This document shows, piece by piece, positions 1 through 64,000 of a stretch of 64,000 nucleotides of DNA (positions are counted from its first letter, which is position 1; every line of letters begins with the position of its first letter). The notes under the pieces are model-generated. The model did no database searches. It had not been told where the DNA came from and saw only the letters and a program-made list of their open reading frames with translations. The stretch comes from a virus, in IMG/VR virus record IMGVR_UViG_3300022699_000224, positions 1 to 64,000 of that record; one strand, 5' to 3'. The translations under genes and the position numbers were made by a program.

Positions 1-483
1 AATTTAAAATGGCAGTGTTATAAGTATAATGAAATAAATGAATTAAATAATAGATTAGAAAAAAATAATATTATATTAGGTAATGGAGTTGAGTTAGGTG
101 ATTATGTTATATTAGGTAATGGAGTTAGATTAGGTGATTATGTTATATTAGGTAATGATGTTAAGTTAGGTAATGGAGTTGAGTTAGGTAATGGAGTTGA
201 GTTAGGTAATGATGTTGAGTTAGGTGATTATGTTAGCTTAGGTAATAATGTTGAGTTAGGTAATGGAGTTAAGTTAAATAAAACTCCTCTGCAAATTCAA
301 GGTTCTAAGCACTTAATAACTGCTGTTAATAAAGATTATATTCAAATTGGTTGTAAAATATTATCAATAAAACAATGGGAAAAGTTAGGCAGGGTAATAG
401 CAAAAAAAGCAGGGTATAATGATAAGGAAATAAAAGAATATAAAAGATATATAAAAGTTACTGAACTGCTTTTAAGTAAATAG
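1..483 (+). CDS. Hexapeptide-repeat (left-handed beta-helix) protein, 5'-truncated by window edge
   Basis: Frame +1 is open from base 1 to TAG 481-483 (not in ORF track): ...LEKNNII(LGxxVx)x11 LNKTPLQIQGSKHLI...IQIGCKILSIKQWE...EIKEYKRYI. Confidence 0.85.
   Translation, partial: NLKWQCYKYNEINELNNRLEKNNIILGNGVELGDYVILGNGVRLGDYVILGNDVKLGNGVELGNGVELGNDVELGDYVSLGNNVELGNGVKLNKTPLQIQGSKHLITAVNKDYIQIGCKILSIKQWEKLGRVIAKKAGYNDKEIKEYKRYIKVTELLLSK
76..273 (+). repeat. 11 x 18-bp tandem repeat (ttaggt[a/g]atNNNgttNNN)
   Basis: Directly visible; encodes LG[ND]xVx hexapeptides. Confidence 0.95.
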
Positions 484-502
484 GGAGTAATAAGTTTCAA
501 AA

Positions 503-892
503 ATGATAGTCTATAAATGGGTTATAGAAAAAAATAATAAATTTTTTCCGATAATAAATAATGGAGCATTTAAGCTATTTAATAAGTTAAATTTAGGATA
601 TTATACTTTAGGAAAAACATATAAAAATTTTATTAATCCTTATTTATTATTAAAAGACAGTTATATACATACTAAAAGACAAAGGAGTTTTCATAGAACA
701 GGTTACCATTTTTGGATTAAAAAAAATAATAATGAAGAATTAAAAAGATATAATTTATGTATGAAACGTCAAACAGGAAAAAGAATTAATTGTATATTAA
801 CTTGTTATATAAGAAATAAAGATATAATTAAAATAAGTAACAATAGAGTAATAGCTAAAAAATTTAGAATACTTAAAAAAGAGTATATTTAA
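503..892 (+). CDS. Hypothetical protein
   Basis: ORF track, GGAG upstream. Confidence 0.6.
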   Translation: MIVYKWVIEKNNKFFPIINNGAFKLFNKLNLGYYTLGKTYKNFINPYLLLKDSYIHTKRQRSFHRTGYHFWIKKNNNEELKRYNLCMKRQTGKRINCILTCYIRNKDIIKISNNRVIAKKFRILKKEYI

Positions 893-905
893 AACAGGAT
901 TAAAA

Positions 906-1292
906 ATGTATAATAATGACTACGATATTAGTTGGGATTATGAATTAGATGATAAATTAAATAAAAATTTTATTACTCTTATTAACAAAGCAATTAAATG
1001 GATTAAAAAAGAAAAATTAAATTTAAGAATTAATTTTAATGTATTTCCTATTTTATTATCAAATAATCAATTAGGAATATATTGTAATGGAACTTATAAA
1101 AATGCAGTTATTGGTATTGATATAAGAAATATAATATCTGCTTGTAAAGAATATAGTATAGGTTTAAATTTAGCAATAAAGACTACAATATTACACGAAA
1201 TAAGGCATGCTTGGCAAGAAAGGAATAAATTAGAGTTTGATGAAATAGACGCAGAAGATTATGCTTACTATTCTTCACTTGACAAAGTTTGA
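906..1292 (+). CDS. Putative zincin metallopeptidase
   Basis: HEIRHAWQ (HExxH) followed by E..AE.YA. Confidence 0.65.
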   Translation: MYNNDYDISWDYELDDKLNKNFITLINKAIKWIKKEKLNLRINFNVFPILLSNNQLGIYCNGTYKNAVIGIDIRNIISACKEYSIGLNLAIKTTILHEIRHAWQERNKLEFDEIDAEDYAYYSSLDKV

Positions 1293-1307
1293 AAAATATG
1301 TTATACT
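1279..1307 (+). promoter_or_regulatory. Sigma70-type promoter with extended -10
   Basis: TTGACA(1279-1284)-17 bp-TATACT(1302-1307), preceded by TGn. Confidence 0.8.
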
Positions 1308-1371
1308 TATAACAAGAAATAAAAATAGGAGAATATATGAAATTATGGACTAATTTTAAGGAGGTAAAATA

Positions 1372-1554
1372 ATGAAAAAAAATCTAAAAAATATATTAGC
1401 CATAGCAGATAGTTATAAGGAAATAGCTGATATTTTATATGATGTTGCTAATAGCAGGTTTACTAAAAAAGAAGCTTTAAATAGAGCAAGTCCGTATAAT
1501 GAATTAGATATCAAAACTGCTTTAGATGAAACAGAGAGTTTTTGTAAAAATTAA
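1372..1554 (+). CDS. Hypothetical protein
   Basis: ORF with strong AAGGAGGT RBS. Confidence 0.65.
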   Translation: MKKNLKNILAIADSYKEIADILYDVANSRFTKKEALNRASPYNELDIKTALDETESFCKN

Positions 1555-1709
1555 TTTATTCTATTAGAATATGAATTTAATCATTTACAAAATAAATTAC
1601 ATAATAGAAATTTAAGAAAATTTAGAGATAATAAATTAGAAACAAACGATTTTAGAGATAATATAAAACCTCGCCCTTTATTTAAAGTAATACAAGGAGA
1701 TATTGAAAA

Positions 1710-2189
1710 ATGGGAAAGGATAAAGAAATAAGAAAATTAAAACAACAATTAGCAAGATATAAAAATCTTTCGTATAAAGACTCTCTAACTAATTTATGGA
1801 ATAGAAGAAAATTAAAACAAGATATAAAAAGATATAAAAGTTTAAGAAGAAGATTTGGAATAAAATTTTTATTAATAATGATAGATATAAATAAATTTAA
1901 AGAAATTAATGATACTAAAGGACATAAATTTGGTGATAATATTCTAAAAAAAATAGCAAAAAAACTAATAAAAAATATAAGAAATTATGAAAATGTATAT
2001 AGAATTTCTGGTGATGAATTTGTGATGATTATTTCTCATTATAAAAATTATGAAATAATTATTAGAAGAATTAAACGTATATTAAAACATATAAATATTA
2101 ACGCAAGTATAGGTATTTGTAAAATAGAGAAAAACAATTGTTTAGATATTGCAGATAAAAATATGTATAAAAACAAGAGGAAAAAATGA
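1710..2189 (+). CDS. Stand-alone GGDEF-domain diguanylate cyclase
   Basis: D.LT.LWNRR, DINKFKEINDTKGH..GD, R.SGDEF, ASIG, AD..MY..K. Confidence 0.9.
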   Translation: MGKDKEIRKLKQQLARYKNLSYKDSLTNLWNRRKLKQDIKRYKSLRRRFGIKFLLIMIDINKFKEINDTKGHKFGDNILKKIAKKLIKNIRNYENVYRISGDEFVMIISHYKNYEIIIRRIKRILKHININASIGICKIEKNNCLDIADKNMYKNKRKK

Positions 2190-3325
2190 TTATTATTTTA
2201 ACCTTATTCATTATAACTATAATCGTGTTAGGTGCAAATAAAGGAATTAGAAACATATCAAATAATATAAATAATTTAAATAATGAACGTTACGATAATA
2301 CTGAAAATATGGATAATTATCCTTTACAAGTAGAAGTTGTAAATACAAATAAAAATTTAGAAAAATATGATTTCTTTGTAGATAGAAAAGAAGATAAATT
2401 AGATACTGAACCTAAAAATTGGGAAGAATATATAGGACAGGAAGAAACTAAATCTACTATAAGAGAAACATTACAAGCAGTTAATAACGATAAAACTATT
2501 CCTTATCCTCATTTATTAATAAGTGGAAATGCAGGTTACGGAAAAAGTGCATTAATACATTTATTATCTAAAAAAAGTCAATTTCCGTTAATAGAAACTG
2601 TTGCAGGGAATTTAAAAGAAAAAGAAGATATATATGAATTACTTGCTAAACTTACAAAAGAATTTCCATTTAGTATAATTTTTATTGATGAAATTCATGG
2701 ATTAAAAAAGGAAATAGGAGAAATTTTATTACCAATAACTCAAACTTTTAAAGTTAATAATAGACCTATACCTTATTTTACCCTTGCAGGTGCTACTACT
2801 GATTTAGGTGCATTAGCAAAAAAATTAAGTCCTTTGGTAGATAGATGTAAACAAAAATTTATTTTAAGACCTTATACCAATAAAGAATTAGCAAAAATTA
2901 TAAAAAATCAAGCTATAAAAAGAGATTTAGAATTTACTAAAGATACTTTACTTGAAATAGCATCAAGAAGCAGAGAAACTCCAAGATTAGCATTAAGTTT
3001 ATTAGATAATATTTATTATTATGCTAAATTTAAACGAATAAATAAAACAAGCAAAGGGGTGGCTATAAAGAAAATGAATAATTTAAGAATATATGAAAAT
3101 GGTGTAACAGATAAAGATATTAATTTGTTATCTTATCTTAGTAATCAAAAAAATCCAGTTGGATTAGATACTATTATTCAAGTATTAAATACTGATAAAT
3201 TAACTTATCAATATTATATAGAACCGTTTTTAGTTAGAAAAAGATTTATTAGTAAAACTCCAAGAGGAAGGATTATAGGCAAAGAAGGAGAAATATATTT
3301 AAAAACTCATAAAATAAAAATATAA
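2186..3325 (+). CDS. ruvB: RuvB-like Holliday junction branch-migration AAA+ ATPase with N-terminal hydrophobic segment
   Basis: P...EEYIGQE, GNAGYGKS, IFIDEIH, FTLAGATT, SRETPR, IEPFL...KTPRGR. Confidence 0.85.
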   Translation: MIIILTLFIITIIVLGANKGIRNISNNINNLNNERYDNTENMDNYPLQVEVVNTNKNLEKYDFFVDRKEDKLDTEPKNWEEYIGQEETKSTIRETLQAVNNDKTIPYPHLLISGNAGYGKSALIHLLSKKSQFPLIETVAGNLKEKEDIYELLAKLTKEFPFSIIFIDEIHGLKKEIGEILLPITQTFKVNNRPIPYFTLAGATTDLGALAKKLSPLVDRCKQKFILRPYTNKELAKIIKNQAIKRDLEFTKDTLLEIASRSRETPRLALSLLDNIYYYAKFKRINKTSKGVAIKKMNNLRIYENGVTDKDINLLSYLSNQKNPVGLDTIIQVLNTDKLTYQYYIEPFLVRKRFISKTPRGRIIGKEGEIYLKTHKIKI

Positions 3326-3334
3326 GGAGATAAA

Positions 3335-4063
3335 ATGAAAAAATGTATATATTTATTAGGTGATAATTATAATTTAAAACGTTATGAATATGAGCAAATA
3401 AAGGAATTAAAAGATAAATTAGAAAAAAATAATATTATATTAGGTAATGGAGTTAGGTTAGGTAATAATGTTGAGTTAGGTAATAGAGTTAGGTTAGGTA
3501 ATTATGTTATATTAGGTAATAATGTTGAGTTAGGTAATAGAGTTAGGTTAGGTAATTATGTTAAGTTAGGTAATAATGTTGAGTTAGGTAATAGAGTTGA
3601 GTTAGGTAATGGAGTTGAGTTAGGTAATTATGTTATATTAGGTAATGATGTTGAGTTAGGTAATAATATTGAGTTAGGTGATTATGTTAGGTTAGGTAAT
3701 GGAGTTGAATTAAACAAAAATTATACGTTAAAGCAATTAATATTAGGAAGTTTGAATATTATACCTGATAAAAATGGAAATTATTTGTTATATAAAAGGG
3801 TAAATAAAATAGTTAAGGGTAAATATGCTTCTATATATGATAAATCATTTATATATGAAAATAATAAAATAGCAAAAGCGAAAAAAATAAATGAGAATAT
3901 TAATAATCCCTGTGCAGAAAGTTTACATGTATCTACACCTAATTATTGGAATACAGGAGATACTTTAATAGAAGTAAAAGTTAATATTAAGGATATTATT
4001 ACATGTAGGTTAGGGAAATTAAGAGTTAGAAAATTAAAAGTATTAAGAGAGGTAAAAATATAA
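3335..4063 (+). CDS. Hexapeptide-repeat (LbH) protein with distinct C-terminal phage domain
   Basis: 15 LG[ND]x[VI]x repeats then YKRV...CAESLH...W...GKLRV domain. Confidence 0.85.
   Translation: MKKCIYLLGDNYNLKRYEYEQIKELKDKLEKNNIILGNGVRLGNNVELGNRVRLGNYVILGNNVELGNRVRLGNYVKLGNNVELGNRVELGNGVELGNYVILGNDVELGNNIELGDYVRLGNGVELNKNYTLKQLILGSLNIIPDKNGNYLLYKRVNKIVKGKYASIYDKSFIYENNKIAKAKKINENINNPCAESLHVSTPNYWNTGDTLIEVKVNIKDIITCRLGKLRVRKLKVLREVKI
3440..3709 (+). repeat. 15 x 18-bp tandem repeat, same unit as 76-273
   Basis: Directly visible; 37-bp identity between 54-90 and 3418-3454. Confidence 0.95.
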
Positions 4064-4245
4064 TGAATTGGTTAGAAAATAAAAAATATGGTGAAATAAT
4101 AATTAAAACTCCATTAAAAGAATTAAAAAAATGGATAAAATTAATAGAAAAAAGTAAATTGAAAAGATATGAAATAAAACTTTATAAAACTCATTTTGTA
4201 AAATATTTAGAAAGGAGTGATATATATAATGACAAAACTATCTGA
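4063..4245 (+). CDS. Hypothetical protein
   Basis: ORF, TAATG coupling to upstream gene. Confidence 0.55.
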   Translation: MNWLENKKYGEIIIKTPLKELKKWIKLIEKSKLKRYEIKLYKTHFVKYLERSDIYNDKTI

Positions 4246-4573
4246 AAGACTAAAAAATAGAAGTATTAATTCTTTAAAGAATTTTATTTCTAAATCTCGC
4301 AAAAGAAAATTAAGCAAAAATAAACTTAATCTTATAAAAAACTTGATAAAAGAAAAGGAAAAATACAACAAATTATTAGCTAAAAAAATTATTAATTCTC
4401 CATTAGCTAAACTTGCAAAAATAAAAATAATAGCACAGAAAAAAATAAATATTAATAAAAAAATAAATGCAAGTGATTTATTATTAACTATGTGGCAAAT
4501 CATAATAGAAGCAGAAAAAAGTAAGCCAAAATATAAAAAATTAAAAGAATATATAGAGGATTATAATGATTAA
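4229..4573 (+). CDS. Hypothetical basic protein
   Basis: ORF track (start moved to ATG 4229 after AAGGAG). Confidence 0.55.
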   Translation: MTKLSERLKNRSINSLKNFISKSRKRKLSKNKLNLIKNLIKEKEKYNKLLAKKIINSPLAKLAKIKIIAQKKININKKINASDLLLTMWQIIIEAEKSKPKYKKLKEYIEDYND

Positions 4574-5357
4574 TGAATTTAAAGAGTATTTAATAATAAA
4601 TGGATATTCAAAATCTACTATTACAGATTATCTCTATCGTGTAAATATTTTATTAAAAGAAAACAAAATAGAAGATTTAAACGAAGAAAATATTAGAAAT
4701 TTTTTCTTTAAACTTAAAGACAAATATAATCCAATAACTATAAATCTTTTTAGAAGTGCTATTAAATTATTTTTAGAGTTTTTAGATAAGAATATAAGAC
4801 TTCCTAAAAGTATAAAAATAGAAGATAAATTACCAGATAGTATAGAAGAAAAATTTTTTAGAAAGAAAATAATTCCAACAGTTGAGAAATATTGCGATAA
4901 ACCTTTAAAAAACAAAGCAATACTATACTTTATGTTTTATACTGGAATAAGAGTAAGCGAATTTGAATTTATTTACAGAAAAAATATAGATTTTGAAAAA
5001 CGCAGAGTCAAAATATATATACCAAAAACAAAAGAAGAAAGAATTATACCATTTACAAAAGAAGTAGCAATTATTTTAAAAAGTTTTTTTATTACAGAAC
5101 CAGAAGATAAAAATGCTTTTAATATTACTAAAAGTGGTGTGCAAAGATTATGTGATAGACTAAAAAAATATTTTCCAGATATTAAATTGAGACCTCATCT
5201 ATTTAGACATTCTTATGCTACTATGATGTTAGAAAGAGGTTTAGACGTAAGCAAAGTAAGTAAATTGTTAGGACATAAAAATATAAATACTACTCTTAAA
5301 TATTTAAGATTAGATATAGATACTTTACAGAAAGGATATGATAAAGCATTTGAATAA
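4566..5357 (+). CDS. Tyrosine recombinase / integrase (XerC/D-like)
   Basis: TGIRVSE, K, HLFRHSYAT, LLGH, T..Y catalytic set; N-terminal SAM-like core-binding domain. Confidence 0.92.
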   Translation: MINEFKEYLIINGYSKSTITDYLYRVNILLKENKIEDLNEENIRNFFFKLKDKYNPITINLFRSAIKLFLEFLDKNIRLPKSIKIEDKLPDSIEEKFFRKKIIPTVEKYCDKPLKNKAILYFMFYTGIRVSEFEFIYRKNIDFEKRRVKIYIPKTKEERIIPFTKEVAIILKSFFITEPEDKNAFNITKSGVQRLCDRLKKYFPDIKLRPHLFRHSYATMMLERGLDVSKVSKLLGHKNINTTLKYLRLDIDTLQKGYDKAFE

Positions 5358-5678
5358 AATTAAAGGAGATAAAGTGATTTATAATTTATATTATTATTTA
5401 ATGTTAATAGGTTATTTAGGATTAGTCTTTTATGCAAATAATTTAAAAAATAAAATTATTGGTATATTATTATTAATAGTAAATGCATTAATATTTAAAA
5501 GATGAATAAAAATTTTTTCATAGAATTTATTAAGGATATTATAGGATTTTTTAAAGCATTGTGGTATGTTATTGCTTTTTCTATATTAAGAAATATTTTT
5601 ATTATATTATTTATTAGTGTGATATTTCTATTTATCAATATAGTATTTAATTAAAATAACAAATTAAAGGAGGGATAA

Positions 5679-5873
5679 ATGAAATATATTGAATACGGAA
5701 GAAGTAGGATTGAAGTAAAGCAAATTGAATTTAAGGATAGAAAATTTATTGATGTAAGAAAATATTATCCTGATAATGAAACAGATGAATGGAAACCTAC
5801 AAGAAAAGGTATTGCTATTCCATTAGACCAAGCTAATAAAATAGCTAATTTTATTAAAGAAGTTAATAAATAA
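5679..5873 (+). CDS. PC4/YdbC-like ssDNA-binding protein
   Basis: FIDVRKYY...WKPTRKGIAI signature. Confidence 0.85.
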   Translation: MKYIEYGRSRIEVKQIEFKDRKFIDVRKYYPDNETDEWKPTRKGIAIPLDQANKIANFIKEVNK

Positions 5874-5879
5874 TTAATT

Positions 5880-6070
5880 ATTATTATATTTATACGTAAC
5901 GTATACGTATACTAATAAGTATAATTATACGTATAATAATACTTTATAAATTACGTATATACTTACGTTACTACTTATTAACATAAGTAGAGATATATCC
6001 AAAAAAAATTACTATAATTGCTTAATTTAACGTAAGTATATGTAATATAGTAAGTTATAATGATTTAATA
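5880..6070. repeat. Palindrome-rich non-coding region, candidate replication origin or recombination site
   Basis: Seven ACGT cores; palindromes 5901-5912 and 5924-5937; 14-bp inverted repeat 5957-5970/6028-6041; hairpin 5971-5990. Confidence 0.6.
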
Positions 6071-6099
6071 AAAAAAAATTTAAAAATGTCATTAAAACC

Positions 6100-6128
6100 T
6101 TGTATATTTAGTATTTATATGTTATACT
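6100..6128 (+). promoter_or_regulatory. Sigma70-type promoter with extended -10
   Basis: TTGTAT-17 bp-TATACT with TGn; shares ATATGTTATACTT with 1279 and 15854 sites. Confidence 0.7.
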
Positions 6129-6169
6129 TTAAGTGAGAATAATAATTGTATTATTAATGTGAGGATAGT

Positions 6170-6430
6170 ATGGGTAGAACAAAAAATAATAAAGTTGAAA
6201 GAGGTAAGGGAAGAAAAGGTCGTTCAGCTATAACTTTTCAACTTAAACTTAATAGATTAGAAAAAACTTATAAAAGACTATTTAAAAAATCAAATCAATC
6301 AAAGAATAAAAATACTCGTTCTACTGGAAATTCTAATTCTAAGAAACGAGTATTTTTTTGTGATAAATATAAAACTTTTGATAGTTTTTTAAAAGTCAAT
6401 TCTATTAAAAAATCTAATAAACAAAAATGA
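6170..6430 (+). CDS. Small basic hypothetical protein
   Basis: ORF after promoter, GAGGA RBS. Confidence 0.55.
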   Translation: MGRTKNNKVERGKGRKGRSAITFQLKLNRLEKTYKRLFKKSNQSKNKNTRSTGNSNSKKRVFFCDKYKTFDSFLKVNSIKKSNKQK

Positions 6431-7146
6431 TTAATTTTTATTATATAACTAATCCATTTGATATTCAAGAAAAAGATTTTAAGAAAACTATAAATTTGAT
6501 GATGCAAATATTTCCATTTGATTGGGATTTTATTAATAAATTAAAACTTTCTATTGCTTCTTCTTGTTCTAATGGAAAAAAATATTCTAGATTTCTTTTG
6601 GTAGTAAAAATTAAAAAAAATATAGTAGGGTTTTGTATATTTAAAATTTGGTTAAATTATAATATAGCTATTTTAGAATATTTAGGAGTAGATAAAAATT
6701 ATCAAAATAAAGGACTAGGCTCTGCTTTATATGTTTATATGAAAAATTTTTTAAATATACGAAAACGTAAATGTTTATTATTTAATGCAGATAGAGATAC
6801 TGATTTTAAAAATAAATTACCTACGAAAGAAATTAATAGAAGAGAAGCATTATTAGAATTTTACGAAAAATTAGGTGCAAGACCTATTGAAGGAATTGTG
6901 TATGAACATCCATTAGAAATTACTAGAGAACGAAAAAATTACGAACACCCATATTTATTGATGGATACTATTTTTCCTTATGGAAAAGGAATATCAGGTA
7001 AAATATTGAGATATATTATAGAAATAGAAATGATAAATTATTATGATATATCTCCTATTAATCCTGTTTTATTGAAAATAACTAATTCTATAGATAAAAA
7101 TAAAATTTATAAAGTAAGAAAAAAATTATATACTTATGAAAAATAA
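6427..7146 (+). CDS. GNAT-family acetyltransferase
   Basis: LEYLGVDKNYQNKGLGSAL (motif A), FYEKLG. Confidence 0.85.
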   Translation: MINFYYITNPFDIQEKDFKKTINLMMQIFPFDWDFINKLKLSIASSCSNGKKYSRFLLVVKIKKNIVGFCIFKIWLNYNIAILEYLGVDKNYQNKGLGSALYVYMKNFLNIRKRKCLLFNADRDTDFKNKLPTKEINRREALLEFYEKLGARPIEGIVYEHPLEITRERKNYEHPYLLMDTIFPYGKGISGKILRYIIEIEMINYYDISPINPVLLKITNSIDKNKIYKVRKKLYTYEK

Positions 7147-7903
7147 AAAAATAAAAAGAAATTATTTAAGACTTATTAATTCTTTTCTCAATTTAAATAT
7201 ACCATTTGAGAAAGAAATAATAGGCACTGTTATATATGATAATATTTGTTATCCTATTTTAAAATTTATTAATAAAGAATATAATAGTAAATATCAAGTA
7301 ATTATACAAGCAGGTATTCATGGAGAAGAAGCTATAAGTATAAGAGTGTTATATAAATTTTTAAAAGAATTAACTCCTAAATATATTAAAGCATATAATT
7401 TTATTATTTTCCCTTGCCTAAATCCTTATGGATATACTTATAATGTAAGATATAATAGGTTTGGACAAAGTATTAATGATAGTAGTTTTAGTGAAAAAAT
7501 TAAAGAACTAAAAATAGTTAAAAAACATTATCCTATTGATGTAGATTTATTTATTGATATTCATGGAGACTGTGGTAAATATGGAAAACATCGTATATAT
7601 GCTTATGAAAGAGTAAGACCTGAAATGAAATCTATTGTTGAACAGGCATTTAAAGAGAATAAAAAAATAATTCCTTATATTACTAATGAAACTATATATG
7701 GCGAATATTGTAAAAATGGAGTTATATTTAATCCAGAGAGAGATAATTCGATACAAGATTATATGAGTGATATAGGTTGCGATTGTTCAATTACTTTAGA
7801 AATTCCTGGAAATTTGAAAGGACTTAATAGAATAATAGGCGGAATTAGAGTTTTGAAAAGTATTTTAAGAAATTTTTTAAAATATAAAGGGAGAAATGAC
7901 TAA
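7136..7903 (+). CDS. M14-family zinc carboxypeptidase / succinylglutamate desuccinylase-like deacylase
   Basis: AGIHGEE, PCLNPYG...R.N, FIDIHGD, TLE. Confidence 0.85.
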   Translation: MKNKKIKRNYLRLINSFLNLNIPFEKEIIGTVIYDNICYPILKFINKEYNSKYQVIIQAGIHGEEAISIRVLYKFLKELTPKYIKAYNFIIFPCLNPYGYTYNVRYNRFGQSINDSSFSEKIKELKIVKKHYPIDVDLFIDIHGDCGKYGKHRIYAYERVRPEMKSIVEQAFKENKKIIPYITNETIYGEYCKNGVIFNPERDNSIQDYMSDIGCDCSITLEIPGNLKGLNRIIGGIRVLKSILRNFLKYKGRND

Positions 7904-8402
7904 GAAACCAGAGAAAAGAGAAATAGACGAGATGACTTGTGGAGGTTGTAATCCAGATTACAATAGAGGACGCAATGATGGCATAGATGAATTTCAAGCC
8001 TACCACAATTATGAGATGGGGAAGTTGAGAAAAGAAATAGAAAAAGATAAACTTCAAGAAATATCATTAGAAAGAATAAAGAATATGGAATGGAACGGTA
8101 ATCCCAATCATTTTAAAAAAAATATTGCTATTGCCATAAGTCAAGCCATAGTCGACTATCTCCACTCTCAAGAGCGGAAGAAGGAAGAAAAATCGAGTCC
8201 ATTTATTGCTAACCTTAAAAAAGCTGATAAAGAATATAAAGAATTTTTAAATAACAATAAACCCATCAAACAAGAAAATAGATGTAAGTATTACAAGATA
8301 AAAGACGGATTGAAACACTTTTGCACTAAACATCAGCAGTTGATAGCAGGTTGGGGGTTGACTTGTGAACGATGTCCAGATAAACAGGAAAATAAAGATT
8401 AA
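7896..8402 (+). CDS. Hypothetical protein (higher GC, atypical codon use)
   Basis: ORF track; C-terminal C..H/C..C motif. Confidence 0.6.
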   Translation: MTKKPEKREIDEMTCGGCNPDYNRGRNDGIDEFQAYHNYEMGKLRKEIEKDKLQEISLERIKNMEWNGNPNHFKKNIAIAISQAIVDYLHSQERKKEEKSSPFIANLKKADKEYKEFLNNNKPIKQENRCKYYKIKDGLKHFCTKHQQLIAGWGLTCERCPDKQENKD

Positions 8403-8411
8403 GGTGAAGAT

Positions 8412-9164
8412 ATGTATATAATAAAACAAATTTTAATATTAGGTTCTATATTTTTGGCAGGGGTTGTATTTATGTATGTCAGAAATAAAATCAAAAATAG
8501 AACTATAAATGTAATTAAAGATAAAATCCAAACTAATTGCACTATTGGAAAGGTATATAGGAAAGACGGTAAAGAAATATTTAGTTCTAATAAATTTAAA
8601 AAAATGTTTTCTTTATTTGACGGTGTAGAATGGATAAAATCTATAAAAGAAATTTTAGATGGTAGAAAAATAATTATTTATGGATTAGTTATTATGACTA
8701 TGTTTGCATATGGTTGGTATAAAGGCAAGCAAAATACTCCAGTAAAAATTGATATAGGTTATGGAAAATCTGCAATATTAGATTTAGATAAAAATAGTCA
8801 ATTACATATAGATAAAAAAGGTAATGTGTTTTTAGAAGATAAAAAAGGAAAGGTATTGAAACAATTAAGCGTTAAAGATATTCCTAAATTGAAAAGAGAT
8901 TTAGCTCCTATAGGATTTACTTTTGAACCTATTGGTATTTTAGGTGGAGGATTAGGAGAAAAAGGAACTAATTTTGAGGCAGGAGCAGGTTTATCTTATC
9001 TTAGATATTGGAATTGGAATTTAGATACTTTTCTTACAAATAAAGGAATATATCCATTTGCTACTTCTTATGATTTAACTCAAAATTCTGCTATAGGATT
9101 AGGTGTAGGTAAAGGATGGAGAGGAGATAATAGAATAATTACTTATTATAGATGGTTATTTTAA
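8412..9164 (+). CDS. Membrane protein with Gly/aromatic-rich beta-strand C-terminus
   Basis: Two hydrophobic segments; C-terminal ...YYRWLF. Confidence 0.65.
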   Translation: MYIIKQILILGSIFLAGVVFMYVRNKIKNRTINVIKDKIQTNCTIGKVYRKDGKEIFSSNKFKKMFSLFDGVEWIKSIKEILDGRKIIIYGLVIMTMFAYGWYKGKQNTPVKIDIGYGKSAILDLDKNSQLHIDKKGNVFLEDKKGKVLKQLSVKDIPKLKRDLAPIGFTFEPIGILGGGLGEKGTNFEAGAGLSYLRYWNWNLDTFLTNKGIYPFATSYDLTQNSAIGLGVGKGWRGDNRIITYYRWLF

Positions 9165-9179
9165 TAGGAGTTATGTTTA

Positions 9180-9464
9180 ATGAATAAGTCTTTAAAAGAA
9201 ATAATTAAAAGTATTATAAAACAAAATAGAATTGGAAAAGAATTTATATTAAATCATGATAAAAATTTACCCACTACTTTTATGATAAATAATTTAACTG
9301 ATGAGATTTTGTTTAGTATCATAAAATATATTAAACAGTTTAAACAAGATTATAAGAAAGTTCCTACAGATAGATTTTTATTACTGTGTCAAGAACGTAA
9401 TGAGTTAATTAATGAAATTATAAATGATTTAAGACCTAAAAGAAAAGGAACAAATGAAAAATAA
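9180..9464 (+). CDS. Hypothetical protein
   Basis: ORF with AGGAG RBS. Confidence 0.55.
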   Translation: MNKSLKEIIKSIIKQNRIGKEFILNHDKNLPTTFMINNLTDEILFSIIKYIKQFKQDYKKVPTDRFLLLCQERNELINEIINDLRPKRKGTNEK

Positions 9465-9603
9465 AGAAAATATAATTGTTAAAAGAGTTAAGAAAGGTAA
9501 TTGTCCTATTTGTAATAAATTAATTAAAGATAATGATGATACTATTTTAAAAGATTATAACGGTATTAACTGTATTTGTCATCAATTTCATATTAAGGAG
9601 TAA
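9454..9603 (+). CDS. Small zinc-finger protein
   Basis: MKIKEN...CPICNK...CICHQFH; below ORF-track cutoff. Confidence 0.5.
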   Translation: MKNKENIIVKRVKKGNCPICNKLIKDNDDTILKDYNGINCICHQFHIKE

Positions 9604-9760
9604 ATATAATGAATTTTACTGAATGTAATTCATGTAAATTTAGTCTACCAAAACATAGATTAAGTCCAATTGTAGTTAGATTAAAAAATGGACAAAGAAA
9701 AAGATTATTATTATGTTCTAATTGTAAAGCTAAATTAAATAGACAATTTAAAGGACAATA

Positions 9761-9979
9761 ATGAAAGATGAAAATATTAAATTATTTAATAAGACTATTC
9801 ACGAAATAAAAATTATTATGAAAGATTTAATAGATGAAAGAAAAATATATCATACAAAAATTAAGGAATTAACAACTACCCACGATGCTAAAATTGATAA
9901 AATATTTAAAGAAGCTAAAGATACATTAAATGAAATGTATGAATTATATGATGATTTGACAGATAAAACAAAAGATTAA
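9761..9979 (+). CDS. Hypothetical coiled-coil protein
   Basis: ORF, AAGGA RBS. Confidence 0.55.
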   Translation: MKDENIKLFNKTIHEIKIIMKDLIDERKIYHTKIKELTTTHDAKIDKIFKEAKDTLNEMYELYDDLTDKTKD

Positions 9980-9991
9980 AGGAGAGTAATT

Positions 9992-10264
9992 ATGCCATAT
10001 ATCGAAAATAAAGTTACTAGATTAAATGGAAAACCTCGTCGAGAAGAAATGGATAAAATTGTAGATTTAATGTTAAAACAAGGAGTAAAAGTAAATGGAG
10101 ATTTAAATTATATTCTCTATAAATTTGCTAAAAGTATTATACCAAGTTATAATAATTATAAAAATATTATCGGAGAATTGAATTGTTGTGCAAAGGAGAT
10201 TTATAGAAGATTAGTTGTTCCTTATGAAGATTCTAAAATTAAAGAGAATGGAGATGTGAAATAA
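9992..10264 (+). CDS. Conserved phage protein (MPYI...GDLNY...EIYRR...PYED.KI.ENGDV type)
   Basis: Recognisable widespread phage motif set; function unknown. Confidence 0.7.
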   Translation: MPYIENKVTRLNGKPRREEMDKIVDLMLKQGVKVNGDLNYILYKFAKSIIPSYNNYKNIIGELNCCAKEIYRRLVVPYEDSKIKENGDVK

Positions 10265-10266
10265 TT

Positions 10267-10899
10267 ATGATAAAAAAAGATAAATATAAATATACTACTT
10301 ATTTAGCAGGTGCAATAGAAGCAGTATCAAAAAAAGTTATGAAAAGTTGGAGAGATGAAATTTCTCAAAAATTAGATAGTAATGATTTATTGATTTATGA
10401 CCCTGTTAAACAGGAAAATTATAAAGTAGGTAAAACTTCTCATGACCAAGTAGATTATATTAAAGGTTTGAAGAAGTCAGGTAATTATGATTTATTTTTT
10501 AAAAATATGTGGAGAATTTGGTTTGGTGCTATTTCTCCCAATACAGATTTAACACAATTACTTACTAATTTACGAATGAGAAAACATATAGATGGTAATA
10601 GATTAGAAGATATAAAACATTGGGGAGATGCAGAGGCAGTTGTGCGTAGTGATTTTATTGTTGTTTATATGCCTAAAAAAGTTAAGACAGTTGGAACTAT
10701 TTATGAATTAACTTTAGCTTTTTTATATAGAATACCAGTTTATTTAATTTTGCCTGATGCACCTAAAACCGAAACTAATTCTTCTCTTTTATTTGGAGTG
10801 CAAATATCTGGTGGAGAAATATTTTATACTGTTAATGATTGTATAGATTTTGTAAAAGATAGATATAATTTAAAGATTAAAGAAAAAAAAGGAGAATAA
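10267..10899 (+). CDS. Nucleoside 2-deoxyribosyltransferase-like protein
   Basis: YLAGAI, WR, DP, D..VVY, GT.YEL..A....PV. Confidence 0.7.
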   Translation: MIKKDKYKYTTYLAGAIEAVSKKVMKSWRDEISQKLDSNDLLIYDPVKQENYKVGKTSHDQVDYIKGLKKSGNYDLFFKNMWRIWFGAISPNTDLTQLLTNLRMRKHIDGNRLEDIKHWGDAEAVVRSDFIVVYMPKKVKTVGTIYELTLAFLYRIPVYLILPDAPKTETNSSLLFGVQISGGEIFYTVNDCIDFVKDRYNLKIKEKKGE

Positions 10900-11216
10900 T
10901 GCAAGTATTACATTGTGATTTTTGTGGTCAAGTAATATCAGATAGGGAAAGTATATTTTATTTTGGTGTATTAGAAATAACAAATAAAGATAAACATCAA
11001 CCAACAACTAAAACCTTAGATTTAATGGACTATTTACATCAACAGAGTAAACAACAAAAATATCTTTCAGATAAATTATTACGTTATGAAATATGTGAAA
11101 ATTGTAAAAAGGTATTTGACTATTTATTAAATACTAGAAAGAAAGAATTATTAAAAATGCATAAAGAATTAAATAAGATTAATAAAAAGACTTATCATAA
11201 TAGGAAAGGAGAATAA
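10899..11216 (+). CDS. Zinc-finger protein
   Basis: CDFC...ICENC. Confidence 0.6.
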   Translation: MQVLHCDFCGQVISDRESIFYFGVLEITNKDKHQPTTKTLDLMDYLHQQSKQQKYLSDKLLRYEICENCKKVFDYLLNTRKKELLKMHKELNKINKKTYHNRKGE

Positions 11217-11217
11217 T

Positions 11218-11586
11218 ATGACCAAGAAAGATAAAATAAGAAAATTTAAAACAGGCGCAACTAGAGATACGAATGAAAATAAATACGATTATGAAGGTTT
11301 TTTAAGTCCTATTGTTTTAAAAAGATTTGCAAAATATATGAATAAACATAGAATACAATCAGATGGTAGTTTAAGAGATTCGGATAATTGGCAAAAAGGA
11401 ATTCCTAAAGATGCATATATTAAATCTACATTTAGACATTTTTTAGATTTGTGGTTAGAACATAGAGGTTTTAAAAGTAGAGAAAATATTGAAGAGGCAT
11501 TATGTGCAATAATATTTAATATACAGGGTTATTTACATGAAGAAATAAAAGAAAAGGAAAAAAGAAATGGAAGAAAAAAGAATTAA
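11218..11586 (+). CDS. dATP/dGTP diphosphohydrolase N-terminal-like (DUF5664-type) protein
   Basis: F.TGA.RD, NWQKGIP, S..RH, A..FN. Confidence 0.7.
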   Translation: MTKKDKIRKFKTGATRDTNENKYDYEGFLSPIVLKRFAKYMNKHRIQSDGSLRDSDNWQKGIPKDAYIKSTFRHFLDLWLEHRGFKSRENIEEALCAIIFNIQGYLHEEIKEKEKRNGRKKN

Positions 11587-11713
11587 TACATGGTGCGGTT
11601 ATTGCAAAGACCCTATTTATGATGATGATGATTATGTTATATATAATGATAAGAGTTATCATGTGGAATGTTTTAAACAAATGACAACTTATCCTAGTTT
11701 TGATGATGAATAA
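11567..11713 (+). CDS. Small zinc-finger protein
   Basis: MEEKRINTWCGYCKDPIY...YHVECF; below ORF-track cutoff. Confidence 0.6.
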   Translation: MEEKRINTWCGYCKDPIYDDDDYVIYNDKSYHVECFKQMTTYPSFDDE

Positions 11714-12545
11714 TAAAGTTATAATATTAGATTATGGAATGTTTTTACATAGGGCTATATTCTCTTGGAGAAATAGAAAAAATATACCAATGGAATATAC
11801 TTTATTAAGTATGATAGTATCTTCTTTATCTAAAATAGGGTTAGAACCTTATGATATAGTTATTGTTGCTGTAGATGGTAGACATAGTTGGAGAAAAGAT
11901 ATAGAGGAAGAATATAAAGCTAATAGAAAAGCATATAGAGATAGTTTTGATGATATTAATTGGCAAGATATGTATAAGAAATCTGATATTTTATTGGATA
12001 AAATTAATAAGGGAACTGATTGGCATATTATTAAAGAAAATGGATTAGAAGCAGATGATATAATGGCAGTTGGTTGTAGATATTTTAATAATAAAGAAAT
12101 AATATTATGCACTTTTGATTCTGATTTGGAACAATGCTTTATTTATGATAATGTAAAAATATTTTCTCCATTGAAAAAAGCTAAAGGAAGTAAAGGAGCG
12201 TATAAAGTAAAACCAAAAAATTTTAATGTATATAAATTAATTTCTAAAAAAATAGAAAAAGAAGTTTCTGATAATTTAGTTAATCCTATTTTAAATGAAG
12301 AAGATTATGAAAAAAGAAAACAATGTGTATCTTTAATAGAGTTACCAGAAATTATAGAGAATAAAATAATAAATATATTTGATAATTTAAAAGAAAAAGA
12401 GAAAATAGATATTAACTATATTCCATTTATTACAATAAGAAAACGTATTAATAAGTTATATAATGATAAGAATAAAAAAATAGATTATGATTATTGTGTT
12501 AAATTGGAAACTAAAAGAAGAAAGAGAAAAAGGAGGAAAAAATGA
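11706..12545 (+). CDS. 5'-3' exonuclease / T4 RNase H-like flap nuclease
   Basis: ILD, VD...SWRK...YKANR, EADD, DSDL.Q. Confidence 0.88.
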   Translation: MNNKVIILDYGMFLHRAIFSWRNRKNIPMEYTLLSMIVSSLSKIGLEPYDIVIVAVDGRHSWRKDIEEEYKANRKAYRDSFDDINWQDMYKKSDILLDKINKGTDWHIIKENGLEADDIMAVGCRYFNNKEIILCTFDSDLEQCFIYDNVKIFSPLKKAKGSKGAYKVKPKNFNVYKLISKKIEKEVSDNLVNPILNEEDYEKRKQCVSLIELPEIIENKIINIFDNLKEKEKIDINYIPFITIRKRINKLYNDKNKKIDYDYCVKLETKRRKRKRRKK

Positions 12546-12781
12546 ATAAAGTTTTAGGTTGGTTTATATTATTATCTAGTATAGTAATAGGTTTATATTT
12601 AGGCGTTTATGTAATGTTTATTGGTGGTATAATTCAAATAGTTGAAAGTATTACACCTGAAATATATATTTCAGGTATATTATTAGGGTTATTACGTGTA
12701 ATATGTAGTTCTTTTGTTGGATGGTTATCATTTTATATTCTGTTTTCAATAGGTATGACATTACAATTTAATAGGAAATAA
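12542..12781 (+). CDS. Small membrane protein
   Basis: Two hydrophobic helices. Confidence 0.6.
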   Translation: MNKVLGWFILLSSIVIGLYLGVYVMFIGGIIQIVESITPEIYISGILLGLLRVICSSFVGWLSFYILFSIGMTLQFNRK

Positions 12782-12826
12782 TATGAATAGAAGAAACATA
12801 AATTAGAAATATTAAGGAGGAATAAG

Positions 12827-13306
12827 ATGAAATTTTTAGTAGCATTTAAAAGAGGCGATAAAAACTTATTAAAAATAGATTTTGGTGGAGATGAAGGAGA
12901 AAAATGGTGCGAAACTTCTGCTAAAGTAGTTAATTATGCTAAGGCTCAAATTAAAGAAGGTGATGAAGTAGATTTAGATTATGTTTTAGATGATGGCAAA
13001 TATAAAGTTAATAAGATTATGAAAAAAGGTAGTAAAACTTCTACATCTACAAGCAGTCAAAATGTTTGTTCTGATTGTGGTAAAGAATTAAAGAGTGATA
13101 AATATGATAAATGTTATAATTGTAATAAAAAGAATAAAAATTCTAATACAACAAAATCTTCTAATTTCGATGCAGATTTAAGTAGAAAACAAACGATAGC
13201 CCATGCAGTTTCAAGAAGTTTAATAGCTTTACAGGGTCATATAGAACCTAATAATATTGGAGAAATTATAGATACACTTTATCAAAAATACAACGAATTG
13301 ATTTAA
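12827..13306 (+). CDS. Hypothetical protein with central zinc ribbon (possible ssDNA-binding)
   Basis: CSDC...CYNC; strong RBS; function inferred only from context. Confidence 0.55.
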   Translation: MKFLVAFKRGDKNLLKIDFGGDEGEKWCETSAKVVNYAKAQIKEGDEVDLDYVLDDGKYKVNKIMKKGSKTSTSTSSQNVCSDCGKELKSDKYDKCYNCNKKNKNSNTTKSSNFDADLSRKQTIAHAVSRSLIALQGHIEPNNIGEIIDTLYQKYNELI

Positions 13307-13315
13307 AGGAGAAAA

Positions 13316-13897
13316 ATGAGCAGGAAAAAGAAAATGAAAGAGATTAAAATTGACCAAATTCTTCTAAATGCTAGACAAATATTTTTGTTTAAAGAAATAA
13401 ATGAAAAATCTTCATTAGATATAGTTAATAAATTAGTAAGTTTAGATAATATAAAAACTGATGAAATTTGTTTATATATAAATTCACCAGGTGGTGATAT
13501 AGATTATGGTTTTGCTATTATAGATGCAATAAAAGCTATAAAATCTCATGTAATTACTATTATATCAGGTCATGCATGTTCTATGGCAGGGGTGGTTTCT
13601 ATTGCAGGGGATAAAAGATTAATAACAGAAAATAGCGTATGGATGTCTCATGATATGTCGGGAGGTATTCATGGAGATTATACTACTAAAATTTTAGATA
13701 GAAGTGATTATTTAAAAAGAGAACAGAGACGTTTATTTGATTTTTTGAAAATTCATACTAAATTATCTAATAAAGAATTACAAATTGCTCAACATGGAGA
13801 GTTATGGTTATATCCTGAAGAATGTAAAGAAAAAGGAATTGTAGATAAAATTATTAAAGTTAATAAAGTTAGTGCAAAAAGGAGAAGAAAAAAATGA
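13316..13897 (+). CDS. clpP: ClpP-family protease
   Basis: LYINSPGG, G.ACSMAG, MSH, WL..EEC...GIVD. Confidence 0.9.
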   Translation: MSRKKKMKEIKIDQILLNARQIFLFKEINEKSSLDIVNKLVSLDNIKTDEICLYINSPGGDIDYGFAIIDAIKAIKSHVITIISGHACSMAGVVSIAGDKRLITENSVWMSHDMSGGIHGDYTTKILDRSDYLKREQRRLFDFLKIHTKLSNKELQIAQHGELWLYPEECKEKGIVDKIIKVNKVSAKRRRKK

Positions 13898-14547
13898 TTA
13901 AAAATGTATTTATATGGCTGTTAACTATTATATTTATGATGTTTATTACATGTATTTCTTTAGCGCATGCTAGAGGTTCTAATATTAAAGATTATTTAAC
14001 AGGTGATGTTAAAGTTTACGATAATATAGAATCTCATGCAGTTGCTATTTTTTCTTTAGGAGGTCTAGGTATTTCTAAATGTTCAGGTATAGTTGTTAAG
14101 GAAGATAAAACTAATACATATATATTAACAGCTAAACATTGTGTAGCGCCTACAGAGGAAGTTTATGTGGAAAATAAATTAGTAGATTTAATTATTTCGC
14201 CTATAAATGATGATATAAGTATGATGATAATTAAAGGAAAGATTAAAGATAAAACTCCTGTCAAATTTGCTTCTAAAAATTCTGAAATAGGCGAAGTTGT
14301 TTATCATGTAAGTTATCCTAAATTTACAGGCAGATATGCAATTAAAGGAGAAATTTTAAAATATACAGAAGATTGGGTTTTTGTAGCATTTAAAACTATA
14401 GGTGGTTGTTCTGGTGGTGGTGTTTATAATAAAAATGCAGAATTAGTAGGGATATTATGGGGAGGATTTACCTTTGAACCTGTAAGTATATTTGAATCAT
14501 TAGAAGATATAAAAAGTTTTTTAAATAAAATAGATATTATAGATTAG
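13894..14547 (+). CDS. Secreted trypsin-like serine protease
   Basis: Signal peptide; CSG, LTAKHC, DI, GGCSGGGVYN. Confidence 0.88.
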   Translation: MIKNVFIWLLTIIFMMFITCISLAHARGSNIKDYLTGDVKVYDNIESHAVAIFSLGGLGISKCSGIVVKEDKTNTYILTAKHCVAPTEEVYVENKLVDLIISPINDDISMMIIKGKIKDKTPVKFASKNSEIGEVVYHVSYPKFTGRYAIKGEILKYTEDWVFVAFKTIGGCSGGGVYNKNAELVGILWGGFTFEPVSIFESLEDIKSFLNKIDIID

Positions 14548-14720
14548 GAGGAAATATGGGTTATAAATCAAGAAGTAATTATCATATGGGTTTATGTATG
14601 AAATTTGATTGTAAAAATAGAAATAAAAAATGTAAAGAGTGTATAAATTTTAGTTTATATGAAACTAATAATAATAAAAAAATAAAAAGAAATCATAAGT
14701 ATGATATATAAAGGGAATAT

Positions 14721-14825
14721 ATGAGTAATTTAAGAAAAAAACGTAGAAAACGAGTAAGAAGACATTGGTATAAGAAAAGAAGAAGAAAGAATAGACATAA
14801 GAAAAAGAGATATAAGAATAAATAA
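14721..14825 (+). CDS. bS22/AURKAIP1-COX24-like small basic (ribosomal-type) protein
   Basis: MSNLRKKRRKRVRRHWYKKRRRKNRHKKKRYKNK (34 aa), AAGGGA upstream. Confidence 0.65.
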   Translation: MSNLRKKRRKRVRRHWYKKRRRKNRHKKKRYKNK

Positions 14826-14833
14826 ATTAAATA

Positions 14834-15286
14834 ATGGATATAATTACATTTTTAGAAAATTATATTTTAAGATTTAAAAAAGAATTTAAAATAAAAAAAT
14901 CTATTAAAATAATTATAGAAGAAAATTTAGGTAATAGATTAATGGGCGTTAATTTATATAAATATACAGATAATGATGAATTATTTTATCTTATAAAATG
15001 TAATATAAATTTATTACAAAAAATGTCTAATTATCAAGTTATTCATACGTTATTACATGAATTTGGTCATATTAAATCAAAACATGTAGATTTGACTGAT
15101 AAAGTTATGTTACCTGATTATGTTAAAGAATATCAAGCAGAGAGGTTTGCTTTAAAATATATAAAGAAAAATTTTTCTTCTTATTATATTGACGCAATAA
15201 AAGAATTAAATACATATAAAGATAATTCTCATTATAATAAAGCATATACTAAATTATATGAAGAATTAAAAGGGAAAAATGAATAA
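14834..15286 (+). CDS. HExxH metallopeptidase-like (ImmA/IrrE-like)
   Basis: LLHEFGH ... EYQAERFA. Confidence 0.7.
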   Translation: MDIITFLENYILRFKKEFKIKKSIKIIIEENLGNRLMGVNLYKYTDNDELFYLIKCNINLLQKMSNYQVIHTLLHEFGHIKSKHVDLTDKVMLPDYVKEYQAERFALKYIKKNFSSYYIDAIKELNTYKDNSHYNKAYTKLYEELKGKNE

Positions 15287-15788
15287 GAATTCTATTGATA
15301 AACAATTAAAAAAGATAAAAAAATGGAGAAAAAATCATCCAGTATTATTTAAGTTGAAATTTATATATTATAAAATTAGTGATTTTATTTTAGGTATACC
15401 TTTAAATATTGAATCTTTTATTCAGAGAGGTAAAAGAGGGTTTTCTGATAGAGATACTTGGTGTTTATATAGTTATTTATCAGACGTTATATATAATAGT
15501 ATTAAGCATTTAAAGAAAAATATAAATGGTCATCCTTCTGATTTAACGGAAGGGCGATGGGTAGATATTTTAAATAATATTATATATACTTTTTTTATTG
15601 CTAAAAAGTTAGGTAGTAGCGTTTTTATAATTAAAGATAAGAAAGAGAGAAAAAAATGGGAGAAAGTATTTAAAGATTGTAATAAAAAATATAATGCTAA
15701 TGATAGATGCTTAACAGATAAAGAAATAAGAAAGTATATGAAAGGTTGGAAATTATTTATTAAATATTTTGAACATTTATGGGATTAA
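15279..15788 (+). CDS. Conserved phage hypothetical protein
   Basis: RG.SD.DTW.L, GHP, W..IL, LF.KYF..LWD. Confidence 0.65.
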   Translation: MNKNSIDKQLKKIKKWRKNHPVLFKLKFIYYKISDFILGIPLNIESFIQRGKRGFSDRDTWCLYSYLSDVIYNSIKHLKKNINGHPSDLTEGRWVDILNNIIYTFFIAKKLGSSVFIIKDKKERKKWEKVFKDCNKKYNANDRCLTDKEIRKYMKGWKLFIKYFEHLWD

Positions 15789-15853
15789 TTTAATTTTTTT
15801 TATAAGTTATTGATATAAAAGGAGTTATAAATTATATAAATGTTATTGAAACC

Positions 15854-15882
15854 TTGTGGTCAGATTATTAATATGTTATACT
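15854..15882 (+). promoter_or_regulatory. Sigma70-type promoter with extended -10
   Basis: TTGTGG-17 bp-TATACT with TGn; AAACCTTGT shared with 6100 site. Confidence 0.65.
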
Positions 15883-15987
15883 TATAGTAGAGAGAGGAAA
15901 GTATGGTTTTAATCAATAAAACTTATCAGGAATTAGTAAGAAAATCATTTAAATTTTTATCATTAATAATTAAACCTTTTAATAGTT

Positions 15988-16440
15988 ATGCAATTAATTA
16001 ATTTAGATTTGATTTTAAAACTCGGTTTAGCTTTATTATTTAGTTTCTTAATTGGTTATGAGAGAGAAAATCAAGATAAACCAGCAGGTTTAAGAGATAT
16101 TATGCTTGTAACATTAGGTTCTACACTTTTAACTTTAATTGCATATAAAATAGCTAGTCTAAATCCTAACAATGATTTAGGCAGAATAATATCCTATACT
16201 GTAGCAAGTATAGGATTTTTAGGTAGTGGGGTAATTATAAGAGATAAACATACAGTAGAGGGTATTACAACTGCTACATTATTATGGGTTATGGTATCTA
16301 TAGGTATTCTTTGTGGTTCAGGTGAATTATTTTTAGCAGGGGTTTCGTCTATAATTATTTATCTTATTCTTAAATTAAAATATTTTAGAGTTAAAATACA
16401 AATCATAAAAAACAAATGCCTAAACAAAACAGAAAAATAG
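15988..16440 (+). CDS. MgtC/SapB-family membrane protein
   Basis: IGYERE...PAGLR, IGFLGSG.I, V.GITTA..LW...IG...G.G. Confidence 0.9.
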   Translation: MQLINLDLILKLGLALLFSFLIGYERENQDKPAGLRDIMLVTLGSTLLTLIAYKIASLNPNNDLGRIISYTVASIGFLGSGVIIRDKHTVEGITTATLLWVMVSIGILCGSGELFLAGVSSIIIYLILKLKYFRVKIQIIKNKCLNKTEK

Positions 16441-16631
16441 AATTCATACCTAATCATGTTCCTATGAAATGTTGGGGATGTAGTGGAACAGGGATTATAA
16501 AAAAGAAAGGTAAGATATTGGAATGTTCTACTTGTGAGGGAACTGGTATATATATTGAAAAACATTATTATGCAATTCTTACACTAGAAAATGGTAAAAA
16601 AATATCTTTTGATGTTGATAGTATAAAATAA
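16416..16631 (+). CDS. Small protein with two DnaJ-type CxxCxGxG motifs
   Basis: CWGCSGTG, CSTCEGTG. Confidence 0.65.
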   Translation: MPKQNRKIEFIPNHVPMKCWGCSGTGIIKKKGKILECSTCEGTGIYIEKHYYAILTLENGKKISFDVDSIK

Positions 16632-16641
16632 AGAGGATAAA

Positions 16642-17235
16642 ATGATTCTAAAGAAATATGAAATACATAAAATTGTAAATATTATAAAAAATGAAGAATT
16701 AAAATATTTTGTAGAATATTTTTTAGAACATGATGTTCCAAAACAATTCTTTACTGCAAGTTCAAGTTCTACAGGAAGATACCATCCTCCAGAAGATAAT
16801 GGTAAAGGTGGAAGTTTAAGACATACTCTTAAAGCAATACAAGTAGGAATTGATTTATCATATCTTTATAATCTTAGTAATTATAATAAAGATATAATCA
16901 TTTCTGCACTCTTATTACATGATACTTTTAAAAATTGGAAAAATGGAATATGGGATAAATATACTAATTACGAACATGGCAAAATAGGCGCAGATAAAAT
17001 TAGACATAGAACTAAAGATATGTATTATTTTGTTTTGGGTAATCTTTTTTCTGTTAAAACTTATCGTCAACTTTTGAAAATAGCACATTTAGTTGAAATC
17101 CATATGGGAAGATGGGCTAAACCTAAAGCGTATTTAAATAGATTTAGGAAAAGACTAGAACAAATTGTAATAGAGGCAGATTATATTGCAAGTAGAAAAG
17201 GAATTTCATTTACAGTTGATAAAATAGTAGGATAA
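16642..17235 (+). CDS. HD-domain phosphohydrolase
   Basis: ASSSTGRYHP, GG..RHT, LLHD, H, HMG.W, AD. Confidence 0.85.
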   Translation: MILKKYEIHKIVNIIKNEELKYFVEYFLEHDVPKQFFTASSSSTGRYHPPEDNGKGGSLRHTLKAIQVGIDLSYLYNLSNYNKDIIISALLLHDTFKNWKNGIWDKYTNYEHGKIGADKIRHRTKDMYYFVLGNLFSVKTYRQLLKIAHLVEIHMGRWAKPKAYLNRFRKRLEQIVIEADYIASRKGISFTVDKIVG

Positions 17236-17242
17236 ATAAAAA

Positions 17243-20200
17243 ATGGAAAAACAAATAATATTAAGCAATTTAATTAAATATTTAAAATTAAAAGATATAC
17301 CTATTAAGAAATCTGGTAAAATAATTATGTTAGAATGTCCTTTATGTAATTCACAACCAAATTCTGCTAATGTAATTCCAAATACTAATATAATTAATTG
17401 TTTTAAATGTAAAAAGAAATATAACTTATTAGATATTGCTGATAAATTAGAAAAAGATTTTCCTAATAAAGAAAAAGACCAATTACATTTTTTAAAAAAA
17501 TTATTGAAAATTAACATAAAAACGGAAGTAGATATAGATAATATTAATCAATATTTAGATTTCTATGAAAAAAATCATTTTGATTTAGTGCCTATAATAG
17601 CAAATGGCAAAAGACCAATAGAAAAAAATTGGACTAATAAATCTCATAAAAATAGACAAGAGTGGCAAACTTGGATTGCTAATAATCATAATATAGGAGT
17701 TAAAACTGGTAAAATATCTAATATAACAGTAATAGATATAGATGCAATGCCTTCTGATATGAAAGATAAATGGTATAAGGGTAAATTAACTAAAGAAGAA
17801 AAAAAAGAAGCAATTAAAATTAGAGATACAAAAATAAAGATGATATTAGATGATTTAGAACATCCTGAAAATGACACTTTATATCAAACTAATTTAGGTG
17901 GTATGCATTTATTTTATAAATATATTTCTGAATTCCCCAAAACTAGTATTGATTATAAAGAAATTAAAATTGATGTAGAAAATGATGGCGGTCAGGTAGT
18001 GATATATCCATCTTCAGTTTTTAAAACTAATAGAATATTTAAATTGAATCCTATCAAAACAATGCCTAAAAAAATAAAAAAATTTTTTACAGATAAAATA
18101 ACTACTCCTAAGAAAACTCATAGTGAAGATATAAAAGAAGCAATAGAAACAGAAAATTTTCAAATAGACCCTTCTAAGTTCTTATTAAAGAATAATAATC
18201 TAGAAGGAGTCTGTAATAATGAGTTTATTAAATTAGGTGGTATTTTAAGAAAACGATTAAATTTGAAACAGACAGAATATGTTTTAAACATGCTTAATCA
18301 GCATATGTTAGAAAATCCTATGCAATCTAAAACTATTAGGTCTATGATGAGAGAATTAGATAAATATCAGTTATTTGATGAAGATGAATTAGCTAATAAA
18401 ATTCAAGAATATTTAAAAGACGTAGAAGAGGCTAGTAGAACGGAAATAGCACTAGCTGTTGTAGGAACTAATAGAGGAGAAGATAAAAAAAGAGTAGATA
18501 AAGTATTAAAACATTTAGTGAAAGAGAGTTATATTATTAAAAAAGGAAGAAGTTATTTAACAAGAAAAAAAGTAGAATGGAGAGAAGAATTAATTAATAT
18601 AGGAACTCCTATAGATTTCCAAATGCCTTATTTTAATGATGTAATGACTTTTAATTATGGTGATTTAGTATTAATCGGTTCTAAAAATGCACATGGAAAA
18701 ACTCATATAGCTATGAATATAGTTAAACAACTAGTAGACCAAAAGATTATTCCTTACTATTTATCTTTAGAGGGTGGATGTTTTGATGAGCAAACAGAAA
18801 TACTTACAGAGCAAGGGTGGAAATATTTTAAAGATTTAAATAGGAAAGAAAAAGTAATGACATTAAATCCAGATACTGAAGAAATAGAATATCAGAAACC
18901 TACAAAATATTTTGAATATAATTATGATGGGAACTTAATCAATATAAATACTAGATATTTGGATTTATTAATAACTCCTAACCATAAACAACCTAGTAGA
19001 GTGAGAACTACAGGAAAAATAAGATTATATAATGCTCTTGATTTACCATATCATAATCCAATTCCTAAAACTGGAAACTGGAAAGGAGAAAATCAAAAAT
19101 ATTTTATATTACCTGGAATTACCTGGAATAAATATCTTGGAAAACATAAAAAATATTATAAGATTAAAGAAAAAAGTTTAAAAATAAAGATGGAAGATTG
19201 GGTAAAATTTTTTGGATTATTTTTAGCAGAAGGCTCTGTCGAAAAATATAGAGTTTCTATCTCACAATTTAGAAACAATAAAAAATTTATAGAAGTAAAA
19301 AATATTATGGATAAATTTCCATTTAGTTATACATATTCAAATCATCAGTTTAGGATTATAGATAAAAGACTAGGCATCTTTCTTAAAAAATTTGGAAAAT
19401 CTAACGAAAAATATATCCCTGATGAGTTGAAAAAATTAAATCCTAAGCTATTGAGTGAATTTCTTTATGGATATTATTTGGGAGATGGCTGTTATAAGAA
19501 CAAAAGAAGGGAATTTTATACAGTATCAAAAAAATTAGCAGGGGATTTACAAGAGATTATAACAAAAACTTCCAATTTTGCTAATATAAGTGTAAGAAAA
19601 TGTAAAAATACTAAAATGACTATAAATGGAAAATCTTATACTAGAAAACATAATTTATATATTGTAAGTGAAATAACAACGGTTAAAGATGTATATGCTA
19701 AAAGACAGAATAGACGAAATGTTTATTATAAAGGAAAAATATATGATGTAGAAGTTCCTAAACACCATATACTTCTAGTTAGAAGAAATGGAAAAAATTG
19801 CTGGTCTGGAAATTCAAGATGGGCTAAAATTGCATTACAATTAGGATTAAAAGAGGGAGATTTTAAGTGGCATGAAACTTCTAATCCTCATGATGTAGAA
19901 TTAGAAAAAAATTCTGTTACTATAATAGATTGGTTATGTCCTAAAAATTATGCAGAAACAGATAAAATACTACAATCTTTAAATGATGAAGTAAGAGACA
20001 AAAATGGAATATTGATAGTATTTATGCAATTAAGAGATAATAACGAATGGTTAGCTAAAGATTTAGTTAAACAATTCCCATCTTTTGCTTGTAGATATAT
20101 TTATGATAATGAAAGTAGTGGCGAATATGGAAAATTTAAAATAGATAAAATAAGAGAAGCTAAAATCAGAATAAAATCTTATGAACTACCTGCTAGATAT

Positions 20201-20287
20201 AATTGGGAAACTAAAAAATTATCTAGAATAGATAAATCAAAAGATGAAGAAATAGATAATATAGAAGATGAGGTTTTAGATGAATAG
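17243..20287 (+). CDS. Zn-finger / Prim-Pol primase / SF4-like helicase fusion, intein-containing
   Basis: CPLC..CFKC; NIGVKTG...VIDID, GG.HLFY; Walker A G....GKT; YLSLE; IIDWL; VFMQL. Confidence 0.88.
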   Translation: MEKQIILSNLIKYLKLKDIPIKKSGKIIMLECPLCNSQPNSANVIPNTNIINCFKCKKKYNLLDIADKLEKDFPNKEKDQLHFLKKLLKINIKTEVDIDNINQYLDFYEKNHFDLVPIIANGKRPIEKNWTNKSHKNRQEWQTWIANNHNIGVKTGKISNITVIDIDAMPSDMKDKWYKGKLTKEEKKEAIKIRDTKIKMILDDLEHPENDTLYQTNLGGMHLFYKYISEFPKTSIDYKEIKIDVENDGGQVVIYPSSVFKTNRIFKLNPIKTMPKKIKKFFTDKITTPKKTHSEDIKEAIETENFQIDPSKFLLKNNNLEGVCNNEFIKLGGILRKRLNLKQTEYVLNMLNQHMLENPMQSKTIRSMMRELDKYQLFDEDELANKIQEYLKDVEEASRTEIALAVVGTNRGEDKKRVDKVLKHLVKESYIIKKGRSYLTRKKVEWREELINIGTPIDFQMPYFNDVMTFNYGDLVLIGSKNAHGKTHIAMNIVKQLVDQKIIPYYLSLEGGCFDEQTEILTEQGWKYFKDLNRKEKVMTLNPDTEEIEYQKPTKYFEYNYDGNLININTRYLDLLITPNHKQPSRVRTTGKIRLYNALDLPYHNPIPKTGNWKGENQKYFILPGITWNKYLGKHKKYYKIKEKSLKIKMEDWVKFFGLFLAEGSVEKYRVSISQFRNNKKFIEVKNIMDKFPFSYTYSNHQFRIIDKRLGIFLKKFGKSNEKYIPDELKKLNPKLLSEFLYGYYLGDGCYKNKRREFYTVSKKLAGDLQEIITKTSNFANISVRKCKNTKMTINGKSYTRKHNLYIVSEITTVKDVYAKRQNRRNVYYKGKIYDVEVPKHHILLVRRNGKNCWSGNSRWAKIALQLGLKEGDFKWHETSNPHDVELEKNSVTIIDWLCPKNYAETDKILQSLNDEVRDKNGILIVFMQLRDNNEWLAKDLVKQFPSFACRYIYDNESSGEYGKFKIDKIREAKIRIKSYELPARYNWETKKLSRIDKSKDEEIDNIEDEVLDE
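18779..19813 (+). mobile_element. Intein (345 aa) with LAGLIDADG homing endonuclease in helicase domain
   Basis: EGG|CFDEQTEILT...TPNH...FFGLFLAEG...FLYGYYLGDG...YDVEV...SGN|S. Confidence 0.92.
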
Positions 20288-20555
20288 AAAAAAAGGAAAT
20301 AAATTTGAAGATAAATTTATTAAAACTCTTAATAGCGGTGCATTTTATTTTGATAAAGCAGATGCAAGAAATGCAGAGTTTTTAGTAGAAATTAAAGGCA
20401 CTAATAAAAAAAGTTATCGTATTGATACTAAGAAATTACAGAAAATTTGGAATGATGCATTTGATGCACAGAAGTTACCTATTTTCGGGATAGTAATAGA
20501 AAATAATGGAATAAGATGGTTATTAAATATTCAATTAAAAAGAGAGGTTATTTAA
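20280..20555 (+). CDS. PD-(D/E)xK Holliday junction resolvase-like nuclease
   Basis: G.KFE, NSGA, D.....VEIK. Confidence 0.75.
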   Translation: MNRKKGNKFEDKFIKTLNSGAFYFDKADARNAEFLVEIKGTNKKSYRIDTKKLQKIWNDAFDAQKLPIFGIVIENNGIRWLLNIQLKREVI

Positions 20556-21584
20556 ATGAGGAGAAAAAAGTTTAATAAAAAATTATTTATGGAATTATAT
20601 AATTCTGGTAAATCAGATTATGAAATTTCTCAATTATTAGGTATAGGAGAAAGAACTGTATCTCGTCATGGACAAAGATTAAGAAAACAAGGAAAAATTA
20701 AACCTAGAAAAGATTTGCAAATAGAAGAAAAATTAAGTATAAAAAATTTAAAAGACGTAAATGTAAATGATGTTCTTAAAAATGCTAAAGCAACTTGGAA
20801 AATACCTCAAGGCAGAACTGCTAAAAAAGCAAATAAAAACTTTAAAATTTATTTATATATTGCAGACCATCATGTTCCAGAATATAATATTCCAGCCAAT
20901 AAAGCTATTTTTAAATTGATGCAAGATATAAAATTTGACGGTTTTCGTATTGTAGGAGATTTTATGGATATGTCTCCTATTAGTCATTGGAATGAGCATA
21001 AAAGAAAAACATTAGAAACTCAAAGATTAAAAAAAGATTATACAGTTGGTAACGTTTTATTGGATGAATATGATAAAAGATTGCCTAAGAATTGCGATAA
21101 AGCATATTTTTGGGGTAATCATGAAGATTGGTATAATCAGCTTTTAGAAAAATTACCTGTATTAGAGGGTTTATTGAACCCTACAGAAGAATTACATCTT
21201 ATTAAAAGAGGTTATAAAACATATGAAAATATAAATCATATCGAGAGAATAGGTAGATTATCAGTATGCCATGGGATGTATTCTACTATTTATGCAGTTA
21301 GAAAACATATACAAGAATTTAAAACTAATGTATTGTTTTTTCATACTCATAGAATAGGGTCTAGGTCTGAAAGTTCACCTGCAAAAGAAATATCTATTAT
21401 AGGTTATAATGGCGGTTGTTTATGTAATAAAAATCCTGATTATCGTAAAAACAGACCTAGTAAATGGTCGCATGGATTTGCAGTTGTTTATTATATGTCA
21501 AATGGATATTTTTATGTAGATAATGTAAGAATAATTAAAGGTAAATTTATTTATAATAATAAGTTATATGATGGTAATGAATAA
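20556..21584 (+). CDS. HTH + calcineurin-like metallophosphoesterase
   Basis: N-terminal HTH; ADHH.P, GDFMD, GNHE, HG, HTHR. Confidence 0.85.
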   Translation: MRRKKFNKKLFMELYNSGKSDYEISQLLGIGERTVSRHGQRLRKQGKIKPRKDLQIEEKLSIKNLKDVNVNDVLKNAKATWKIPQGRTAKKANKNFKIYLYIADHHVPEYNIPANKAIFKLMQDIKFDGFRIVGDFMDMSPISHWNEHKRKTLETQRLKKDYTVGNVLLDEYDKRLPKNCDKAYFWGNHEDWYNQLLEKLPVLEGLLNPTEELHLIKRGYKTYENINHIERIGRLSVCHGMYSTIYAVRKHIQEFKTNVLFFHTHRIGSRSESSPAKEISIIGYNGGCLCNKNPDYRKNRPSKWSHGFAVVYYMSNGYFYVDNVRIIKGKFIYNNKLYDGNE

Positions 21585-21647
21585 TACACCCTTAATAATA
21601 AGTATAATTATACTTATTATTTTGATATTAATTACATTGGATATTAT

Positions 21648-21893
21648 ATGATAGCAGAAATTACTAAAATAAAAAAGAAACCATCAAGATATGGCGGTTA
21701 TTTCTATTACGTATTTTTTAAAAGTAATAAGGGTAAAAGTTATTATTCTTGTCTTTATCCTAAAATGCGAAATTTTATAAGATGGCGTAAAGTTTTAAAA
21801 GTAGGAACATTACTTAAAAATTTACATTTAGTAAGAGGTCATAAAAATATCATAGATGCAGATAGTAAATTTAAGGTTATAAATAATGACTAA
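21648..21893 (+). CDS. Hypothetical protein
   Basis: ORF track. Confidence 0.6.
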   Translation: MIAEITKIKKKPSRYGGYFYYVFFKSNKGKSYYSCLYPKMRNFIRWRKVLKVGTLLKNLHLVRGHKNIIDADSKFKVINND

Positions 21894-22136
21894 AGAACAT
21901 ATATTAAAAAAAGTAATAGAGATATATAATAATAAAACAAGACCTTTAGGTCGTTATGCAGATTATAAAAATTTAAGAACGAATTTTGCAAAAGTTTTTT
22001 TGGAGAAAAATTAATGCAAATAAAACCTACACCAGGTGGTATTGATTATATTCCTAAATGACAATATCATATTAAACAAATGGTAGTAGAAAAAGAACCT
22101 TTAAAATATTTGGAGGATATTTTAGATGAAAAATAA
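21886..22136 (+). pseudogene. Disrupted phage gene (frameshift at T7 run plus in-frame TGA)
   Basis: MTKEHILKKVIE...NFAKVF / -1 frame FGEK...PK*QYHIKQMVVEKEPLKYLEDIL. Confidence 0.5.
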
Positions 22137-22410
22137 AGATAATAAAGTTAGATATTATGTAACAGGTAATGTAAAATGTCCTAGATGTAATATTTCCATC
22201 CCTGCTAATACTTGGCATACTTGTCATAAAGTTAAGATAGGAAGAAAGAATAAAATACTAAAAGAGATAAATGGATATATTTATAAAAAAGATTTAAATA
22301 ATAAAAATGCTCTTACTGTTATGCCTATTGTTTATACTTCTGTGCCTAAAGAAATGAAAAATAAATTTCATGAAGTTAAAATTATTATTAAAGAAATTGA
22401 AAAAAAGTGA
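22126..22410 (+). CDS. Hypothetical protein with CxxC...HxC motif
   Basis: ORF, GGAGG RBS. Confidence 0.55.
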   Translation: MKNKDNKVRYYVTGNVKCPRCNISIPANTWHTCHKVKIGRKNKILKEINGYIYKKDLNNKNALTVMPIVYTSVPKEMKNKFHEVKIIIKEIEKK

Positions 22411-22426
22411 GAGAAAAAAAATATAA

Positions 22427-23011
22427 ATGAATAAATATATTAAAAAAATTAAAATTAATACAGTAGAAGATTTTTTAGGAAAATCTTTAAAATTTAATAA
22501 AATCGTTATAGGATTTGATGTGGCTCAACATATTACAGGTATAGCAATTATAAGAACTACTAATAATTATTTTATATTAGAAAAAATAAATAAAATAGAA
22601 ACTCCTAAGTTACCTAAGAAAGCTACGTCAAGACAAGTGTTAGATAATATTGATTTATTTATTTCTCAATTAGATGAATTCAAAAACGAAATAAGCAAAA
22701 ATTATAAATTAGATATTAATAGAATTGAAGATTGTTTTTTTGGTAAAAATGTTAGAACTTTAAAATCATTAGCACGAGCTAGTGTATTAGTTTATGATAG
22801 ATTTAGGAATATATCTACCGATATTGATTTTATCTTACCTAATTCTGCTAGAAGTAAAATTAATTATAAAAAGAGTAAAAAGAAGTTATCAGGAATATAT
22901 TTAAAAAAAGATATTTTAAATTATATTAATACTGCATTAGATACAAAATTAAAAGATTATGATATTGCAGACGGAATTGTATTAGCACTTTCTGGATTAG
23001 TGGAGGAATAA
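22427..23011 (+). CDS. RuvC-like resolvase/nuclease
   Basis: IGFDVA...TGIA, IED.F, D.AD...LA. Confidence 0.75.
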   Translation: MNKYIKKIKINTVEDFLGKSLKFNKIVIGFDVAQHITGIAIIRTTNNYFILEKINKIETPKLPKKATSRQVLDNIDLFISQLDEFKNEISKNYKLDINRIEDCFFGKNVRTLKSLARASVLVYDRFRNISTDIDFILPNSARSKINYKKSKKKLSGIYLKKDILNYINTALDTKLKDYDIADGIVLALSGLVEE

Positions 23012-23012
23012 T

Positions 23013-23270
23013 ATGTTTATTTGTGATAAATGTAAAAAAAGTAGTAATCCTAAAGAAAAACAAAATAAAGTTACAATTAAAACACGTGAAAAATATTATC
23101 ATTACTATAAAGTAAAATATAAAGATTTTCGTAGATTTAAAATAATTATAACTGAAAATAAACACTTTGCTAAAGATAAAGATAATAAAATTTTAAAAGA
23201 ATGGAAATCAAATGGAAAAGAAATAATAAAAGAAATAAATTTATGTAATAAATGTTATAATAAGGAATAA
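23013..23270 (+). CDS. Zinc-finger protein
   Basis: CDKC...LCNKC. Confidence 0.6.
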   Translation: MFICDKCKKSSNPKEKQNKVTIKTREKYYHYYKVKYKDFRRFKIIITENKHFAKDKDNKILKEWKSNGKEIIKEINLCNKCYNKE

Positions 23271-23283
23271 TTATTAGATAAAA

Positions 23284-23520
23284 ATGCTTACATATTTAAT
23301 CCCTAAAAATTGTCAAATAGTAAAACATGAATGTCCTATTTATCATGAAAAAGATTATTTATTGCAAAATTTATATTCATTAGATTTAGAAATGAAAATA
23401 GTAGAGGTAACTGTTAATAGCATTAGTTTAACTGAAGATGGAGAAATTATCAAATATAGTGTTTGTCCAAGATGCGAAACTAAATTTATTAGAAAATTAG
23501 GAGAAAAAATAAATGTCTAA
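23284..23520 (+). CDS. Hypothetical protein
   Basis: ORF track; CPRC. Confidence 0.55.
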   Translation: MLTYLIPKNCQIVKHECPIYHEKDYLLQNLYSLDLEMKIVEVTVNSISLTEDGEIIKYSVCPRCETKFIRKLGEKINV

Positions 23521-25735
23521 AAAAGATTTAAATGATAAATTATCTCAACTAGAAAAAAATTTTGGATTAAAAAGAGCTTCCTCTCAAAAAAATGTAGAAT
23601 TTATTAGGACTGGTATATATTCGTTAGATTATGTATTAGATGGAGGTTTACAATTAGTAGAAGGAGGTCATAAAATAGAATTTTATGGCAAAGAAAGTTC
23701 TGGTAAGACTACTTTTGCTCAAAAGGTGGTAGCTAAATATCAAAAATTAGATAAAGTATGCGTATGGGTAGTTTCAGAGAGTTTTCATAAAGATTGGGCT
23801 AAAAAATTAGGAGTAAATACTGATAAATTATTATTATCTTATCCTGATTCTGTTGAAGATGCTACAGAAACTATTTTAAAGATAGTGCCAGAAGTAGATT
23901 TAATTGTAGTAGATAGTGTTGCAAGTTTGATTCCTGAAGTTGAAATAGAAAAATCAATGCATGAACAAACTAGAGGAGTTCAAGCTAAGGCTTATTCTCA
24001 ATTTTGTCGTAAATTATATAAAAAAATACTTAATCAAAAAGTTTCGTTAATTTTTATTAATCAATTAAGAGAAAAGATGGGAGTGCTTTATGGCAATCCA
24101 GAAATTACTCCTTGTGGTAGAGCATTAAAACATATGTATGATTGTTTAGGAGCAGATACTATAATTTATAACGGTAAAAAATTTATACCTTTAAAATATT
24201 TAAAAAGTAAAGTAACAAGTTATAATTTTAAGCATAAAAAATTCCAAAATAATAAATTATTACAAAAAAAAGCACAAAAATTTAAAAATTATTTAGAATT
24301 AGATTTAGGTATAACAAGAATAGATGCTTCGGAAAATCATAAATTTTATAATATTTCTTCTGATGGAACTTTACAGTTAAAAAGAGTTAAAAATCTCAAG
24401 AAAGGAGATATGCTATTATTATCGAAAGGGAAAAATTTTAAAATTAAAAATCCTTCATTTACTGACAATAAATTTGTAAGATTATTAGGATATTATGTTG
24501 GAGATGGATATAAAATAAATAAAGAAAATCATATAATTATAGCGGATAAAAATAGAAATTTCTTAAAATATTATCAAGATTTACTTAAAGAAAAGAGCTT
24601 TAAAATTAATAAATCAAGAAACACTAATTTATTACACATTAAAACAAAATTTAGTAATCATTTATTTGAGACTATTAGACAATATAAATTAGATGTAAAA
24701 GCTTCCAAAAAAAAGTTACCCTTTCTTTTTTATAATTTTTCAGATAACTGTCTTAAAGATTTTATAGCGGGATTTTATGATGCAGAGGGAAATGATAATA
24801 CAAATTTACCTACATTTCATTCCTCATCCGAGAAATTGTTAAGAAATATTCAATTTATGCTTTGGAGATTAGGAATAAGGTCAAATATTAATAAAAGAAA
24901 ATCGCAATCTTTAAAAAAATTACGAAATGATAAAAAATACTATACAATGTATGCTTTGTATGTATCTGATTCAAAAAGTATTATTAAATTTAAACGAGTT
25001 ATACCCACATTGAAAAATATTAAACTACCAAAATATAATTCAAAAATGCAATATAATTTTGTAGAATTAATAAAGGAATATCATAATATATTATTAAAAC
25101 GAAAGGAAATATCAAGATATTTGGGAAGAAATAATTCATTACAGCATTTAATTAAACAAAAGACTATTTCTTTAGATAGATTAAAAAATATCTATAGTAA
25201 GACTAAAAATTTAAGTTTTTTAAATGAACAAAACACAAAATATGAGAGAATATTAAAATTAAAACAAAATTTCGATTTTGTAAAAATAAAAAAAATCACT
25301 AAAAAAGCAACAAATTTTAAATATTTAGGCTTTAAAAAGAAATTAATAGATATTCAAGTTGAAAATGATGAAAATTTTATAGCAAACGGTATATTGTCTC
25401 ATAACTCAAGAATTGAATTTAGAACTAAAAAACCTATTGAAGTTGGCACTAAAAATAAAAAAGAAAGAATTGGAACGGAAATTCATTTATATGCTAAAAA
25501 AAATAAATTAGGAAAACCTCAAAGAAAAATTATAACCGATTTTTATTTTGATGGAACTATTGATAATGCTAAATCGTTATTACATGCAGGAATTAAATAT
25601 GACGTTATAGATTTTAGTGGAAAAACATATAAATTTGAAGATGTTAAAGCGGTTGGTAAAGTTAATTTTATTGAAGCAATGACTGAAAAAGAATGGAAAA
25701 AAGTGGAAAAAGAAATATGGCGAAGAATAAAATAG
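23513..25735 (+). CDS. recA: RecA/UvsX recombinase, intein-containing
   Basis: TG..SLD..L.GG, GKESSGKTT, IVVDSVA, IFINQLREK.GV.YGNPE.TP.GRALKH. Confidence 0.93.
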   Translation: MSKKDLNDKLSQLEKNFGLKRASSQKNVEFIRTGIYSLDYVLDGGLQLVEGGHKIEFYGKESSGKTTFAQKVVAKYQKLDKVCVWVVSESFHKDWAKKLGVNTDKLLLSYPDSVEDATETILKIVPEVDLIVVDSVASLIPEVEIEKSMHEQTRGVQAKAYSQFCRKLYKKILNQKVSLIFINQLREKMGVLYGNPEITPCGRALKHMYDCLGADTIIYNGKKFIPLKYLKSKVTSYNFKHKKFQNNKLLQKKAQKFKNYLELDLGITRIDASENHKFYNISSDGTLQLKRVKNLKKGDMLLLSKGKNFKIKNPSFTDNKFVRLLGYYVGDGYKINKENHIIIADKNRNFLKYYQDLLKEKSFKINKSRNTNLLHIKTKFSNHLFETIRQYKLDVKASKKKLPFLFYNFSDNCLKDFIAGFYDAEGNDNTNLPTFHSSSEKLLRNIQFMLWRLGIRSNINKRKSQSLKKLRNDKKYYTMYALYVSDSKSIIKFKRVIPTLKNIKLPKYNSKMQYNFVELIKEYHNILLKRKEISRYLGRNNSLQHLIKQKTISLDRLKNIYSKTKNLSFLNEQNTKYERILKLKQNFDFVKIKKITKKATNFKYLGFKKKLIDIQVENDENFIANGILSHNSRIEFRTKKPIEVGTKNKKERIGTEIHLYAKKNKLGKPQRKIITDFYFDGTIDNAKSLLHAGIKYDVIDFSGKTYKFEDVKAVGKVNFIEAMTEKEWKKVEKEIWRRIK
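24143..25405 (+). mobile_element. Intein (421 aa) with LAGLIDADG homing endonuclease in RecA
   Basis: MYD|CLGADT...SENH...LLGYYVGDG...FIAGFYDAEG...DIQV...NFIANGILSHN|S. Confidence 0.93.
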
Positions 25736-26016
25736 AAAGAAAATTAATTTGCGAATGCGGATATGTAGTTAATAATAAGAAAGAATATTTTAATCATTTA
25801 GAAAAATGCGGATTAAAACTAAATAGGAAATTAAAGGACAAAGAGGAAAAGAATAAAATGAGAATTACAATAGAATCGTTAGATAATAAAAGAAAAGCGA
25901 TTATTGAAACTCATGAATATATAGATATTTATGAAATAGCAGAGGAGTTACGAGGTTTATTAATTGCTTGGGGTTATCATTCTAATACTGTTAAAGAAAT
26001 ATTACCAGAGGAATAA
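25717..26016 (+). CDS. Hypothetical protein with C2HC zinc finger
   Basis: CECG...H...C. Confidence 0.55.
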   Translation: MAKNKIERKLICECGYVVNNKKEYFNHLEKCGLKLNRKLKDKEEKNKMRITIESLDNKRKAIIETHEYIDIYEIAEELRGLLIAWGYHSNTVKEILPEE

Positions 26017-26017
26017 T

Positions 26018-26929
26018 ATGCAATCTCTTCCAAAATATACAAAAATATTAACTCTTGGGTCAGCTTATACCCAAAATGCTTTAAAAGGAGAAATTATTAT
26101 ACAAGAAAAAGTTGATGGTAGTCAATTTCGTTTTGGAATAAATAAGAATAAAGAATTAGTTATAGGAACTCATAGAACTATAGTAACTTGTCCAGAAGAA
26201 AATAAAATGTTTGCAAAAGGTATTAAATATGTGCAAAGCATTGAAAAAATTTTAAAATCATTTCCAGTAAATACATATTTTTTTGGCGAATATTTAAAAA
26301 CATCTAAACATAATATATTAGAATATGATAGAATTCCTAATAATCATATCATATTATTTGATATTTTCTCCAACAATAAATGGATAACAAAAAGACAAGA
26401 ATTATTAAATTATGCTAATAAATTAAATTTAGAAATAGTGCCAGAATTATATAAAGGAATTATTAATTTAGAAAATTTAAAAAAGTTATTAAATACTTCA
26501 AGTTGTTTAGGAAAAGAATTAGTTGAGGGAATAGTAATTAAGAATTATAATCAAACTATATTATTAGGTGGTAAAGTATTTCCATTATTTACTAAATATG
26601 TAAGAGATAAATTTAAAGAAAGACATAATACTCAATGGAAGAAACAATCTAAAAAGAATTCAATAGAAAAGTTTATTCATAGTTTTAATACTAAAGCTAG
26701 ATGGAATAAAGCATTACAATACTTGAAAGAAAATAATCAATTAGAAAATAAACCTAGAGATATAGGAAAGCTAATTAAAAGAGTTAAAGATGATATTATA
26801 GAAGAAGAAACTGAAAATATTAAAGATTTTTTGTTTAAAAAATTCAGTTGTGATATTTTACGTAAATCTACTTATGGATTACCTGAATGGTATAAAAATA
26901 AGTTATTGGAAAATATAAAGGGAGAATAA
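26018..26929 (+). CDS. RNA ligase (Rnl2-like nucleotidyltransferase)
   Basis: QEKVDGS, FFGE, FDI, VP.LY.G, EGIVIK, KYV...FKE. Confidence 0.85.
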   Translation: MQSLPKYTKILTLGSAYTQNALKGEIIIQEKVDGSQFRFGINKNKELVIGTHRTIVTCPEENKMFAKGIKYVQSIEKILKSFPVNTYFFGEYLKTSKHNILEYDRIPNNHIILFDIFSNNKWITKRQELLNYANKLNLEIVPELYKGIINLENLKKLLNTSSCLGKELVEGIVIKNYNQTILLGGKVFPLFTKYVRDKFKERHNTQWKKQSKKNSIEKFIHSFNTKARWNKALQYLKENNQLENKPRDIGKLIKRVKDDIIEEETENIKDFLFKKFSCDILRKSTYGLPEWYKNKLLENIKGE

Positions 26930-27652
26930 ATGTTAGGAATTATTATGTTATTAGGATTATTAATGTTGATTACGATAATTCATGAATTAGGGCATTTAGT
27001 AGTTGCAAAACTTAGTGGAGTAAAAGTAGAAATATTTAGTATAGGATTTGGATTAAAATTATTTGGATTTAAAATAGGAGAAACTGAATATAGAATATCA
27101 TTAATACCCTTTGGAGGATATTGCGAAATAAAAGAATATAGTAATTCTAATAAAGAAGAAAATAATACTTTATATAGTAAAAGATATTTAATAAAAGTAG
27201 CAATAGCATTAGCAGGGGTAATAGCTAATTTGCTAACTGCTTTTGGTATATTATTTATGGTATCTTATTTTATAAGTAAATCTTTTATTCTAGCTTTTGA
27301 ATATAGTATAAATTTTATATATGATATTATATTAGTAACTATAATAAGTTTAAAATTATTATTTACAGGAAAACTTGTATTTAAAGGATATTTATTAAAT
27401 ACAGTTAATATAATAGGACAATATAATAATATTATATATTGGCTATTATTTTTTGTTATTTTCAGTATTACAGTAGCAATATTTAATTTGATACCTTTTC
27501 CATCTTTGGATGGTTCATTGCCTTTTTTATCTAGTTTAGAAAAAATATTTGATAAGAAAAAAGCTATTAAAATAAATAATATTATATGTAAAATAGGATT
27601 TATTATTTTAATAATTTTAACTGTTCTATGCGTTATTATAGGAGTTTTATAA
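26930..27652 (+). CDS. Site-2 (M50, RseP-like) intramembrane metalloprotease, no PDZ domain
   Basis: HELGH, FSIGFG, IPFGGY, AGV.AN, NLIPFPSLDG. Confidence 0.92.
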   Translation: MLGIIMLLGLLMLITIIHELGHLVVAKLSGVKVEIFSIGFGLKLFGFKIGETEYRISLIPFGGYCEIKEYSNSNKEENNTLYSKRYLIKVAIALAGVIANLLTAFGILFMVSYFISKSFILAFEYSINFIYDIILVTIISLKLLFTGKLVFKGYLLNTVNIIGQYNNIIYWLLFFVIFSITVAIFNLIPFPSLDGSLPFLSSLEKIFDKKKAIKINNIICKIGFIILIILTVLCVIIGVL

Positions 27653-27918
27653 TGAGTAAAAGAAAGAATAAATATATAAGAAAGTTAAGAAAATTAAATA
27701 AGTCATGGCAATTATTAAATAGAGGTTTAAGTTTAATTAAAAAGGTTTTTCCTAAAGATAAAGATATAGATTATTATTATTGGAAGATTGATAAATTAAG
27801 TAATAAATTGGTTATTCTAATAAGAAATAAATTAGAAAGTAAATATGTGAACGAAGAATGGAAAAAAATGGTCAAGAGATTAACAGATAATAAAGGTGAT
27901 AACAAATGGGAAGTATAA
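27652..27918 (+). CDS. Hypothetical protein
   Basis: ORF, TAATG coupling. Confidence 0.5.
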   Translation: MSKRKNKYIRKLRKLNKSWQLLNRGLSLIKKVFPKDKDIDYYYWKIDKLSNKLVILIRNKLESKYVNEEWKKMVKRLTDNKGDNKWEV

Positions 27919-28079
27919 GAGCATTTGAATGTCAAAAATGCGGAATATATATATCTTATAAACAAATAGGAACATTACAATATAATAAAGTATATATAAA
28001 GAAATGTTCTAAGTGTAATTATATAAATAAAGTGATTTTGAATAAATATAATGATGATAAAAATAAGGAGAAATCATGA
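27906..28079 (+). CDS. Small zinc-ribbon protein
   Basis: CQKC...CSKC, 57 aa, ATGA-coupled to next gene; below ORF-track cutoff. Confidence 0.55.
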   Translation: MGSIRAFECQKCGIYISYKQIGTLQYNKVYIKKCSKCNYINKVILNKYNDDKNKEKS

Positions 28080-28525
28080 GAGTAAGAGAATTAGAAAAAT
28101 TATTTAAATCTGAAGATACTTTAGAAGAAGTATTAGATAAATGTAAAGAAGATTTTGAATTAATAGATTATAATGCTAATACAGTATTAAAAATGAATTT
28201 ATCATCTAATCCTGAAGAAGTTAAAAAAACATTAAATGAATTGTCAGGAGCTTCTATGAATTTAAGACCTATTTTGGCTATAGCCAAAACTATTAAAAAG
28301 AATAAAGAATTAGTTAAATATCATAATTTAAAGACTGATATAGTAAATAATGGAAAAAAATTTGTATCTGCTTCCGTAGAAAGAGAGGCAAGTGCTTATG
28401 TTAAATCTTATAGAAGAGTTAGAAATATTATAGAAGCATATGTGGAAAGTGCTGATAAAGGTATAAGTTCTTTACAAAGTATATTAAAGGAATTAATTAC
28501 TGAAAAAAATAGTGAAAAGGAATAA
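28076..28525 (+). CDS. Helical hypothetical protein (possible recombination mediator)
   Basis: ORF, AAGGAG RBS; function only guessed. Confidence 0.55.
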   Translation: MRVRELEKLFKSEDTLEEVLDKCKEDFELIDYNANTVLKMNLSSNPEEVKKTLNELSGASMNLRPILAIAKTIKKNKELVKYHNLKTDIVNNGKKFVSASVEREASAYVKSYRRVRNIIEAYVESADKGISSLQSILKELITEKNSEKE

Positions 28526-28544
28526 TAATTGATAGAGGTAACAA

Positions 28545-28946
28545 ATGGATAATTCTAATATTTTTAAAATTTGGGGAGAACGTAGAAGATTATTATTAAC
28601 GGATAAATCTGAAATAGATTTATTATATTTAAAAAAAGATTGTTTTTGTTCTACACATAGACATGATAAAAAAATTAATAGATTTGTAGTTGTAGACGGA
28701 AGAGTAAAAATAGAAACTGAATTTGGTAGTAAAATACTATATAAAAATGATACATGGGAAGTTAATCCTAAAACTATACATAGATTTATTGCTTTAAAAA
28801 ATAGTATTATGATAGAATTGGCATACGTTAATAAAGGTAAAATAAATCCTAAAGATATTAAGAGATTTTATCAAGGTGGTAAAATTATTAATAATGAATA
28901 TATTAGTGAAAATGAACTTAGAAAAAAAGGATTATTAGAATTATGA
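28545..28946 (+). CDS. Cupin-fold protein
   Basis: K.WG, CS.H.H..K...F.V..G, HRF. Confidence 0.75.
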   Translation: MDNSNIFKIWGERRRLLLTDKSEIDLLYLKKDCFCSTHRHDKKINRFVVVDGRVKIETEFGSKILYKNDTWEVNPKTIHRFIALKNSIMIELAYVNKGKINPKDIKRFYQGGKIINNEYISENELRKKGLLEL

Positions 28947-29224
28947 AAACTTTAGCGTTATATGAGAATATTAAAAAATTCAAACTTAATATTACATCTG
29001 CGGATTTACAGTCATTTAATACTTGTGAAAAGTTAGCTGATTATATTTATAATAAAGTAATAGATAAAGAAAATATAGATGATATTTTAAATCGTGTTAT
29101 TATAAAACAAATTAAAATTGAACCTAATCAAGATAAAATGAGTTCTATTTATATAATATATTATTTATTAGAAGAGATACTAGATGCTAAAGAGTGTTAT
29201 GAACGATTAAAAATAGGATTATAA
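28943..29224 (+). CDS. Hypothetical protein
   Basis: ORF, ATGA coupling. Confidence 0.55.
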   Translation: MKTLALYENIKKFKLNITSADLQSFNTCEKLADYIYNKVIDKENIDDILNRVIIKQIKIEPNQDKMSSIYIIYYLLEEILDAKECYERLKIGL

Positions 29225-29225
29225 T

Positions 29226-29714
29226 ATGGATTCTAGACATCTTATTATTTTAGTTGGAAATATAGGAACAGGTAAAACTACACTAGTTAAAAAATATCAA
29301 AAAAAGGGATATGTAGTTATTGCTAGAGACCAATTACGATATACTATAGGTAATGGAGAATATATTTTTAATCATAATTATGAACCTATTATTTGGGATT
29401 CCGAATTATATATGTTTGAAAGATTTATAGAATTAGGCGTTGATGTTATAATTGATGAAGTAGGATTAAATAAAAAAATGAGAAATAGATATATTTCTAA
29501 AGCAAAATATTACAATTATTTTATAACTGTTATAGTATTTCCAAAATTAACTATGAAAGAATCTGTTGATAGAAGATTAAATAATCCACATGGACAACCT
29601 GATAGAAATTTATGGGAAAGAGTATGGAAAAATTTTGATGAAATATATGAAGAACCTACTAAAGATGAAGGTATTGATGAAATTATAAGGTTAAAAAGGG
29701 AGGATGTTATATGA
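29226..29714 (+). CDS. P-loop kinase (polynucleotide-kinase-like)
   Basis: GNIGTGKTT, RD.LR, VIID, EEP...EG. Confidence 0.8.
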   Translation: MDSRHLIILVGNIGTGKTTLVKKYQKKGYVVIARDQLRYTIGNGEYIFNHNYEPIIWDSELYMFERFIELGVDVIIDEVGLNKKMRNRYISKAKYYNYFITVIVFPKLTMKESVDRRLNNPHGQPDRNLWERVWKNFDEIYEEPTKDEGIDEIIRLKREDVI

Positions 29715-29926
29715 GTATGCATAAATCTTTAAAAATTAAAAAGTTTAATAAAAAGAAAAAAAGAAATGTTAGAAAAAAACATGAAAGATTTTTAAAATAT
29801 ATGGAAAATGTGGGTAAAAAGAAAGCATATAAAAACGTATTTAATCTTCCTAAAGAGAAAGTTATTAAGTTTAAAGTTAAGAAAAAAGAAGAAAAAGATA
29901 CAGAAGAAACTGATAATATTGTTTGA
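29711..29926 (+). CDS. PVC-superphylum 'small basic protein' homolog
   Basis: MSMHKSL...KRNV.K..ER.......VFNLPK pattern. Confidence 0.7.
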   Translation: MSMHKSLKIKKFNKKKKRNVRKKHERFLKYMENVGKKKAYKNVFNLPKEKVIKFKVKKKEEKDTEETDNIV

Positions 29927-29949
29927 TTTAATAAAAAAGGAATAGTTAT

Positions 29950-30609
29950 ATGTATTTAATAAAAAGAGTTTTAGAATGGAATAAAGATAATAATGGTTGG
30001 AGTATTTGTCCTAATGATAATTCTATTAAAATTAAAATAGGCGATGAAGTAAATGTTAGCCCACGTGCTGTAATAGATAAAGAAGCTATAATTGGAAACA
30101 GAGTTATAATTGGAGATGATACAGAAATAGGCGATACTACATATATAGATGATGATGTTGAAATTGGTAATAATGTTGATATTGGCTCTGATGTAATAAT
30201 TAGCAGTCATACTAAAATTGGTAATCAAGTTATAATTGGTAGTATGACTCAAATGGGTTTTTATACTAAAATTGGCAATCAAGTTACCATAGGCAAATGC
30301 ACAGGATTAGGATTAGGAACTACTATAGGCGATGGAACTAAAATAAGCAGTGGGGTAAATCTATATGCAGGAATTGAAATTGGAGATAATGCTAAGATTT
30401 TAAAAACTCCTTTACAAATTCAAGGTTCTAAAGATTTGGTTATATATGCTGAAGATTTAATTCAGATAGGTATGGATAGTAATAATAGAATGAGTATAAA
30501 AGAATGGGAAGAAAAAGCAGATAATATATTAAAAAAATGTAATTATACTTCAAAACAGATAAAAGAATATAAACAATATTTAAATTTTATAAAAGGATTT
30601 AATAAGTAA
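29950..30609 (+). CDS. Hexapeptide-repeat (LbH) protein
   Basis: IGxxVx repeats; C-terminus KTPLQIQGSK...IQIG...SIKEW...Y...QIKEYK.Y shared with ORF 1-483. Confidence 0.85.
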   Translation: MYLIKRVLEWNKDNNGWSICPNDNSIKIKIGDEVNVSPRAVIDKEAIIGNRVIIGDDTEIGDTTYIDDDVEIGNNVDIGSDVIISSHTKIGNQVIIGSMTQMGFYTKIGNQVTIGKCTGLGLGTTIGDGTKISSGVNLYAGIEIGDNAKILKTPLQIQGSKDLVIYAEDLIQIGMDSNNRMSIKEWEEKADNILKKCNYTSKQIKEYKQYLNFIKGFNK

Positions 30610-30625
30610 AATAGGAGGTATATTT

Positions 30626-30823
30626 ATGGGTGATGTTATTAGAGCAACTGCAATAAATTATTTAAACTTTTTTAAAAAAGCATATAAGAAATATAAAGCA
30701 ACTGATAAGGATACTCGTATGAAAACCGCTTTAAATAGGATAGAGAAATTTATTAAAAAACAACCTACAATAGAAAATTTTATGCGAGAAGAAATAAAGA
30801 AAATTAAAAATGAAATTAATTAA
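30626..30823 (+). CDS. Hypothetical protein
   Basis: ORF with AGGAGGT RBS. Confidence 0.55.
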   Translation: MGDVIRATAINYLNFFKKAYKKYKATDKDTRMKTALNRIEKFIKKQPTIENFMREEIKKIKNEIN

Positions 30824-33800
30824 TATACATAGTAATGGAAGAACTATATATTTATTTTGGAGAGATAACGAAAATAAATTACATGTAAAACGTAAAAAAG
30901 ATTTTTTTCCTTATTATTATGAAATATCTCCAAATGAAGAAGGGAAATATAAAGGATATGATAATTCTCCATTGAAAAAAATATATGTATCTAAACCAAA
31001 CGAAGTCAGAAAATTAAGAAGCTCTAACGCATATGAGGCAGATATAATATTTACTAAACGATTCTTAATAGATAAAATAGATAAAATAGAGCCTTGTCCT
31101 ATAAAAATTGCTTATATAGATATAGAAGTTAAAGCTCCTGAATTTCCTAATCCTGATAACGCACAATATCCAGTTTCATGTATTAGCGTCGGTAACTCTT
31201 TTAAAAAAGAAATTAAAACTTTTTGGATAAAAAATTTTGATACTGAATTTGATTTAATAGAAACATTTATAAAATATATGAGAAAAGAAAAGTATGACCT
31301 TTTTTGTAGTTGGCATGTAGATTTTGATTATAATTATTTATATAATCGTTATCCTGATTTTGCAAAAAAACTTAGTCCAATAAATGAAACTAGATATGGT
31401 AACGATAAAGTCTTATATCCTGCTGGAATATCTATTATAGATTATTTAAGCTGGTTTAAAGCATTTACAAGAAATAAATATAGAGTATATAGTTTAGACG
31501 CAGTTGCTCAAAAAGATTTACAAGAAAAAACATGGGGTAATACTGATTTTGATTCTTTAAATGATGAAATTAAAAAAAAGAATATTAATGATGTTAAAAG
31601 AATGATTAAATTGGAAAATAAATATAATATAGTTTCATTATTTGATGAAATTCGTAGATTTTCTAAAGTAGAATGGGAAGATTTAGGAACTTATAATTCT
31701 AGAGTTATAGATATGTTAGTATTACAAGAAGCAAAAAATCAAAAAATAGTTTTACCTATGAAACCAAGAGATAAGATAAAAGAAGAATTCGAAGGAGCAT
31801 ATAGAGATACTTATGAAACAGGTAGATTTTTTAATGTAGGCAAATATGATTTAAGCGGTGCTTATATGTATGCTATTATAGATTTAGCTTTAGATTCTGC
31901 TAATATTAAAGAAAATTCTAATAATAATACTATACCTGTTAATATTACAGATAGAAAAACTCATAAAATTTTGAATACGTATAATGTAGAACAAAATAAA
32001 AACGGTATATTACCATTAGTAGCAAAAAAATTAATTGATGAAAAGAATAAATTAAAAAAAGAACGAGCTTTATTAGACCCTAATTCAGAAGAATATAAAA
32101 TATTAGATAAACGATATGATGCTTTAAAGGTTATAGTGCTTAGTTGTTGGGGAGTTATAGGTAATCAGTATTTCAGATTATTTGATTCTAGAGTAGCAGG
32201 GATGATTACTTCTGTAGTTAGAAGTCTTATTTGGTATGTAGATGATAAATTGAAAGAATTAGGATATAAAGTCTTATATGTTGATACAGATGGGTTAATA
32301 ATAGATGATAAAGGGGAAACTATTACAGATTTATTAAATGATTTAATAACTAAATGGGCTAAAGAAAAATTTAATAAAAAGGTATCTATAAGATTTGATT
32401 GTGAAGGACATTTTGAGAAATTATATATTGCTACTAAATGCAGATATAAAGGTTATTTAAAAACAGATACAGGTATTAAAGAAGAAACTAAAGGATTAGA
32501 AATTAAAAGAAAGGACTCAACTAAGTATATACAGAAATTTCAGGATAAATTGATTGATAAAATTTTAAATAAAGAATCAGAAGAAATAGTTATTAAATGG
32601 ATTAATAACAAAATTAATAATTTTAAAAATAATAAATTAACTGATATTGCATTTCCTTGTAAATTATCTAGGAAACCTAATGATTATAAAAATATTCCTA
32701 TATTTTTAAGAGCATTAAATAATACTGAAAATTTTAATAAAAAAGTAGGGGAATTATATTATTATATTTATGTTAAGCCTAATAAAGAGAGAAAACGTAA
32801 AACAATTATAAAAGTAAAAGAAAAAGAAAATATAATATTAAATAAAGATTTATCTAGAAAGGAAGGTATAGTATACGCAAGAAAAACTTATGAGAATTCT
32901 AATTTGAAAACATCAGATATAAGTGTATTACATAAAAGAGAAAAAGCTAAAGATGTAGTAGCATTTGATAAAGATAACTATGACCATATAAATAAAGAAG
33001 ATATTGATTGGAAAAAAATGATTGATAGAAATATAATGATGAAAATAGATTCTATATTTAAATCTATGAAATGGGATATAAAAAAATTAAATTTTGCGGA
33101 GGAAGTGTCGAAAGAGACACATCGAAATACCATTTCGAAAAGTAAGGTGCAAGTCCTTAACTCCGCTCCAAAATCTAATAATAAAAAATATCCTAATGAT
33201 TATCCAATAGAAAAAGGTAAAACTTTATCTAAAGAAGAATTAAAAAAATTAAATTTAAAGTGTAAACCAAAAATAAAAAATAGAGATAAAATAGAAGAAT
33301 TTTTAAAAATAAATAATAATAAACAAATAAAAGCATTAAAAAATAATTTTAATCCTGAACCTTATATAGAAGAATATAATTTAGATTTTCAATGGGTTAG
33401 TTTCATTAATACTATTAGTTCTACTATGTTTAAAAATAGACCTGGAAGAAGTATTAAATTATTAGTAAAAGATAAAAATTATGATTTTATATATGGAATT
33501 ATTTCTTTAAGTAGTCCTATGATTAATAAAAAAATTAATAAATACTTTAAAGATAATAATAAAATGCCTAAAGTAGATTTTAATTTTATAAATAGACATA
33601 TTATAGATATAAATGTATGTGTAGGAACAGGAATATTAACTAAATATTTAACAGGTAAATTGTTAACATATATTGCATTATCCGAAGAAATTAAAAATAT
33701 GTGGGATAAAAAATATAATACTGATATAAAATATATAATGACTACTTCTATTTATGGAAAATCATCTATTTATAATAGAATTAAATCATTTAAATTTTTA

Positions 33801-34109
33801 GGATTATCTGAAGGTTGGAATGTAACTTTTACTCAAAAACAAATAGATTGGTTAAAAAAAGAACATAAAAAACTATATCCTCATCATAAACTTTCAATTT
33901 CAGGAAAATCGTCTCATTTGTTCCGTAGATGGAATCAAGTTTGGAGAAAATACCATGATAAAATGCCATTTTTTCCTTATAAATTAAGAAGAGGAACTTA
34001 TTTATTTGATATTAATAAAACTCCTTTTTTAAGTATAAAAGATAATATAAAATATTGGAAAAAAAGATGGTATTATCCTAGAAAGGAAAGATTAAAGAAT
34101 GAAAAATAA
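30810..34109 (+). CDS. Family-B DNA polymerase fused to C-terminal DUF4338/DruA-like (Mom/GNAT-like) domain
   Basis: Exo YIDIE, FDYNYL; Pol EGAY, YDLSGAY, K...LS.WG, YVDTDG, KGLE.KR.D; after about aa 850 RPGRSIKLLVKD...GIISLSS...GKLL...TTSIYGKSSIYNR...FLGLSEG. Confidence 0.9.
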   Translation: MKLINIHSNGRTIYLFWRDNENKLHVKRKKDFFPYYYEISPNEEGKYKGYDNSPLKKIYVSKPNEVRKLRSSNAYEADIIFTKRFLIDKIDKIEPCPIKIAYIDIEVKAPEFPNPDNAQYPVSCISVGNSFKKEIKTFWIKNFDTEFDLIETFIKYMRKEKYDLFCSWHVDFDYNYLYNRYPDFAKKLSPINETRYGNDKVLYPAGISIIDYLSWFKAFTRNKYRVYSLDAVAQKDLQEKTWGNTDFDSLNDEIKKKNINDVKRMIKLENKYNIVSLFDEIRRFSKVEWEDLGTYNSRVIDMLVLQEAKNQKIVLPMKPRDKIKEEFEGAYRDTYETGRFFNVGKYDLSGAYMYAIIDLALDSANIKENSNNNTIPVNITDRKTHKILNTYNVEQNKNGILPLVAKKLIDEKNKLKKERALLDPNSEEYKILDKRYDALKVIVLSCWGVIGNQYFRLFDSRVAGMITSVVRSLIWYVDDKLKELGYKVLYVDTDGLIIDDKGETITDLLNDLITKWAKEKFNKKVSIRFDCEGHFEKLYIATKCRYKGYLKTDTGIKEETKGLEIKRKDSTKYIQKFQDKLIDKILNKESEEIVIKWINNKINNFKNNKLTDIAFPCKLSRKPNDYKNIPIFLRALNNTENFNKKVGELYYYIYVKPNKERKRKTIIKVKEKENIILNKDLSRKEGIVYARKTYENSNLKTSDISVLHKREKAKDVVAFDKDNYDHINKEDIDWKKMIDRNIMMKIDSIFKSMKWDIKKLNFAEEVSKETHRNTISKSKVQVLNSAPKSNNKKYPNDYPIEKGKTLSKEELKKLNLKCKPKIKNRDKIEEFLKINNNKQIKALKNNFNPEPYIEEYNLDFQWVSFINTISSTMFKNRPGRSIKLLVKDKNYDFIYGIISLSSPMINKKINKYFKDNNKMPKVDFNFINRHIIDINVCVGTGILTKYLTGKLLTYIALSEEIKNMWDKKYNTDIKYIMTTSIYGKSSIYNRIKSFKFLGLSEGWNVTFTQKQIDWLKKEHKKLYPHHKLSISGKSSHLFRRWNQVWRKYHDKMPFFPYKLRRGTYLFDINKTPFLSIKDNIKYWKKRWYYPRKERLKNEK
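33096..33170 (+). tRNA. tRNA-Gly(ACC)-like element embedded in frame in the polymerase gene; probably non-proteinogenic
   Basis: GCGGAGG AA GTGTC-GAAAGA-GACAC A TCGAA-ATACCAT-TTCGA AAAG TAAGG-TGCAAGT-CCTTA ACTCCGC T CCA. Confidence 0.85.
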
Positions 34110-34311
34110 ATGTAAGTGTAAAAAACCAGATAGAGTAATAAGTATTCTTAATGGAATAGGTTTTAAATGTGCAAAGTGTAATAAGTGGATAAAAATATTT
34201 CATAAAAAGTTTCATAAACCTACTAAAATAAGAAAATCTAAGAAGAAATATAATAGAAGAAAAGCAAAAAAGAAATTAAGACAAAAATTAAGAGAGGAGG
34301 ATATTTCATGA
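34099..34311 (+). CDS. Small basic protein, Zn-ribbon plus ArfA-like basic tail
   Basis: CKC...CAKC; FHKPTKIRKSKKKYNRRK. Confidence 0.55.
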   Translation: MKNKCKCKKPDRVISILNGIGFKCAKCNKWIKIFHKKFHKPTKIRKSKKKYNRRKAKKKLRQKLREEDIS

Positions 34312-34451
34312 TTTATTTGATTATATTAGCAATGTTAATATTAGTTGCTTTTATTGCAGGTATGTTTGTTCAAAGAAATAATTATATTCTAAAACCAAAA
34401 AAACCTAAAGATATGCATTATGGTAAAATTAATAACTAGGAGGTGAGGTAA

Positions 34452-34691
34452 ATGATTAAAGGTCAAGATTTAAATATTGAACTTAAAAAATTAGATTTAA
34501 AAATCAGTAAATCTAGCATTACCAATTCTGATGTAGTTAAAGCTATAACTTTACTTATTAAATTAGCTAGAGATATTAGACAAAATCAAGTTTTGATGAT
34601 GAAAGAGAGGGGTATAGATTTGATAAAGCCTCCAAAAGAAAAAAGAGATAAAGATAATACAGAACCTACTAAATCAGATACTAAAAAATAA
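34452..34691 (+). CDS. Hypothetical protein
   Basis: ORF, GGAGGTGAGGT RBS. Confidence 0.6.
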   Translation: MIKGQDLNIELKKLDLKISKSSITNSDVVKAITLLIKLARDIRQNQVLMMKERGIDLIKPPKEKRDKDNTEPTKSDTKK

Positions 34692-34699
34692 TTAATTTC

Positions 34700-34774
34700 G
34701 GGGCTTGTGGTTTAATAGCCTGATAACTTACTAGGGATTCCTGGTGAGAAATTGTAGATTAACTACCAAGCCCC
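34700..34774 (+). ncRNA. Candidate structured RNA/DNA element (nested stem-loop)
   Basis: GGGGCTTG/CAAGCCCC closing stem; inner hairpin 34727-34748. Confidence 0.45.
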
Positions 34775-34789
34775 TTTACGGAGTAAGAG

Positions 34790-35224
34790 ATGAAATTAGA
34801 ACAGCAAGTATGTAGTTTAGAATTAGCCAAGAAACTTAAAGAGTTAGGAGTTAAGCAAGAGAGTTTGTTTTATTGGCAGAGATATACAGAAAAAAAGACA
34901 GGTATTGAAGAATGGGATTTAGCCCTAAGAGGTAAACATACAAGAGATAACGCTTGGAGTTGTTTAACAGGTAATTACCACGATGGGAGACAATGGATAA
35001 GTCATTGGGTAGAAAAAGATGAGGAATACTCCGCCTTCACAGTTGCAGAGCTTGGGGAGATGTTGCCTAAGGGAACTCAATCATATCATACTTCGTTTGA
35101 CTGGTGTTTAACAAATCCTAAATGGGCAACTTCTTATATACAACCAAATTCAACCTTTCTAACATATACCGACACCGAAGCCAACGCCAGAGCCAAGATG
35201 CTTATATATTTAATTGAGGAATAA
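34790..35224 (+). CDS. Conserved phage hypothetical protein (higher GC)
   Basis: LE.QV.SLELAKKLKELGVKQES.FYW...SAFTVAELGEMLP...TEANARAKMLIYL. Confidence 0.75.
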   Translation: MKLEQQVCSLELAKKLKELGVKQESLFYWQRYTEKKTGIEEWDLALRGKHTRDNAWSCLTGNYHDGRQWISHWVEKDEEYSAFTVAELGEMLPKGTQSYHTSFDWCLTNPKWATSYIQPNSTFLTYTDTEANARAKMLIYLIEE

Positions 35225-35229
35225 AAAAA

Positions 35230-35510
35230 TGACTAACCCCAATTGCCTTATGTGGCGTGGTAGCCTACTGATAGTTTTTTAGTGTTTAACTTGCAAAAAT
35301 AACACTACGTTACAATAATTCGTTTCGTGAAATTAATCAACAGAGCAGACCAACTGCCCTATGGCAAAAGGGGTAATGGGGGCTAGATTGGAAAATCAAA
35401 ATAAGTTATTAAAAGGTTCTTTCTGGTTGAAAAAATCCACTAAGAATGATATTTAAATTGCCCCAAGCCCTCTGCAACGCTAAAGAGAGAACAGTCAAGG
35501 TAAAAGATAC
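35230..35510. ncRNA. Candidate structured non-coding RNA
   Basis: About 300-nt ORF-free, GC-enriched spacer with complementary segments. Confidence 0.35.
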
Positions 35511-35552
35511 CTAAAAAAGATAAAAAATATTTAAATAAACGATTAATTTATT

Positions 35553-36413
35553 ATGAAAATACTTATTTTTGGCGATACACATATAAGAGAAGAAAATATA
35601 GAAGAGTTAAAATTAATATTTAATGAAATTTTATCTATAAATGCAGATAAAGTAATTCATTTAGGTGATTATTATGATAGAAATAGACCAACTCCTAAAG
35701 AATTATATTTTGGCACTAAAATAGCTAAACGATTTTATAATAAATATAAAGATGTTACTATAATTTCTGGTAACGGTCAACATGATATATTAAATAATTA
35801 TAGTATTATTCAATATTTAGAAAATATTGGTATTAATACAATAAAAGGAGATTATATTTATAATAATATGCTTTTTGGTCATTTTATGTTAAATGAATCT
35901 AAATTAGAATATGGTAGTGGTAGATGTGGTATTAAGGATTTAAAAAAATATCATAAAGTATTTTTGGGGCATCAGCATGAATTTGAAGAGTTAAAAAGGA
36001 ATACAATTTATCATATAGGTTCAGTTAGGTTTTGTAATTTTAATGAAGTAAATGATTCTTATAAACGAATTGCGATATTAGAAAATAATAATATTAAATT
36101 CATTAAATTAAAAAGTCCTTATAAAATGTTAGATATTACTAATATAGAAAAATTAAATGATTTAGATAAAAATACTAAAGTAAGACTAATATATTCTAAT
36201 TATAATAATTTTAAATCAGATATAAATAATATACCTAAATATAAATCTAAATTTGCTAATTTCAAGTTAAAATTAAGTTTTGATAATACGTTAAATACTT
36301 CTAATATTAAAATTTCTAATAAGAAAAAAAAGTTAATTGATATTTTAAATGAGGGAATAAACAAGATTAATGATAATGAAGTAAAAAATTTATTAAAAGA
36401 AATTATTAAATAA
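35553..36413 (+). CDS. SbcD/Mre11/gp47-like nuclease
   Basis: GDTH, LGDYYD, GNG.HD, H, LGHQH, GS. Confidence 0.88.
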   Translation: MKILIFGDTHIREENIEELKLIFNEILSINADKVIHLGDYYDRNRPTPKELYFGTKIAKRFYNKYKDVTIISGNGQHDILNNYSIIQYLENIGINTIKGDYIYNNMLFGHFMLNESKLEYGSGRCGIKDLKKYHKVFLGHQHEFEELKRNTIYHIGSVRFCNFNEVNDSYKRIAILENNNIKFIKLKSPYKMLDITNIEKLNDLDKNTKVRLIYSNYNNFKSDINNIPKYKSKFANFKLKLSFDNTLNTSNIKISNKKKKLIDILNEGINKINDNEVKNLLKEIIK

Positions 36414-36415
36414 TT

Positions 36416-37846
36416 ATGAAAATATTAAAAATAAAATTAAAGAACTTTAAAAACTTTTCTACCGAAAAAGAATTTTATTTTGGTAAACTTAATTTTATTA
36501 AAGGTAATAACGGAACAGGTAAAACTACTTTAGCATTAGAAAGTATATTATTTTGTCTTTATGGTTATACCTTTAAGAATTCATTAGCAGGGTTACCTAC
36601 AAGAGAAAAATCTAAATCATGTAACGTAGAAATAACAGTTAAAGATAAAAATAATAAATATATAATTTTTAGGTCTTATCCTACTAAAATAAAAATACAA
36701 AAAGATAATGAAGAATTAAAATTTTCTAATAATTTAGAAGCTCAAAGATTTATAGATAAATTATTTGGTAATAGAATTAATTTTATTAAGTTTAGAACTA
36801 TAGATGCATATAGAAAAGAATCTAACTTTTTAGAAGAAGGTAATACTGCGTTTAAACGTATTTTATTTTCTTCTTCAGATGAAATTTTTAGTAAAATAAA
36901 GGATAAACTTAATAATTTAAAACACGAAAGAGAAATATTTAATAAAGAAACTGCATCAGTAAATAATCATTATCCATCATTAAAAAGACTAAGTGTTCTT
37001 AATAATAATATAAATAAATTAGATAAGAATATAAAAAATACCCAAAGAGAAATAAAGTTTATAAATAAAGATTATATTAAAAATGAGAGACAAAAGTCTA
37101 AGTTAGCAGAAAGAAAACAACGTTATGCTTCACAACAAACTAGATTAAAACAAACTAAAAAGTGTTATACTTGTGGACAAGAATTATCTAAAGAAAAACA
37201 AAAGAAAATATTAGAAAATTTAAAAAAAGAAATAAATATATTAGAATCAACAATGCCTAAAGTAAATAATCAGTTAGATATAACAAAAACAATGCTTAAA
37301 GAATTAGAAATAGAATTAAATAGTCAACGTAATAAAAAAGATATTATTAATAATTTAAAATATAAACTACAAGAAAGAATAAAACAAAAAGATTATAAAT
37401 GGACTAATAAAGATGTATTAGTAGTTAAAAAAGCAATTAAAGAAATAGATAATTTATCAACATATTATTTAACTGAAAGTATTAAAATATTAAAACCTAT
37501 TATTAATTCTGTATTAGAGAAAATAAATTTTAAAGTGAATTTTGAAATAAATGATAAAGGAAAATTTATAATTACATTAAAAAAAGATAATATAAAATAT
37601 AATTACAAAGATTTGTCTACAGGACAAAAACTTATATTACAAATAGCTTTTAAATTAGCATTATTAATTGAAAAAAATGAAAGTGGAATAATAATAGCAG
37701 ATGAAGGATTAAGTTCATTGGATGAAATTAATTTATTACATATTATTCATATATTTGAAAATTATCCGTTTCAATTATTTTTAGTATTGCATAATGCTCC
37801 TGTAATGCCAGAGTCAATTAAAATAATTAATTTGGAGGAAAAATGA
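36416..37846 (+). CDS. SbcC/Rad50/gp46-like ATPase
   Basis: GNNGTGKT, CYTC zinc hook, LSTGQ, DEG..SLD, H. Confidence 0.9.
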   Translation: MKILKIKLKNFKNFSTEKEFYFGKLNFIKGNNGTGKTTLALESILFCLYGYTFKNSLAGLPTREKSKSCNVEITVKDKNNKYIIFRSYPTKIKIQKDNEELKFSNNLEAQRFIDKLFGNRINFIKFRTIDAYRKESNFLEEGNTAFKRILFSSSDEIFSKIKDKLNNLKHEREIFNKETASVNNHYPSLKRLSVLNNNINKLDKNIKNTQREIKFINKDYIKNERQKSKLAERKQRYASQQTRLKQTKKCYTCGQELSKEKQKKILENLKKEINILESTMPKVNNQLDITKTMLKELEIELNSQRNKKDIINNLKYKLQERIKQKDYKWTNKDVLVVKKAIKEIDNLSTYYLTESIKILKPIINSVLEKINFKVNFEINDKGKFIITLKKDNIKYNYKDLSTGQKLILQIAFKLALLIEKNESGIIIADEGLSSLDEINLLHIIHIFENYPFQLFLVLHNAPVMPESIKIINLEEK

Positions 37847-38343
37847 AACAATGTCAACATAAATTAATAAAAACAATTACTTTAGCAGATGGAGTTTATA
37901 ATATATGCAAAGATTGTTTAAAAATTATATCAGAAACAAAGAGATACAAAACTATCCCTGAATTACAAATTATTTGTCATAATATTGCAGTTAAAAAAGG
38001 TTTTTGGGATTGTCCAGAATGTAATGGAACAGGTAAGAAGAAATCTTTATTTTTACAATTCATAAATAGCGAATATAATTATGATGAATGTAATAATTGT
38101 AATGGAAACGGTCATATTAATAGAAACAATGGAGAATTAATTGCTTTAATGCATGCAGAATTATCTGAAGCTTTAGAAGATTTAAGAAAAGGTAATGATA
38201 AACATGTAGGGGAAGAATTAGCTGATTGTGTTATAAGAATTTTAGATTTTTGTCAAGGAAGAGATATTGATTTAGCACATGAAATAGAAAATAAAATAAA
38301 GAAAAATAAAAAAAGACCTTATAAACATAATAAAAAATTTTAG
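37843..38343 (+). CDS. MazG-like nucleotide pyrophosphohydrolase with inserted Zn-finger
   Basis: ELSEALE..RK...EELAD.VIRILD...K...N..RPYKH; CPECNGTG/CNNCNGNG insert. Confidence 0.82.
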   Translation: MKQCQHKLIKTITLADGVYNICKDCLKIISETKRYKTIPELQIICHNIAVKKGFWDCPECNGTGKKKSLFLQFINSEYNYDECNNCNGNGHINRNNGELIALMHAELSEALEDLRKGNDKHVGEELADCVIRILDFCQGRDIDLAHEIENKIKKNKKRPYKHNKKF

Positions 38344-38355
38344 ATAGGAGGTAAA

Positions 38356-38607
38356 ATGGAACTTTTATCAGATTTAGAAAATAAATTATATGATTATATT
38401 AAAAAGAATAAAGAAGTTACTTATGATGCAATAAGAAAGAATTTAGGGCTTAATTATATGGGAGCTATTGGTAAATTACTTAATTTAAAATTAATAGAAA
38501 AAGGAAAACGCAAAACAAATGAAACTATATCAACAGGATTTGATAGATATGGAACTAAATTAGTAAAAATTTTAAAATTAAAAGATAAAAAGGAGAATAA
38601 TGTCTAA
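38356..38607 (+). CDS. Possible winged-HTH protein
   Basis: Small ORF with wHTH-like spacing. Confidence 0.5.
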   Translation: MELLSDLENKLYDYIKKNKEVTYDAIRKNLGLNYMGAIGKLLNLKLIEKGKRKTNETISTGFDRYGTKLVKILKLKDKKENNV

Positions 38608-38794
38608 TAAAAAAAGTAAATTTTATTATGAAATTAGAAAATTAGTAACTTCTTTGCATGGAGTGAAATACGAAGAATTATCAAGAGGAATTAGGAGAGA
38701 TATAGATAAAACTACGAATAAAATAATTAATTTATTTATTGATACTACTATAGTAGAATTAAAATCGTTATTAAGAAATACAATAATTAATTAA
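38600..38794 (+). CDS. Hypothetical protein
   Basis: ORF, AAGGAG RBS. Confidence 0.5.
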   Translation: MSNKKSKFYYEIRKLVTSLHGVKYEELSRGIRRDIDKTTNKIINLFIDTTIVELKSLLRNTIIN

Positions 38795-38806
38795 GGAGGT
38801 AAAAAC

Positions 38807-39136
38807 ATGTCAAGACCTAATAATGAAAAACAAAAACCTAATACTGTAAAAGAACAGATTCCAGAAAAACAATTAAGAGATGTTAAAAAAAGATTAGATA
38901 AAAAACAACAATTATTACAAGAGTTTTTACAATTATCTATCACAGCTACTAAAATAAGACAAAAGATAGATGATATTTATGAAAGAATTAACGATAATGG
39001 TCAAAAAATAAGAACATCTATCCAACATGCTTATAAAAAAATGAAATTAGGTAAAAAGAAGAATTATCAATGGAGATTTGATGGTAGAGATTCTTTTATC
39101 GGTATAGAAATGCCTTTAGAGAAACCTAAAAAATAA
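38807..39136 (+). CDS. Hypothetical coiled-coil protein
   Basis: ORF, AAGGAGGT RBS. Confidence 0.6.
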   Translation: MSRPNNEKQKPNTVKEQIPEKQLRDVKKRLDKKQQLLQEFLQLSITATKIRQKIDDIYERINDNGQKIRTSIQHAYKKMKLGKKKNYQWRFDGRDSFIGIEMPLEKPKK

Positions 39137-39137
39137 A

Positions 39138-39641
39138 ATGTTAACAATAATAAACAAATTAATTTGGGATATACATAAATTATTAGCTTATATTAGAAGA
39201 GAAAAATTTAGCGCTTTAAGATTTCTAAATAAGTATAATAAAATAGAAATTAAATATAAAGGTTATTTATCATTTGATTTTGATTCTGTCATTGCAACAT
39301 ATAAAAGACCTTTTAAATATGATATTTTAGGGAAACCTAATAAAGAAATAATTAAAGTTATGAGATATTATTATGAAAAAGGTTATCATATTAATATTTT
39401 TACAGGGCGTATACTTACTCCTAAAATGAAAAAATGGTTAAGTAAATACAAAGTGCCTTATCATACTTTTAATGTAAATCCTAAAGTCTTTGATAATGCT
39501 TGTAGATTTAAACCATATTATGATTGTATAATTGATGATAAAGGTTTAAATTATCATTTTAAATATAATGCAAAATCTAAAAAGCAATTAATTAAAGAAA
39601 TAGATGAAATAATTAAATGGAGCAAAGAGGGTAAAAAATGA
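39138..39641 (+). CDS. HAD-superfamily phosphatase-like protein
   Basis: FDFDSVI, FTGR, KP, IDDK. Confidence 0.78.
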   Translation: MLTIINKLIWDIHKLLAYIRREKFSALRFLNKYNKIEIKYKGYLSFDFDSVIATYKRPFKYDILGKPNKEIIKVMRYYYEKGYHINIFTGRILTPKMKKWLSKYKVPYHTFNVNPKVFDNACRFKPYYDCIIDDKGLNYHFKYNAKSKKQLIKEIDEIIKWSKEGKK

Positions 39642-40120
39642 AAATTATAGATATAATGTATGAACCAGAAAAGAATAAGTATTCTTTATTAGAAGAAAAT
39701 TCAAAAAGAAAAGAAATATCTAAAAAAGAATTTTATGATATTCTTCATTTCAAAGAAAAAAAAGCAGAATTTACTGGTAAATATTCTTTAATGATAGGAA
39801 GGTGGCAACCTTTACATAAAGGTCATATTAAATTAATTAGAAAAGTATTAAATCAAGGAAATAAAGTATGTATAGGTATAAGAGATAGTAAAAAAGATAA
39901 TAAAAACCCTTATTCAATTGAAGAAAGAATTGATATGATAAAGCAAGAATTCGGTCAAGAAATAATAAATGAAACAATTAAATATGTAGCATTACCTGAT
40001 ATTAAAGAAGTAGTATATGGTAGAAAAGTAGGATGGGGAATTAGAGAAATAAGGTTAGATGAAAAAATAGAAAATATTTCAGCTACTAATATAAGGAGAA
40101 AATTAAATAATGAAATTTAA
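39638..40120 (+). CDS. HxGH nucleotidyltransferase (cytidylyltransferase-like; possible minimal ATP sulfurylase or NMNAT)
   Basis: IGRWQPLHKGH, NPY...ER, YGR.VG, ISAT.IR. Confidence 0.8.
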   Translation: MKIIDIMYEPEKNKYSLLEENSKRKEISKKEFYDILHFKEKKAEFTGKYSLMIGRWQPLHKGHIKLIRKVLNQGNKVCIGIRDSKKDNKNPYSIEERIDMIKQEFGQEIINETIKYVALPDIKEVVYGRKVGWGIREIRLDEKIENISATNIRRKLNNEI

Positions 40121-40313
40121 ATATACTAGAGAAGAATTACAAGAAGCATTAAAAGATGTTAAACAATTTATTTTAATGACTAAAGATACTCCTAATGGAA
40201 CTCCAAAACGTTTATTGATTTTTCGGGATTTATTGAAAAAAGAATTGATAATAAAAAACCATACTCCTCATAAATTGGAAGAATTAAAACATTTCAAAGA
40301 AAAAGAGAGATAA
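40110..40313 (+). CDS. Hypothetical protein
   Basis: ORF track. Confidence 0.5.
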   Translation: MKFKYTREELQEALKDVKQFILMTKDTPNGTPKRLLIFRDLLKKELIIKNHTPHKLEELKHFKEKER

Positions 40314-41795
40314 ATGAATAATAAATATAAAAAAATATTGAATCCCTTTATAAGTTCTCTACAATACGTTTTAAATGATGATAATATAGATGTTTATAAG
40401 AACGAACAATATATTAAAGATAGTTTAGCTAATGGAAAAATTTGGGATATTAGTCATTCAGAAGATAATGATTTTAAAAGAATAATACAAATTTTTCATC
40501 AAACTACCCAATTAGAGAATAGTCTTGATTTTGATTTGGGAGATGAAAATTTATTCGTGCAAGAAAACGAAGATAAAACTGAATTTACTAATCAAGGTGA
40601 ATTACAATTACAATTTTCTCCTTGGGCATCAACTTATGCAGGTTGGCACTTAAATGAATCATCTGGAAATATAGCATATGATTTTTCTGATAACGAAAGA
40701 AATGCAATTACTGTAAATAATCCTTTATGGATAGAAGGTAAATTAAATAATTGTTTACAATTTAATGGAATTAATCAATATGTAAATTGTGGAGATATAG
40801 CTAATTTTGATTATGATGAATCATTTAGTTTAGAATGTTGGTTTAAAACTAAAAGTAAAAATCAAATTATACTTAGTCGTATGGATAATAATTTAGTAAG
40901 AGGATGGCAATTAGTGCTTCATAAATCTACTTCGATTTATTTTGGATTATATCATACAACAGTCCCTACAAATGCTTTAGTTGTTTATACTGATTCTACA
41001 GGTTGGAATGATGATGAATGGCATCATATAATTATGACTTATGATGGAACTAATAGTCCTTCTGGAATTTGTATTTATATAGATAGAGAAAAACAATCTT
41101 TGATTACATATGGTAATACTTTAACAAGTTCTATAAAAAACCCTGCTAATTGTCAAATTTCAGGAAGAGATGGAGATACTCTTCTTTGGAAAGGAAATAT
41201 AGATGAAACTATTATTTATGATAAAACATTAACTGTTGATGAAGTAGCAAATAGATGGAATTCAGGACAAGGAATTGAATTAACAGGATATGATATTTCT
41301 CAAGGTTGGTATGTTCATACTAATGAAAATCAAATAGATACTTCATTATGGAAAAATATAATCAATATAGGATTTACAGAAACTAAACCAACTGAAACAG
41401 AAATAAGATATTATATATCAACTGATAATAGAAATACTTGGAAATATTGGGATAATGACCATTGGAAGAGTGAAAATAATTTAGATAATATAGATATACT
41501 AGGCAATAGTTCAAGTGAATTAGAATCTTTAAATGAAAATAATTGGATAGATATTGGTTTAACAGATACCTTTGATATTGCTATGAGTTTAAAGACTATA
41601 AATGCAGAAAATACTCCTAGTTTAAGTCAAATTGATATTGCGTATAGATTTCCAGGTAAAATTAAATGTAAAGATTCTCAAATAAGAATAGAATTAATTT
41701 CCCCAACTCTTACTAGAATTACTAATATTTCAGGTGTATTAACTAGTCCTTTAACAGATTTAAGAGCAAATATATTAATTGAAAAAAAATTATAA
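40314..41795 (+). CDS. LamG/concanavalin-A-like domain protein (probable virion protein)
   Basis: W.LNE.SG..AYD.S, FSLECWFK, WHHI..TYDG, G.IDE..IYD..L. Confidence 0.8.
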   Translation: MNNKYKKILNPFISSLQYVLNDDNIDVYKNEQYIKDSLANGKIWDISHSEDNDFKRIIQIFHQTTQLENSLDFDLGDENLFVQENEDKTEFTNQGELQLQFSPWASTYAGWHLNESSGNIAYDFSDNERNAITVNNPLWIEGKLNNCLQFNGINQYVNCGDIANFDYDESFSLECWFKTKSKNQIILSRMDNNLVRGWQLVLHKSTSIYFGLYHTTVPTNALVVYTDSTGWNDDEWHHIIMTYDGTNSPSGICIYIDREKQSLITYGNTLTSSIKNPANCQISGRDGDTLLWKGNIDETIIYDKTLTVDEVANRWNSGQGIELTGYDISQGWYVHTNENQIDTSLWKNIINIGFTETKPTETEIRYYISTDNRNTWKYWDNDHWKSENNLDNIDILGNSSSELESLNENNWIDIGLTDTFDIAMSLKTINAENTPSLSQIDIAYRFPGKIKCKDSQIRIELISPTLTRITNISGVLTSPLTDLRANILIEKKL

Positions 41796-41806
41796 CTTAA
41801 CTAATT

Positions 41807-42547
41807 ATGAAATCAATAAGAAAAATAAGTGTAAAAACAGTAGCTTTAAAAACTATTATATATAGAATTTTTATAATTTTAGTGCAAGCATTTTTTACTT
41901 TTCTTTATATTAAAAATTTTTCTAAAGCATTAAATATAAGTATAGGATGGAATGTAATTAATATAGGATTATATTTTATTTATGAATATTTATTTGCTAA
42001 AAAGTGGGATATGACTATTCAAACTAAAGGAGCTGTTATATGGTTAACAGGTTTGCCTTGTAGCGGTAAGACTACTATAGGTAATAAATTAGCTACTATA
42101 TTAAAAAGAAAAGGATTAAATGTAGAAAGACTTGATGGAGACATAGTAAGAAAAGGTAAATTAAGTGATGATTTAGGATTTTCTAAAGAAGATAGAGATA
42201 AAAATATTAATAGAATTACATTTGTAAGTAAATTATTATCTAGAAATAAAACAATAGTAATAGCATCTTTTGTTTCCCCCTATATATATACACGAAATAA
42301 TATAAGAAATAATGTTACAAATTTTATAGAAGTTTATGTAAAAGCTTCATCTGAAATATGTGCTAAAAGAGATGTAAAAGGAATGTGGGCTAAAGCAAAA
42401 AAAGGAATAATAAAAGGATTTACAGGATATGATGACCCTTATCAAAAGCCTAATAATCCAGAAATTATATGTAATACCGAAAAAGAAAATTTAAGTAATA
42501 GTGTTAATAAAATATTAGTCTATTTAGAGAATAAAAAAATTATATAG
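41807..42547 (+). CDS. cysC: Adenylylsulfate (APS) kinase with N-terminal membrane domain
   Basis: IWLTGLPCSGKTT, LDGD.VR, LGFSKEDR..N..R, FVSPY, RDVKG, FTG.DDPY..P. Confidence 0.93.
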   Translation: MKSIRKISVKTVALKTIIYRIFIILVQAFFTFLYIKNFSKALNISIGWNVINIGLYFIYEYLFAKKWDMTIQTKGAVIWLTGLPCSGKTTIGNKLATILKRKGLNVERLDGDIVRKGKLSDDLGFSKEDRDKNINRITFVSKLLSRNKTIVIASFVSPYIYTRNNIRNNVTNFIEVYVKASSEICAKRDVKGMWAKAKKGIIKGFTGYDDPYQKPNNPEIICNTEKENLSNSVNKILVYLENKKII

Positions 42548-42557
42548 GAGACTGAAT

Positions 42558-43826
42558 ATGAAAATAGGAGTAATAGGTTGCGGATATATAGGATTAAATA
42601 CTTCATTATTTTTTGCTAAAAAGGGTATAGAAGTTATAGGTATAGATATTGATAGAACTAAAGTAGAAGCTATTAATAGAGGAGAAATTATTATTAAAGA
42701 ATTAAAAGATTGGCTTCCTTTCGATAGCAAACCTTTATTTAATAATTATATAAAAGCATATACTGATAGTATTAATTTATTAAATAGAGGAGATATAGAC
42801 GTAATCTTTATAGCAGTGCCTACTGAAAAAAATGGAAAGCCTTATTTTAAATGTTTAGAACCTGTTATAAATGATATAATGATGTCTCCATGTAGAAAAT
42901 CTTTAGTAATTATTGAGTCTACTTTAATGCCAGGAGTATCTGATAAATATATTAAACCTTATATAAAAAATTTTGTTGTAGCTCCTCGTAGGGATTGGTT
43001 TGATATGGAAGGTAGGAATATCGAAAATATACCAAGAATAGTAGGAGGAAATACTAAAGAAAATACTAAAAAAGCTATTGATATTTTAAAGTTAGTATGT
43101 AAAAAATTAATTCCTTGCACTTATAAAGAAGCAGAATTAGTTAAAGCAACGGAAAATTCAATAAGACATATAGGAGCAGTTTATGCTCAAGAATTAACTT
43201 TAGCTCATCCTGATATAGATATTAGAAAAGTATTAAAATTAGCATCTACGAAATGGAATGTGCCTTTTTATTATCCAAATGTATTGGGGTCTGGAGGCTA
43301 CTGTATTCCGTTAAGTAGTAGATATGTAAAACAGTCAGCAAAAAATCCAAAGGATTTAACAATATTAGATAGTGTAATAAATAGAGATGATAACGTTTCA
43401 GAAATTATTGCTAATTATGTTAAACAAAGTAATACTAATTTCCCTTTAGCTTTATTAGGAATTAGCTATTTAGGAAATTTAAAAGTGGCTATATTATCAG
43501 GTAGTTTACGATTTTTAAAACACTTTAATAAATTAGATAATATTTATGTTAATGACCCTTTATACTCAAATAATGAACTTAAAGACTATACTGGATTTTC
43601 TAAAATAGAATTAAATGAATTAAATAAAACTAAAGTGATTATTATAGGAGTAAATCACGATTTTTATAAACAAAATGTAAAAAAGATAATAGCACAAACC
43701 CAAAATGCTAAAGTAATATTAGATATTTTTGGGGTTTTAGAACAATATCAGGAATCTTTTAAATGTCCTTATATAGTTCCAGGTAGGACTAATTGGAGAA
43801 TAGATTTAAAAATATTATTAAAATAG
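42558..43826 (+). CDS. UDP-sugar (UDP-GlcNAc/ManNAc-type) dehydrogenase
   Basis: GCGYIG, AVPT, IESTL.PG, AELVK..ENS.R, GGYCIP. Confidence 0.88.
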   Translation: MKIGVIGCGYIGLNTSLFFAKKGIEVIGIDIDRTKVEAINRGEIIIKELKDWLPFDSKPLFNNYIKAYTDSINLLNRGDIDVIFIAVPTEKNGKPYFKCLEPVINDIMMSPCRKSLVIIESTLMPGVSDKYIKPYIKNFVVAPRRDWFDMEGRNIENIPRIVGGNTKENTKKAIDILKLVCKKLIPCTYKEAELVKATENSIRHIGAVYAQELTLAHPDIDIRKVLKLASTKWNVPFYYPNVLGSGGYCIPLSSRYVKQSAKNPKDLTILDSVINRDDNVSEIIANYVKQSNTNFPLALLGISYLGNLKVAILSGSLRFLKHFNKLDNIYVNDPLYSNNELKDYTGFSKIELNELNKTKVIIIGVNHDFYKQNVKKIIAQTQNAKVILDIFGVLEQYQESFKCPYIVPGRTNWRIDLKILLK

Positions 43827-43834
43827 GAATAAAT

Positions 43835-44890
43835 ATGAAAATAAAATTAGCTATTTTTTGCGGTTGTTATGGTAAACATCCTTTTGGAGGTCCTGCTATT
43901 CGTATGCGTAATATAGCCGAAATGTTATCGGAACATAATATAGATTTTAATATCTTTCATAATCATGATTGTCATGAAGATTATTATAGACCTGAAGCAA
44001 TTAAAATAAGTAGAAATATAAATAAAGTAGATTTAAATAAGTTTAATGTTTTTTGGGTTGAACAAGATTTTAGATATGTTACATTATTAAATAATAAAGG
44101 TATAGAACCAATTATAGGAACTAATATAATACCTAATTCTTGCCCTCAACATGCAATTCCATATATGGATGATTTAGCTAGAAGTAAACAAAGAATTAAA
44201 TTAATTAATGAAACAAAACGAATAAAAACGTTAAGAGGCAAATTCTGGCTAGCTCAATCTGATTTTCAAACTAAAGAATTTAGAAAAATGGGTTTAGATG
44301 ATACTATATCTATATATCAAGCAAGTAATCCAGTAAATATAAAACAATTTAAATCTTCATACGTAGATAAATCAAAAATAATTATAGGATGGACAGGTAA
44401 AAATGTATGGCAAAAAAAACCTGAATTTTTAAAAGAAATAGCTTCTGAATTAGAAAACACTATATTTTATTATTTAAGTGAAAGAATGAATGAGATAACT
44501 TATTTTCCAGATAACGTTAAACAGATAACAGGTAATACAAATATCCAAATGCCTGAAATTTTAAATGAATTATCAATATTTATGTCTACAAGTGTAACTG
44601 AATTACAACCTTTAGGAGTTTTAGAAGCAATGGCATGCGGATTACCAGTAATGGCTTTTAGAACTAGTAGTTTACCTGAATTAGTTAAACATAATGAAAA
44701 TGGTATATTAATAGATTTAGCTAATAGAGAACATTATGTAGTAGAAATAAAAAGATTACTTAAAAACCCTGATAAAATAAAAAAATTAGGTAAAAATGCT
44801 AGAAAATTTATTGTAAATAATTTTTCATATAAAGCATTATTTCCTAAATATAAGAAATTTTTAGAAAAATATGTAAGGATAAACTCATGA
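43835..44890 (+). CDS. GT4-family glycosyltransferase
   Basis: QK.P, E...GVLEAMACGLPV, E.V....NG.L. Confidence 0.88.
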   Translation: MKIKLAIFCGCYGKHPFGGPAIRMRNIAEMLSEHNIDFNIFHNHDCHEDYYRPEAIKISRNINKVDLNKFNVFWVEQDFRYVTLLNNKGIEPIIGTNIIPNSCPQHAIPYMDDLARSKQRIKLINETKRIKTLRGKFWLAQSDFQTKEFRKMGLDDTISIYQASNPVNIKQFKSSYVDKSKIIIGWTGKNVWQKKPEFLKEIASELENTIFYYLSERMNEITYFPDNVKQITGNTNIQMPEILNELSIFMSTSVTELQPLGVLEAMACGLPVMAFRTSSLPELVKHNENGILIDLANREHYVVEIKRLLKNPDKIKKLGKNARKFIVNNFSYKALFPKYKKFLEKYVRINS

Positions 44891-45489
44891 AATATAATAA
44901 AAAATTTTTAATAATAGGACATGGAAATTGCGGAACAGGTTTTATGAGTAAAATTTTACAATCAATAGGGTTTGATATAGGACATGAATATATGGGTAAA
45001 GATGGAATGAGTTGTTGGTGTTGGTCAGTTACCGATAAGGATAATGATTATCCATTTGGTATAAAATATAAGGATAGATATAAGTTTGCTAATATTATTA
45101 TAGCAATTAGAAATCCATTAGATGCAATACAAACTATAAATTATAGGGCTAATAAATCTAGATTAAGTAGGAAATTTAGAGAAAAACATTTAAAAATTAA
45201 ATTTTTTCCAGATGATTATAATAGTTCGGCTATTTCTTACTTAAAATGGTATGAATTAATATTTAAAAATCATCCAGATGCAATAAAAATTCATGTTGAA
45301 CAAGCAGAAAAAGAATTAGCTAAAAAATTAGATTTAAGTTTTAAATATAGAATTCCTCATGATATAAATTCAAATAAAAATAAATCAGGATATAAGAAAA
45401 TTTCGCATAGGCAACTTATAAAAAAAATAAAACCTGAAATAGTAAAAGAAGTAATATTATTTGCTATGAAAGAAGGATATATAAAATGA
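44887..45489 (+). CDS. Sulfotransferase-like protein
   Basis: IIGHGNCGTG (5'-PSB-like), IGHE, IRNPLD.I.T. Confidence 0.7.
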   Translation: MKYNKKFLIIGHGNCGTGFMSKILQSIGFDIGHEYMGKDGMSCWCWSVTDKDNDYPFGIKYKDRYKFANIIIAIRNPLDAIQTINYRANKSRLSRKFREKHLKIKFFPDDYNSSAISYLKWYELIFKNHPDAIKIHVEQAEKELAKKLDLSFKYRIPHDINSNKNKSGYKKISHRQLIKKIKPEIVKEVILFAMKEGYIK

Positions 45490-46085
45490 ATAAATTATTA
45501 TTTATTATAGGAATGAGACGTTCAGGAACTAGTATTTTACGAAAATTAATACTTAAAAATCCTGAAGTTGATTGGATAGATTTTGAACCTCAAGAGTTAT
45601 TATTAGCAACTGATATAATAAATATAAATAGATATAAAAATAATGAATATTTTAATAAAGTCATACAAAGATATAAACAAGAAAATAATAGATATATTGG
45701 ATGTAAATTAGCATTAAATCCAGGTATTATGGCAATGAGATGGAAATGTTTATATAGAGAATTTCCTAAAGCTAAATTTATTTTTATTACAAGAAATTGG
45801 TATGATAGTTATCAATCATGGTTAAGCGTAGATATGGATAATATAAGAGGAGTATGTAATTATAAAATGTATAAGGATTGGGCGAAAAAAATAAAAGATA
45901 GTTTTAGAGTATTTTGTAATGAAAATAGTAATTCAATTTTAATTAAATACGAATTTTTACTTAATAATGCTGATAATGAAATGTCTAAAATATGGAAACT
46001 ATTAAAAATTCTTAAAATAGAAAATTTACAAAAGTTGATTAAAATACCTGAATATATACTAGGAAAAAAAATAGGACTAAGATGA
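45486..46085 (+). CDS. Sulfotransferase
   Basis: FIIGMRRSGTSIL, EP, FP.AKFIFITRN..D...S, KYE.L. Confidence 0.88.
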   Translation: MNKLLFIIGMRRSGTSILRKLILKNPEVDWIDFEPQELLLATDIININRYKNNEYFNKVIQRYKQENNRYIGCKLALNPGIMAMRWKCLYREFPKAKFIFITRNWYDSYQSWLSVDMDNIRGVCNYKMYKDWAKKIKDSFRVFCNENSNSILIKYEFLLNNADNEMSKIWKLLKILKIENLQKLIKIPEYILGKKIGLR

Positions 46086-46876
46086 AATCAATATATAAAA
46101 ATCTAAAATATTTTGTATTATTTATAGGATATGAAAGAAGCGGTCATTCTTTAGTAGGTGCATTGTTAGATGCACATAAGAATGTTATTATTCCTCATGA
46201 ATATCATGTTTTGAAGAAATTAAAAGAAAGAGATTTCGAGACCAGAGAAGAATTATTTGATAAATTAATAAAAAGGTCAAAGTGGCAAAAAAATTGTCAA
46301 GAGGGAGGAAGAAGTCAAGGGCAAATTCGTATTAGAAATGAGAGAAAATATAGAGAAATAATTTATAAATATAATGTTCCTAATCAGTATCAAGGAGATT
46401 TTACAGAATTAAATATAATAGGAGATAAAAAAGGTGATGGAATTTGTATTGAATATGAAAATAATCCATCTTTACTAACACAATTAATGGATATAATTAA
46501 AATACCTATTAAGTATATTCATGTTATTAGGAATCCTTTTGATAATATAGGTAGAATGGGATTAAATAGAATAGATGAATATTTTACAAGAGTTAAAACT
46601 GTAGAAAATATTAAAAGAATACATAGTATGGATGTTATAGATATATATCATGAAAATATTATTAAAAATCCAACTAAAGAATTACTAAAATTAACTAATT
46701 TTTTAAAAATAGAAACTGATGAAAAGTGGATTCAAGATTGTGCATCTATTATATTTGATAAACCTCATCGAAGTAGATATACAAAAAAATGGACAAGAAG
46801 AAAAAAGAATAAAGTTTTAAATAATATGAAGAAATATAGTTTTTTTGAACCTTATTTACAGGAGAATTATGAATAA
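46082..46876 (+). CDS. Sulfotransferase
   Basis: FIGY.RSGHSL.GALLDAH, IGDKKG, IHV.RNPFDNI, HE.II.NP. Confidence 0.88.
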   Translation: MKSIYKNLKYFVLFIGYERSGHSLVGALLDAHKNVIIPHEYHVLKKLKERDFETREELFDKLIKRSKWQKNCQEGGRSQGQIRIRNERKYREIIYKYNVPNQYQGDFTELNIIGDKKGDGICIEYENNPSLLTQLMDIIKIPIKYIHVIRNPFDNIGRMGLNRIDEYFTRVKTVENIKRIHSMDVIDIYHENIIKNPTKELLKLTNFLKIETDEKWIQDCASIIFDKPHRSRYTKKWTRRKKNKVLNNMKKYSFFEPYLQENYE

Positions 46877-47801
46877 TTATAAATTAATTATTTTAGGTTA
46901 TCCAGTTAATAATCCAAAGGAAATTACATATTGTTTTCAAATGTTAACCTACGGATTATATAAATATTTTAGTAAACTATCTCATGTGAAAGTTATACAA
47001 AAATCTGTTAAAGAAGATTTGACAATTTTGCCTAATGCAGATTTTATTATAGTTAGTGATATAAGAGAATTTTTTAATAAAAAAAATTTAGCATTGTTAA
47101 GAACTAAATGCAAAAAAGTAATATCCTTTTTAGAAAATAGAATTCAAAGTGATTATTCTTTTTGTTTTAAAGATGCAGGTAGTAAATTTCAGCCAAAAGA
47201 AAAATCTAAGATTATACATGCTCCCTATTTACCTGATTTAGTGAAAATACCAAAATCTCGTCATAGAAACACTATTTTATTAGACCATATATGGTTATAT
47301 TGGTGGAAACAAAACAAAAATGATTGGGAAATAAGTAAAGATATTTATAAATGGTTATATGAAATTAAAGATAAATACGAAATAGCATGTCTTGTTAAAG
47401 AACATAAAGACCATGCAGGGGATTGGTCTAAAGAACATTTAAAAGTATTACCATCATTTATAAAACCTATTTTTTCAAGTAATTATGTAGATTATTTAAA
47501 AGCGACAGAAAAATATGAATATTTTATTTTAACCCATGCAGGTAGTTATAATTATAGTATTATAGATATGATAGCAAGGGGTATAAAAGTTTTAGTGCCA
47601 AAAATTAATAGACATTTATATGCGCCAATAGATTTAGTAAAAAGATTTAATTTTCAAATATTTAAAAATAAACACCAATTATTAAATATATTAAAAAATA
47701 GACGCAGAGAACCATGCGCAGAATGTATTAGAGGTTATTTTTGCACTCCTATGAACGAAGTAGTTGAAATAATTGATAAAAAATTAAGGAGCTGGTTATG
47801 A
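46869..47801 (+). CDS. Putative glycosyltransferase (GT-B-like)
   Basis: ILLDH, Y..YL, FILTHAGSY..SIIDM.A.G; island context. Confidence 0.55.
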   Translation: MNNYKLIILGYPVNNPKEITYCFQMLTYGLYKYFSKLSHVKVIQKSVKEDLTILPNADFIIVSDIREFFNKKNLALLRTKCKKVISFLENRIQSDYSFCFKDAGSKFQPKEKSKIIHAPYLPDLVKIPKSRHRNTILLDHIWLYWWKQNKNDWEISKDIYKWLYEIKDKYEIACLVKEHKDHAGDWSKEHLKVLPSFIKPIFSSNYVDYLKATEKYEYFILTHAGSYNYSIIDMIARGIKVLVPKINRHLYAPIDLVKRFNFQIFKNKHQLLNILKNRRREPCAECIRGYFCTPMNEVVEIIDKKLRSWL

Positions 47802-48691
47802 AACCTTGTGATGTAAAAATATATAGCATATGGGGTATTAGTTTTTGCGGTTCTACTTTATTATCATATTGTTTAGGTAAATCTCCTGATTTATTTAGTG
47901 TAGGGGAATCTCATTGGTTAAAAAATGATATAAATAAAGCTATATGCAAAATTCATGGAGTTAATTGTAATTTTTGGGATAAAAATTTCAGAAAAAATAT
48001 AGATAATAGACGTAATCCTTATCCTATGATAAGAAATAAAGCATTTCATGAATATAATATAAAAGCCTTATTATTATCAGATAAAAATGCAGATATTTAT
48101 GAAACTATTATGGCTCCTAAAGGATATGAAAGAATTGATAAAGCTATTTTATTATGTAAAAATCCATATAATCATTTGGCTAGTGTATTAAGAAAACCTA
48201 ATAAGAGTATGGGATTTTCTAAAGATATGACTAAAATAGAGTTAGTAAAAAAATCTTTATATAAATATAAAGTTCATTATAAAAAGGCATATGGATTATT
48301 AATATTAAAAGATATTCCGTTTATGATAATAGATTTTGATAATTTTACGAATGACCCTAATTTTTGGCTATATCGAATGTGTCAATTTTTAGATATAAAA
48401 TATACAAATGATATGTCTAAATATTGGAAATTAAATGATAAATCTCATCAATTAGGTGGGAATAGACTAGTATCTTGTAATTTTGATTCAGAACCTATGA
48501 AAGATGTTTTTTTAGATTTACAATATAATTCTAAAGCACAAGAATGGTATAGAAAGGCACAAAGACATATAAAAACAGATAATAGATGGATAAAAGAGTT
48601 AACAAATGAACAGAAAATAATTGTTTCGCAATCAGATGCATTAAAGACATTTAAATTATTCAAAAAATCAGCAGGCGAGGTGATTAATTAA
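47798..48691 (+). CDS. Sulfotransferase-like protein
   Basis: G.SFCGSTLL...LG, SVGE, K.P...AS, H..GGN, D.RW. Confidence 0.78.
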   Translation: MKPCDVKIYSIWGISFCGSTLLSYCLGKSPDLFSVGESHWLKNDINKAICKIHGVNCNFWDKNFRKNIDNRRNPYPMIRNKAFHEYNIKALLLSDKNADIYETIMAPKGYERIDKAILLCKNPYNHLASVLRKPNKSMGFSKDMTKIELVKKSLYKYKVHYKKAYGLLILKDIPFMIIDFDNFTNDPNFWLYRMCQFLDIKYTNDMSKYWKLNDKSHQLGGNRLVSCNFDSEPMKDVFLDLQYNSKAQEWYRKAQRHIKTDNRWIKELTNEQKIIVSQSDALKTFKLFKKSAGEVIN

Positions 48692-49389
48692 TGAAGAGTA
48701 TAGAAAATAAAATAATGAATTGGATTGGAGATAAAGTTAAAGATACTAAGACTAATGGAATAGTTATAGGTTTATCAGGTGGTATAGATTCTTCTGTATC
48801 TGCTGTTTTATGTAGAAAAATATTGGATAAATTAAAAGTATTTGGAATAATATTACCTTGTTATTCTAATAATAATGATTTAAGAGATGCAGAATTACTT
48901 ACTAATAAATTTGATATTCAGTATATAATATATCCCTTAAATGATATGTATGATAGTTTTAAATCCCATAATCCCTTATCAGATAATTTAACCGATGCTA
49001 ATTTAAAATCCAGACTTAGAATGGCAGTGTTATATTATTATGCTAACTATTATAATTCGCTTGTAGTAGGCACTACTAATAAGACTGAATATGAAATTGG
49101 ATATTATACTAAATATGGCGATGGAGGAGTTGATATAGAGCCTATAGCAGACTTATATAAAACAGAAATAAAAAAATTAGCTAAATATTTAAAAATTCCT
49201 GACAAAATAATTAATAAAGCTCCATCAGCAGGATTATGGAAAGGTCAAACTGATGAAGATGAACTAGGTATTACTTATAGTGAATTAGACAAACAATTAA
49301 AAAGCAAAAAATATAGTAAACTAGTTAGAGATTTAATTAATAAATCAAAACACAAACGTCAAATGCCTCCTTATTGTAAATTAAAATGA
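48691..49389 (+). CDS. nadE: NH3-dependent NAD+ synthetase
   Basis: GLSGGIDS, NLKSRLRM, GTTNKTE..GY.TKYGDGGVD, PSAGLW.GQTDEDELG, HKR. Confidence 0.93.
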   Translation: MKSIENKIMNWIGDKVKDTKTNGIVIGLSGGIDSSVSAVLCRKILDKLKVFGIILPCYSNNNDLRDAELLTNKFDIQYIIYPLNDMYDSFKSHNPLSDNLTDANLKSRLRMAVLYYYANYYNSLVVGTTNKTEYEIGYYTKYGDGGVDIEPIADLYKTEIKKLAKYLKIPDKIINKAPSAGLWKGQTDEDELGITYSELDKQLKSKKYSKLVRDLINKSKHKRQMPPYCKLK

Positions 49390-49997
49390 AATTTATAACC
49401 TTTTATACAGAAGATACTATTTACGAAAAAGGGTTTAAAAAGTTATTAGAACCTTCTCTAAAAAAATTTGCGTTACCTTACTATGTAATAAAAATAAAAG
49501 ATAGAGGGGGATGGGCTAAAAATACTTGTCAAAAACCAAAAATTATTTTAGATTGTTTGAATTTATTTGATGAAGATTTGTGTTATATTGATTCTGATGC
49601 CAAAATTATTAAATATCCTGAAAAACTATTTATGATACCTAAACATTTTGATATAGCAGTGCATTATTTATCTTGGGAAAATTTTTATGGCAGGGATTCA
49701 GATAAAGGGAAATACGAATTAATAGATGGCACTATTTGGATTAAAAATAATAATAAAATGAAAAGATTTATTAAAAATTGGAAAGAACAAACAACAGATA
49801 GAGAATTAAATCATCAAAAACGATTACATAAAATGTTAGCTAATAAAAAAACTATTAATGTTTATGATTTTGGTAGAGAATATTGTTATATTATAAATAC
49901 TAGTTTTGGTAAAAAACCAGCAAAAAAATTAAAAAATCCTGTTATAGTTCATTATCAATATAGTAGAAAAGCTAAAAAAGGTAAATTATATGGCTAA
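49386..49997 (+). CDS. Nucleotide-diphospho-sugar transferase (GT-A)
   Basis: W..N...KP..I, YIDSDA, EYC.I, I.H.Q.SR. Confidence 0.78.
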   Translation: MKFITFYTEDTIYEKGFKKLLEPSLKKFALPYYVIKIKDRGGWAKNTCQKPKIILDCLNLFDEDLCYIDSDAKIIKYPEKLFMIPKHFDIAVHYLSWENFYGRDSDKGKYELIDGTIWIKNNNKMKRFIKNWKEQTTDRELNHQKRLHKMLANKKTINVYDFGREYCYIINTSFGKKPAKKLKNPVIVHYQYSRKAKKGKLYG

Positions 49998-50017
49998 ATA
50001 GTATTAAGGAGATTCAA

Positions 50018-50911
50018 ATGTTAAAAAATAGTAAAGTATTAGTTACAGGCGGTGCAGGGTTTATAGGTTCACATATAGTAGATGAATTAGTAAAAAATAA
50101 TAATAAAGTAATAGTGATAGATAATTTTAGTAACGGTAGATTATTTAATCTGATAAATAATATTAAAGATATAAAAATATATTGGAATGATATTAGAAAC
50201 ATAGATATAGTAGATAAAGCGTGTGAAGAAGTAGATTATGTAATTCATCAAGGTGCGTTAGCTAATGTAACCGAATCTATTAAATCTCCTGAAAAATATT
50301 TTAGTATTAATGTATTAGGAACTAGAAATATATTACATAGCGCATTAAAAAATAATGTAAAGAAGATAGTTTTAGCTTCTTCTTCTGCTGTAGAATATTT
50401 AACTTCTCCTTATGCTTATAATAAAAAAAATAATGAAAATGATACTTTATCATATATAAAAAATTTTAATTTTCCTATAGTAGCATTAAGATATTATAAT
50501 GTATACGGAGCAAGGCAAAAAGTTAAAACTGATGGTGCAGTTATACCAAATTTTATGAATAAAATATTGAGTAATGATTTTCCTTTTATATACGGAGATG
50601 GAACTCAAAAAAGAGATTTTGTATATGTTAAAGATGTAGTTAACGCTAATCTCTATGCATTAACTTCTAATAATATAGGAATATATAGCGTTGGTTTTGG
50701 AACAGCATATTCAATAAATTATTTATGTAATACTATTAAAAAATTAGCATTTAAAAATATGAAAACTGTATATATGGAAGCTAGAAAAGGAGATGTAAAA
50801 TTATCTCAGTCTAATTGTCGTGAATATTTAACGAATTGGAAACCTAAATTTAATTTAAAAAAAGGATTAAAAGAAACTATTAAATATTATAAGGAGACAA
50901 TCAAATGTTGA
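50018..50911 (+). CDS. NAD-dependent sugar epimerase/dehydratase
   Basis: VTGGAGFIGSH, ASSSAV, PYA..K, LRYYNVYG, RDFVYV.DV. Confidence 0.92.
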   Translation: MLKNSKVLVTGGAGFIGSHIVDELVKNNNKVIVIDNFSNGRLFNLINNIKDIKIYWNDIRNIDIVDKACEEVDYVIHQGALANVTESIKSPEKYFSINVLGTRNILHSALKNNVKKIVLASSSAVEYLTSPYAYNKKNNENDTLSYIKNFNFPIVALRYYNVYGARQKVKTDGAVIPNFMNKILSNDFPFIYGDGTQKRDFVYVKDVVNANLYALTSNNIGIYSVGFGTAYSINYLCNTIKKLAFKNMKTVYMEARKGDVKLSQSNCREYLTNWKPKFNLKKGLKETIKYYKETIKC

Positions 50912-51426
50912 ATAAAATTATAAGTTTGATATTATTAAGTATCTTAGGTGGTATATTAGGAACATATGCAGGAGCAGATGAAACTTCAAAAGGAATACGT
51001 AGATTTGGAATTCCAGGTATATTAATGATAATAGCTTGGTTAAATTTACATAATTGGTTAGTTTTATTTGTAATGCTGTTATCATTTGGTCTTAGTTTAG
51101 GATATGGTATTCCATGTGGAACAGATAAAGGTTCTACTCTTGGTAGATTTTGGTATAAAATATTTAGAGGAAATAAAAAATTATCTAATATTTTTACTAG
51201 AGGCGCTATTGCTTTAGTATTAAATATAGGTTTATTAATTATTCCTATTATAAAAGGAAATTGGTTTATATATATGATTACTGGTATAACTATATTATTA
51301 AATCATAGTTTATTATCATGGAGAAATTGGGGAACTTTTAAGTTTTTAAATAAAAATTTAAATTGGATAGACTTTGTAGTATATATTATTTTTACTGGAA
51401 GTGCATTATGTTTGATATTAATATAA
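50905..51426 (+). CDS. Multi-pass membrane protein
   Basis: Several hydrophobic helices; RRFGIP, SLGYG. Confidence 0.65.
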   Translation: MLNKIISLILLSILGGILGTYAGADETSKGIRRFGIPGILMIIAWLNLHNWLVLFVMLLSFGLSLGYGIPCGTDKGSTLGRFWYKIFRGNKKLSNIFTRGAIALVLNIGLLIIPIIKGNWFIYMITGITILLNHSLLSWRNWGTFKFLNKNLNWIDFVVYIIFTGSALCLILI

Positions 51427-52196
51427 AATCTAATCAAGCAATTATTATAGGGGGAGGCTATAGTATTAAAAAAGGTATTAAAAAAGGTCTCTTTAATAAA
51501 ATTAAAGATAAATTTACTATAGGTTGTAATTATAGTTATAAATATTTTAATTCTACTATATTATGTTATGTAGATAAACCTTTTTATGAAAAACAAAGTA
51601 AAATAAATAAATTTAAAAAGATTCCTTTAGTTATAGGAAAATATTTTCCAGATATTAATATTAATTCCAATACTATTCCATTAAAAGTTACTCATAAATA
51701 TAATAGAGATTTATCTAAAGGAGTATACAAAAGTAGTTTAGTAGGTTATTTTGCTCTAAGTTTAGCTATACATTTATTAGATAAAGGCGAAATTTTTCTA
51801 TTAGGATTTGATTTTGGAGAAATTAGAAGAACTGATTATGACAAATTACTTAAATCTAAGAAACAAATAAACGAATTAGTATTGAGAGATAATAAAAATA
51901 GACCATTAACTCATTTTTATCAAAATAATATAGAACATAGAGGAATAGGTAAAATTAATTTTTATAATGGAAAAGATAGAGCTAAAAAAGATTTTTCTGT
52001 TTATTTAAATGAGAAAAAAGTTAAAATTTATAACGTTTCTTTAATCAGTAAAATACCAGATAATATTTTTCAGAAAATTAGTTATGATAAATTTTTTAAA
52101 AAATTAAATAATAAACAATATAATCAAAATAAAGTTAGGGCTTATATTAAAAATAAATGTTTAAAATTAAAAAAAATACATGAAATAAATAAATAA
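51408..52196 (+). CDS. Maf/MptE-like (DUF115-type) putative glycosyltransferase
   Basis: IIIGGG.S, IGCN, ALSLA..L...IFLLGFD, HFY, IYNVS. Confidence 0.7.
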   Translation: MFDINIKSNQAIIIGGGYSIKKGIKKGLFNKIKDKFTIGCNYSYKYFNSTILCYVDKPFYEKQSKINKFKKIPLVIGKYFPDININSNTIPLKVTHKYNRDLSKGVYKSSLVGYFALSLAIHLLDKGEIFLLGFDFGEIRRTDYDKLLKSKKQINELVLRDNKNRPLTHFYQNNIEHRGIGKINFYNGKDRAKKDFSVYLNEKKVKIYNVSLISKIPDNIFQKISYDKFFKKLNNKQYNQNKVRAYIKNKCLKLKKIHEINK

Positions 52197-52206
52197 GGAG
52201 GACTTA

Positions 52207-52818
52207 ATGAAATATTTTTTTACTTCGGATTTACATTTAGGTCATGCAAATATAATAAAATATTGCGGAAGAACTATATTTATGACAAAAAAAGATAAAA
52301 ATATTTATAAATCTTTACGATATACTAGCAAAGACAAACAACGATTATTTAAAATAAGTAATCTTTCTTTAAATAAAATGAATAAAGGACTTATAAGAAA
52401 TTGGAACGAAAGAGTAAAAAAAGAAGATATTATTTTTCATATAGGAGATTTTTGTTTTAAAAAAGTTTCATCTAAGAAATCTATAGAATGGGAAAAGTTA
52501 TTAAATGGTAAAGTTATTCATATAGAGGGAAATCATGATTCTAATAATAGCACTAAAACTATTATAAAAAATTTAGTAATTAAATACAGTAATAAAAAAA
52601 TAAATTTAGTTCATAACCCTACCCACGCTGATTATTATTATAATATAAATTTTGTTGGTCATGTTCATAATCTTTGGAAATTTAAAAGAATTAAAACTCA
52701 TTATGGTTTTACTGATTTAATAAATGTAGGAACAGATGTATGGAATTATTATCCTGTAACATTTAATGAGATAATGAAAGAATATAATCAATGGTTAAAT
52801 AAGGAGATTAAGACATGA
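52207..52818 (+). CDS. Calcineurin-like metallophosphoesterase
   Basis: TSDLHLGH.NI, GDF, GNHD, H.P, GHVH, NVG.D. Confidence 0.88.
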   Translation: MKYFFTSDLHLGHANIIKYCGRTIFMTKKDKNIYKSLRYTSKDKQRLFKISNLSLNKMNKGLIRNWNERVKKEDIIFHIGDFCFKKVSSKKSIEWEKLLNGKVIHIEGNHDSNNSTKTIIKNLVIKYSNKKINLVHNPTHADYYYNINFVGHVHNLWKFKRIKTHYGFTDLINVGTDVWNYYPVTFNEIMKEYNQWLNKEIKT

Positions 52819-53075
52819 ATAAATCTATAAATGATATACCAAAAGGCTTTTACTGTTACACTAGATTAAAAAATGGTAAATTAAAAATTTGTCCTTATTG
52901 GAGTAAAAATAATAGTAAACCGAAACAAAACAACGGTTATTGTGCTTATTTAGAAAAAGGAGATTGGGAATATAGTAAAGGTATTACATTATTATGGGAT
53001 ATGTGCAAGATGTGTGGTATAAATGAATACACAGATAAAGAATTGGATGAAATGTGGGAACAAGGAGAATTATAA
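52815..53075 (+). CDS. Cys-rich conserved phage protein
   Basis: IPKG.YCY...CPYW...GYC...LLWD.CK.CGIN. Confidence 0.65.
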   Translation: MNKSINDIPKGFYCYTRLKNGKLKICPYWSKNNSKPKQNNGYCAYLEKGDWEYSKGITLLWDMCKMCGINEYTDKELDEMWEQGEL

Positions 53076-53543
53076 ATGATAAAAAAAGGAGATATATTAT
53101 TGGTTAAATATAATTTAGACCCTATAGGTTGGTTAATTCGTAAATTTACTAAATCTAATTGGAATCATGTAGCATGGGTGTTAAATAAATATACTGTTAT
53201 AGAATCATGTCGAAAAGGAATAATATTAACTCCTATTTCAAAATATAAAAATAAAATTTTATATGAAACTAAACTTAAAAGAATAAAAAATATATCTAAA
53301 AAAGACTTAGATATAGCAATTAATATAGCTTTAAAATTTAAACGAAAAAGAAATTATTTTAAATTATTACTTACTTTTATTAATGTATATTTAAAAATCA
53401 ATAATAAACTCCCTGACGTAACTTGTTCAGGGCTAATTTCTTATTGTTTAAGTAAAGTAAGTTTTTATTTTAACAAAAATAAACATCCATTAATGACAGT
53501 GCCTGAAGATATTAATAAATGTAGGAGACTGTATAATGTGTAA
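53076..53543 (+). CDS. Permuted papain-like NlpC/P60 amidase (YaeF/YiiX-like)
   Basis: GDILL, I...T.S.WNHVA, IES, TCSGLI, P.DI. Confidence 0.8.
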   Translation: MIKKGDILLVKYNLDPIGWLIRKFTKSNWNHVAWVLNKYTVIESCRKGIILTPISKYKNKILYETKLKRIKNISKKDLDIAINIALKFKRKRNYFKLLLTFINVYLKINNKLPDVTCSGLISYCLSKVSFYFNKNKHPLMTVPEDINKCRRLYNV

Positions 53544-54237
53544 TAAAGAATTAAATTTTACTATTTTAGTTCCAATTTATAATGAATCCAAAACTTTATA
53601 TTCAATGTTAAAAAAATTAAAAGATTGTAATTATAATTATTTAATAGTAGATGATGGGTCTAATGATGGAACTAAAACTATTTTACATCAATCTAAAACT
53701 AATTTTATAAATTATAAATATAATAGAGGTAAAGGTTATGCTATTAAAGTAGGAGCTAAATTAATATTAGAATCTACTAATAATGATTATATCTTAATTA
53801 TAGATGGAGACGGTCAAATGAGCTTTGAGGACATTAAATATTTTATTATGAGTGCTTACAGTTATCCTAAAGCTAAAATATTTATAGGAGATAGATTACA
53901 TAATCGTTCTTCTATACCGTTATTTAGATATTATATTAATAAAGTTATGAGCTTTTTATTATCTAAAATATCAGGACAAAGAATAAATGACAGTCAATGC
54001 GGATTTCGCTTAATACATAAAGATATATTTAAACTTAAACTTAATTCTAATAATTTTGAATTTGAAAGTGAAATGTTAATTAAGGCAAGTAAAATGGGAT
54101 ATAAAATAAAAAATGTTCCAATAAGATGTATTTATAAACCAAATAGAATAAGTAAAATAAATCCTATAAAAGATACTATAAGATTTATTAAACTTCTATT
54201 TAATTTATTGAAAAAAGGAGGGAATACATGTATATAA
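53536..54237 (+). CDS. GT2-family glycosyltransferase (DPM1-like)
   Basis: VPIYNE, VDDGSNDGT, N.GKG.A, DGDGQ, DSQCGFR, FESEMLI. Confidence 0.92.
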   Translation: MCNKELNFTILVPIYNESKTLYSMLKKLKDCNYNYLIVDDGSNDGTKTILHQSKTNFINYKYNRGKGYAIKVGAKLILESTNNDYILIIDGDGQMSFEDIKYFIMSAYSYPKAKIFIGDRLHNRSSIPLFRYYINKVMSFLLSKISGQRINDSQCGFRLIHKDIFKLKLNSNNFEFESEMLIKASKMGYKIKNVPIRCIYKPNRISKINPIKDTIRFIKLLFNLLKKGGNTCI

Positions 54238-54617
54238 TTACTTTTACTGACGGAACTACTTTTAAAGGAGAAAGTCCTAATAATTCTAAATGGAATACAA
54301 TGCCAAATAAGGCTATAAAAAGATTACGATACAAAATATTAGGTCATAAAATATTATTTGAAAATTTTGAAGCATATAATCATATAGTAGAAAGAATTGC
54401 TAATATTTCTATACCTACAGGAGAAAAGATAAGTAGAGTAATATTAATGACTAAATATAATAAAGTAGTTCGTAAATTAATTTTTGATTATATTAATAAA
54501 AAAGTTCATATAGAATTTGCTACTTGGAGTCAAGAATTTAATGGTAGGAAAGTTACAGGTTGGAAAAAAGGTATTGAATATAATACTAATTTAAATCCTA
54601 TATGGAAAGTTAACTAA
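54228..54617 (+). CDS. Hypothetical protein
   Basis: ORF with GGAGG RBS; overlaps convergent gene by 8 bp. Confidence 0.6.
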   Translation: MYIITFTDGTTFKGESPNNSKWNTMPNKAIKRLRYKILGHKILFENFEAYNHIVERIANISIPTGEKISRVILMTKYNKVVRKLIFDYINKKVHIEFATWSQEFNGRKVTGWKKGIEYNTNLNPIWKVN

Positions 54618-55131
54618 GATATTTGTAAGGATTATCAAAATCTATATAAAGTCTAACTTTTGTATCTGGTAAATTTTTACTATTATGACTAGTATAAAAT
54701 CCTATATTTAAAGTAACTTTCTTAATATTATCATTTTCTTCATCTTCTATATCTTCAATAAAAATAAAATCGCTTTGATAAATATCAAAATCACTAGTAT
54801 CATCTCTAACAAATGTCCTATAGTCAAAATCTTCGCCTTGATATATTAAAGCATAATTAATAAAAGGCACAAAGTTAACATTCATTCTAGAAAATTCTAT
54901 TTCCCAATTCTTATATAAAACTTGACTATTTGAATAATTTTTAAAATCGAAATAAATCCATCCAGAGTCGTATTCAAAGCCACTTTTAAATAAATGTTTT
55001 CTTACCTTAACTTTTTCTACATTATCCTTTAAACTAGTAATATCTTCTTTTTCTCGGTCAATAGAATTAGATACTTTTTTATGGTTAGACCATAATTTTT
55101 TAATTTTGTGCGGAGTATTTTTGTATTTCAT
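54610..55131 (-). CDS. Tail-associated protein, paralog family A
   Basis: MKY...HKIKKL N-terminus shared with neighbours. Confidence 0.65.
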   Translation of the reverse strand: MKYKNTPHKIKKLWSNHKKVSNSIDREKEDITSLKDNVEKVKVRKHLFKSGFEYDSGWIYFDFKNYSNSQVLYKNWEIEFSRMNVNFVPFINYALIYQGEDFDYRTFVRDDTSDFDIYQSDFIFIEDIEDEENDNIKKVTLNIGFYTSHNSKNLPDTKVRLYIDFDNPYKYLS

Positions 55132-56593
55132 GATATTCTAAAGGATTTTTTATTTTTACGATAAATTTTAAGGATATAGGTATGCTCTCTGAAGTATATA
55201 ATACCCTTTCTTTAAAAGTATGATTTTTATTTTCTGTCCAATTTGGTATAGATGGGTATACGTTAGTGTAAGTATCATTATATTCTACATATTCATATTC
55301 TTGATATATTTTTTTAGCTTTAACCGTTTTCAGTATTTTTCCATCCATTATTAATCTATACTTTGTTCTATCTTCTTCTGTTTCAGGAGATACTCTAAAA
55401 AATCTTTTTCTATTAGAACCTCCGTAACCTGATTCTATAGAAGTAGATAATATTTTTTTTACTGGATAAGGGTCAGGATTACGTTTTATAGTTACAGTTG
55501 AAATTGATACTTCTTCTGCTGGTGGAAGATAACAATTCCATTTATCAGAATCTCCTTCATCTTCACCTGTATCATACATTTCTATTTTATATCTTAAATT
55601 AGTATCATAAAAAACCCAATAATTATTTTTTTCAAAATCAGGTAAAATTATATCAGTATCTATATCAGTATCTACATAAACAAATCCACTAGAGTAACTT
55701 TGCCACGTATCTCCTACTTTTCTTTGCATTACACCATTTAAAACTATCTCATAATTATTACCATAAGTGCCATTATATGTAACACCATCTTGATAGTGAG
55801 TTACATAATCATAAATAGGGTCGTCATCTTCATCATATCCTGTTAATTCATATACAGTATATTCTCTTAAAGCTCTCATATTTATGGTAGTAGAATTCAT
55901 AGAATAAATTTGTAATTTATTACCATATTCATTTCCCTCATTACCTTCATAAGTTCCATGCATGAAACATCTATAAAGTTCAGTAGGTTGCGGTGCTGGA
56001 TTAGTAGTAACTGTAACAGTTACTACATCACCTTTAATTCTATATTGAGTTCCATATTTTGTAAAATATATCCAAGTCTGATTTCCATCTTCATCATAAG
56101 CAGTTCTCCAGTTATCTTTATAATGTTTTACAGTGCCATCATCAATATATTCTTGAGTAGTAATGCCATCAGGTAAACCTATTCCTTTATATATAATAGT
56201 GCCATCAGTATAAACTTCTACATAATCTTCTTCCCATCTTGACATTTCCCATTCAGGAGAAATAGCCACTGGTTTTTCTTTAGTATCATGAGTTTTTACC
56301 AATACCGCTACATCAACAAAAGGAATTAAATTTTCTGGTAAATAAAAATCTAGATACTTTTCATATAATACTTGTTCAGGAATTAGAGTTCCTTTATCAG
56401 TAACTCTATTATAATTAGTAGAAGGGTCAAAATTTTCCCATTCTGTTTCTTTTAAAGTAACAGCAGGGGTTATTTTATCTCCTCTAAGAAAATAATTTTT
56501 TACTGTATTATCTAGATTAGTTAACTTTACTTTATTACTTTTTATCTTATCATAGATTTTTCTTATTTTATTCTTTTTTTGTTTGTATTTCAT
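55100..56593 (-). CDS. Tail-associated protein, paralog family A with large insertion (possible receptor-binding)
   Basis: Same N- and C-terminal patterns; acidic, Tyr/Gly-rich middle. Confidence 0.65.
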   Translation of the reverse strand: MKYKQKKNKIRKIYDKIKSNKVKLTNLDNTVKNYFLRGDKITPAVTLKETEWENFDPSTNYNRVTDKGTLIPEQVLYEKYLDFYLPENLIPFVDVAVLVKTHDTKEKPVAISPEWEMSRWEEDYVEVYTDGTIIYKGIGLPDGITTQEYIDDGTVKHYKDNWRTAYDEDGNQTWIYFTKYGTQYRIKGDVVTVTVTTNPAPQPTELYRCFMHGTYEGNEGNEYGNKLQIYSMNSTTINMRALREYTVYELTGYDEDDDPIYDYVTHYQDGVTYNGTYGNNYEIVLNGVMQRKVGDTWQSYSSGFVYVDTDIDTDIILPDFEKNNYWVFYDTNLRYKIEMYDTGEDEGDSDKWNCYLPPAEEVSISTVTIKRNPDPYPVKKILSTSIESGYGGSNRKRFFRVSPETEEDRTKYRLIMDGKILKTVKAKKIYQEYEYVEYNDTYTNVYPSIPNWTENKNHTFKERVLYTSESIPISLKFIVKIKNPLEYHEIQKYSAQN

Positions 56594-56879
56594 AAAATGC
56601 TCTTTTATTTGTTATATATAATTTAACATCTACATACATAGGAACTGCATAATATCCAGTTGCTCGCAACCACGATTCTACATATCCTTTCAATTTATAA
56701 TGATTATCATCTACTTTTTCAAAGACATAATCAAAAGCAGAATAATAATAATTCTTATTAAAATCATCACTAGTAAATTCTTCTAAATAATAATCTTCTG
56801 TATAAAAAATAGGAACTACCTTTAAATAAGGTAATACCCATTCAGGATAACCTTCCAAGTCTTTTTCAAAATATATCAT
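56568..56879 (-). CDS. C-terminal half of split family-A paralog
   Basis: YFEKDL..YPEWVLPYLKV resembles LYEKYL...PENLIPFVDV; ends YEIQTKKE. Confidence 0.55.
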   Translation of the reverse strand: MIYFEKDLEGYPEWVLPYLKVVPIFYTEDYYLEEFTSDDFNKNYYYSAFDYVFEKVDDNHYKLKGYVESWLRATGYYAVPMYVDVKLYITNKRAFYEIQTKKE

Positions 56880-57067
56880 TATACATCCACTCTGTCAAAA
56901 GAAGGTAAGACTTCTCCTGTATACAAAATAATTTCGTATCTTTTATTTACTATTGAATTAACAGGAGATACTACTTTCCAATTTTTTAAATCATTAATAG
57001 TATTTCTATTGATTTCAGTTAATCTATAAAGTTTTTTTATCTTATGACTAATATTTATATATTTCAT
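56879..57067 (-). CDS. N-terminal half of split family-A paralog
   Basis: MKYINISHKIKKLY; TAATG-coupled to next ORF. Confidence 0.55.
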   Translation of the reverse strand: MKYINISHKIKKLYRLTEINRNTINDLKNWKVVSPVNSIVNKRYEIILYTGEVLPSFDRVDV

Positions 57068-59361
57068 TATACCACATACTCATCGTTTGCAGGGTCGTAT
57101 TTTATAGCTATTTTTCTACGATAAGATGGAATAATATACGTAGGGTCATCTTCATCAGGATAATCTTCATCTAATAAATCCATTTCATAAGAAGATAATT
57201 TATTATCACATGTTAAAGTTACCTGCATTTGACTTGAACTAATATTTACCTGCTTAACTGCAACAGGAAATCCACTATTATTTTTATATATATTATCTTG
57301 AGTAGTATTAGTAATATTAAGTCTAGTTAATAACTCTATTCCATAATATAAATATCCATCTATCATTAATTTAACATTTGCGGAAGTTACAGGTAAAATA
57401 TCACCATTAATATTTTTTAGTTTCTCATATTCTACGCTTGCAACTTCTTTAGCATAATCTACATAATCATAGCCTTCATTTCTTTCTTTATATAATCCAC
57501 TTTCTTCATCTACCCATCTAGATTTAGGAAAATGTTGTCCATTTTTAGAACTAATTTCTCTATATGGAGCACTTCCTAAAGTATAATATCCTAAATCTAT
57601 TTCAATGTCAGATAATTCCCTCTGCCTAAAATATCTTGCGTAATAAATATCCCACACATCTGCACTTAAACTACTCAAACTAGTTCCAACATAAATACCG
57701 CTACCGCCATAAGGAATAAAACTTGTAGGTGTATAATAATTTTCAAAAAAATGATATGCTCTAACAAACCAGAAATAAGTCCAATTTTGTTTAGGAACAA
57801 ATTCTCCTAAAGATAATTCTGTAGACACTTCATTAAAACCAAAATGATTATGCCTTATCACGTTTTCTATAGTTTTAGTGCCTAAATCTATTTTTATACC
57901 TTTATATATTTCAGGATTTTCGTCATTAGGGTCTATAACAGGGTTATCTATAACAATATCATCTACAATAACATCATATAAATTTCTTTTAGCAGTTTTT
58001 AAAGTTAAAGGTAAATCAATAGTATTAAAATTCTTAGTATATTCATCACCTTTGGCAGAAACTTGAATTCTTTCACTAGAACCCATAAAATTTAAACTAT
58101 TTATATTACCAGAAAATACAGTTATAGATTTTATTTTTATTACTATTGTATTTTGATTAGTAATTTGATTATAATTACCATCTACTGTATAATCTGGTTT
58201 ATCATGATACCTACCAAGAATAAAAGTAGCAGTTGATTCAGTATCAATAGTATGATTAATACTTATAGATTCTAAATCTAAATCGGTTACTTCAGTTCCA
58301 TCGATATATACATGAAAATCAGTTCTTGCTATAGGATTTAAAGCTATTTCATCAAAAGTATATTTAATAAAACGCAAATCGGTATTTAATATATTCTCTT
58401 CAGTTACATTAAATCTAAAATCACTTATAATTTTATTAGCATATAAAGTATCTATTTGAGATTCTAAAGTCTTAGTTACCTGTAAATTAAATCTGAAATC
58501 TGAATCTAATTTACTTATTTGACTTTCGTCAATAACAATAATTTCACCGTTAGAATCATTAGTTCCGCAATAAGTATAATTCCATTCATCATAACTATCT
58601 ATATTTTCTACATTATCAGTATCACCTGTATCTATTTGAGTTCTATCTGTTAAATTATTTATATTTAATTTCATAACTTGACCTTCAGAGCAACCTACAT
58701 AAATTTGATTTGTAGTATCATTAATAGTTAAATCTTTAGCATTTTTAGCAGTTTCACCTGTATTATTAAAATCAAAAGTTACCCATGAAGGAATACCTCC
58801 GCTACTTATAGTTACTTTAACTATCTTAGCAGGGTCAGAATCGCAAACTATAAATAATTCGGAGTTTCTTGCTTTTAATTTAGTAGCATATGAAACAGTT
58901 GTTTGTTCTTGAGCTATAATCTCATCAGATAAATATATATCATCAGACTTTTCTAATTCTTCTTGAGTTAAATTTAATTGAATAGTATCTGATAGATAAA
59001 TTTGTTCAGAAAGATTAAGATTCTCTTGAGGGATATTTAACTCTATATTATCAGACAAATATATAGAATCTGATGATTCTTGCACTTTATCTGTAGTTAT
59101 AAATATATTATCTGATAAATAAAGATTATCTGATAATTCTTGTTTTTGTAGAGTTAAATTTAACTCTATTTCATCAGATAAATAAAGACTATCTGATAAA
59201 TTAATATCTTCTTGAGGAATATTTAATAAAATACTATCAGAAATATAAATAGTATCAGAAGATTCTTGTTGAGGAGTGCTTGTAGTTATAAAATTAAAAT
59301 TTCTAAAAACATCTCCAGCAGAAGAAGATATTGTATTAAATTTTCTTATATTTTCTGCCAC
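57067..59361 (-). CDS. Tail/baseplate hub-like structural protein with N-terminal SD.IYLSD repeats
   Basis: GTG start; about 7 repeats; hub-like C-terminal region. Confidence 0.7.
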   Translation of the reverse strand: MAENIRKFNTISSSAGDVFRNFNFITTSTPQQESSDTIYISDSILLNIPQEDINLSDSLYLSDEIELNLTLQKQELSDNLYLSDNIFITTDKVQESSDSIYLSDNIELNIPQENLNLSEQIYLSDTIQLNLTQEELEKSDDIYLSDEIIAQEQTTVSYATKLKARNSELFIVCDSDPAKIVKVTISSGGIPSWVTFDFNNTGETAKNAKDLTINDTTNQIYVGCSEGQVMKLNINNLTDRTQIDTGDTDNVENIDSYDEWNYTYCGTNDSNGEIIVIDESQISKLDSDFRFNLQVTKTLESQIDTLYANKIISDFRFNVTEENILNTDLRFIKYTFDEIALNPIARTDFHVYIDGTEVTDLDLESISINHTIDTESTATFILGRYHDKPDYTVDGNYNQITNQNTIVIKIKSITVFSGNINSLNFMGSSERIQVSAKGDEYTKNFNTIDLPLTLKTAKRNLYDVIVDDIVIDNPVIDPNDENPEIYKGIKIDLGTKTIENVIRHNHFGFNEVSTELSLGEFVPKQNWTYFWFVRAYHFFENYYTPTSFIPYGGSGIYVGTSLSSLSADVWDIYYARYFRQRELSDIEIDLGYYTLGSAPYREISSKNGQHFPKSRWVDEESGLYKERNEGYDYVDYAKEVASVEYEKLKNINGDILPVTSANVKLMIDGYLYYGIELLTRLNITNTTQDNIYKNNSGFPVAVKQVNISSSQMQVTLTCDNKLSSYEMDLLDEDYPDEDDPTYIIPSYRRKIAIKYDPANDEYVV

Positions 59362-59379
59362 TTGAAATCCCTCTGTCTC

Positions 59380-60405
59380 TTATGAATTAGATTGATAAGT
59401 AACCAAAATTTTATCACTGTCTATAGAAGGTCTAAGTTCTGGAGTAACTAAAATTCCATTTGCATCAGAAGAAATTTTTAAAGGACTATCCCATGAAGAA
59501 CTATCCACATCATATTTAATTGAATAAGCTTCATCATCTGAAGGATTAGTATATACAAAATAAATATTATTACTTCCATCTACAGTAACAAAACAACTAC
59601 TAGGAGTAAAACCTAAATTATAATTAGCATTATTTATTTCTATTGTAGATAAATCATTAGTTATTCTAAAAATATGTAAATAATTAGAATAAACACAACC
59701 AACAATGATTTTATTATTATGGTCGCATACTAAATTTGTAAAATCATATTCTTGATTTCCAATACCTAGAGTTTTATATGTTCCTGTTCCGAATTTTTTA
59801 ACTAAATTATAACTTCCAGCTGAAATAGCCATACCATTATAAAATATGTTACCACTAGAATCTATACAATAACTATAACCTCTATTTCCACCATGGTGAA
59901 CACTACCAGTTGATTCATCTGAAAATCCTCCCGATAAATTAATAGTCTTTAAATAAACTATCTCATCATCAGTTCTACCATATCCTATTTTCAATTTAGA
60001 ATTAAAGCTATCCCAACGCACTTCAATTTTACATGCTGTTGCTATACTTAAACTTTCATTATCTAAATCTTTTTGACCAATATCAGTAGAAGTATTAATA
60101 AGCCAACCCCAAATATCATCATTTTTAATTAAGGTAATATAGACTTTATCTTGTCCTTTTAAATTAACTATCTGAATACTACTCATAGGAAAACTCATTC
60201 CACTACTAAAATCAGATTCAGTTAAAGTTTTTTTATGAGACCAAGTTGCTCCATCATCTTCACTTTTATGTATTTCTACATAATTAGAAGTATTATGAAA
60301 TATAGTCCAATAATTACCATCATCATCGCTACATATCCAAGAATGAGGAGTTGATAAATCAAAAACAACTATACTAGCATCGTTATCTATTTGATATTCT
60401 GCCAT
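59380..60405 (-). CDS. Beta-propeller (BNR/Asp-box) virion protein
   Basis: KSEDDGATW Asp-box; structural-gene context. Confidence 0.65.
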   Translation of the reverse strand: MAEYQIDNDASIVVFDLSTPHSWICSDDDGNYWTIFHNTSNYVEIHKSEDDGATWSHKKTLTESDFSSGMSFPMSSIQIVNLKGQDKVYITLIKNDDIWGWLINTSTDIGQKDLDNESLSIATACKIEVRWDSFNSKLKIGYGRTDDEIVYLKTINLSGGFSDESTGSVHHGGNRGYSYCIDSSGNIFYNGMAISAGSYNLVKKFGTGTYKTLGIGNQEYDFTNLVCDHNNKIIVGCVYSNYLHIFRITNDLSTIEINNANYNLGFTPSSCFVTVDGSNNIYFVYTNPSDDEAYSIKYDVDSSSWDSPLKISSDANGILVTPELRPSIDSDKILVTYQSNS

Positions 60406-60423
60406 AATTACTCTCTCCTAAAA

Positions 60424-60882
60424 TTAACTTCTTGCTACTGTTATGGTAATTTTTACATATAAATCAGTATCACTATCTACATTTTTAGCTGAAAATGTAA
60501 ACCTATCTAACATAGTAGATGCACTACCTGAACCATCAAACACACCTGCTTCAGTTATTGCGTAAGATTCACCTGAACCAAAAGTAAAAGTTTTTTCAAA
60601 AATCGCTTTATAATCTGCTTCATAAGAACCTCCTGTATCATCAGCCTGTTCTTTAGTTATTTCTGCTTCTAAAGCAGTATCACTATTAGTAGGTGAGGTG
60701 CTACCTGTTCCTATACCTATATAACTAAAATCAGTAGACGATACACCATTAATTAATTTAGCAACTCTTTCTAATCCGTCATTAACAATTAAATTACTAC
60801 TTTCTGCTTTATCTATAACCTTTCCATTTTTATCTCTTACTTCTACTAAATAATTACCTCGAATAACTAACTTATTATCCAT
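60424..60882 (-). CDS. Tail fibre/baseplate-associated structural protein
   Basis: NLIVN.G, YIGIGTG...P...DTAL..E, ITEAGVF; start at ATG 60882 after AGGAGG. Confidence 0.75.
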   Translation of the reverse strand: MDNKLVIRGNYLVEVRDKNGKVIDKAESSNLIVNDGLERVAKLINGVSSTDFSYIGIGTGSTSPTNSDTALEAEITKEQADDTGGSYEADYKAIFEKTFTFGSGESYAITEAGVFDGSGSASTMLDRFTFSAKNVDSDTDLYVKITITVARS

Positions 60883-60948
60883 GTTATGTTTCCTCCTTAA
60901 TTTTATTTTTATTTTATCTTTAATTGTAAATTTTTTTCTCATATTATT

Positions 60949-61530
60949 TTAAACTGTTATATTCCAAGAAGAAATATTCCAAATTCCTCCGCTTCCTTGA
61001 TATATTTTTACTAGCTTAGAGGGATATTGATAAGTAGCAATCCAAAAATTATCATCATTGTCCTTATCAAATGTTCTTGCATAATTAATACCTGATAAAT
61101 CAATTTTTTCTACTAAATTTCTATTAGAACCATAATATCTAATAATCTTAGCATTTTCACCACTGACTTCGCCAGGTGTCAAAATATTTACATATATATT
61201 ATCGCTAATTATAGCTTTAGGATTTTCATTTATTCCTGTAGGAATTGAAATATTGTAATTAGTGGTAAAAGGATTATTAACTGCATATACTTTAGCTATA
61301 TAAGAAGAATCTTCCACTGCACACCATAAATAATTACCAAAAATAGTCATATCTACAATATTATCTACAGATGGAGTTACTTCAAAAAAAGTTTGATTTA
61401 AATTAAATGCACTTACTTTTCTTAATACAGTTTCTCCAGATTCTCCCTTAAATGCTATCCAAAGGTAATCTCCCTGTTTAATTATAGATTTTATTTTAGT
61501 TTTGCTAAAATTATAATTCTTAAATTGCAT
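60949..61530 (-). CDS. Beta-propeller-like structural protein
   Basis: Repeated LW.A / ...P.K..K. strands; context. Confidence 0.55.
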   Translation of the reverse strand: MQFKNYNFSKTKIKSIIKQGDYLWIAFKGESGETVLRKVSAFNLNQTFFEVTPSVDNIVDMTIFGNYLWCAVEDSSYIAKVYAVNNPFTTNYNISIPTGINENPKAIISDNIYVNILTPGEVSGENAKIIRYYGSNRNLVEKIDLSGINYARTFDKDNDDNFWIATYQYPSKLVKIYQGSGGIWNISSWNITV

Positions 61531-61539
61531 ATTTATCCC

Positions 61540-62184
61540 TTAATTTGTTGCATATTTTATTACAAATACAGGTGTCTCTGCTCCTGCATTAGCAAAATTA
61601 GCAGGAACTATAATTTTTAATTGACAATATAATACTTTAGCTCCGCTTAATGAGCCATTTTCATTATTTAACCATAAAAAATGACCGTCTGAACTACCAG
61701 CTAATCTTGAACCTTCTGTTGGAGAAGTTCCTAACCAATTATTGCCAGGTGCTGAATCTGTAGTAGTTAAACCCCAAATCCAACTATTAGATGGAGTTCC
61801 TTCTCCTAAACTATAATCATTTGTAGAATCCATATCACTATCATCCCATACTTCTAATACGGGTTCTGATACAGTTGCTCCATCAAAAGAAAATGCAAAT
61901 ACATATTGTTTCTTTTGATTTCCTGCATTATGGATTTCTTTTAGCAGATTAGCATTTGCATCTGCAAGAAAATAGTGCGGAATAATTTGTGCTGAATCTG
62001 TAATTACAATACCTGCTTGATTTAAATCAGAAGAACTAGGTAAAGCTTCTCCATCTTTAACGACATCTGAACCATTAGAAAAAACTATATAATCATTATC
62101 TAAATCTATGTCTACCCAATCTACACCAGAACTTCCATATGCTAAATCTTGAGTATCGCAATTAACAGCTATAGTTAAAGTCAT
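61540..62184 (-). CDS. Virion structural protein
   Basis: Acidic, Gly/Ser-rich; GGAGGGAG RBS; context. Confidence 0.6.
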   Translation of the reverse strand: MTLTIAVNCDTQDLAYGSSGVDWVDIDLDNDYIVFSNGSDVVKDGEALPSSSDLNQAGIVITDSAQIIPHYFLADANANLLKEIHNAGNQKKQYVFAFSFDGATVSEPVLEVWDDSDMDSTNDYSLGEGTPSNSWIWGLTTTDSAPGNNWLGTSPTEGSRLAGSSDGHFLWLNNENGSLSGAKVLYCQLKIIVPANFANAGAETPVFVIKYATN

Positions 62185-62196
62185 ATTTCTCCCTCC

Positions 62197-62616
62197 TTAC
62201 CAGGAATTTACTATAAATGTTACAATATATTCTTGTAAATCTGTTCTAAGACTACTAGGATATGTTATAGGATTAATTCTTTTAACATTATATTCATAAT
62301 AAGTAGAATCTGTTTTATCTACTCTTAATACATAAGGAGTATTTAATTCAATAGCACTCTCTATTGTATCTATTTTTACTGTTATTTCTTCATATCCTTC
62401 ATCTGCATTATCTATTACAAATAAACCTCTAATTTCTAAATCCCATGTATCATTACCTCCATCAACTATAATGCTACCTTTCCCTCTTTGTCCTTTAATT
62501 TCTATAGTTTTCTTTACAGTTTGAGGTAAATTTGTAGACTGCACTATTGGAAAAGTATAAACTAAATCTGTTCCGTTAGAAGCATATAATTTGAAATAAG
62601 GTTTGGTTAAAGCCAT
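62197..62616 (-). CDS. Distal-tail-like protein
   Basis: Directly downstream of tape measure; size and composition. Confidence 0.55.
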   Translation of the reverse strand: MALTKPYFKLYASNGTDLVYTFPIVQSTNLPQTVKKTIEIKGQRGKGSIIVDGGNDTWDLEIRGLFVIDNADEGYEEITVKIDTIESAIELNTPYVLRVDKTDSTYYEYNVKRINPITYPSSLRTDLQEYIVTFIVNSW

Positions 62617-62630
62617 ATTTTATAATCTCC

Positions 62631-64000
62631 TTAAAATTCCTCTATTGCATTATTAATACTTTTTCTTATATCTGAACTCTTGTCTTTAATCGCATCTCTA
62701 ACTTTTTCATTTATTTTTTCTATTATTCTATCACTATCTAAATTAACTTTAAGGTCTGATTTTACACTTATAGGGATAGTAGGGGCGATTTGCGTAAATC
62801 GTGAAATAGTTTCTCTTCTGATACCTGTAGGAGTTGGTCTTTCTTCTATAGGTATTTCTCTACCTGCTCCCTCAAAAAAGAATTTAGATGCTATTGCTCC
62901 TTGTGTAAAAGTAGGAAATGCTTTACTTATTACTCTTCTTTCTCTACCTGTTAAACCTTCAAATTCAGATATACCTTGTAAAACTTCTCCTATAGCTTTA
63001 GCAGTATTAATTCCATATTTTTGTGCTAATTTATATAATTTTACACTTTCACTAGATACTGACCTTTGTTCTTCTTTTTCTGCTGTAATAGCTCTTTCTA
63101 TTTCTAACAAATTCTTTAATACATCTAATTCGCTTTGTTCTGTAAATAATACACTCTCTAAATTAGCTTTTAATGATAATACTTGAGATTCTGATATACC
63201 CCTAGTTCTTAATAAAGCCAATTCTTGTTCTATTAATAAAGAAGTAAGTTCTCTTCTATAACTAGCTTCTTTCTCTATTACTTTATTATGTGCTTTAGTT
63301 AATTGTAAAATATATTTCTCTTCAGATAAACATTTTTTCAAACCTATTAGAGTTTTTGCTCTATATCTAGCAATATCTAATTCGCTGGCTCCCCTTTCTT
63401 TCATAAGCGAAGCTATATGTCTCAAATGTTCTTTTTTTTCTTTCAGTATACGAATATTAATTTTTCCACCTGGAGCCAAATCTTTTTGTAATTCCTCTAT
63501 CTTTTGTAATTCTTTCCTTTCCTCTGCTCGTTTTCTTTTAATTTCGTCTATTCTATTAGCATATTCAATAAATCCTTCAAATTCTAATAAACCCATATCT
63601 TCTGTATCTTTAGTAGCTGATTTTATTTCTTTTTTTAATTTTTTACTTGCTTCAATAGCTTGTGGTATTTTTAAAAGTAATGCGTTTCCTACTGTCTCTA
63701 AACCTAATCTTAAAGTCTTAGACCATCTAGATATTAATAATATACTATTAGAAAAATGTTGACTTAACCATCCTATAGTTTTACCAAATGTATCAATATA
63801 AGGTCTAGTAGAAACTAAAGCATTATTAATGTCTTTTAATGCACTAGCAAAATCACCTGAAGCATAAACTCCGCTAATTAAGTCATTACCCAAAACTGCT
63901 AATATATTCCTAAATCTATTAGCTTGTGCAATAGTAGTTCCCATTCTTATTCTAGCTACTCTTTCAGAAAAACCTTCAGCGTTTTCATCAGCATTTTTTA
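62631..64000 (-). CDS. Tail tape-measure protein, C-terminal part (continues beyond window)
   Basis: Frame is open to window edge; AEG.SERVARIRMGT..AQ.NRFRN motif; long helical coiled coils. Confidence 0.75.
   Translation of the reverse strand, partial: KNADENAEGFSERVARIRMGTTIAQANRFRNILAVLGNDLISGVYASGDFASALKDINNALVSTRPYIDTFGKTIGWLSQHFSNSILLISRWSKTLRLGLETVGNALLLKIPQAIEASKKLKKEIKSATKDTEDMGLLEFEGFIEYANRIDEIKRKRAEERKELQKIEELQKDLAPGGKINIRILKEKKEHLRHIASLMKERGASELDIARYRAKTLIGLKKCLSEEKYILQLTKAHNKVIEKEASYRRELTSLLIEQELALLRTRGISESQVLSLKANLESVLFTEQSELDVLKNLLEIERAITAEKEEQRSVSSESVKLYKLAQKYGINTAKAIGEVLQGISEFEGLTGRERRVISKAFPTFTQGAIASKFFFEGAGREIPIEERPTPTGIRRETISRFTQIAPTIPISVKSDLKVNLDSDRIIEKINEKVRDAIKDKSSDIRKSINNAIEEF

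Follow-up and report, generated by a model that had tools for sequence, protein, structure and literature searches.

A phage-encoded small basic protein of the PVC signature family TIGR04137 and its relatives in AT-rich tailed phages

How does a protein whose family helps to define a bacterial superphylum come to be encoded by a virus, and on what would it act there? Few single proteins define a bacterial superphylum; the signature protein of the PVC group is one of them, and what it does has been a question since 2008-2014. The locus that raises the question is an open reading frame of 71 aa with an ATG start (29711..29926, + strand; product P0001) in the virus record IMGVR_UViG_3300022699_000224, of which positions 1 to 64,000 form the window, the whole 64,000-nucleotide stretch of DNA that was analyzed. 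The initial annotation had taken it for a phage-borne copy of the TIGR04137-type small basic protein (SBP), co-opted from a PVC host. That the gene is phage-borne is borne out by the IMG/VR record itself, a complete tailed phage (G000) of 89,485 bp and about 23% GC, whose ends are direct terminal repeats (DTR) of 81 bp, which CheckV rates as 100% complete, and which codes for a tape-measure protein of 1154 aa, for baseplate/virion proteins, and for replication and recombination proteins (family B DNA polymerase [PolB], PrimPol, RecA, RuvB, and Mre11/Rad50). No tRNA genes were found in the G000 genome. A tblastn search with PolB against 50,697 GenBank phage records returned nothing above about 26% identity, and G000 is thus without a cultured relative.

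The phage genes around the SBP ORF are densely packed on one strand. Immediately upstream lies a gene for a P-loop kinase with an AAA_33/Zeta-toxin-like fold (29226..29714, + strand; Pfam AAA_33, E 6.2e-10), the TGA stop of which overlaps the SBP start codon by 4 nt (ATGA, 29711-29714), and the sequence GGGAGGA (29698..29704, + strand), 6 nt 5′ of the SBP ATG, reads as a putative Shine-Dalgarno element. The kinase and SBP genes are likely co-transcribed, and their translation is probably coupled. Downstream are genes for a left-handed beta-helix (hexapeptide repeat) protein (29950..30609, + strand; Pfam Hexapep, E 6e-20) and for PolB, which carries a C-terminal DruA-like domain (30810..34109, + strand; Pfam DNA_pol_B, E 1e-25, and DruA, E 1e-7; phrog_262, E 4e-69) and marks the replication module that houses the SBP gene in this phage and its relatives. 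An RNA ligase gene (25964..26929, + strand; Pfam RNA_ligase, E 2.4e-17) lies 2.8 kb 5′ of SBP on the same strand; ligase and kinase together form a possible RNA-repair context, the tie of which to SBP is speculative. Promoter-like sites were no more frequent than the shuffle level (29 versus 31.6 expected), and no terminators were found within 27500-31000.

TIGR04137 was the sole NCBIfam match of P0001 (34.2 bits, E 1.6e-8), and the alignment runs end to end from the initiator Met, with residues 1-51 on profile positions 1-49 of 50. The search against this model that the initial annotation had proposed thus gave a significant match, but one below the curated cut-off of 50 bits (33.6 bits in a six-frame search); among six related phage copies, only that of G104 passes the cut-off, at 53.2 bits. 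A profile built from 32 cellular members and no phage rows scored P0001 at 49.1 bits. By contrast, 2000 shuffles of P0001 reached 14.7 bits at most, and among the 506 stop-to-stop frames in G000 that are 40 aa or longer, the best other frame reached 4.4 bits; these controls exclude both an artifact of lysine richness and a chance match. When 1.84 billion representatives were searched exhaustively by phmmer with P0001, 19 matches were returned at E<=1e-3, 17 of them proteins of 63-100 aa that align from residue 1 and are full-length small family members. In alignment A1, each of the 20 rows is matched by TIGR04137 at E<=0.01. Every element of the motif that had drawn attention to the ORF is present in its translation: MSMHKSL, 9 residues, KRNV (17-20), one residue, K22, 2 residues, E25 and R26, and farther on VFNLPK (43-48). 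So are all the family-conserved residues, taken from the invariant and near-invariant columns of 20-row and 142-row alignments (M1, S2, H4, S6, L7, and K8; R18, V20, K22, K23, E25, and R26; L46, P47, K48, and K50), with K instead of R at position 23, where the family has either. The closest relative, P0004, is 60% identical and sits on a 1058-bp contig. P0001 is a true, divergent homolog of the PVC signature protein, the small basic protein of TIGR04137, which is known as CT421.2 in Chlamydia trachomatis and as "sRp" in Cavalier-Smith & Chao 2020, and the original family call stands. The likeness lies in length class, in the MS-x-H-x-SLK, R-x-V-x-K-R/K-x-ER, and LPK-x-K motifs, and in strong basicity.

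The gene is one of several in related phages. Two scans of IMG/VR with degenerate DNA patterns gave six matches, all of them family members (peptide-pattern scans of IMG/VR with P0001 and P0004 had found none, and tblastn with P0001 and P0015 found no match among GenBank phages). The six records are viral, span 20-102 kb, have SBP loci of 26-31% GC, and all have genes in common with G000, including PolB (45-49% identical) and a 342-aa protein (71-74% identical). The SBP gene is adjoined by this PolB in L008 and L011 and by Mre11 in L008, L010, and L053. Two of six metagenome loci are low in GC, carry the LPKEK type, and are flanked by genes of the G000 phage clade, whereas the other four, at 50-75% GC, are of cell type and without phage genes. 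The context-proven phage copies thus number nine (G000, six IMG/VR records, and two metagenome contigs), and the gene is intact in all nine contexts. It is absent from a complete relative, G112 (95.8 kb, DTR), even when sought with the more sensitive A1 profile, and is therefore dispensable in the phage clade. No published report of a phage copy of the small basic protein was found in the literature searched.

The nine phage copies form one side of a single branch (bootstrap 93/SH-aLRT 88) that was recovered in 90% of 200 bootstrap trees, and in a 165-row tree they fall in a 43-row cluster (SH-aLRT 90); rows from Verrucomicrobiota, Chlamydiota, and Lentisphaerota are unlabeled in these trees. 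Two changes mark the phage type, RNV-R-KR in place of RNV-L-KR and LPK-E-K in place of LPK-V/I-K. After R-x-V, R, K, or N stands in 38 of 41 phage-type rows and in none of 118 cell-type rows, all 118 of which have L, F, or Y, as does no phage-type row; PKEK occurs in 40 of 41 phage-type rows as against 0/24 and 2/94 cell-type rows. P0001 has both R21 and E49, unlike cellular members, which are hydrophobic after R-x-V and have a residue other than E in L-P-K-x-K; this diagnostic pair was derived in the present analysis and lies outside the curated TIGR04137 definition. All other family-invariant residues are kept in the phage type. An additional conserved C-terminal motif is found in 11 of 41 phage-type copies and is absent from cell types; the G000 copy is without it. 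Of the 14 closest pairs, 10 gave a computable dS, and in these dN/dS is 0.16-0.49; by this measure the phage copies are under purifying selection. The tails differ in composition, with a GARP ratio of 4.2-4.6 in cell types (GARP-rich) and 0.54 in the phage type among the rows sampled. Because the cell-type tails are GARP-rich, none of the cellular copies sampled seems to derive from a genome as AT-rich as those of the phages. An AT-driven amino-acid composition in common could inflate the phage branch. On the trees and alignments taken together, the phage copies are a distinct, diversified viral subfamily of the TIGR04137 family, common to a clade of related AT-rich phages. The idea that the phage co-opted a host gene is accordingly to be recast: a homolog does reside on a genuine phage, but it is not a lone recent capture. 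P0001 differs from the cellular TIGR04137 proteins in being phage-encoded, in its separate branch, in its charge at two sites that are hydrophobic in cell types, in its AT-biased tail, and in a gene that is dispensable in its clade, whereas the cellular gene is near-universal (97/101 genomes) and single-copy.

From where would the gene have come, and which host does it point to? Among the best 120 matches listed for the A1 profile, nine carry an organism name, eight of them Omnitrophica/Omnitrophota and one "bacterium". Mean identity to Omnitrophota-type sequences exceeds that to Planctomycetota for eight of the nine phage copies and equals it for one, and HMM bit scores favor the Omnitrophota type for six of nine, in a comparison that is biased, since the Omnitrophota-type set was picked for its resemblance to a profile made up mostly of phage-type rows. 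Omnitrophota are the nearest cellular relatives of the phage SBP that carry a name, and an Omnitrophota-like donor is our best guess. A PVC bacterium, the host that the initial annotation had named, is plausible, but the only pointer to it is SBP: the presence of the gene and its slight leaning toward sequences of Omnitrophota type. Other genes did not bear this out: the M50 protease of G000 falls with Thermodesulfobacteriota and Bacillota clusters in the ESM Atlas, with no PVC signal, and a homolog search with the UDP-glucose/GDP-mannose dehydrogenase reached at most 53% identity and no named relatives. SBP itself matched ESM Atlas entries at no more than 0.79, none with taxa, and a scan of genome contigs for SBP gave only two planctomycete ("Brocadiaceae"-titled) MAGs, at 36% identity. 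To our knowledge, almost no phages of Omnitrophota or other PVC hosts have been described.

The likely action of the phage protein has to be read from that of the cellular family. The small basic protein is present in 97 of 101 planctomycete genomes (the phylum of G001), with one match each, and in 0 of 14 control genomes, and cellular members occur in genomes of 34-78% GC. Planctomycete SBP genes have an aminotransferase gene (8/20 loci), PdxA, and VWA protein genes as neighbors; there was no translation-related neighbor in 20 loci and no rRNA in the 18 scanned. In gel shifts, the family is reported to have bound RNA as well as DNA (Lagkouvardos 2014), and this together with its charge suggests that the phage SBP binds nucleic acid. 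In an AF2 model of P0001 (mean pLDDT 75), the conserved core (residues 1-57) is predicted to form a helical hairpin, with 10-residue blocks over residues 21-50 averaging 91-93, whereas the acidic tail (residues 58-71) is of low confidence, residues 62-71 falling below 50. A profile search of solved structures returned no family member at E<=1, Foldseek matched the model to no solved fold (best E 6.7), and VIA-align gave nothing at Z>=2 among 48,161 chains; an "L30-like fold" was thus not reproduced. In distribution, uL30 (PF00327) was found in 0 of 61 of these planctomycete genomes as compared with 13 of 14 controls, and its absence where the small basic protein is near-universal fits a published proposal, given in PMC7203096 (citing Lagkouvardos 2014), that the small basic protein binds RNA and stands in for uL30. 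The two proteins are also of similar size, but P0001 has no PF00327 match at E<=10 and its model resembles no solved chain, uL30 included. High expression of CT421.2 in C. trachomatis is noted in PMC5541142. Association with the ribosome, the published hypothesis for the family, is the most likely reading.

We therefore favor, with moderate confidence, a functional, phage-adapted SBP that was captured from a PVC-group lineage and acts most likely on the host ribosome or rRNA. An ancestor of the clade of AT-rich tailed phages, roughly 80-100 kb in size, would have taken the gene from a PVC-group cellular lineage, and the gene would then have been passed down and diversified among the phages to give a separate subfamily, marked by Arg/Lys/Asn for Leu after R-x-V, by Glu for Val/Ile in L-P-K-x-K, and in some copies by the C-terminal motif. 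The protein would be expressed with the replication and recombination genes, and probably in coupling with the kinase gene upstream of it, and its positively charged helical-hairpin core would bind nucleic acid, with the host ribosome or rRNA as the most likely target. There, in infected cells, it may add to the host's version of the protein or take its place, in the manner of phage bS21 and other virus-encoded ribosomal proteins. Such proteins are an established kind, and phage bS21, as described by Mizuno et al. 2019 (PMC6375957) and Chen et al. 2022 (PMC9723584), resembles P0001 in being small, basic, and of host-translation type, in its occurrence in large uncultivated phages and its patchiness among relatives, and in a presumed tuning of host ribosomes. 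P0001 has no sequence relation to bS21 (a Pfam scan gave only Sec62, E 7.7), and the small basic protein, rather than universal, is confined to one bacterial superphylum; its ribosome membership is put forward as a hypothesis in PMC7203096. We raise more tentatively the further idea that the phage SBPs are ribosome components that replace the host's uL30 substitute during infection and so reprogram translation, and that they are a marker tying AT-rich phages to Omnitrophota/PVC hosts.

The neighborhood of the phage gene suits a DNA-binding role equally well. SBP could be a histone-like accessory that coats or condenses phage DNA in replication, recombination, or packaging, and that does not act on the ribosome, a role known for a phage-encoded protein from the HU-type TF1 of phage SPO1. 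Like TF1, the phage SBP is small, basic (extremely so), probably nucleic-acid-binding, and encoded in a phage replication region, although the two are not homologous. Inside the replication/recombination module, the gene has PolB nearby in G000, L008, and L011 and Mre11 as its neighbor in L008, L010, and L053; the reported binding of DNA as well as RNA by the family would accommodate this role, as would the 20 cellular loci without translation-related context. The contrast between AT-rich phages and cellular genomes of 34-78% GC speaks against a sequence-specific role on DNA, but not against a non-specific one. The distribution complementary to that of uL30 and the high constitutive expression of CT421.2 (PMC5541142) suit a ribosomal role better, and we regard action on DNA alone as possible but rather unlikely.

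The two altered sites lend themselves to a different explanation, in which SBP would be a dominant-negative form or decoy of the host protein. With L changed to R and V to E, it could occupy or block the site of that protein or titrate a partner, for host shut-off or evasion of defense, instead of providing more of the activity that the host already has. Of 41 phage-type rows, 38 have a charged residue at the first of these sites and 40 at the second, where cell types are uniform (hydrophobic after R-x-V in 118/118, not PKEK in 116/118), and the C-terminal motif (11/41 phage-type copies, no cell type) could serve the same end. The kinase and RNA ligase neighbors are also of interest here, since such pairs mend defense-damaged RNA in other phages; repair of RNA damaged by host defenses is established for Pnk/Rnl1 of T4. 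However, the other family-invariant residues are all kept, as expected of the same binding mode, and the G000 copy is without the C-terminal motif, and we consider interference doubtful. That the ORF is a neutral passenger, a chance frame, or a piece of cellular DNA joined to a viral contig by an assembly error might be suggested by a short lysine-rich ORF in a 23% GC genome, an HMM score under the curated cut-off, and one complete relative without the gene, but this is largely refuted and highly improbable, given the shuffle and same-genome controls, the intact gene in 9/9 phage contexts with dN/dS < 1, the even GC across the whole window, the tight one-strand packing with a 4-nt overlap to the upstream gene, and the collinearity of G108 with G000.

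The phage SBP adds to the translation-type or nucleoid-type host factors that phages carry, and the gene is a candidate marker for PVC/Omnitrophota phages in metagenomes. It also calls for caution where SBP serves as a phylogenetic marker or in screens for "new PVC members", as about a quarter of the nearest rows sampled (41-43/165) are of phage type. Should the ribosomal reading be true, SBP would become the first lineage-specific ribosomal protein to be encoded by a virus. Regardless of the target, a phage copy that is under selection and altered at two otherwise fixed sites is a natural experiment on SBP function, and the two diagnostic substitutions point to residues that matter for a comparison of the phage and host proteins.

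The small basic protein gene is an ATG-initiated, plus-strand open reading frame at 29711–29926 encoding 71 aa (P0001). Its ATG and the TGA stop of the gene before it overlap (ATGA, 29711–29714), a GGGAGGA motif stands at 29698–29704, 6 nt 5′ of the start, and the gene is probably co-expressed with that overlapping upstream gene, which encodes a P-loop AAA_33 kinase (29226–29714). The initial annotation had read the frame as a phage-borne copy of the PVC signature protein, and every element of the motif pattern it cited is present in the translation: MSMHKSL, KRNV at 17–20, K22, E25-R26 and VFNLPK at 43–48. Assignment to TIGR04137, the NCBIfam model of that protein, held; it was the sole NCBIfam match (E 1.6e-8, profile positions 1–49 of 50), but its 34.2 bits fall under the curated cut-off of 50 bits. 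Pfam yielded no family match (best Sec62, E 7.7) and PHROGs weak tail matches alone. Because the window has a GC content of 0.19–0.29 and lysine-richness may be expected in a 23% GC genome, the match required a composition control. An HMM was built from cellular members alone, namely 21 planctomycete-phylum sequences, eight named Omnitrophota and three from metagenome contigs of high GC. P0001 scored 49.1 bits against it, compared with 14.7 for the top of 2000 P0001 shuffles and 4.4 for the top other frame of the phage genome (506 stop-to-stop frames, each 40 aa or longer). Exhaustive phmmer searching of 1.84 billion cluster representatives gave 19 proteins at E ≤ 1e-3; 17 are 63–100 aa long and align from residue 1, the remaining two being long proteins (640 and 871 aa) that match via internal repeats. 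When P0001 and its best matches were aligned, each of the 20 rows hit TIGR04137 at E ≤ 0.01 (best E 1.8e-20). The homology of P0001 to the TIGR04137 family is real. A chance reading frame or an artefact of assembly can in practice be ruled out.

That the copy is phage-borne was borne out by the whole record, G000, whose bases 1–64000 make up the window, an 89,485-bp IMG/VR entry of the direct-terminal-repeat class rated 100% complete, in which we confirmed a terminal repeat of 81 bp and which encodes a 1154-aa tape-measure protein, baseplate/virion structural proteins and a tail-fibre-like protein. Its DNA metabolism genes include Mre11/Rad50, RuvB, a 1014-aa primase-polymerase with a LAGLIDADG_3 insert (17243–20287), a RecA whose intein holds a LAGLIDADG endonuclease domain (23513–25735) and a 1099-aa family B DNA polymerase (PolB, 30810–34109). 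Identity of this PolB to proteins of 50,697 GenBank phage records was no higher than ~26%, and G000 has no cultured relative. Residues 862–1034 at the PolB C terminus match a DruA-like domain (PF14236, E 1e-7; also phrog_19197); the 781-aa PolB of G108, a related record, aligns to roughly the first 786 residues only, so the extension is specific to the lineage of G000. No protein of the phage clade is better conserved than a 342-aa one (20556–21584), with 68–74% identity in six records and 54% in two further ones; it has no Pfam match, and a GNHE-type motif suggests a metallophosphoesterase. Just 5′ of the small basic protein gene, the kinase and an RNA ligase (25964–26929) form a pair resembling phage RNA-repair systems; joint action with the small basic protein is speculation. 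A sugar-nucleotide/glycan island at about 40300–50000, including a Laminin_G_3 protein (40314–41795), consists of open reading frames for which blastp found no G108 counterpart.

Searching IMG/VR with P0001 and its closest relative as peptide patterns found nothing, nor did tblastn detect relatives in GenBank phages. Two degenerate DNA patterns drawn from the family motifs retrieved six IMG/VR stretches; each encodes a clear member of the family, and the viral records holding them are 20.6–101.6 kb long, with loci at 26–31% GC. Homologues of G000 genes occur at each of the six loci, among them PolB (45–49% identity), the 342-aa protein (71–74%) and the Mre11-like protein (53–58%). One of the six records, G108, proved collinear with G000 across the 100 kb compared. 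G108 (L048–L052; 100.6 kb) is labelled a provirus in IMG/VR; over that same span its GC is even (0.26–0.33), with no recognisable host flank. A metagenome scan gave six further loci, two of 27–30% GC with the phage sequence type and genes of the same phage clade alongside, and four of 50–75% GC with the cellular type and no phage genes. All nine phage-type copies with readable context thus lie on phage DNA, and the gene is a feature of a phage clade, not a one-off. It is present in 6 of 12 related IMG/VR records (E ≤ 0.01), those without it being two small fragments (10–12% complete), three partial records (57–74% complete) and one complete. Even the more sensitive profile built from the 20-row alignment found no copy in G112, a complete genome with direct terminal repeats; three of four complete genomes, G000 counted, have the gene, which is therefore frequent but dispensable. 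Its position shifts, from 0.9 kb upstream of PolB in G000 to about 2 kb downstream in G108 and beside the Mre11-like gene at L008, L010 and L053, and it remains inside the replication/recombination module throughout.

The phage copies seem to form one viral branch, with good but not decisive support. A 165-row family tree, weakly resolved from 66 columns and a quick search, separated 43 rows holding all nine context-proven phage copies (SH-aLRT 90), 25 rows with all 21 planctomycete sequences, and 97 rows with all eight named Omnitrophota. In a careful tree of 41 labelled rows the nine copies fall on one side of a branch (ultrafast bootstrap 93, SH-aLRT 88) recovered in 90% of 200 bootstrap trees, unrooted and with the sister group not fixed. 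After re-rooting, the clusters comprised 41 phage-type, 24 planctomycete and 94 Omnitrophota-type rows, in which PKEK occurs in 40, none and 2, respectively, a basic or Asn residue after R-x-V in 38, none and none, and L/F/Y at that place in none, 24 and 94. A C-terminal [SKA][RK]D..[IT][RK]K motif, lacking in the G000 copy, is found in 11 phage-type rows and in no row of the other two clusters. The tail GARP/FYMINK ratio is 0.54 in the phage type, 4.63 in planctomycetes and 4.16 in the Omnitrophota type; only the phage type has a tail composition that fits AT-rich coding DNA, and a common AT-rich composition may partly draw the phage rows together. Purifying selection acts on the phage copies: among the closer ones pairwise dN/dS is 0.16–0.49 (10 of the 14 closest pairs, where dS was computable, though near saturation).

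The cellular protein, CT421.2 of Chlamydia trachomatis, is described as shared by every PVC phylum and confined to this group, with lengths from about 53 aa to above 80 aa (PMC3444138, PMC2474590), and as highly expressed (PMC5541142). Cavalier-Smith and Chao, drawing on Lagkouvardos et al. 2014, describe a small protein that binds RNA and has an L30-like folding pattern, propose that it replaces ribosomal protein L30, absent from PVC bacteria, and note homologues in Aerophobetes (PMC7203096). Within the planctomycete phylum, that of two 'Brocadiaceae'-titled MAGs, TIGR04137 scored above cut-off in 97 of 101 genomes, once each, and in none of 14 controls, whereas PF00327 (uL30) was found in 0 of 61 of these genomes and 13 of 14 controls. 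This complementary distribution is consistent with substitution and is not proof of it. We could not support the L30-like fold: no family member was found among solved structures, and an AlphaFold2 model of P0001 from a 142-row alignment (mean pLDDT 75; blocks over residues 21–50 averaging 91–93), with predicted helices at 23–34 and 36–41 and a disordered tail, matched no solved chain. Cellular gene context is uninformative: 8 of 20 loci have a class I/II aminotransferase downstream, others have PdxA and VWA proteins near the gene, and a scan of 18 loci found no rRNA. One locus, L015 (G010:C1:2840510-2848653), in a 9.3-Mb planctomycete-phylum genome, has only 34% GC around the gene, against 40–78% in the other 19.

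The phage protein is thus a version of a small basic housekeeping protein of cells that is specific to phages, conserved and under selection, and its gene sits in the replication module. The cellular protein reportedly bound DNA and RNA in gel shifts (Lagkouvardos et al. 2014). We propose that the phage version would bind nucleic acid via its basic helical hairpin, with the ribosome or rRNA as likeliest target, and would there supplement or replace the host protein during infection; we give ribosome or rRNA binding close to an even chance. A like role has been proposed for virus-encoded ribosomal proteins, including phage bS21 (PMC6375957, PMC9723584). Binding to DNA, on the phage genome, would match the genomic neighbourhood of the gene and seems rather unlikely. 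That the protein is an interference factor or decoy, which would match two charge-introducing substitutions of the phage type, we consider improbable.

The 20-row profile gave 2839 matches at E ≤ 1e-5; among the best 120, nine carry an organism name, eight Candidatus Omnitrophica/Omnitrophota and one 'bacterium'. Mean identity was higher to the Omnitrophota-type than to the planctomycete set for eight of nine phage copies, with one tie; HMM bits favoured the former for six of nine. On average the phage copies are thus slightly nearer the Omnitrophota type, in a comparison biased because that set was chosen for its resemblance to a profile in which phage-type rows are abundant. Host evidence independent of the protein failed: the PDZ-less M50 site-2 protease family protein (26930–27652), without homologue in the collinear G108, has its closest Atlas clusters in Thermodesulfobacteriota and Bacillota; the UDP-glucose/GDP-mannose dehydrogenase of the glycan island (42558–43826) has best relatives at most 53% identical, some on 97–110 kb contigs; and no tRNA genes were found in G000. 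The AT-rich tail composition expected for a host of 23–31% GC phages was found in no sampled cellular copy. A PVC-group host, Omnitrophota included, is probable, mainly because a factor docking onto a lineage-specific host machine would be useful only in that lineage; Omnitrophota specifically is a tentative choice, somewhat less likely than not.

Neither the PVC signature protein family nor the broader notion that phages carry translation or nucleoid factors is new. The literature searched makes no mention of a phage-borne copy or viral subfamily, nor of the term TIGR04137; papers joining 'PVC superphylum', 'signature protein' and 'phage' appear to treat PVC bacteria, evolution or genomes in general terms, and none to be about phages. 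Metagenomic matches to this PVC marker call for caution, since they can be viral, as are 41–43 of the 165 nearest rows examined. The small basic protein is a candidate marker for phages whose host group has been little sampled, and the viral subfamily provides a natural way into the function of a protein that defines a superphylum.

Follow-up and report, generated by a model that had tools for sequence, protein, structure and literature searches.

A DruA-like GNAT domain and a conserved tRNA-Gly-like element at the 3' end of a phage DNA polymerase gene

In the window, the whole stretch of 64,000 nucleotides that was analysed, one open reading frame runs from a family B DNA polymerase (PolB) through a tRNA-like cloverleaf into a domain related to DruA, and the question is whether these parts belong together and what they might do. 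An earlier note on this DNA had taken them for a self-contained system that modifies DNA with glycine from a tRNA. The module is real, and this first reading is supported in part. With moderate confidence we regard the locus as a two-part phage module on the 3' end of PolB, consisting of a GNAT of the DruA family and a dedicated glycine-tRNA look-alike, that would function in glycyl transfer. The features are the following.

30810–34109, + strand: single ORF of 1099 aa with an ATG start, PolB followed by the tRNA-like stretch and the DruA-like module
30810–33095, + strand: family B DNA polymerase part, 762 aa (PF00136, phrog_262)
33080–33086, + strand: A7 run, in-frame A_AAA_AAA, 9 nt 5' of the cloverleaf (read from the sequence)
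33096–33170, + strand: 75-nt tRNA-Gly-like cloverleaf, anticodon ACC, encoded CCA end (folding, relaxed ARAGORN, covariation)
33171–34109, + strand: DruA/DUF4338-like module, 312 aa and stop, N-terminal helices and then a GNAT core (PF14236, AlphaFold)
about 33345–34028, + strand: GNAT core, model residues 59–286 (AlphaFold model)

The open reading frame and its polymerase part

The PolB part is full-length, with matches to PF00136 (E 1e-25, aa 359–668) and to phrog_262 (E 5.5e-69, aa 5–760 on profile positions 12–844 of 856), and the exonuclease and polymerase motifs DIE and YVDTDG can be read in the ORF. By the extent of the phrog_262 match the polymerase has its natural end just before the tRNA-like element, where the earlier note had placed it, and the frame is open through that element with the translation given there.

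PF00136 and PF14236 are joined in one protein in the window record only, among four long DruA-like matches (604–1924 aa), and the relatives of the module are stand-alone proteins of about 300–360 aa. The replication coupling suggested in the earlier note would rest on this fusion. At three other loci (L034, L036 and L037) PolB is encoded on its own (PF03104, PF00136), its stop is a single base 5' of a tRNA-Gly, and a DruA-like gene follows 0.9 kb downstream; the PolB of L036 is 24% identical to that of the window. The A7 run may be slippery or prone to sequencing errors, and removal of one A gives a PolB stop four codons 5' of the tRNA-like stretch, but since A runs of at least 7 are common in the genome (143 in 89.5 kb, 1.6 per kb) its location near the cloverleaf may be due to chance. 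It is a serious possibility, though one we lean slightly against, that the fusion arose through an error in assembly or sequencing, or because the PolB stop was recently lost by neutral change, and that the true state is three adjacent genes as in L036. Against this, a separate DruA-like protein must still begin within the tRNA-like stretch or 5' of it, because in-frame ATG, GTG and TTG codons are absent from 33148–33425 and the next ATG is 3' of codons for invariant residues; in two other loci, P0002 and L094, the ORF has its start at such a position as well. In the present sequence, translation of the enzyme requires either a PolB fusion product or initiation within this stretch or 5' of it.

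The tRNA-Gly-like element

Both a stable fold and conservation confirm that the cloverleaf at 33096–33170, claimed in the earlier note, is a tRNA-Gly-like RNA. Its minimum free energy is -26.0 kcal/mol (z -4.60, with none of 200 shuffled sequences equally stable), and its GC content is 46.7% compared to 24.8% for the genome, placing it in the top 0.047% of 75-nt windows. ARAGORN with default settings reports no tRNAs in the window or in the whole 89,485-bp genome, and an Rfam search of the region 30000–35000 returns no tRNA at E≤10, while ARAGORN with -ps80 predicts tRNA-Gly(acc) at exactly 33096–33170 as one of 30 low-score calls. The element is the sole tRNA-like gene of the complete 89-kb genome. 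A canonical tRNA core has U8, G18-G19 and U55 in the T-loop, whereas this one has A8, a D-loop GAAAGA without GG, and a T-loop UGCAAGU with G at position 55. The anticodon loop is regular with 7 nt, U33 and A37, and GGT constitutes 39.8% of the glycine codons in genome ORFs of at least 150 aa, and the window copy could therefore still serve in ordinary decoding; A34 is unusual in tRNA-Gly of bacterial type. G1-C72, C2-G71, G3-C70, U73, C35 and C36, which we take to be the glycine identity elements of bacterial glycyl-tRNA synthetase (GlyRS), are all present together with the CCA end.

The element of locus L094, which was left out when the RNA model R1 was built, scores 62.3 bits (E 1.3e-12) against R1. 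It differs from the window element at 19 of 75 positions, including seven double compensatory pair changes and one wobble but no broken pair, and the DruA-like proteins beside the two elements are 32% identical. In an alignment of ten members 99.0% of the cells are paired and 15 of the 21 pairs vary on both sides, which none of 500 shuffles matches. Judged from these comparisons the 75-nt cloverleaf is a real, conserved RNA. The pairs G1-C72, C2-G71 and G3-C70 are kept in all ten members, and the encoded CCA end and the discriminator are also conserved, but some relatives have an anticodon loop of 6 or 8 nt, two members have G33, and A8 occurs in eight of ten; glycine identity positions are thus kept across the family while decoding positions are variable.

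The DruA-like module and its linkage to tRNA-Gly genes

As proposed earlier, the C-terminal domain belongs to DruA/DUF4338. The 312-aa module scores 33.2 bits with PF14236 (31.8 in the whole ORF, gathering cut-off 27), E 1.2e-21 with phrog_19197 and 28.6 bits with the PADLOC DruA1 model; PF14236 is present in 15 of 19 relatives, and all 11 invariant columns of the family alignment are found in the window module. The AlphaFold model (pLDDT 91.1, pTM 0.88) has a GNAT fold and its fold matches are all GNATs. Among 48,161 chains 83 have Z of at least 8, and the best 50 of these 83 are GNAT-type acyltransferases or GNAT-like domains of larger proteins, with a top Z of 10.2; the best Foldseek rows are also GNATs (best E 1.1e-3). 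What had been described as a Lys/Asn-rich linker is instead the conserved N-terminal helices of the module, with pLDDT of at least 90 from residue 11. The conserved glycine-rich loop with the invariant G162-K163 should be located at the CoA-pyrophosphate site of GNATs, as inferred from an hhalign layout. In PMC10853773, DUF4338 is called a GNAT and found fused to DndF.

To our knowledge Mom of bacteriophage Mu is the sole enzyme so far shown to modify DNA with a charged tRNA. In agreement with the earlier note, PMC13219725 describes how Mom transfers glycine from Gly-tRNAGly onto adenine N6 in double-stranded DNA. The likeness of the module to Mom rests on general GNAT motifs, with no specific support from PF25680, hhalign or the structural Z. 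PF25680 (Mom) has no match in the window module at E≤1, and Mu Mom itself scores 253 bits; the hhalign probability is 1.2% against Mom and 0.3% against four Mom-like sequences. The Mom structure (8bv8_B) is found at rank 4 of the 48,161 chains (Z 9.8, rmsd 3.3, 159 aligned), within 1 Z of the top chain and of many acetyltransferases, and is tied with plain acetyl-CoA enzymes. A low-confidence hhalign layout has the catalytic R111 of Mom beside the nearly invariant N141, and S124 near G162-K163. Both proteins are phage-encoded with a GNAT fold, and from the alignments both have a late helical insertion followed by an RG(V/T)Y strand. Unlike Mom, the module carries additional helices at its N-terminus and is fused to PolB, and there is no sequence-profile relation. 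The link to tRNA-Gly is biochemical for Mom, according to PMC13219725, but genomic for the module, and Mom uses host tRNA whereas a dedicated non-canonical tRNA-Gly-like gene travels along with the module; no tRNA-Gly-like RNA is found in the three Mom-like phage loci sampled.

The earlier note implied that DruA homologues co-occur with Gly-tRNA-like elements, and such linkage is found by R1 in 16 of the 80 best viral DruA-like loci and in 8 of 80 metagenome loci (E≤1.4e-5, all + strand). ARAGORN with default settings finds 15 tRNAs in the viral set, namely 13 tRNA-Gly and two Gly-like ones whose loop has 6 nt; each shares its strand with the DruA-like gene, and no other isotype occurs among them. 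The RNA abuts or sits within the DruA-like ORF in 10 of about 15 distinct groups (inside the ORF in the window, L094, P0002 and L012), and other lineages have it 3' of the enzyme gene or at a distance of 0.6 to 5 kb. Among 42 cellular DruA-like loci used as control there is one R1 match, 4 kb off, and the tRNAs found there are those for Pro, Leu and Gly; the further control of 46 other viral loci (480 kb) has neither an R1 match below E 6.9e-4 nor a DruA-like gene. No tRNA-like gene is found in the flanks of 64 of the 80 viral and 72 of the 80 metagenome loci, some of them on short contigs, and these loci include those of all 11 closest relatives (40–55% identity). These counts support a specific linkage of phage DruA-like genes to tRNA-Gly(-like) genes, and no paper on DruA with a dedicated tRNA-Gly module was found in the literature.

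The genes around the module in the window encode RecA, PolB, Mre11-like and Rad50-like proteins, with an AAA_33 kinase, a hexapeptide transferase and MazG as further neighbours, and none of DruB to DruE is found among seven neighbours scanned with PADLOC. In three T4-like loci a gp46-type SMC ATPase is encoded immediately upstream, and PolB is present on the same strand within the flank of 16 of 160 DruA-like loci.

Proposed working, alternatives and significance

In the preferred reading the 75-nt element would be excised from the transcript as a tRNA-sized RNA with its encoded CCA, and it counts against this step that excision from the ORF destroys the enzyme message. The host glycyl-tRNA synthetase should charge the RNA, as the presumed glycine identity positions are kept; the genome has no detectable GlyRS-type class II aminoacyl-tRNA synthetase core domain or CCA-adding enzyme domain, and the system is thus not self-contained as had been claimed. 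The altered core (A8, no G18-G19, G55) may keep the RNA off the ribosome, by analogy with staphylococci, in which transferases of the FemX/FemA/FemB type are served by non-proteinogenic tRNA-Gly that can be charged but avoids the ribosome through changes in the D-loop and the T-arm. The DruA-like domain would then move the glycyl group to an acceptor, as suggested by the exclusive genomic linkage and the precedents of Mom and Fem; it counts against this step that the donor could be an acyl-CoA, given the tie of Mom with acetyl-CoA enzymes and the tRNA-acetylating toxins among the best Foldseek rows. The weakest step is the last one, that the acceptor is probably DNA, which is indicated by the presence of the module in replication and recombination gene blocks and by its fusion to the replicase here.

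As generally described, Fem also combines a GNAT-fold aminoacyl transferase with a special tRNA-Gly, but Fem builds peptidoglycan bridges in cells, while the pair here is phage-borne, among replication genes, with the RNA inside or against the enzyme ORF. Plant virus tRNA-like structures are likewise chargeable tRNA mimics embedded in a viral protein-coding transcript, but they are 3'-terminal in RNA genomes without a linked transferase, and the one here is a full cloverleaf internal to an ORF of a DNA phage.

Among the alternatives for the module itself, it is unlikely that the GNAT acts on RNA and halts translation by acetylation of Gly-tRNAGly in the manner of TacT and AtaT, with the look-alike as substrate mimic, decoy or RNA antidote. 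In favour of it, GmvT, AtaT and TacT are among the best Foldseek rows, TacT as a structure solved with acetyl-glycyl-tRNAGly, GNATs that use acetyl-CoA share the highest Z values, and the inferred position of G162-K163 would suit the binding of CoA. In addition, a non-decoding RNA on the same strand beside the enzyme gene resembles RNA-antitoxin layouts. TacT, AtaT and GmvT are however tRNA-acetylating toxins of about 160 aa that use acetyl-CoA and have protein antitoxins, whereas the module is twice as long, has extra helical parts and a linked RNA, and is located in replication and recombination blocks of lytic-type phages and not in toxin-antitoxin pairs; furthermore, conservation of the glycine identity positions and the encoded CCA suggests that the RNA must be charged, which a pure decoy need not be.

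We consider it very unlikely that the cloverleaf acts in cis in the mRNA and is never freed, as a translational operator recognised by the tRNA-binding enzyme, an RNase P site splitting PolB and DruA messages, or a stimulator of -1 frameshifting. The elements lying within ORFs agree with such a role, and the heptamer, the 9-nt spacer and the stable structure form a classical frameshift layout in which slippage on A_AAA_AAA may set the ratio of PolB to PolB-DruA, the -1 frame ending at the stop at 33143–33145. The frequency of A runs speaks against this, a cis element does not need a conserved CCA and discriminator, and the lineages with the RNA at a distance from or after the enzyme gene fit a trans-acting product. 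That the element is an ordinary phage tRNA-Gly reading GGU beside a GNAT gene of unrelated function is likewise very unlikely, for although the regular anticodon loop and the GGT usage would allow it and several linked tRNAs elsewhere are canonical enough for default ARAGORN, it is the only such gene of its genome and is missed by ARAGORN default and Rfam, the linked isotype is glycine on the same strand in 15 of 15 cases, and the irregular loops and G33 of relatives and the unusual A34 do not fit.

The two-part module for glycyl transfer thus remains the preferred reading, as a system carrying its own glycine donor, possibly for DNA modification. It would provide a second GNAT family, unrelated in sequence to Mom, with its own glycine-tRNA look-alike, and a handle on both DruA and Mom; the predicted donor is the Gly-charged mimic, and the short RNA and the 312-aa domain can be expressed and assayed. 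That the target may be DNA is indicated by the polymerase fusion and by a second lineage in which PolB adjoins a tRNA. The elements also represent a class of phage tRNA-like genes that are missed by standard tRNA finders and can sit inside protein-coding frames.

Type I Druantia has DruA as its signature protein, for which no published function was found. DruA belongs to the same Pfam family (PF14236) as the module, which is also matched by the PADLOC DruA1 models, but in Druantia it is part of an operon with DruB to DruE in a defence island, whereas the module is phage-borne without these neighbours, and cellular DruA-like loci, unlike the phage module, lack an adjacent tRNA-Gly-like gene. 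In a more speculative version, which we hold to be improbable, the ORF is a replicase-modifier fusion doubling as a cofactor gene, where the chargeable but non-decoding mimic is cut from some transcripts and others are translated into PolB-DruA that places glycine onto nascent DNA at the fork. If this were true, the DruA of type I Druantia would by extension mark DNA in dependence on an aminoacyl-tRNA, with the phage proteins serving as mimics of it or as counter-measures.

The PolB–tRNA–DruA reading frame and its surroundings

The source virus record is complete, with 89,485 bp, direct terminal repeats and a GC content of 24.8%, and the window constitutes its first 64 kb. A single ORF of 1099 aa at 30810..34109 on the plus strand spans a family B DNA polymerase (PolB), a tRNA-like stretch and a third domain, as the earlier note had described, and is found among the following features.

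23513-25735, plus strand: RecA gene split by an intein, which contains a homing endonuclease domain of the LAGLIDADG type (PF00154, PF14890, PF14528)
25964-26929, plus strand: RNA ligase (PF09414), a few kb upstream of the PolB–tRNA–DruA ORF
29226-29714, plus strand: AAA_33 P-loop kinase, upstream of the same ORF
29950-30609, plus strand: left-handed beta-helix hexapeptide transferase (PF00132, E 6e-20)
Residues 1-762 of the ORF, plus strand: family B DNA polymerase (PF00136, E 1e-25; phrog_262, E 5.5e-69)
33096-33170, plus strand: cloverleaf between both parts, 25 codons (by folding, -26.0 kcal/mol)
Residues 788-1099 of the ORF, plus strand: DruA/DUF4338-like module of 312 aa (PF14236, score 33.2 bits, cut-off 27)
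40314-43826, plus strand: Laminin_G_3 (concanavalin-like) protein and UDP-glucose/GDP-mannose dehydrogenase, downstream

The match to phrog_262 runs from aa 5 to 760 and covers positions 12-844 of the 856-position profile; the natural C-terminus of the polymerase is therefore at about 33095. The assignment of the C-terminal domain to the DUF4338/DruA type holds, with PF14236 above its cut-off, and the module also matches phrog_19197 and PADLOC DruA1. No in-frame ATG, GTG or TTG is present between 33148 and 33425 of the window and the next ATG is located past invariant residues, so that translation of the DruA-like module must begin ahead of the RNA or within it; the ORFs of two relatives, protein P0002 and locus L094, likewise begin upstream of or inside the RNA. 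A promoter and terminator scan of the junction region found no terminators and 10 promoter-like sites where 9.1 are expected, and is therefore not used as evidence.

The wider context in the window is replication and recombination, with the intein-containing RecA, RNA ligase, P-loop kinase, PolB, Mre11-like and Rad50-like proteins and MazG. Among the relatives, a gp46-type ATPase is encoded upstream in three T4-like loci, and NrdD upstream in the closest long relative contig. In 16 of 160 loci the flank contains PolB, encoded on the same strand. The RNA ligase and the AAA_33 kinase may be an RNA/tRNA repair pair; alternatively, they may act in processing of the tRNA-like RNA. The block contains a second gene of the acyltransferase type, the hexapeptide transferase immediately upstream of the polymerase, and the downstream sugar-nucleotide metabolism genes could have a connection to glycosylation, either of surfaces or of DNA.

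The embedded cloverleaf and its association with DruA-like genes

With default settings ARAGORN reports no tRNA in the window or in the whole genome, and Rfam gives no tRNA match at E<=10 for the cloverleaf region; relaxed to 80%, ARAGORN calls a tRNA-Gly(acc) at exactly 33096-33170, but among 30 noise calls. The stretch has a folding z-score of -4.60, with none of 200 shuffles equally stable, and its GC content of 46.7% is in the top 0.047% of the 75-nt windows of the genome. A covariance model (R1) was built from this element and five tRNA-Gly genes beside DruA-like genes, and an element left out of the building, L094:143-217, scores 62.3 bits (E 1.3e-12) with it. The two elements have in common A8-A9, a D-arm GUGUC-GAAA-N-AGACA, the T-loop GGUGCAAGUCC and the ending GCUCCA, and differ at 19 of 75 positions, 15 of these in stems, where seven pairs have double compensatory changes, one pair goes from G-C to G-U and none is broken. 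The adjoining DruA-like proteins show only 32% identity. In an alignment of ten members 99.0% of the cells are paired and 15 of the 21 pairs vary on both sides, and shuffles and slid registers all fall far short of the observed pairing and covariation. The comparative evidence thus bears out the tRNA cloverleaf proposed within the ORF as a real RNA, despite the misses of the standard tools. The reading of the element as an attP integration site was rejected, as a whole divergent cloverleaf is present that covaries and accompanies DruA-like genes in different lineages.

Exact and near-exact searches of the viral contig collection gave no match to the RNA of the window. When the tRNA-encoded peptide was searched for in other proteins the sole match was P0002 itself, and from a peptide identical to that of L094 we infer that P0002 embeds a tRNA-like stretch.

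Gly-tRNA-like elements beside DruA-like genes, which the earlier note had wanted searched for, are present in some of the relatives. The best 80 of 143 viral relatives, retrieved with an alignment of the module and its relatives, were searched, and R1 matches in 16 of these loci. ARAGORN with default settings finds 15 tRNAs in the same loci, all in the same orientation as the DruA-like gene, namely 13 tRNA-Gly and two "undetermined" with a 6-nt TTCCAT loop, and no other isotype. From the metagenome, 80 of 124 relatives were kept, and R1 matches eight of them at E<=1.4e-5, all on the plus strand; default ARAGORN calls one of these eight and one tRNA-Pro. A simple acceptor-stem scan recovered the same RNA set as R1. 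When near-identical loci are merged, about 15 distinct groups remain, and in 10 of these the RNA touches or lies within the DruA-like frame, with a distance of 0.6 to 5 kb in the others. The arrangements are as follows.

RNA at the 5' end of the DruA-like frame: the window; L094 (ORF 41..1108, RNA 143-217); L012 (ORF 4572..5819, RNA 4662-4737); L040
RNA at the 3' end of the DruA-like frame: L103, L106, L102, L104, L108, L047
L040:3567-6110: canonical-looking tRNA-Gly(UCC) between two DruA paralogues of 376 aa and ~430 aa, with gaps of ~22-25 nt
L108:4747-7022 and L109: two strong and one weak tRNA-Gly-like copies after the DruA-like ORF, the first inside the ORF end

As cellular controls, 42 DruA-like loci (mostly MAG, 349 kb) contain three tRNAs (Pro, Leu and Gly), and the sole R1 match is a canonical tRNA-Gly 4 kb away. 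A looser T-loop and acceptor pattern gave 46 other viral loci (480 kb), a rough background only, which are mostly tRNA-Ser genes (21 of 23 ARAGORN calls), have no DruA-like gene and show one weak R1 match, with none below E 6.9e-4. Counting against linkage, no such RNA is found in the flanks of 64 of the 80 viral and 72 of the 80 metagenome DruA-like loci. It is likewise missing from the flanks of all 11 closest relatives (L083-L093, 40-55% identity). A search for miniature tRNAs in the gaps that follow the DruA-like genes in L013, L045 and L060 found none. On balance the RNA and the DruA-like enzyme are probably functional partners.

The element of the window has G1-C72, C2-G71, G3-C70, U73, C35 and C36, which we take to be the bacterial glycine identity set, and an encoded CCA. 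The three acceptor pairs are invariant in all ten family members, and C35-C36-A37 is kept. Positions of importance to the ribosome and to the tRNA core, by contrast, are variable: position 8 is A in eight of the ten, the D-loop is without GG and position 55 is a G. Deviating anticodon arms are found in the following tRNA-Gly-like genes.

L102:1841-1913 and L021:10248-10322: 6-nt anticodon loop
L106:918-993: 8-nt anticodon loop
L047:2571-2646 and L103:1076-1150: G33

From their sequences these five genes look unfit to decode, and the RNAs of L103 and L104 have no encoded CCA. Such a pattern would be expected of an RNA that needs glycine charging but not decoding. Non-proteinogenic tRNA-Gly serve Fem transferases, and these are likewise charged with glycine with no need to decode. 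Decoding by the copy of the window is also conceivable, as its anticodon loop is regular and 39.8% of the glycine codons in the genome are GGT. No second R1 match is present elsewhere in the genome, and neither a GlyRS-type class II aaRS core domain nor a domain of a CCA-adding enzyme was found in it. The host would thus have to provide charging, so that the system is not self-contained, contrary to what had been proposed.

Fold of the module and comparison with Mom

A model of the DruA-like module from a 27-sequence alignment has a pLDDT of 91.1 and a pTM of 0.88. Foldseek gives weak matches only, nearly all to GNATs (best E 1.1e-3) and including the tRNA-acetylating toxins GmvT, AtaT and TacT, and in an exhaustive structural scan the matches are GNAT-type folds, with Z reaching 10.2. 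Mom of phage Mu (8bv8_B) is in fourth place (Z 9.8, rmsd 3.3, 159 aligned residues), which amounts to a tie. The module has no PF25680 match at E<=1, with Mu Mom itself at 253 bits, and hhalign of the module gives a probability of 1.2% against Mom and 0.3% against four Mom-like sequences. The expected GNAT fold is thus found, but Mom ties with other GNATs and there is no relation at the sequence level; the IY..F..LG segment that had been read as Mom-like is a general GNAT motif before the last strands. In both Mom and the DruA-like family a helical insertion occurs late in the fold and an RG(V/T)Y strand comes after it, which is a hint only. The invariant residues of the DruA-like family, G92, G162, K163, Y182, T191, T192, S193, Y195, G196, Y201 and G211, are all present in the window.

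On the Mom side 43 close Mu relatives were retrieved, and the R1 scan covered three diverse Mom-like phage loci (L249-L251), where no match below E 0.1 was obtained with filters off and no tRNA fold is found in the intergenic stretches after the Mom-like genes. The 3' part of the Mom-like ORF in Vibrio phage EniLVp02 (L250:4276-4328) contains a weak 53-nt hairpin (R1 E 0.34, z -2.3) with a Gly-like acceptor stem, GCGG...CCGCACCA end, and an ACCA end.

Mom moves glycine from Gly-tRNAGly onto adenine N6 in dsDNA (PMC13219725), and that article contains no occurrence of DruA, Druantia or DUF4338. DUF4338 has been called a GNAT, with fusions to DndF noted (PMC10853773), and DruA-like proteins are described in Synechococcus phages (preprint 10.1101/2025.08.05.668817). 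The literature searched on DUF4338, DruA, Mom and glycyl-tRNA, tRNA-dependent DNA modification and non-proteinogenic phage tRNA gave no link between DruA and a tRNA.

The polymerase fusion and its possible role

In a collection of 5.8 billion proteins, four of 604-1924 aa match the DruA-like part, and PF00136 is also present in only one of them, the protein of the window itself, which makes the fusion unique. Three long DruA proteins (P0022-P0024) have no further Pfam domain and are therefore uninformative on the target. A run of seven A at 33080-33086 (in frame A_AAA_AAA) is located 9 nt before the cloverleaf; with one A fewer the polymerase would end four codons before the RNA, and the -1 frame after the run closes at the TAA at 33143-33145. 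Runs of at least seven A are common, with 143 in the genome. The heptamer, the 9-nt spacer and the stable structure together have the classical layout of a -1 frameshift site, which may be due to chance. We lean slightly towards the fusion being real.

In three relatives' loci (L034, L036 and L037) a separate PolB (PF03104, PF00136), 24% identical to that of the window, stops one base before a tRNA-Gly, and the DruA-like gene is found 0.9 kb downstream of this junction. This arrangement, and the lack of an in-frame start between 33148 and 33425 in the window, argue that the PolB–tRNA–DruA neighbourhood is meaningful even if the fusion is not real. In L036 a near-consensus promoter-like site, TTGACA-17-TATATT, was seen by eye right after the junction and before the next genes (L036:3884-3945), which suggests that the polymerase transcript ends with the tRNA.

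The best reading is that of a GNAT transferase module that would depend on a glycine-tRNA mimic and would be attached to the replicase. It is moderately probable that the RNA is the glycyl donor, and DNA would be the favoured acceptor, with a probability that we put below even. A full-size cloverleaf within an ORF and a fusion to the polymerase would be the new elements of this system.
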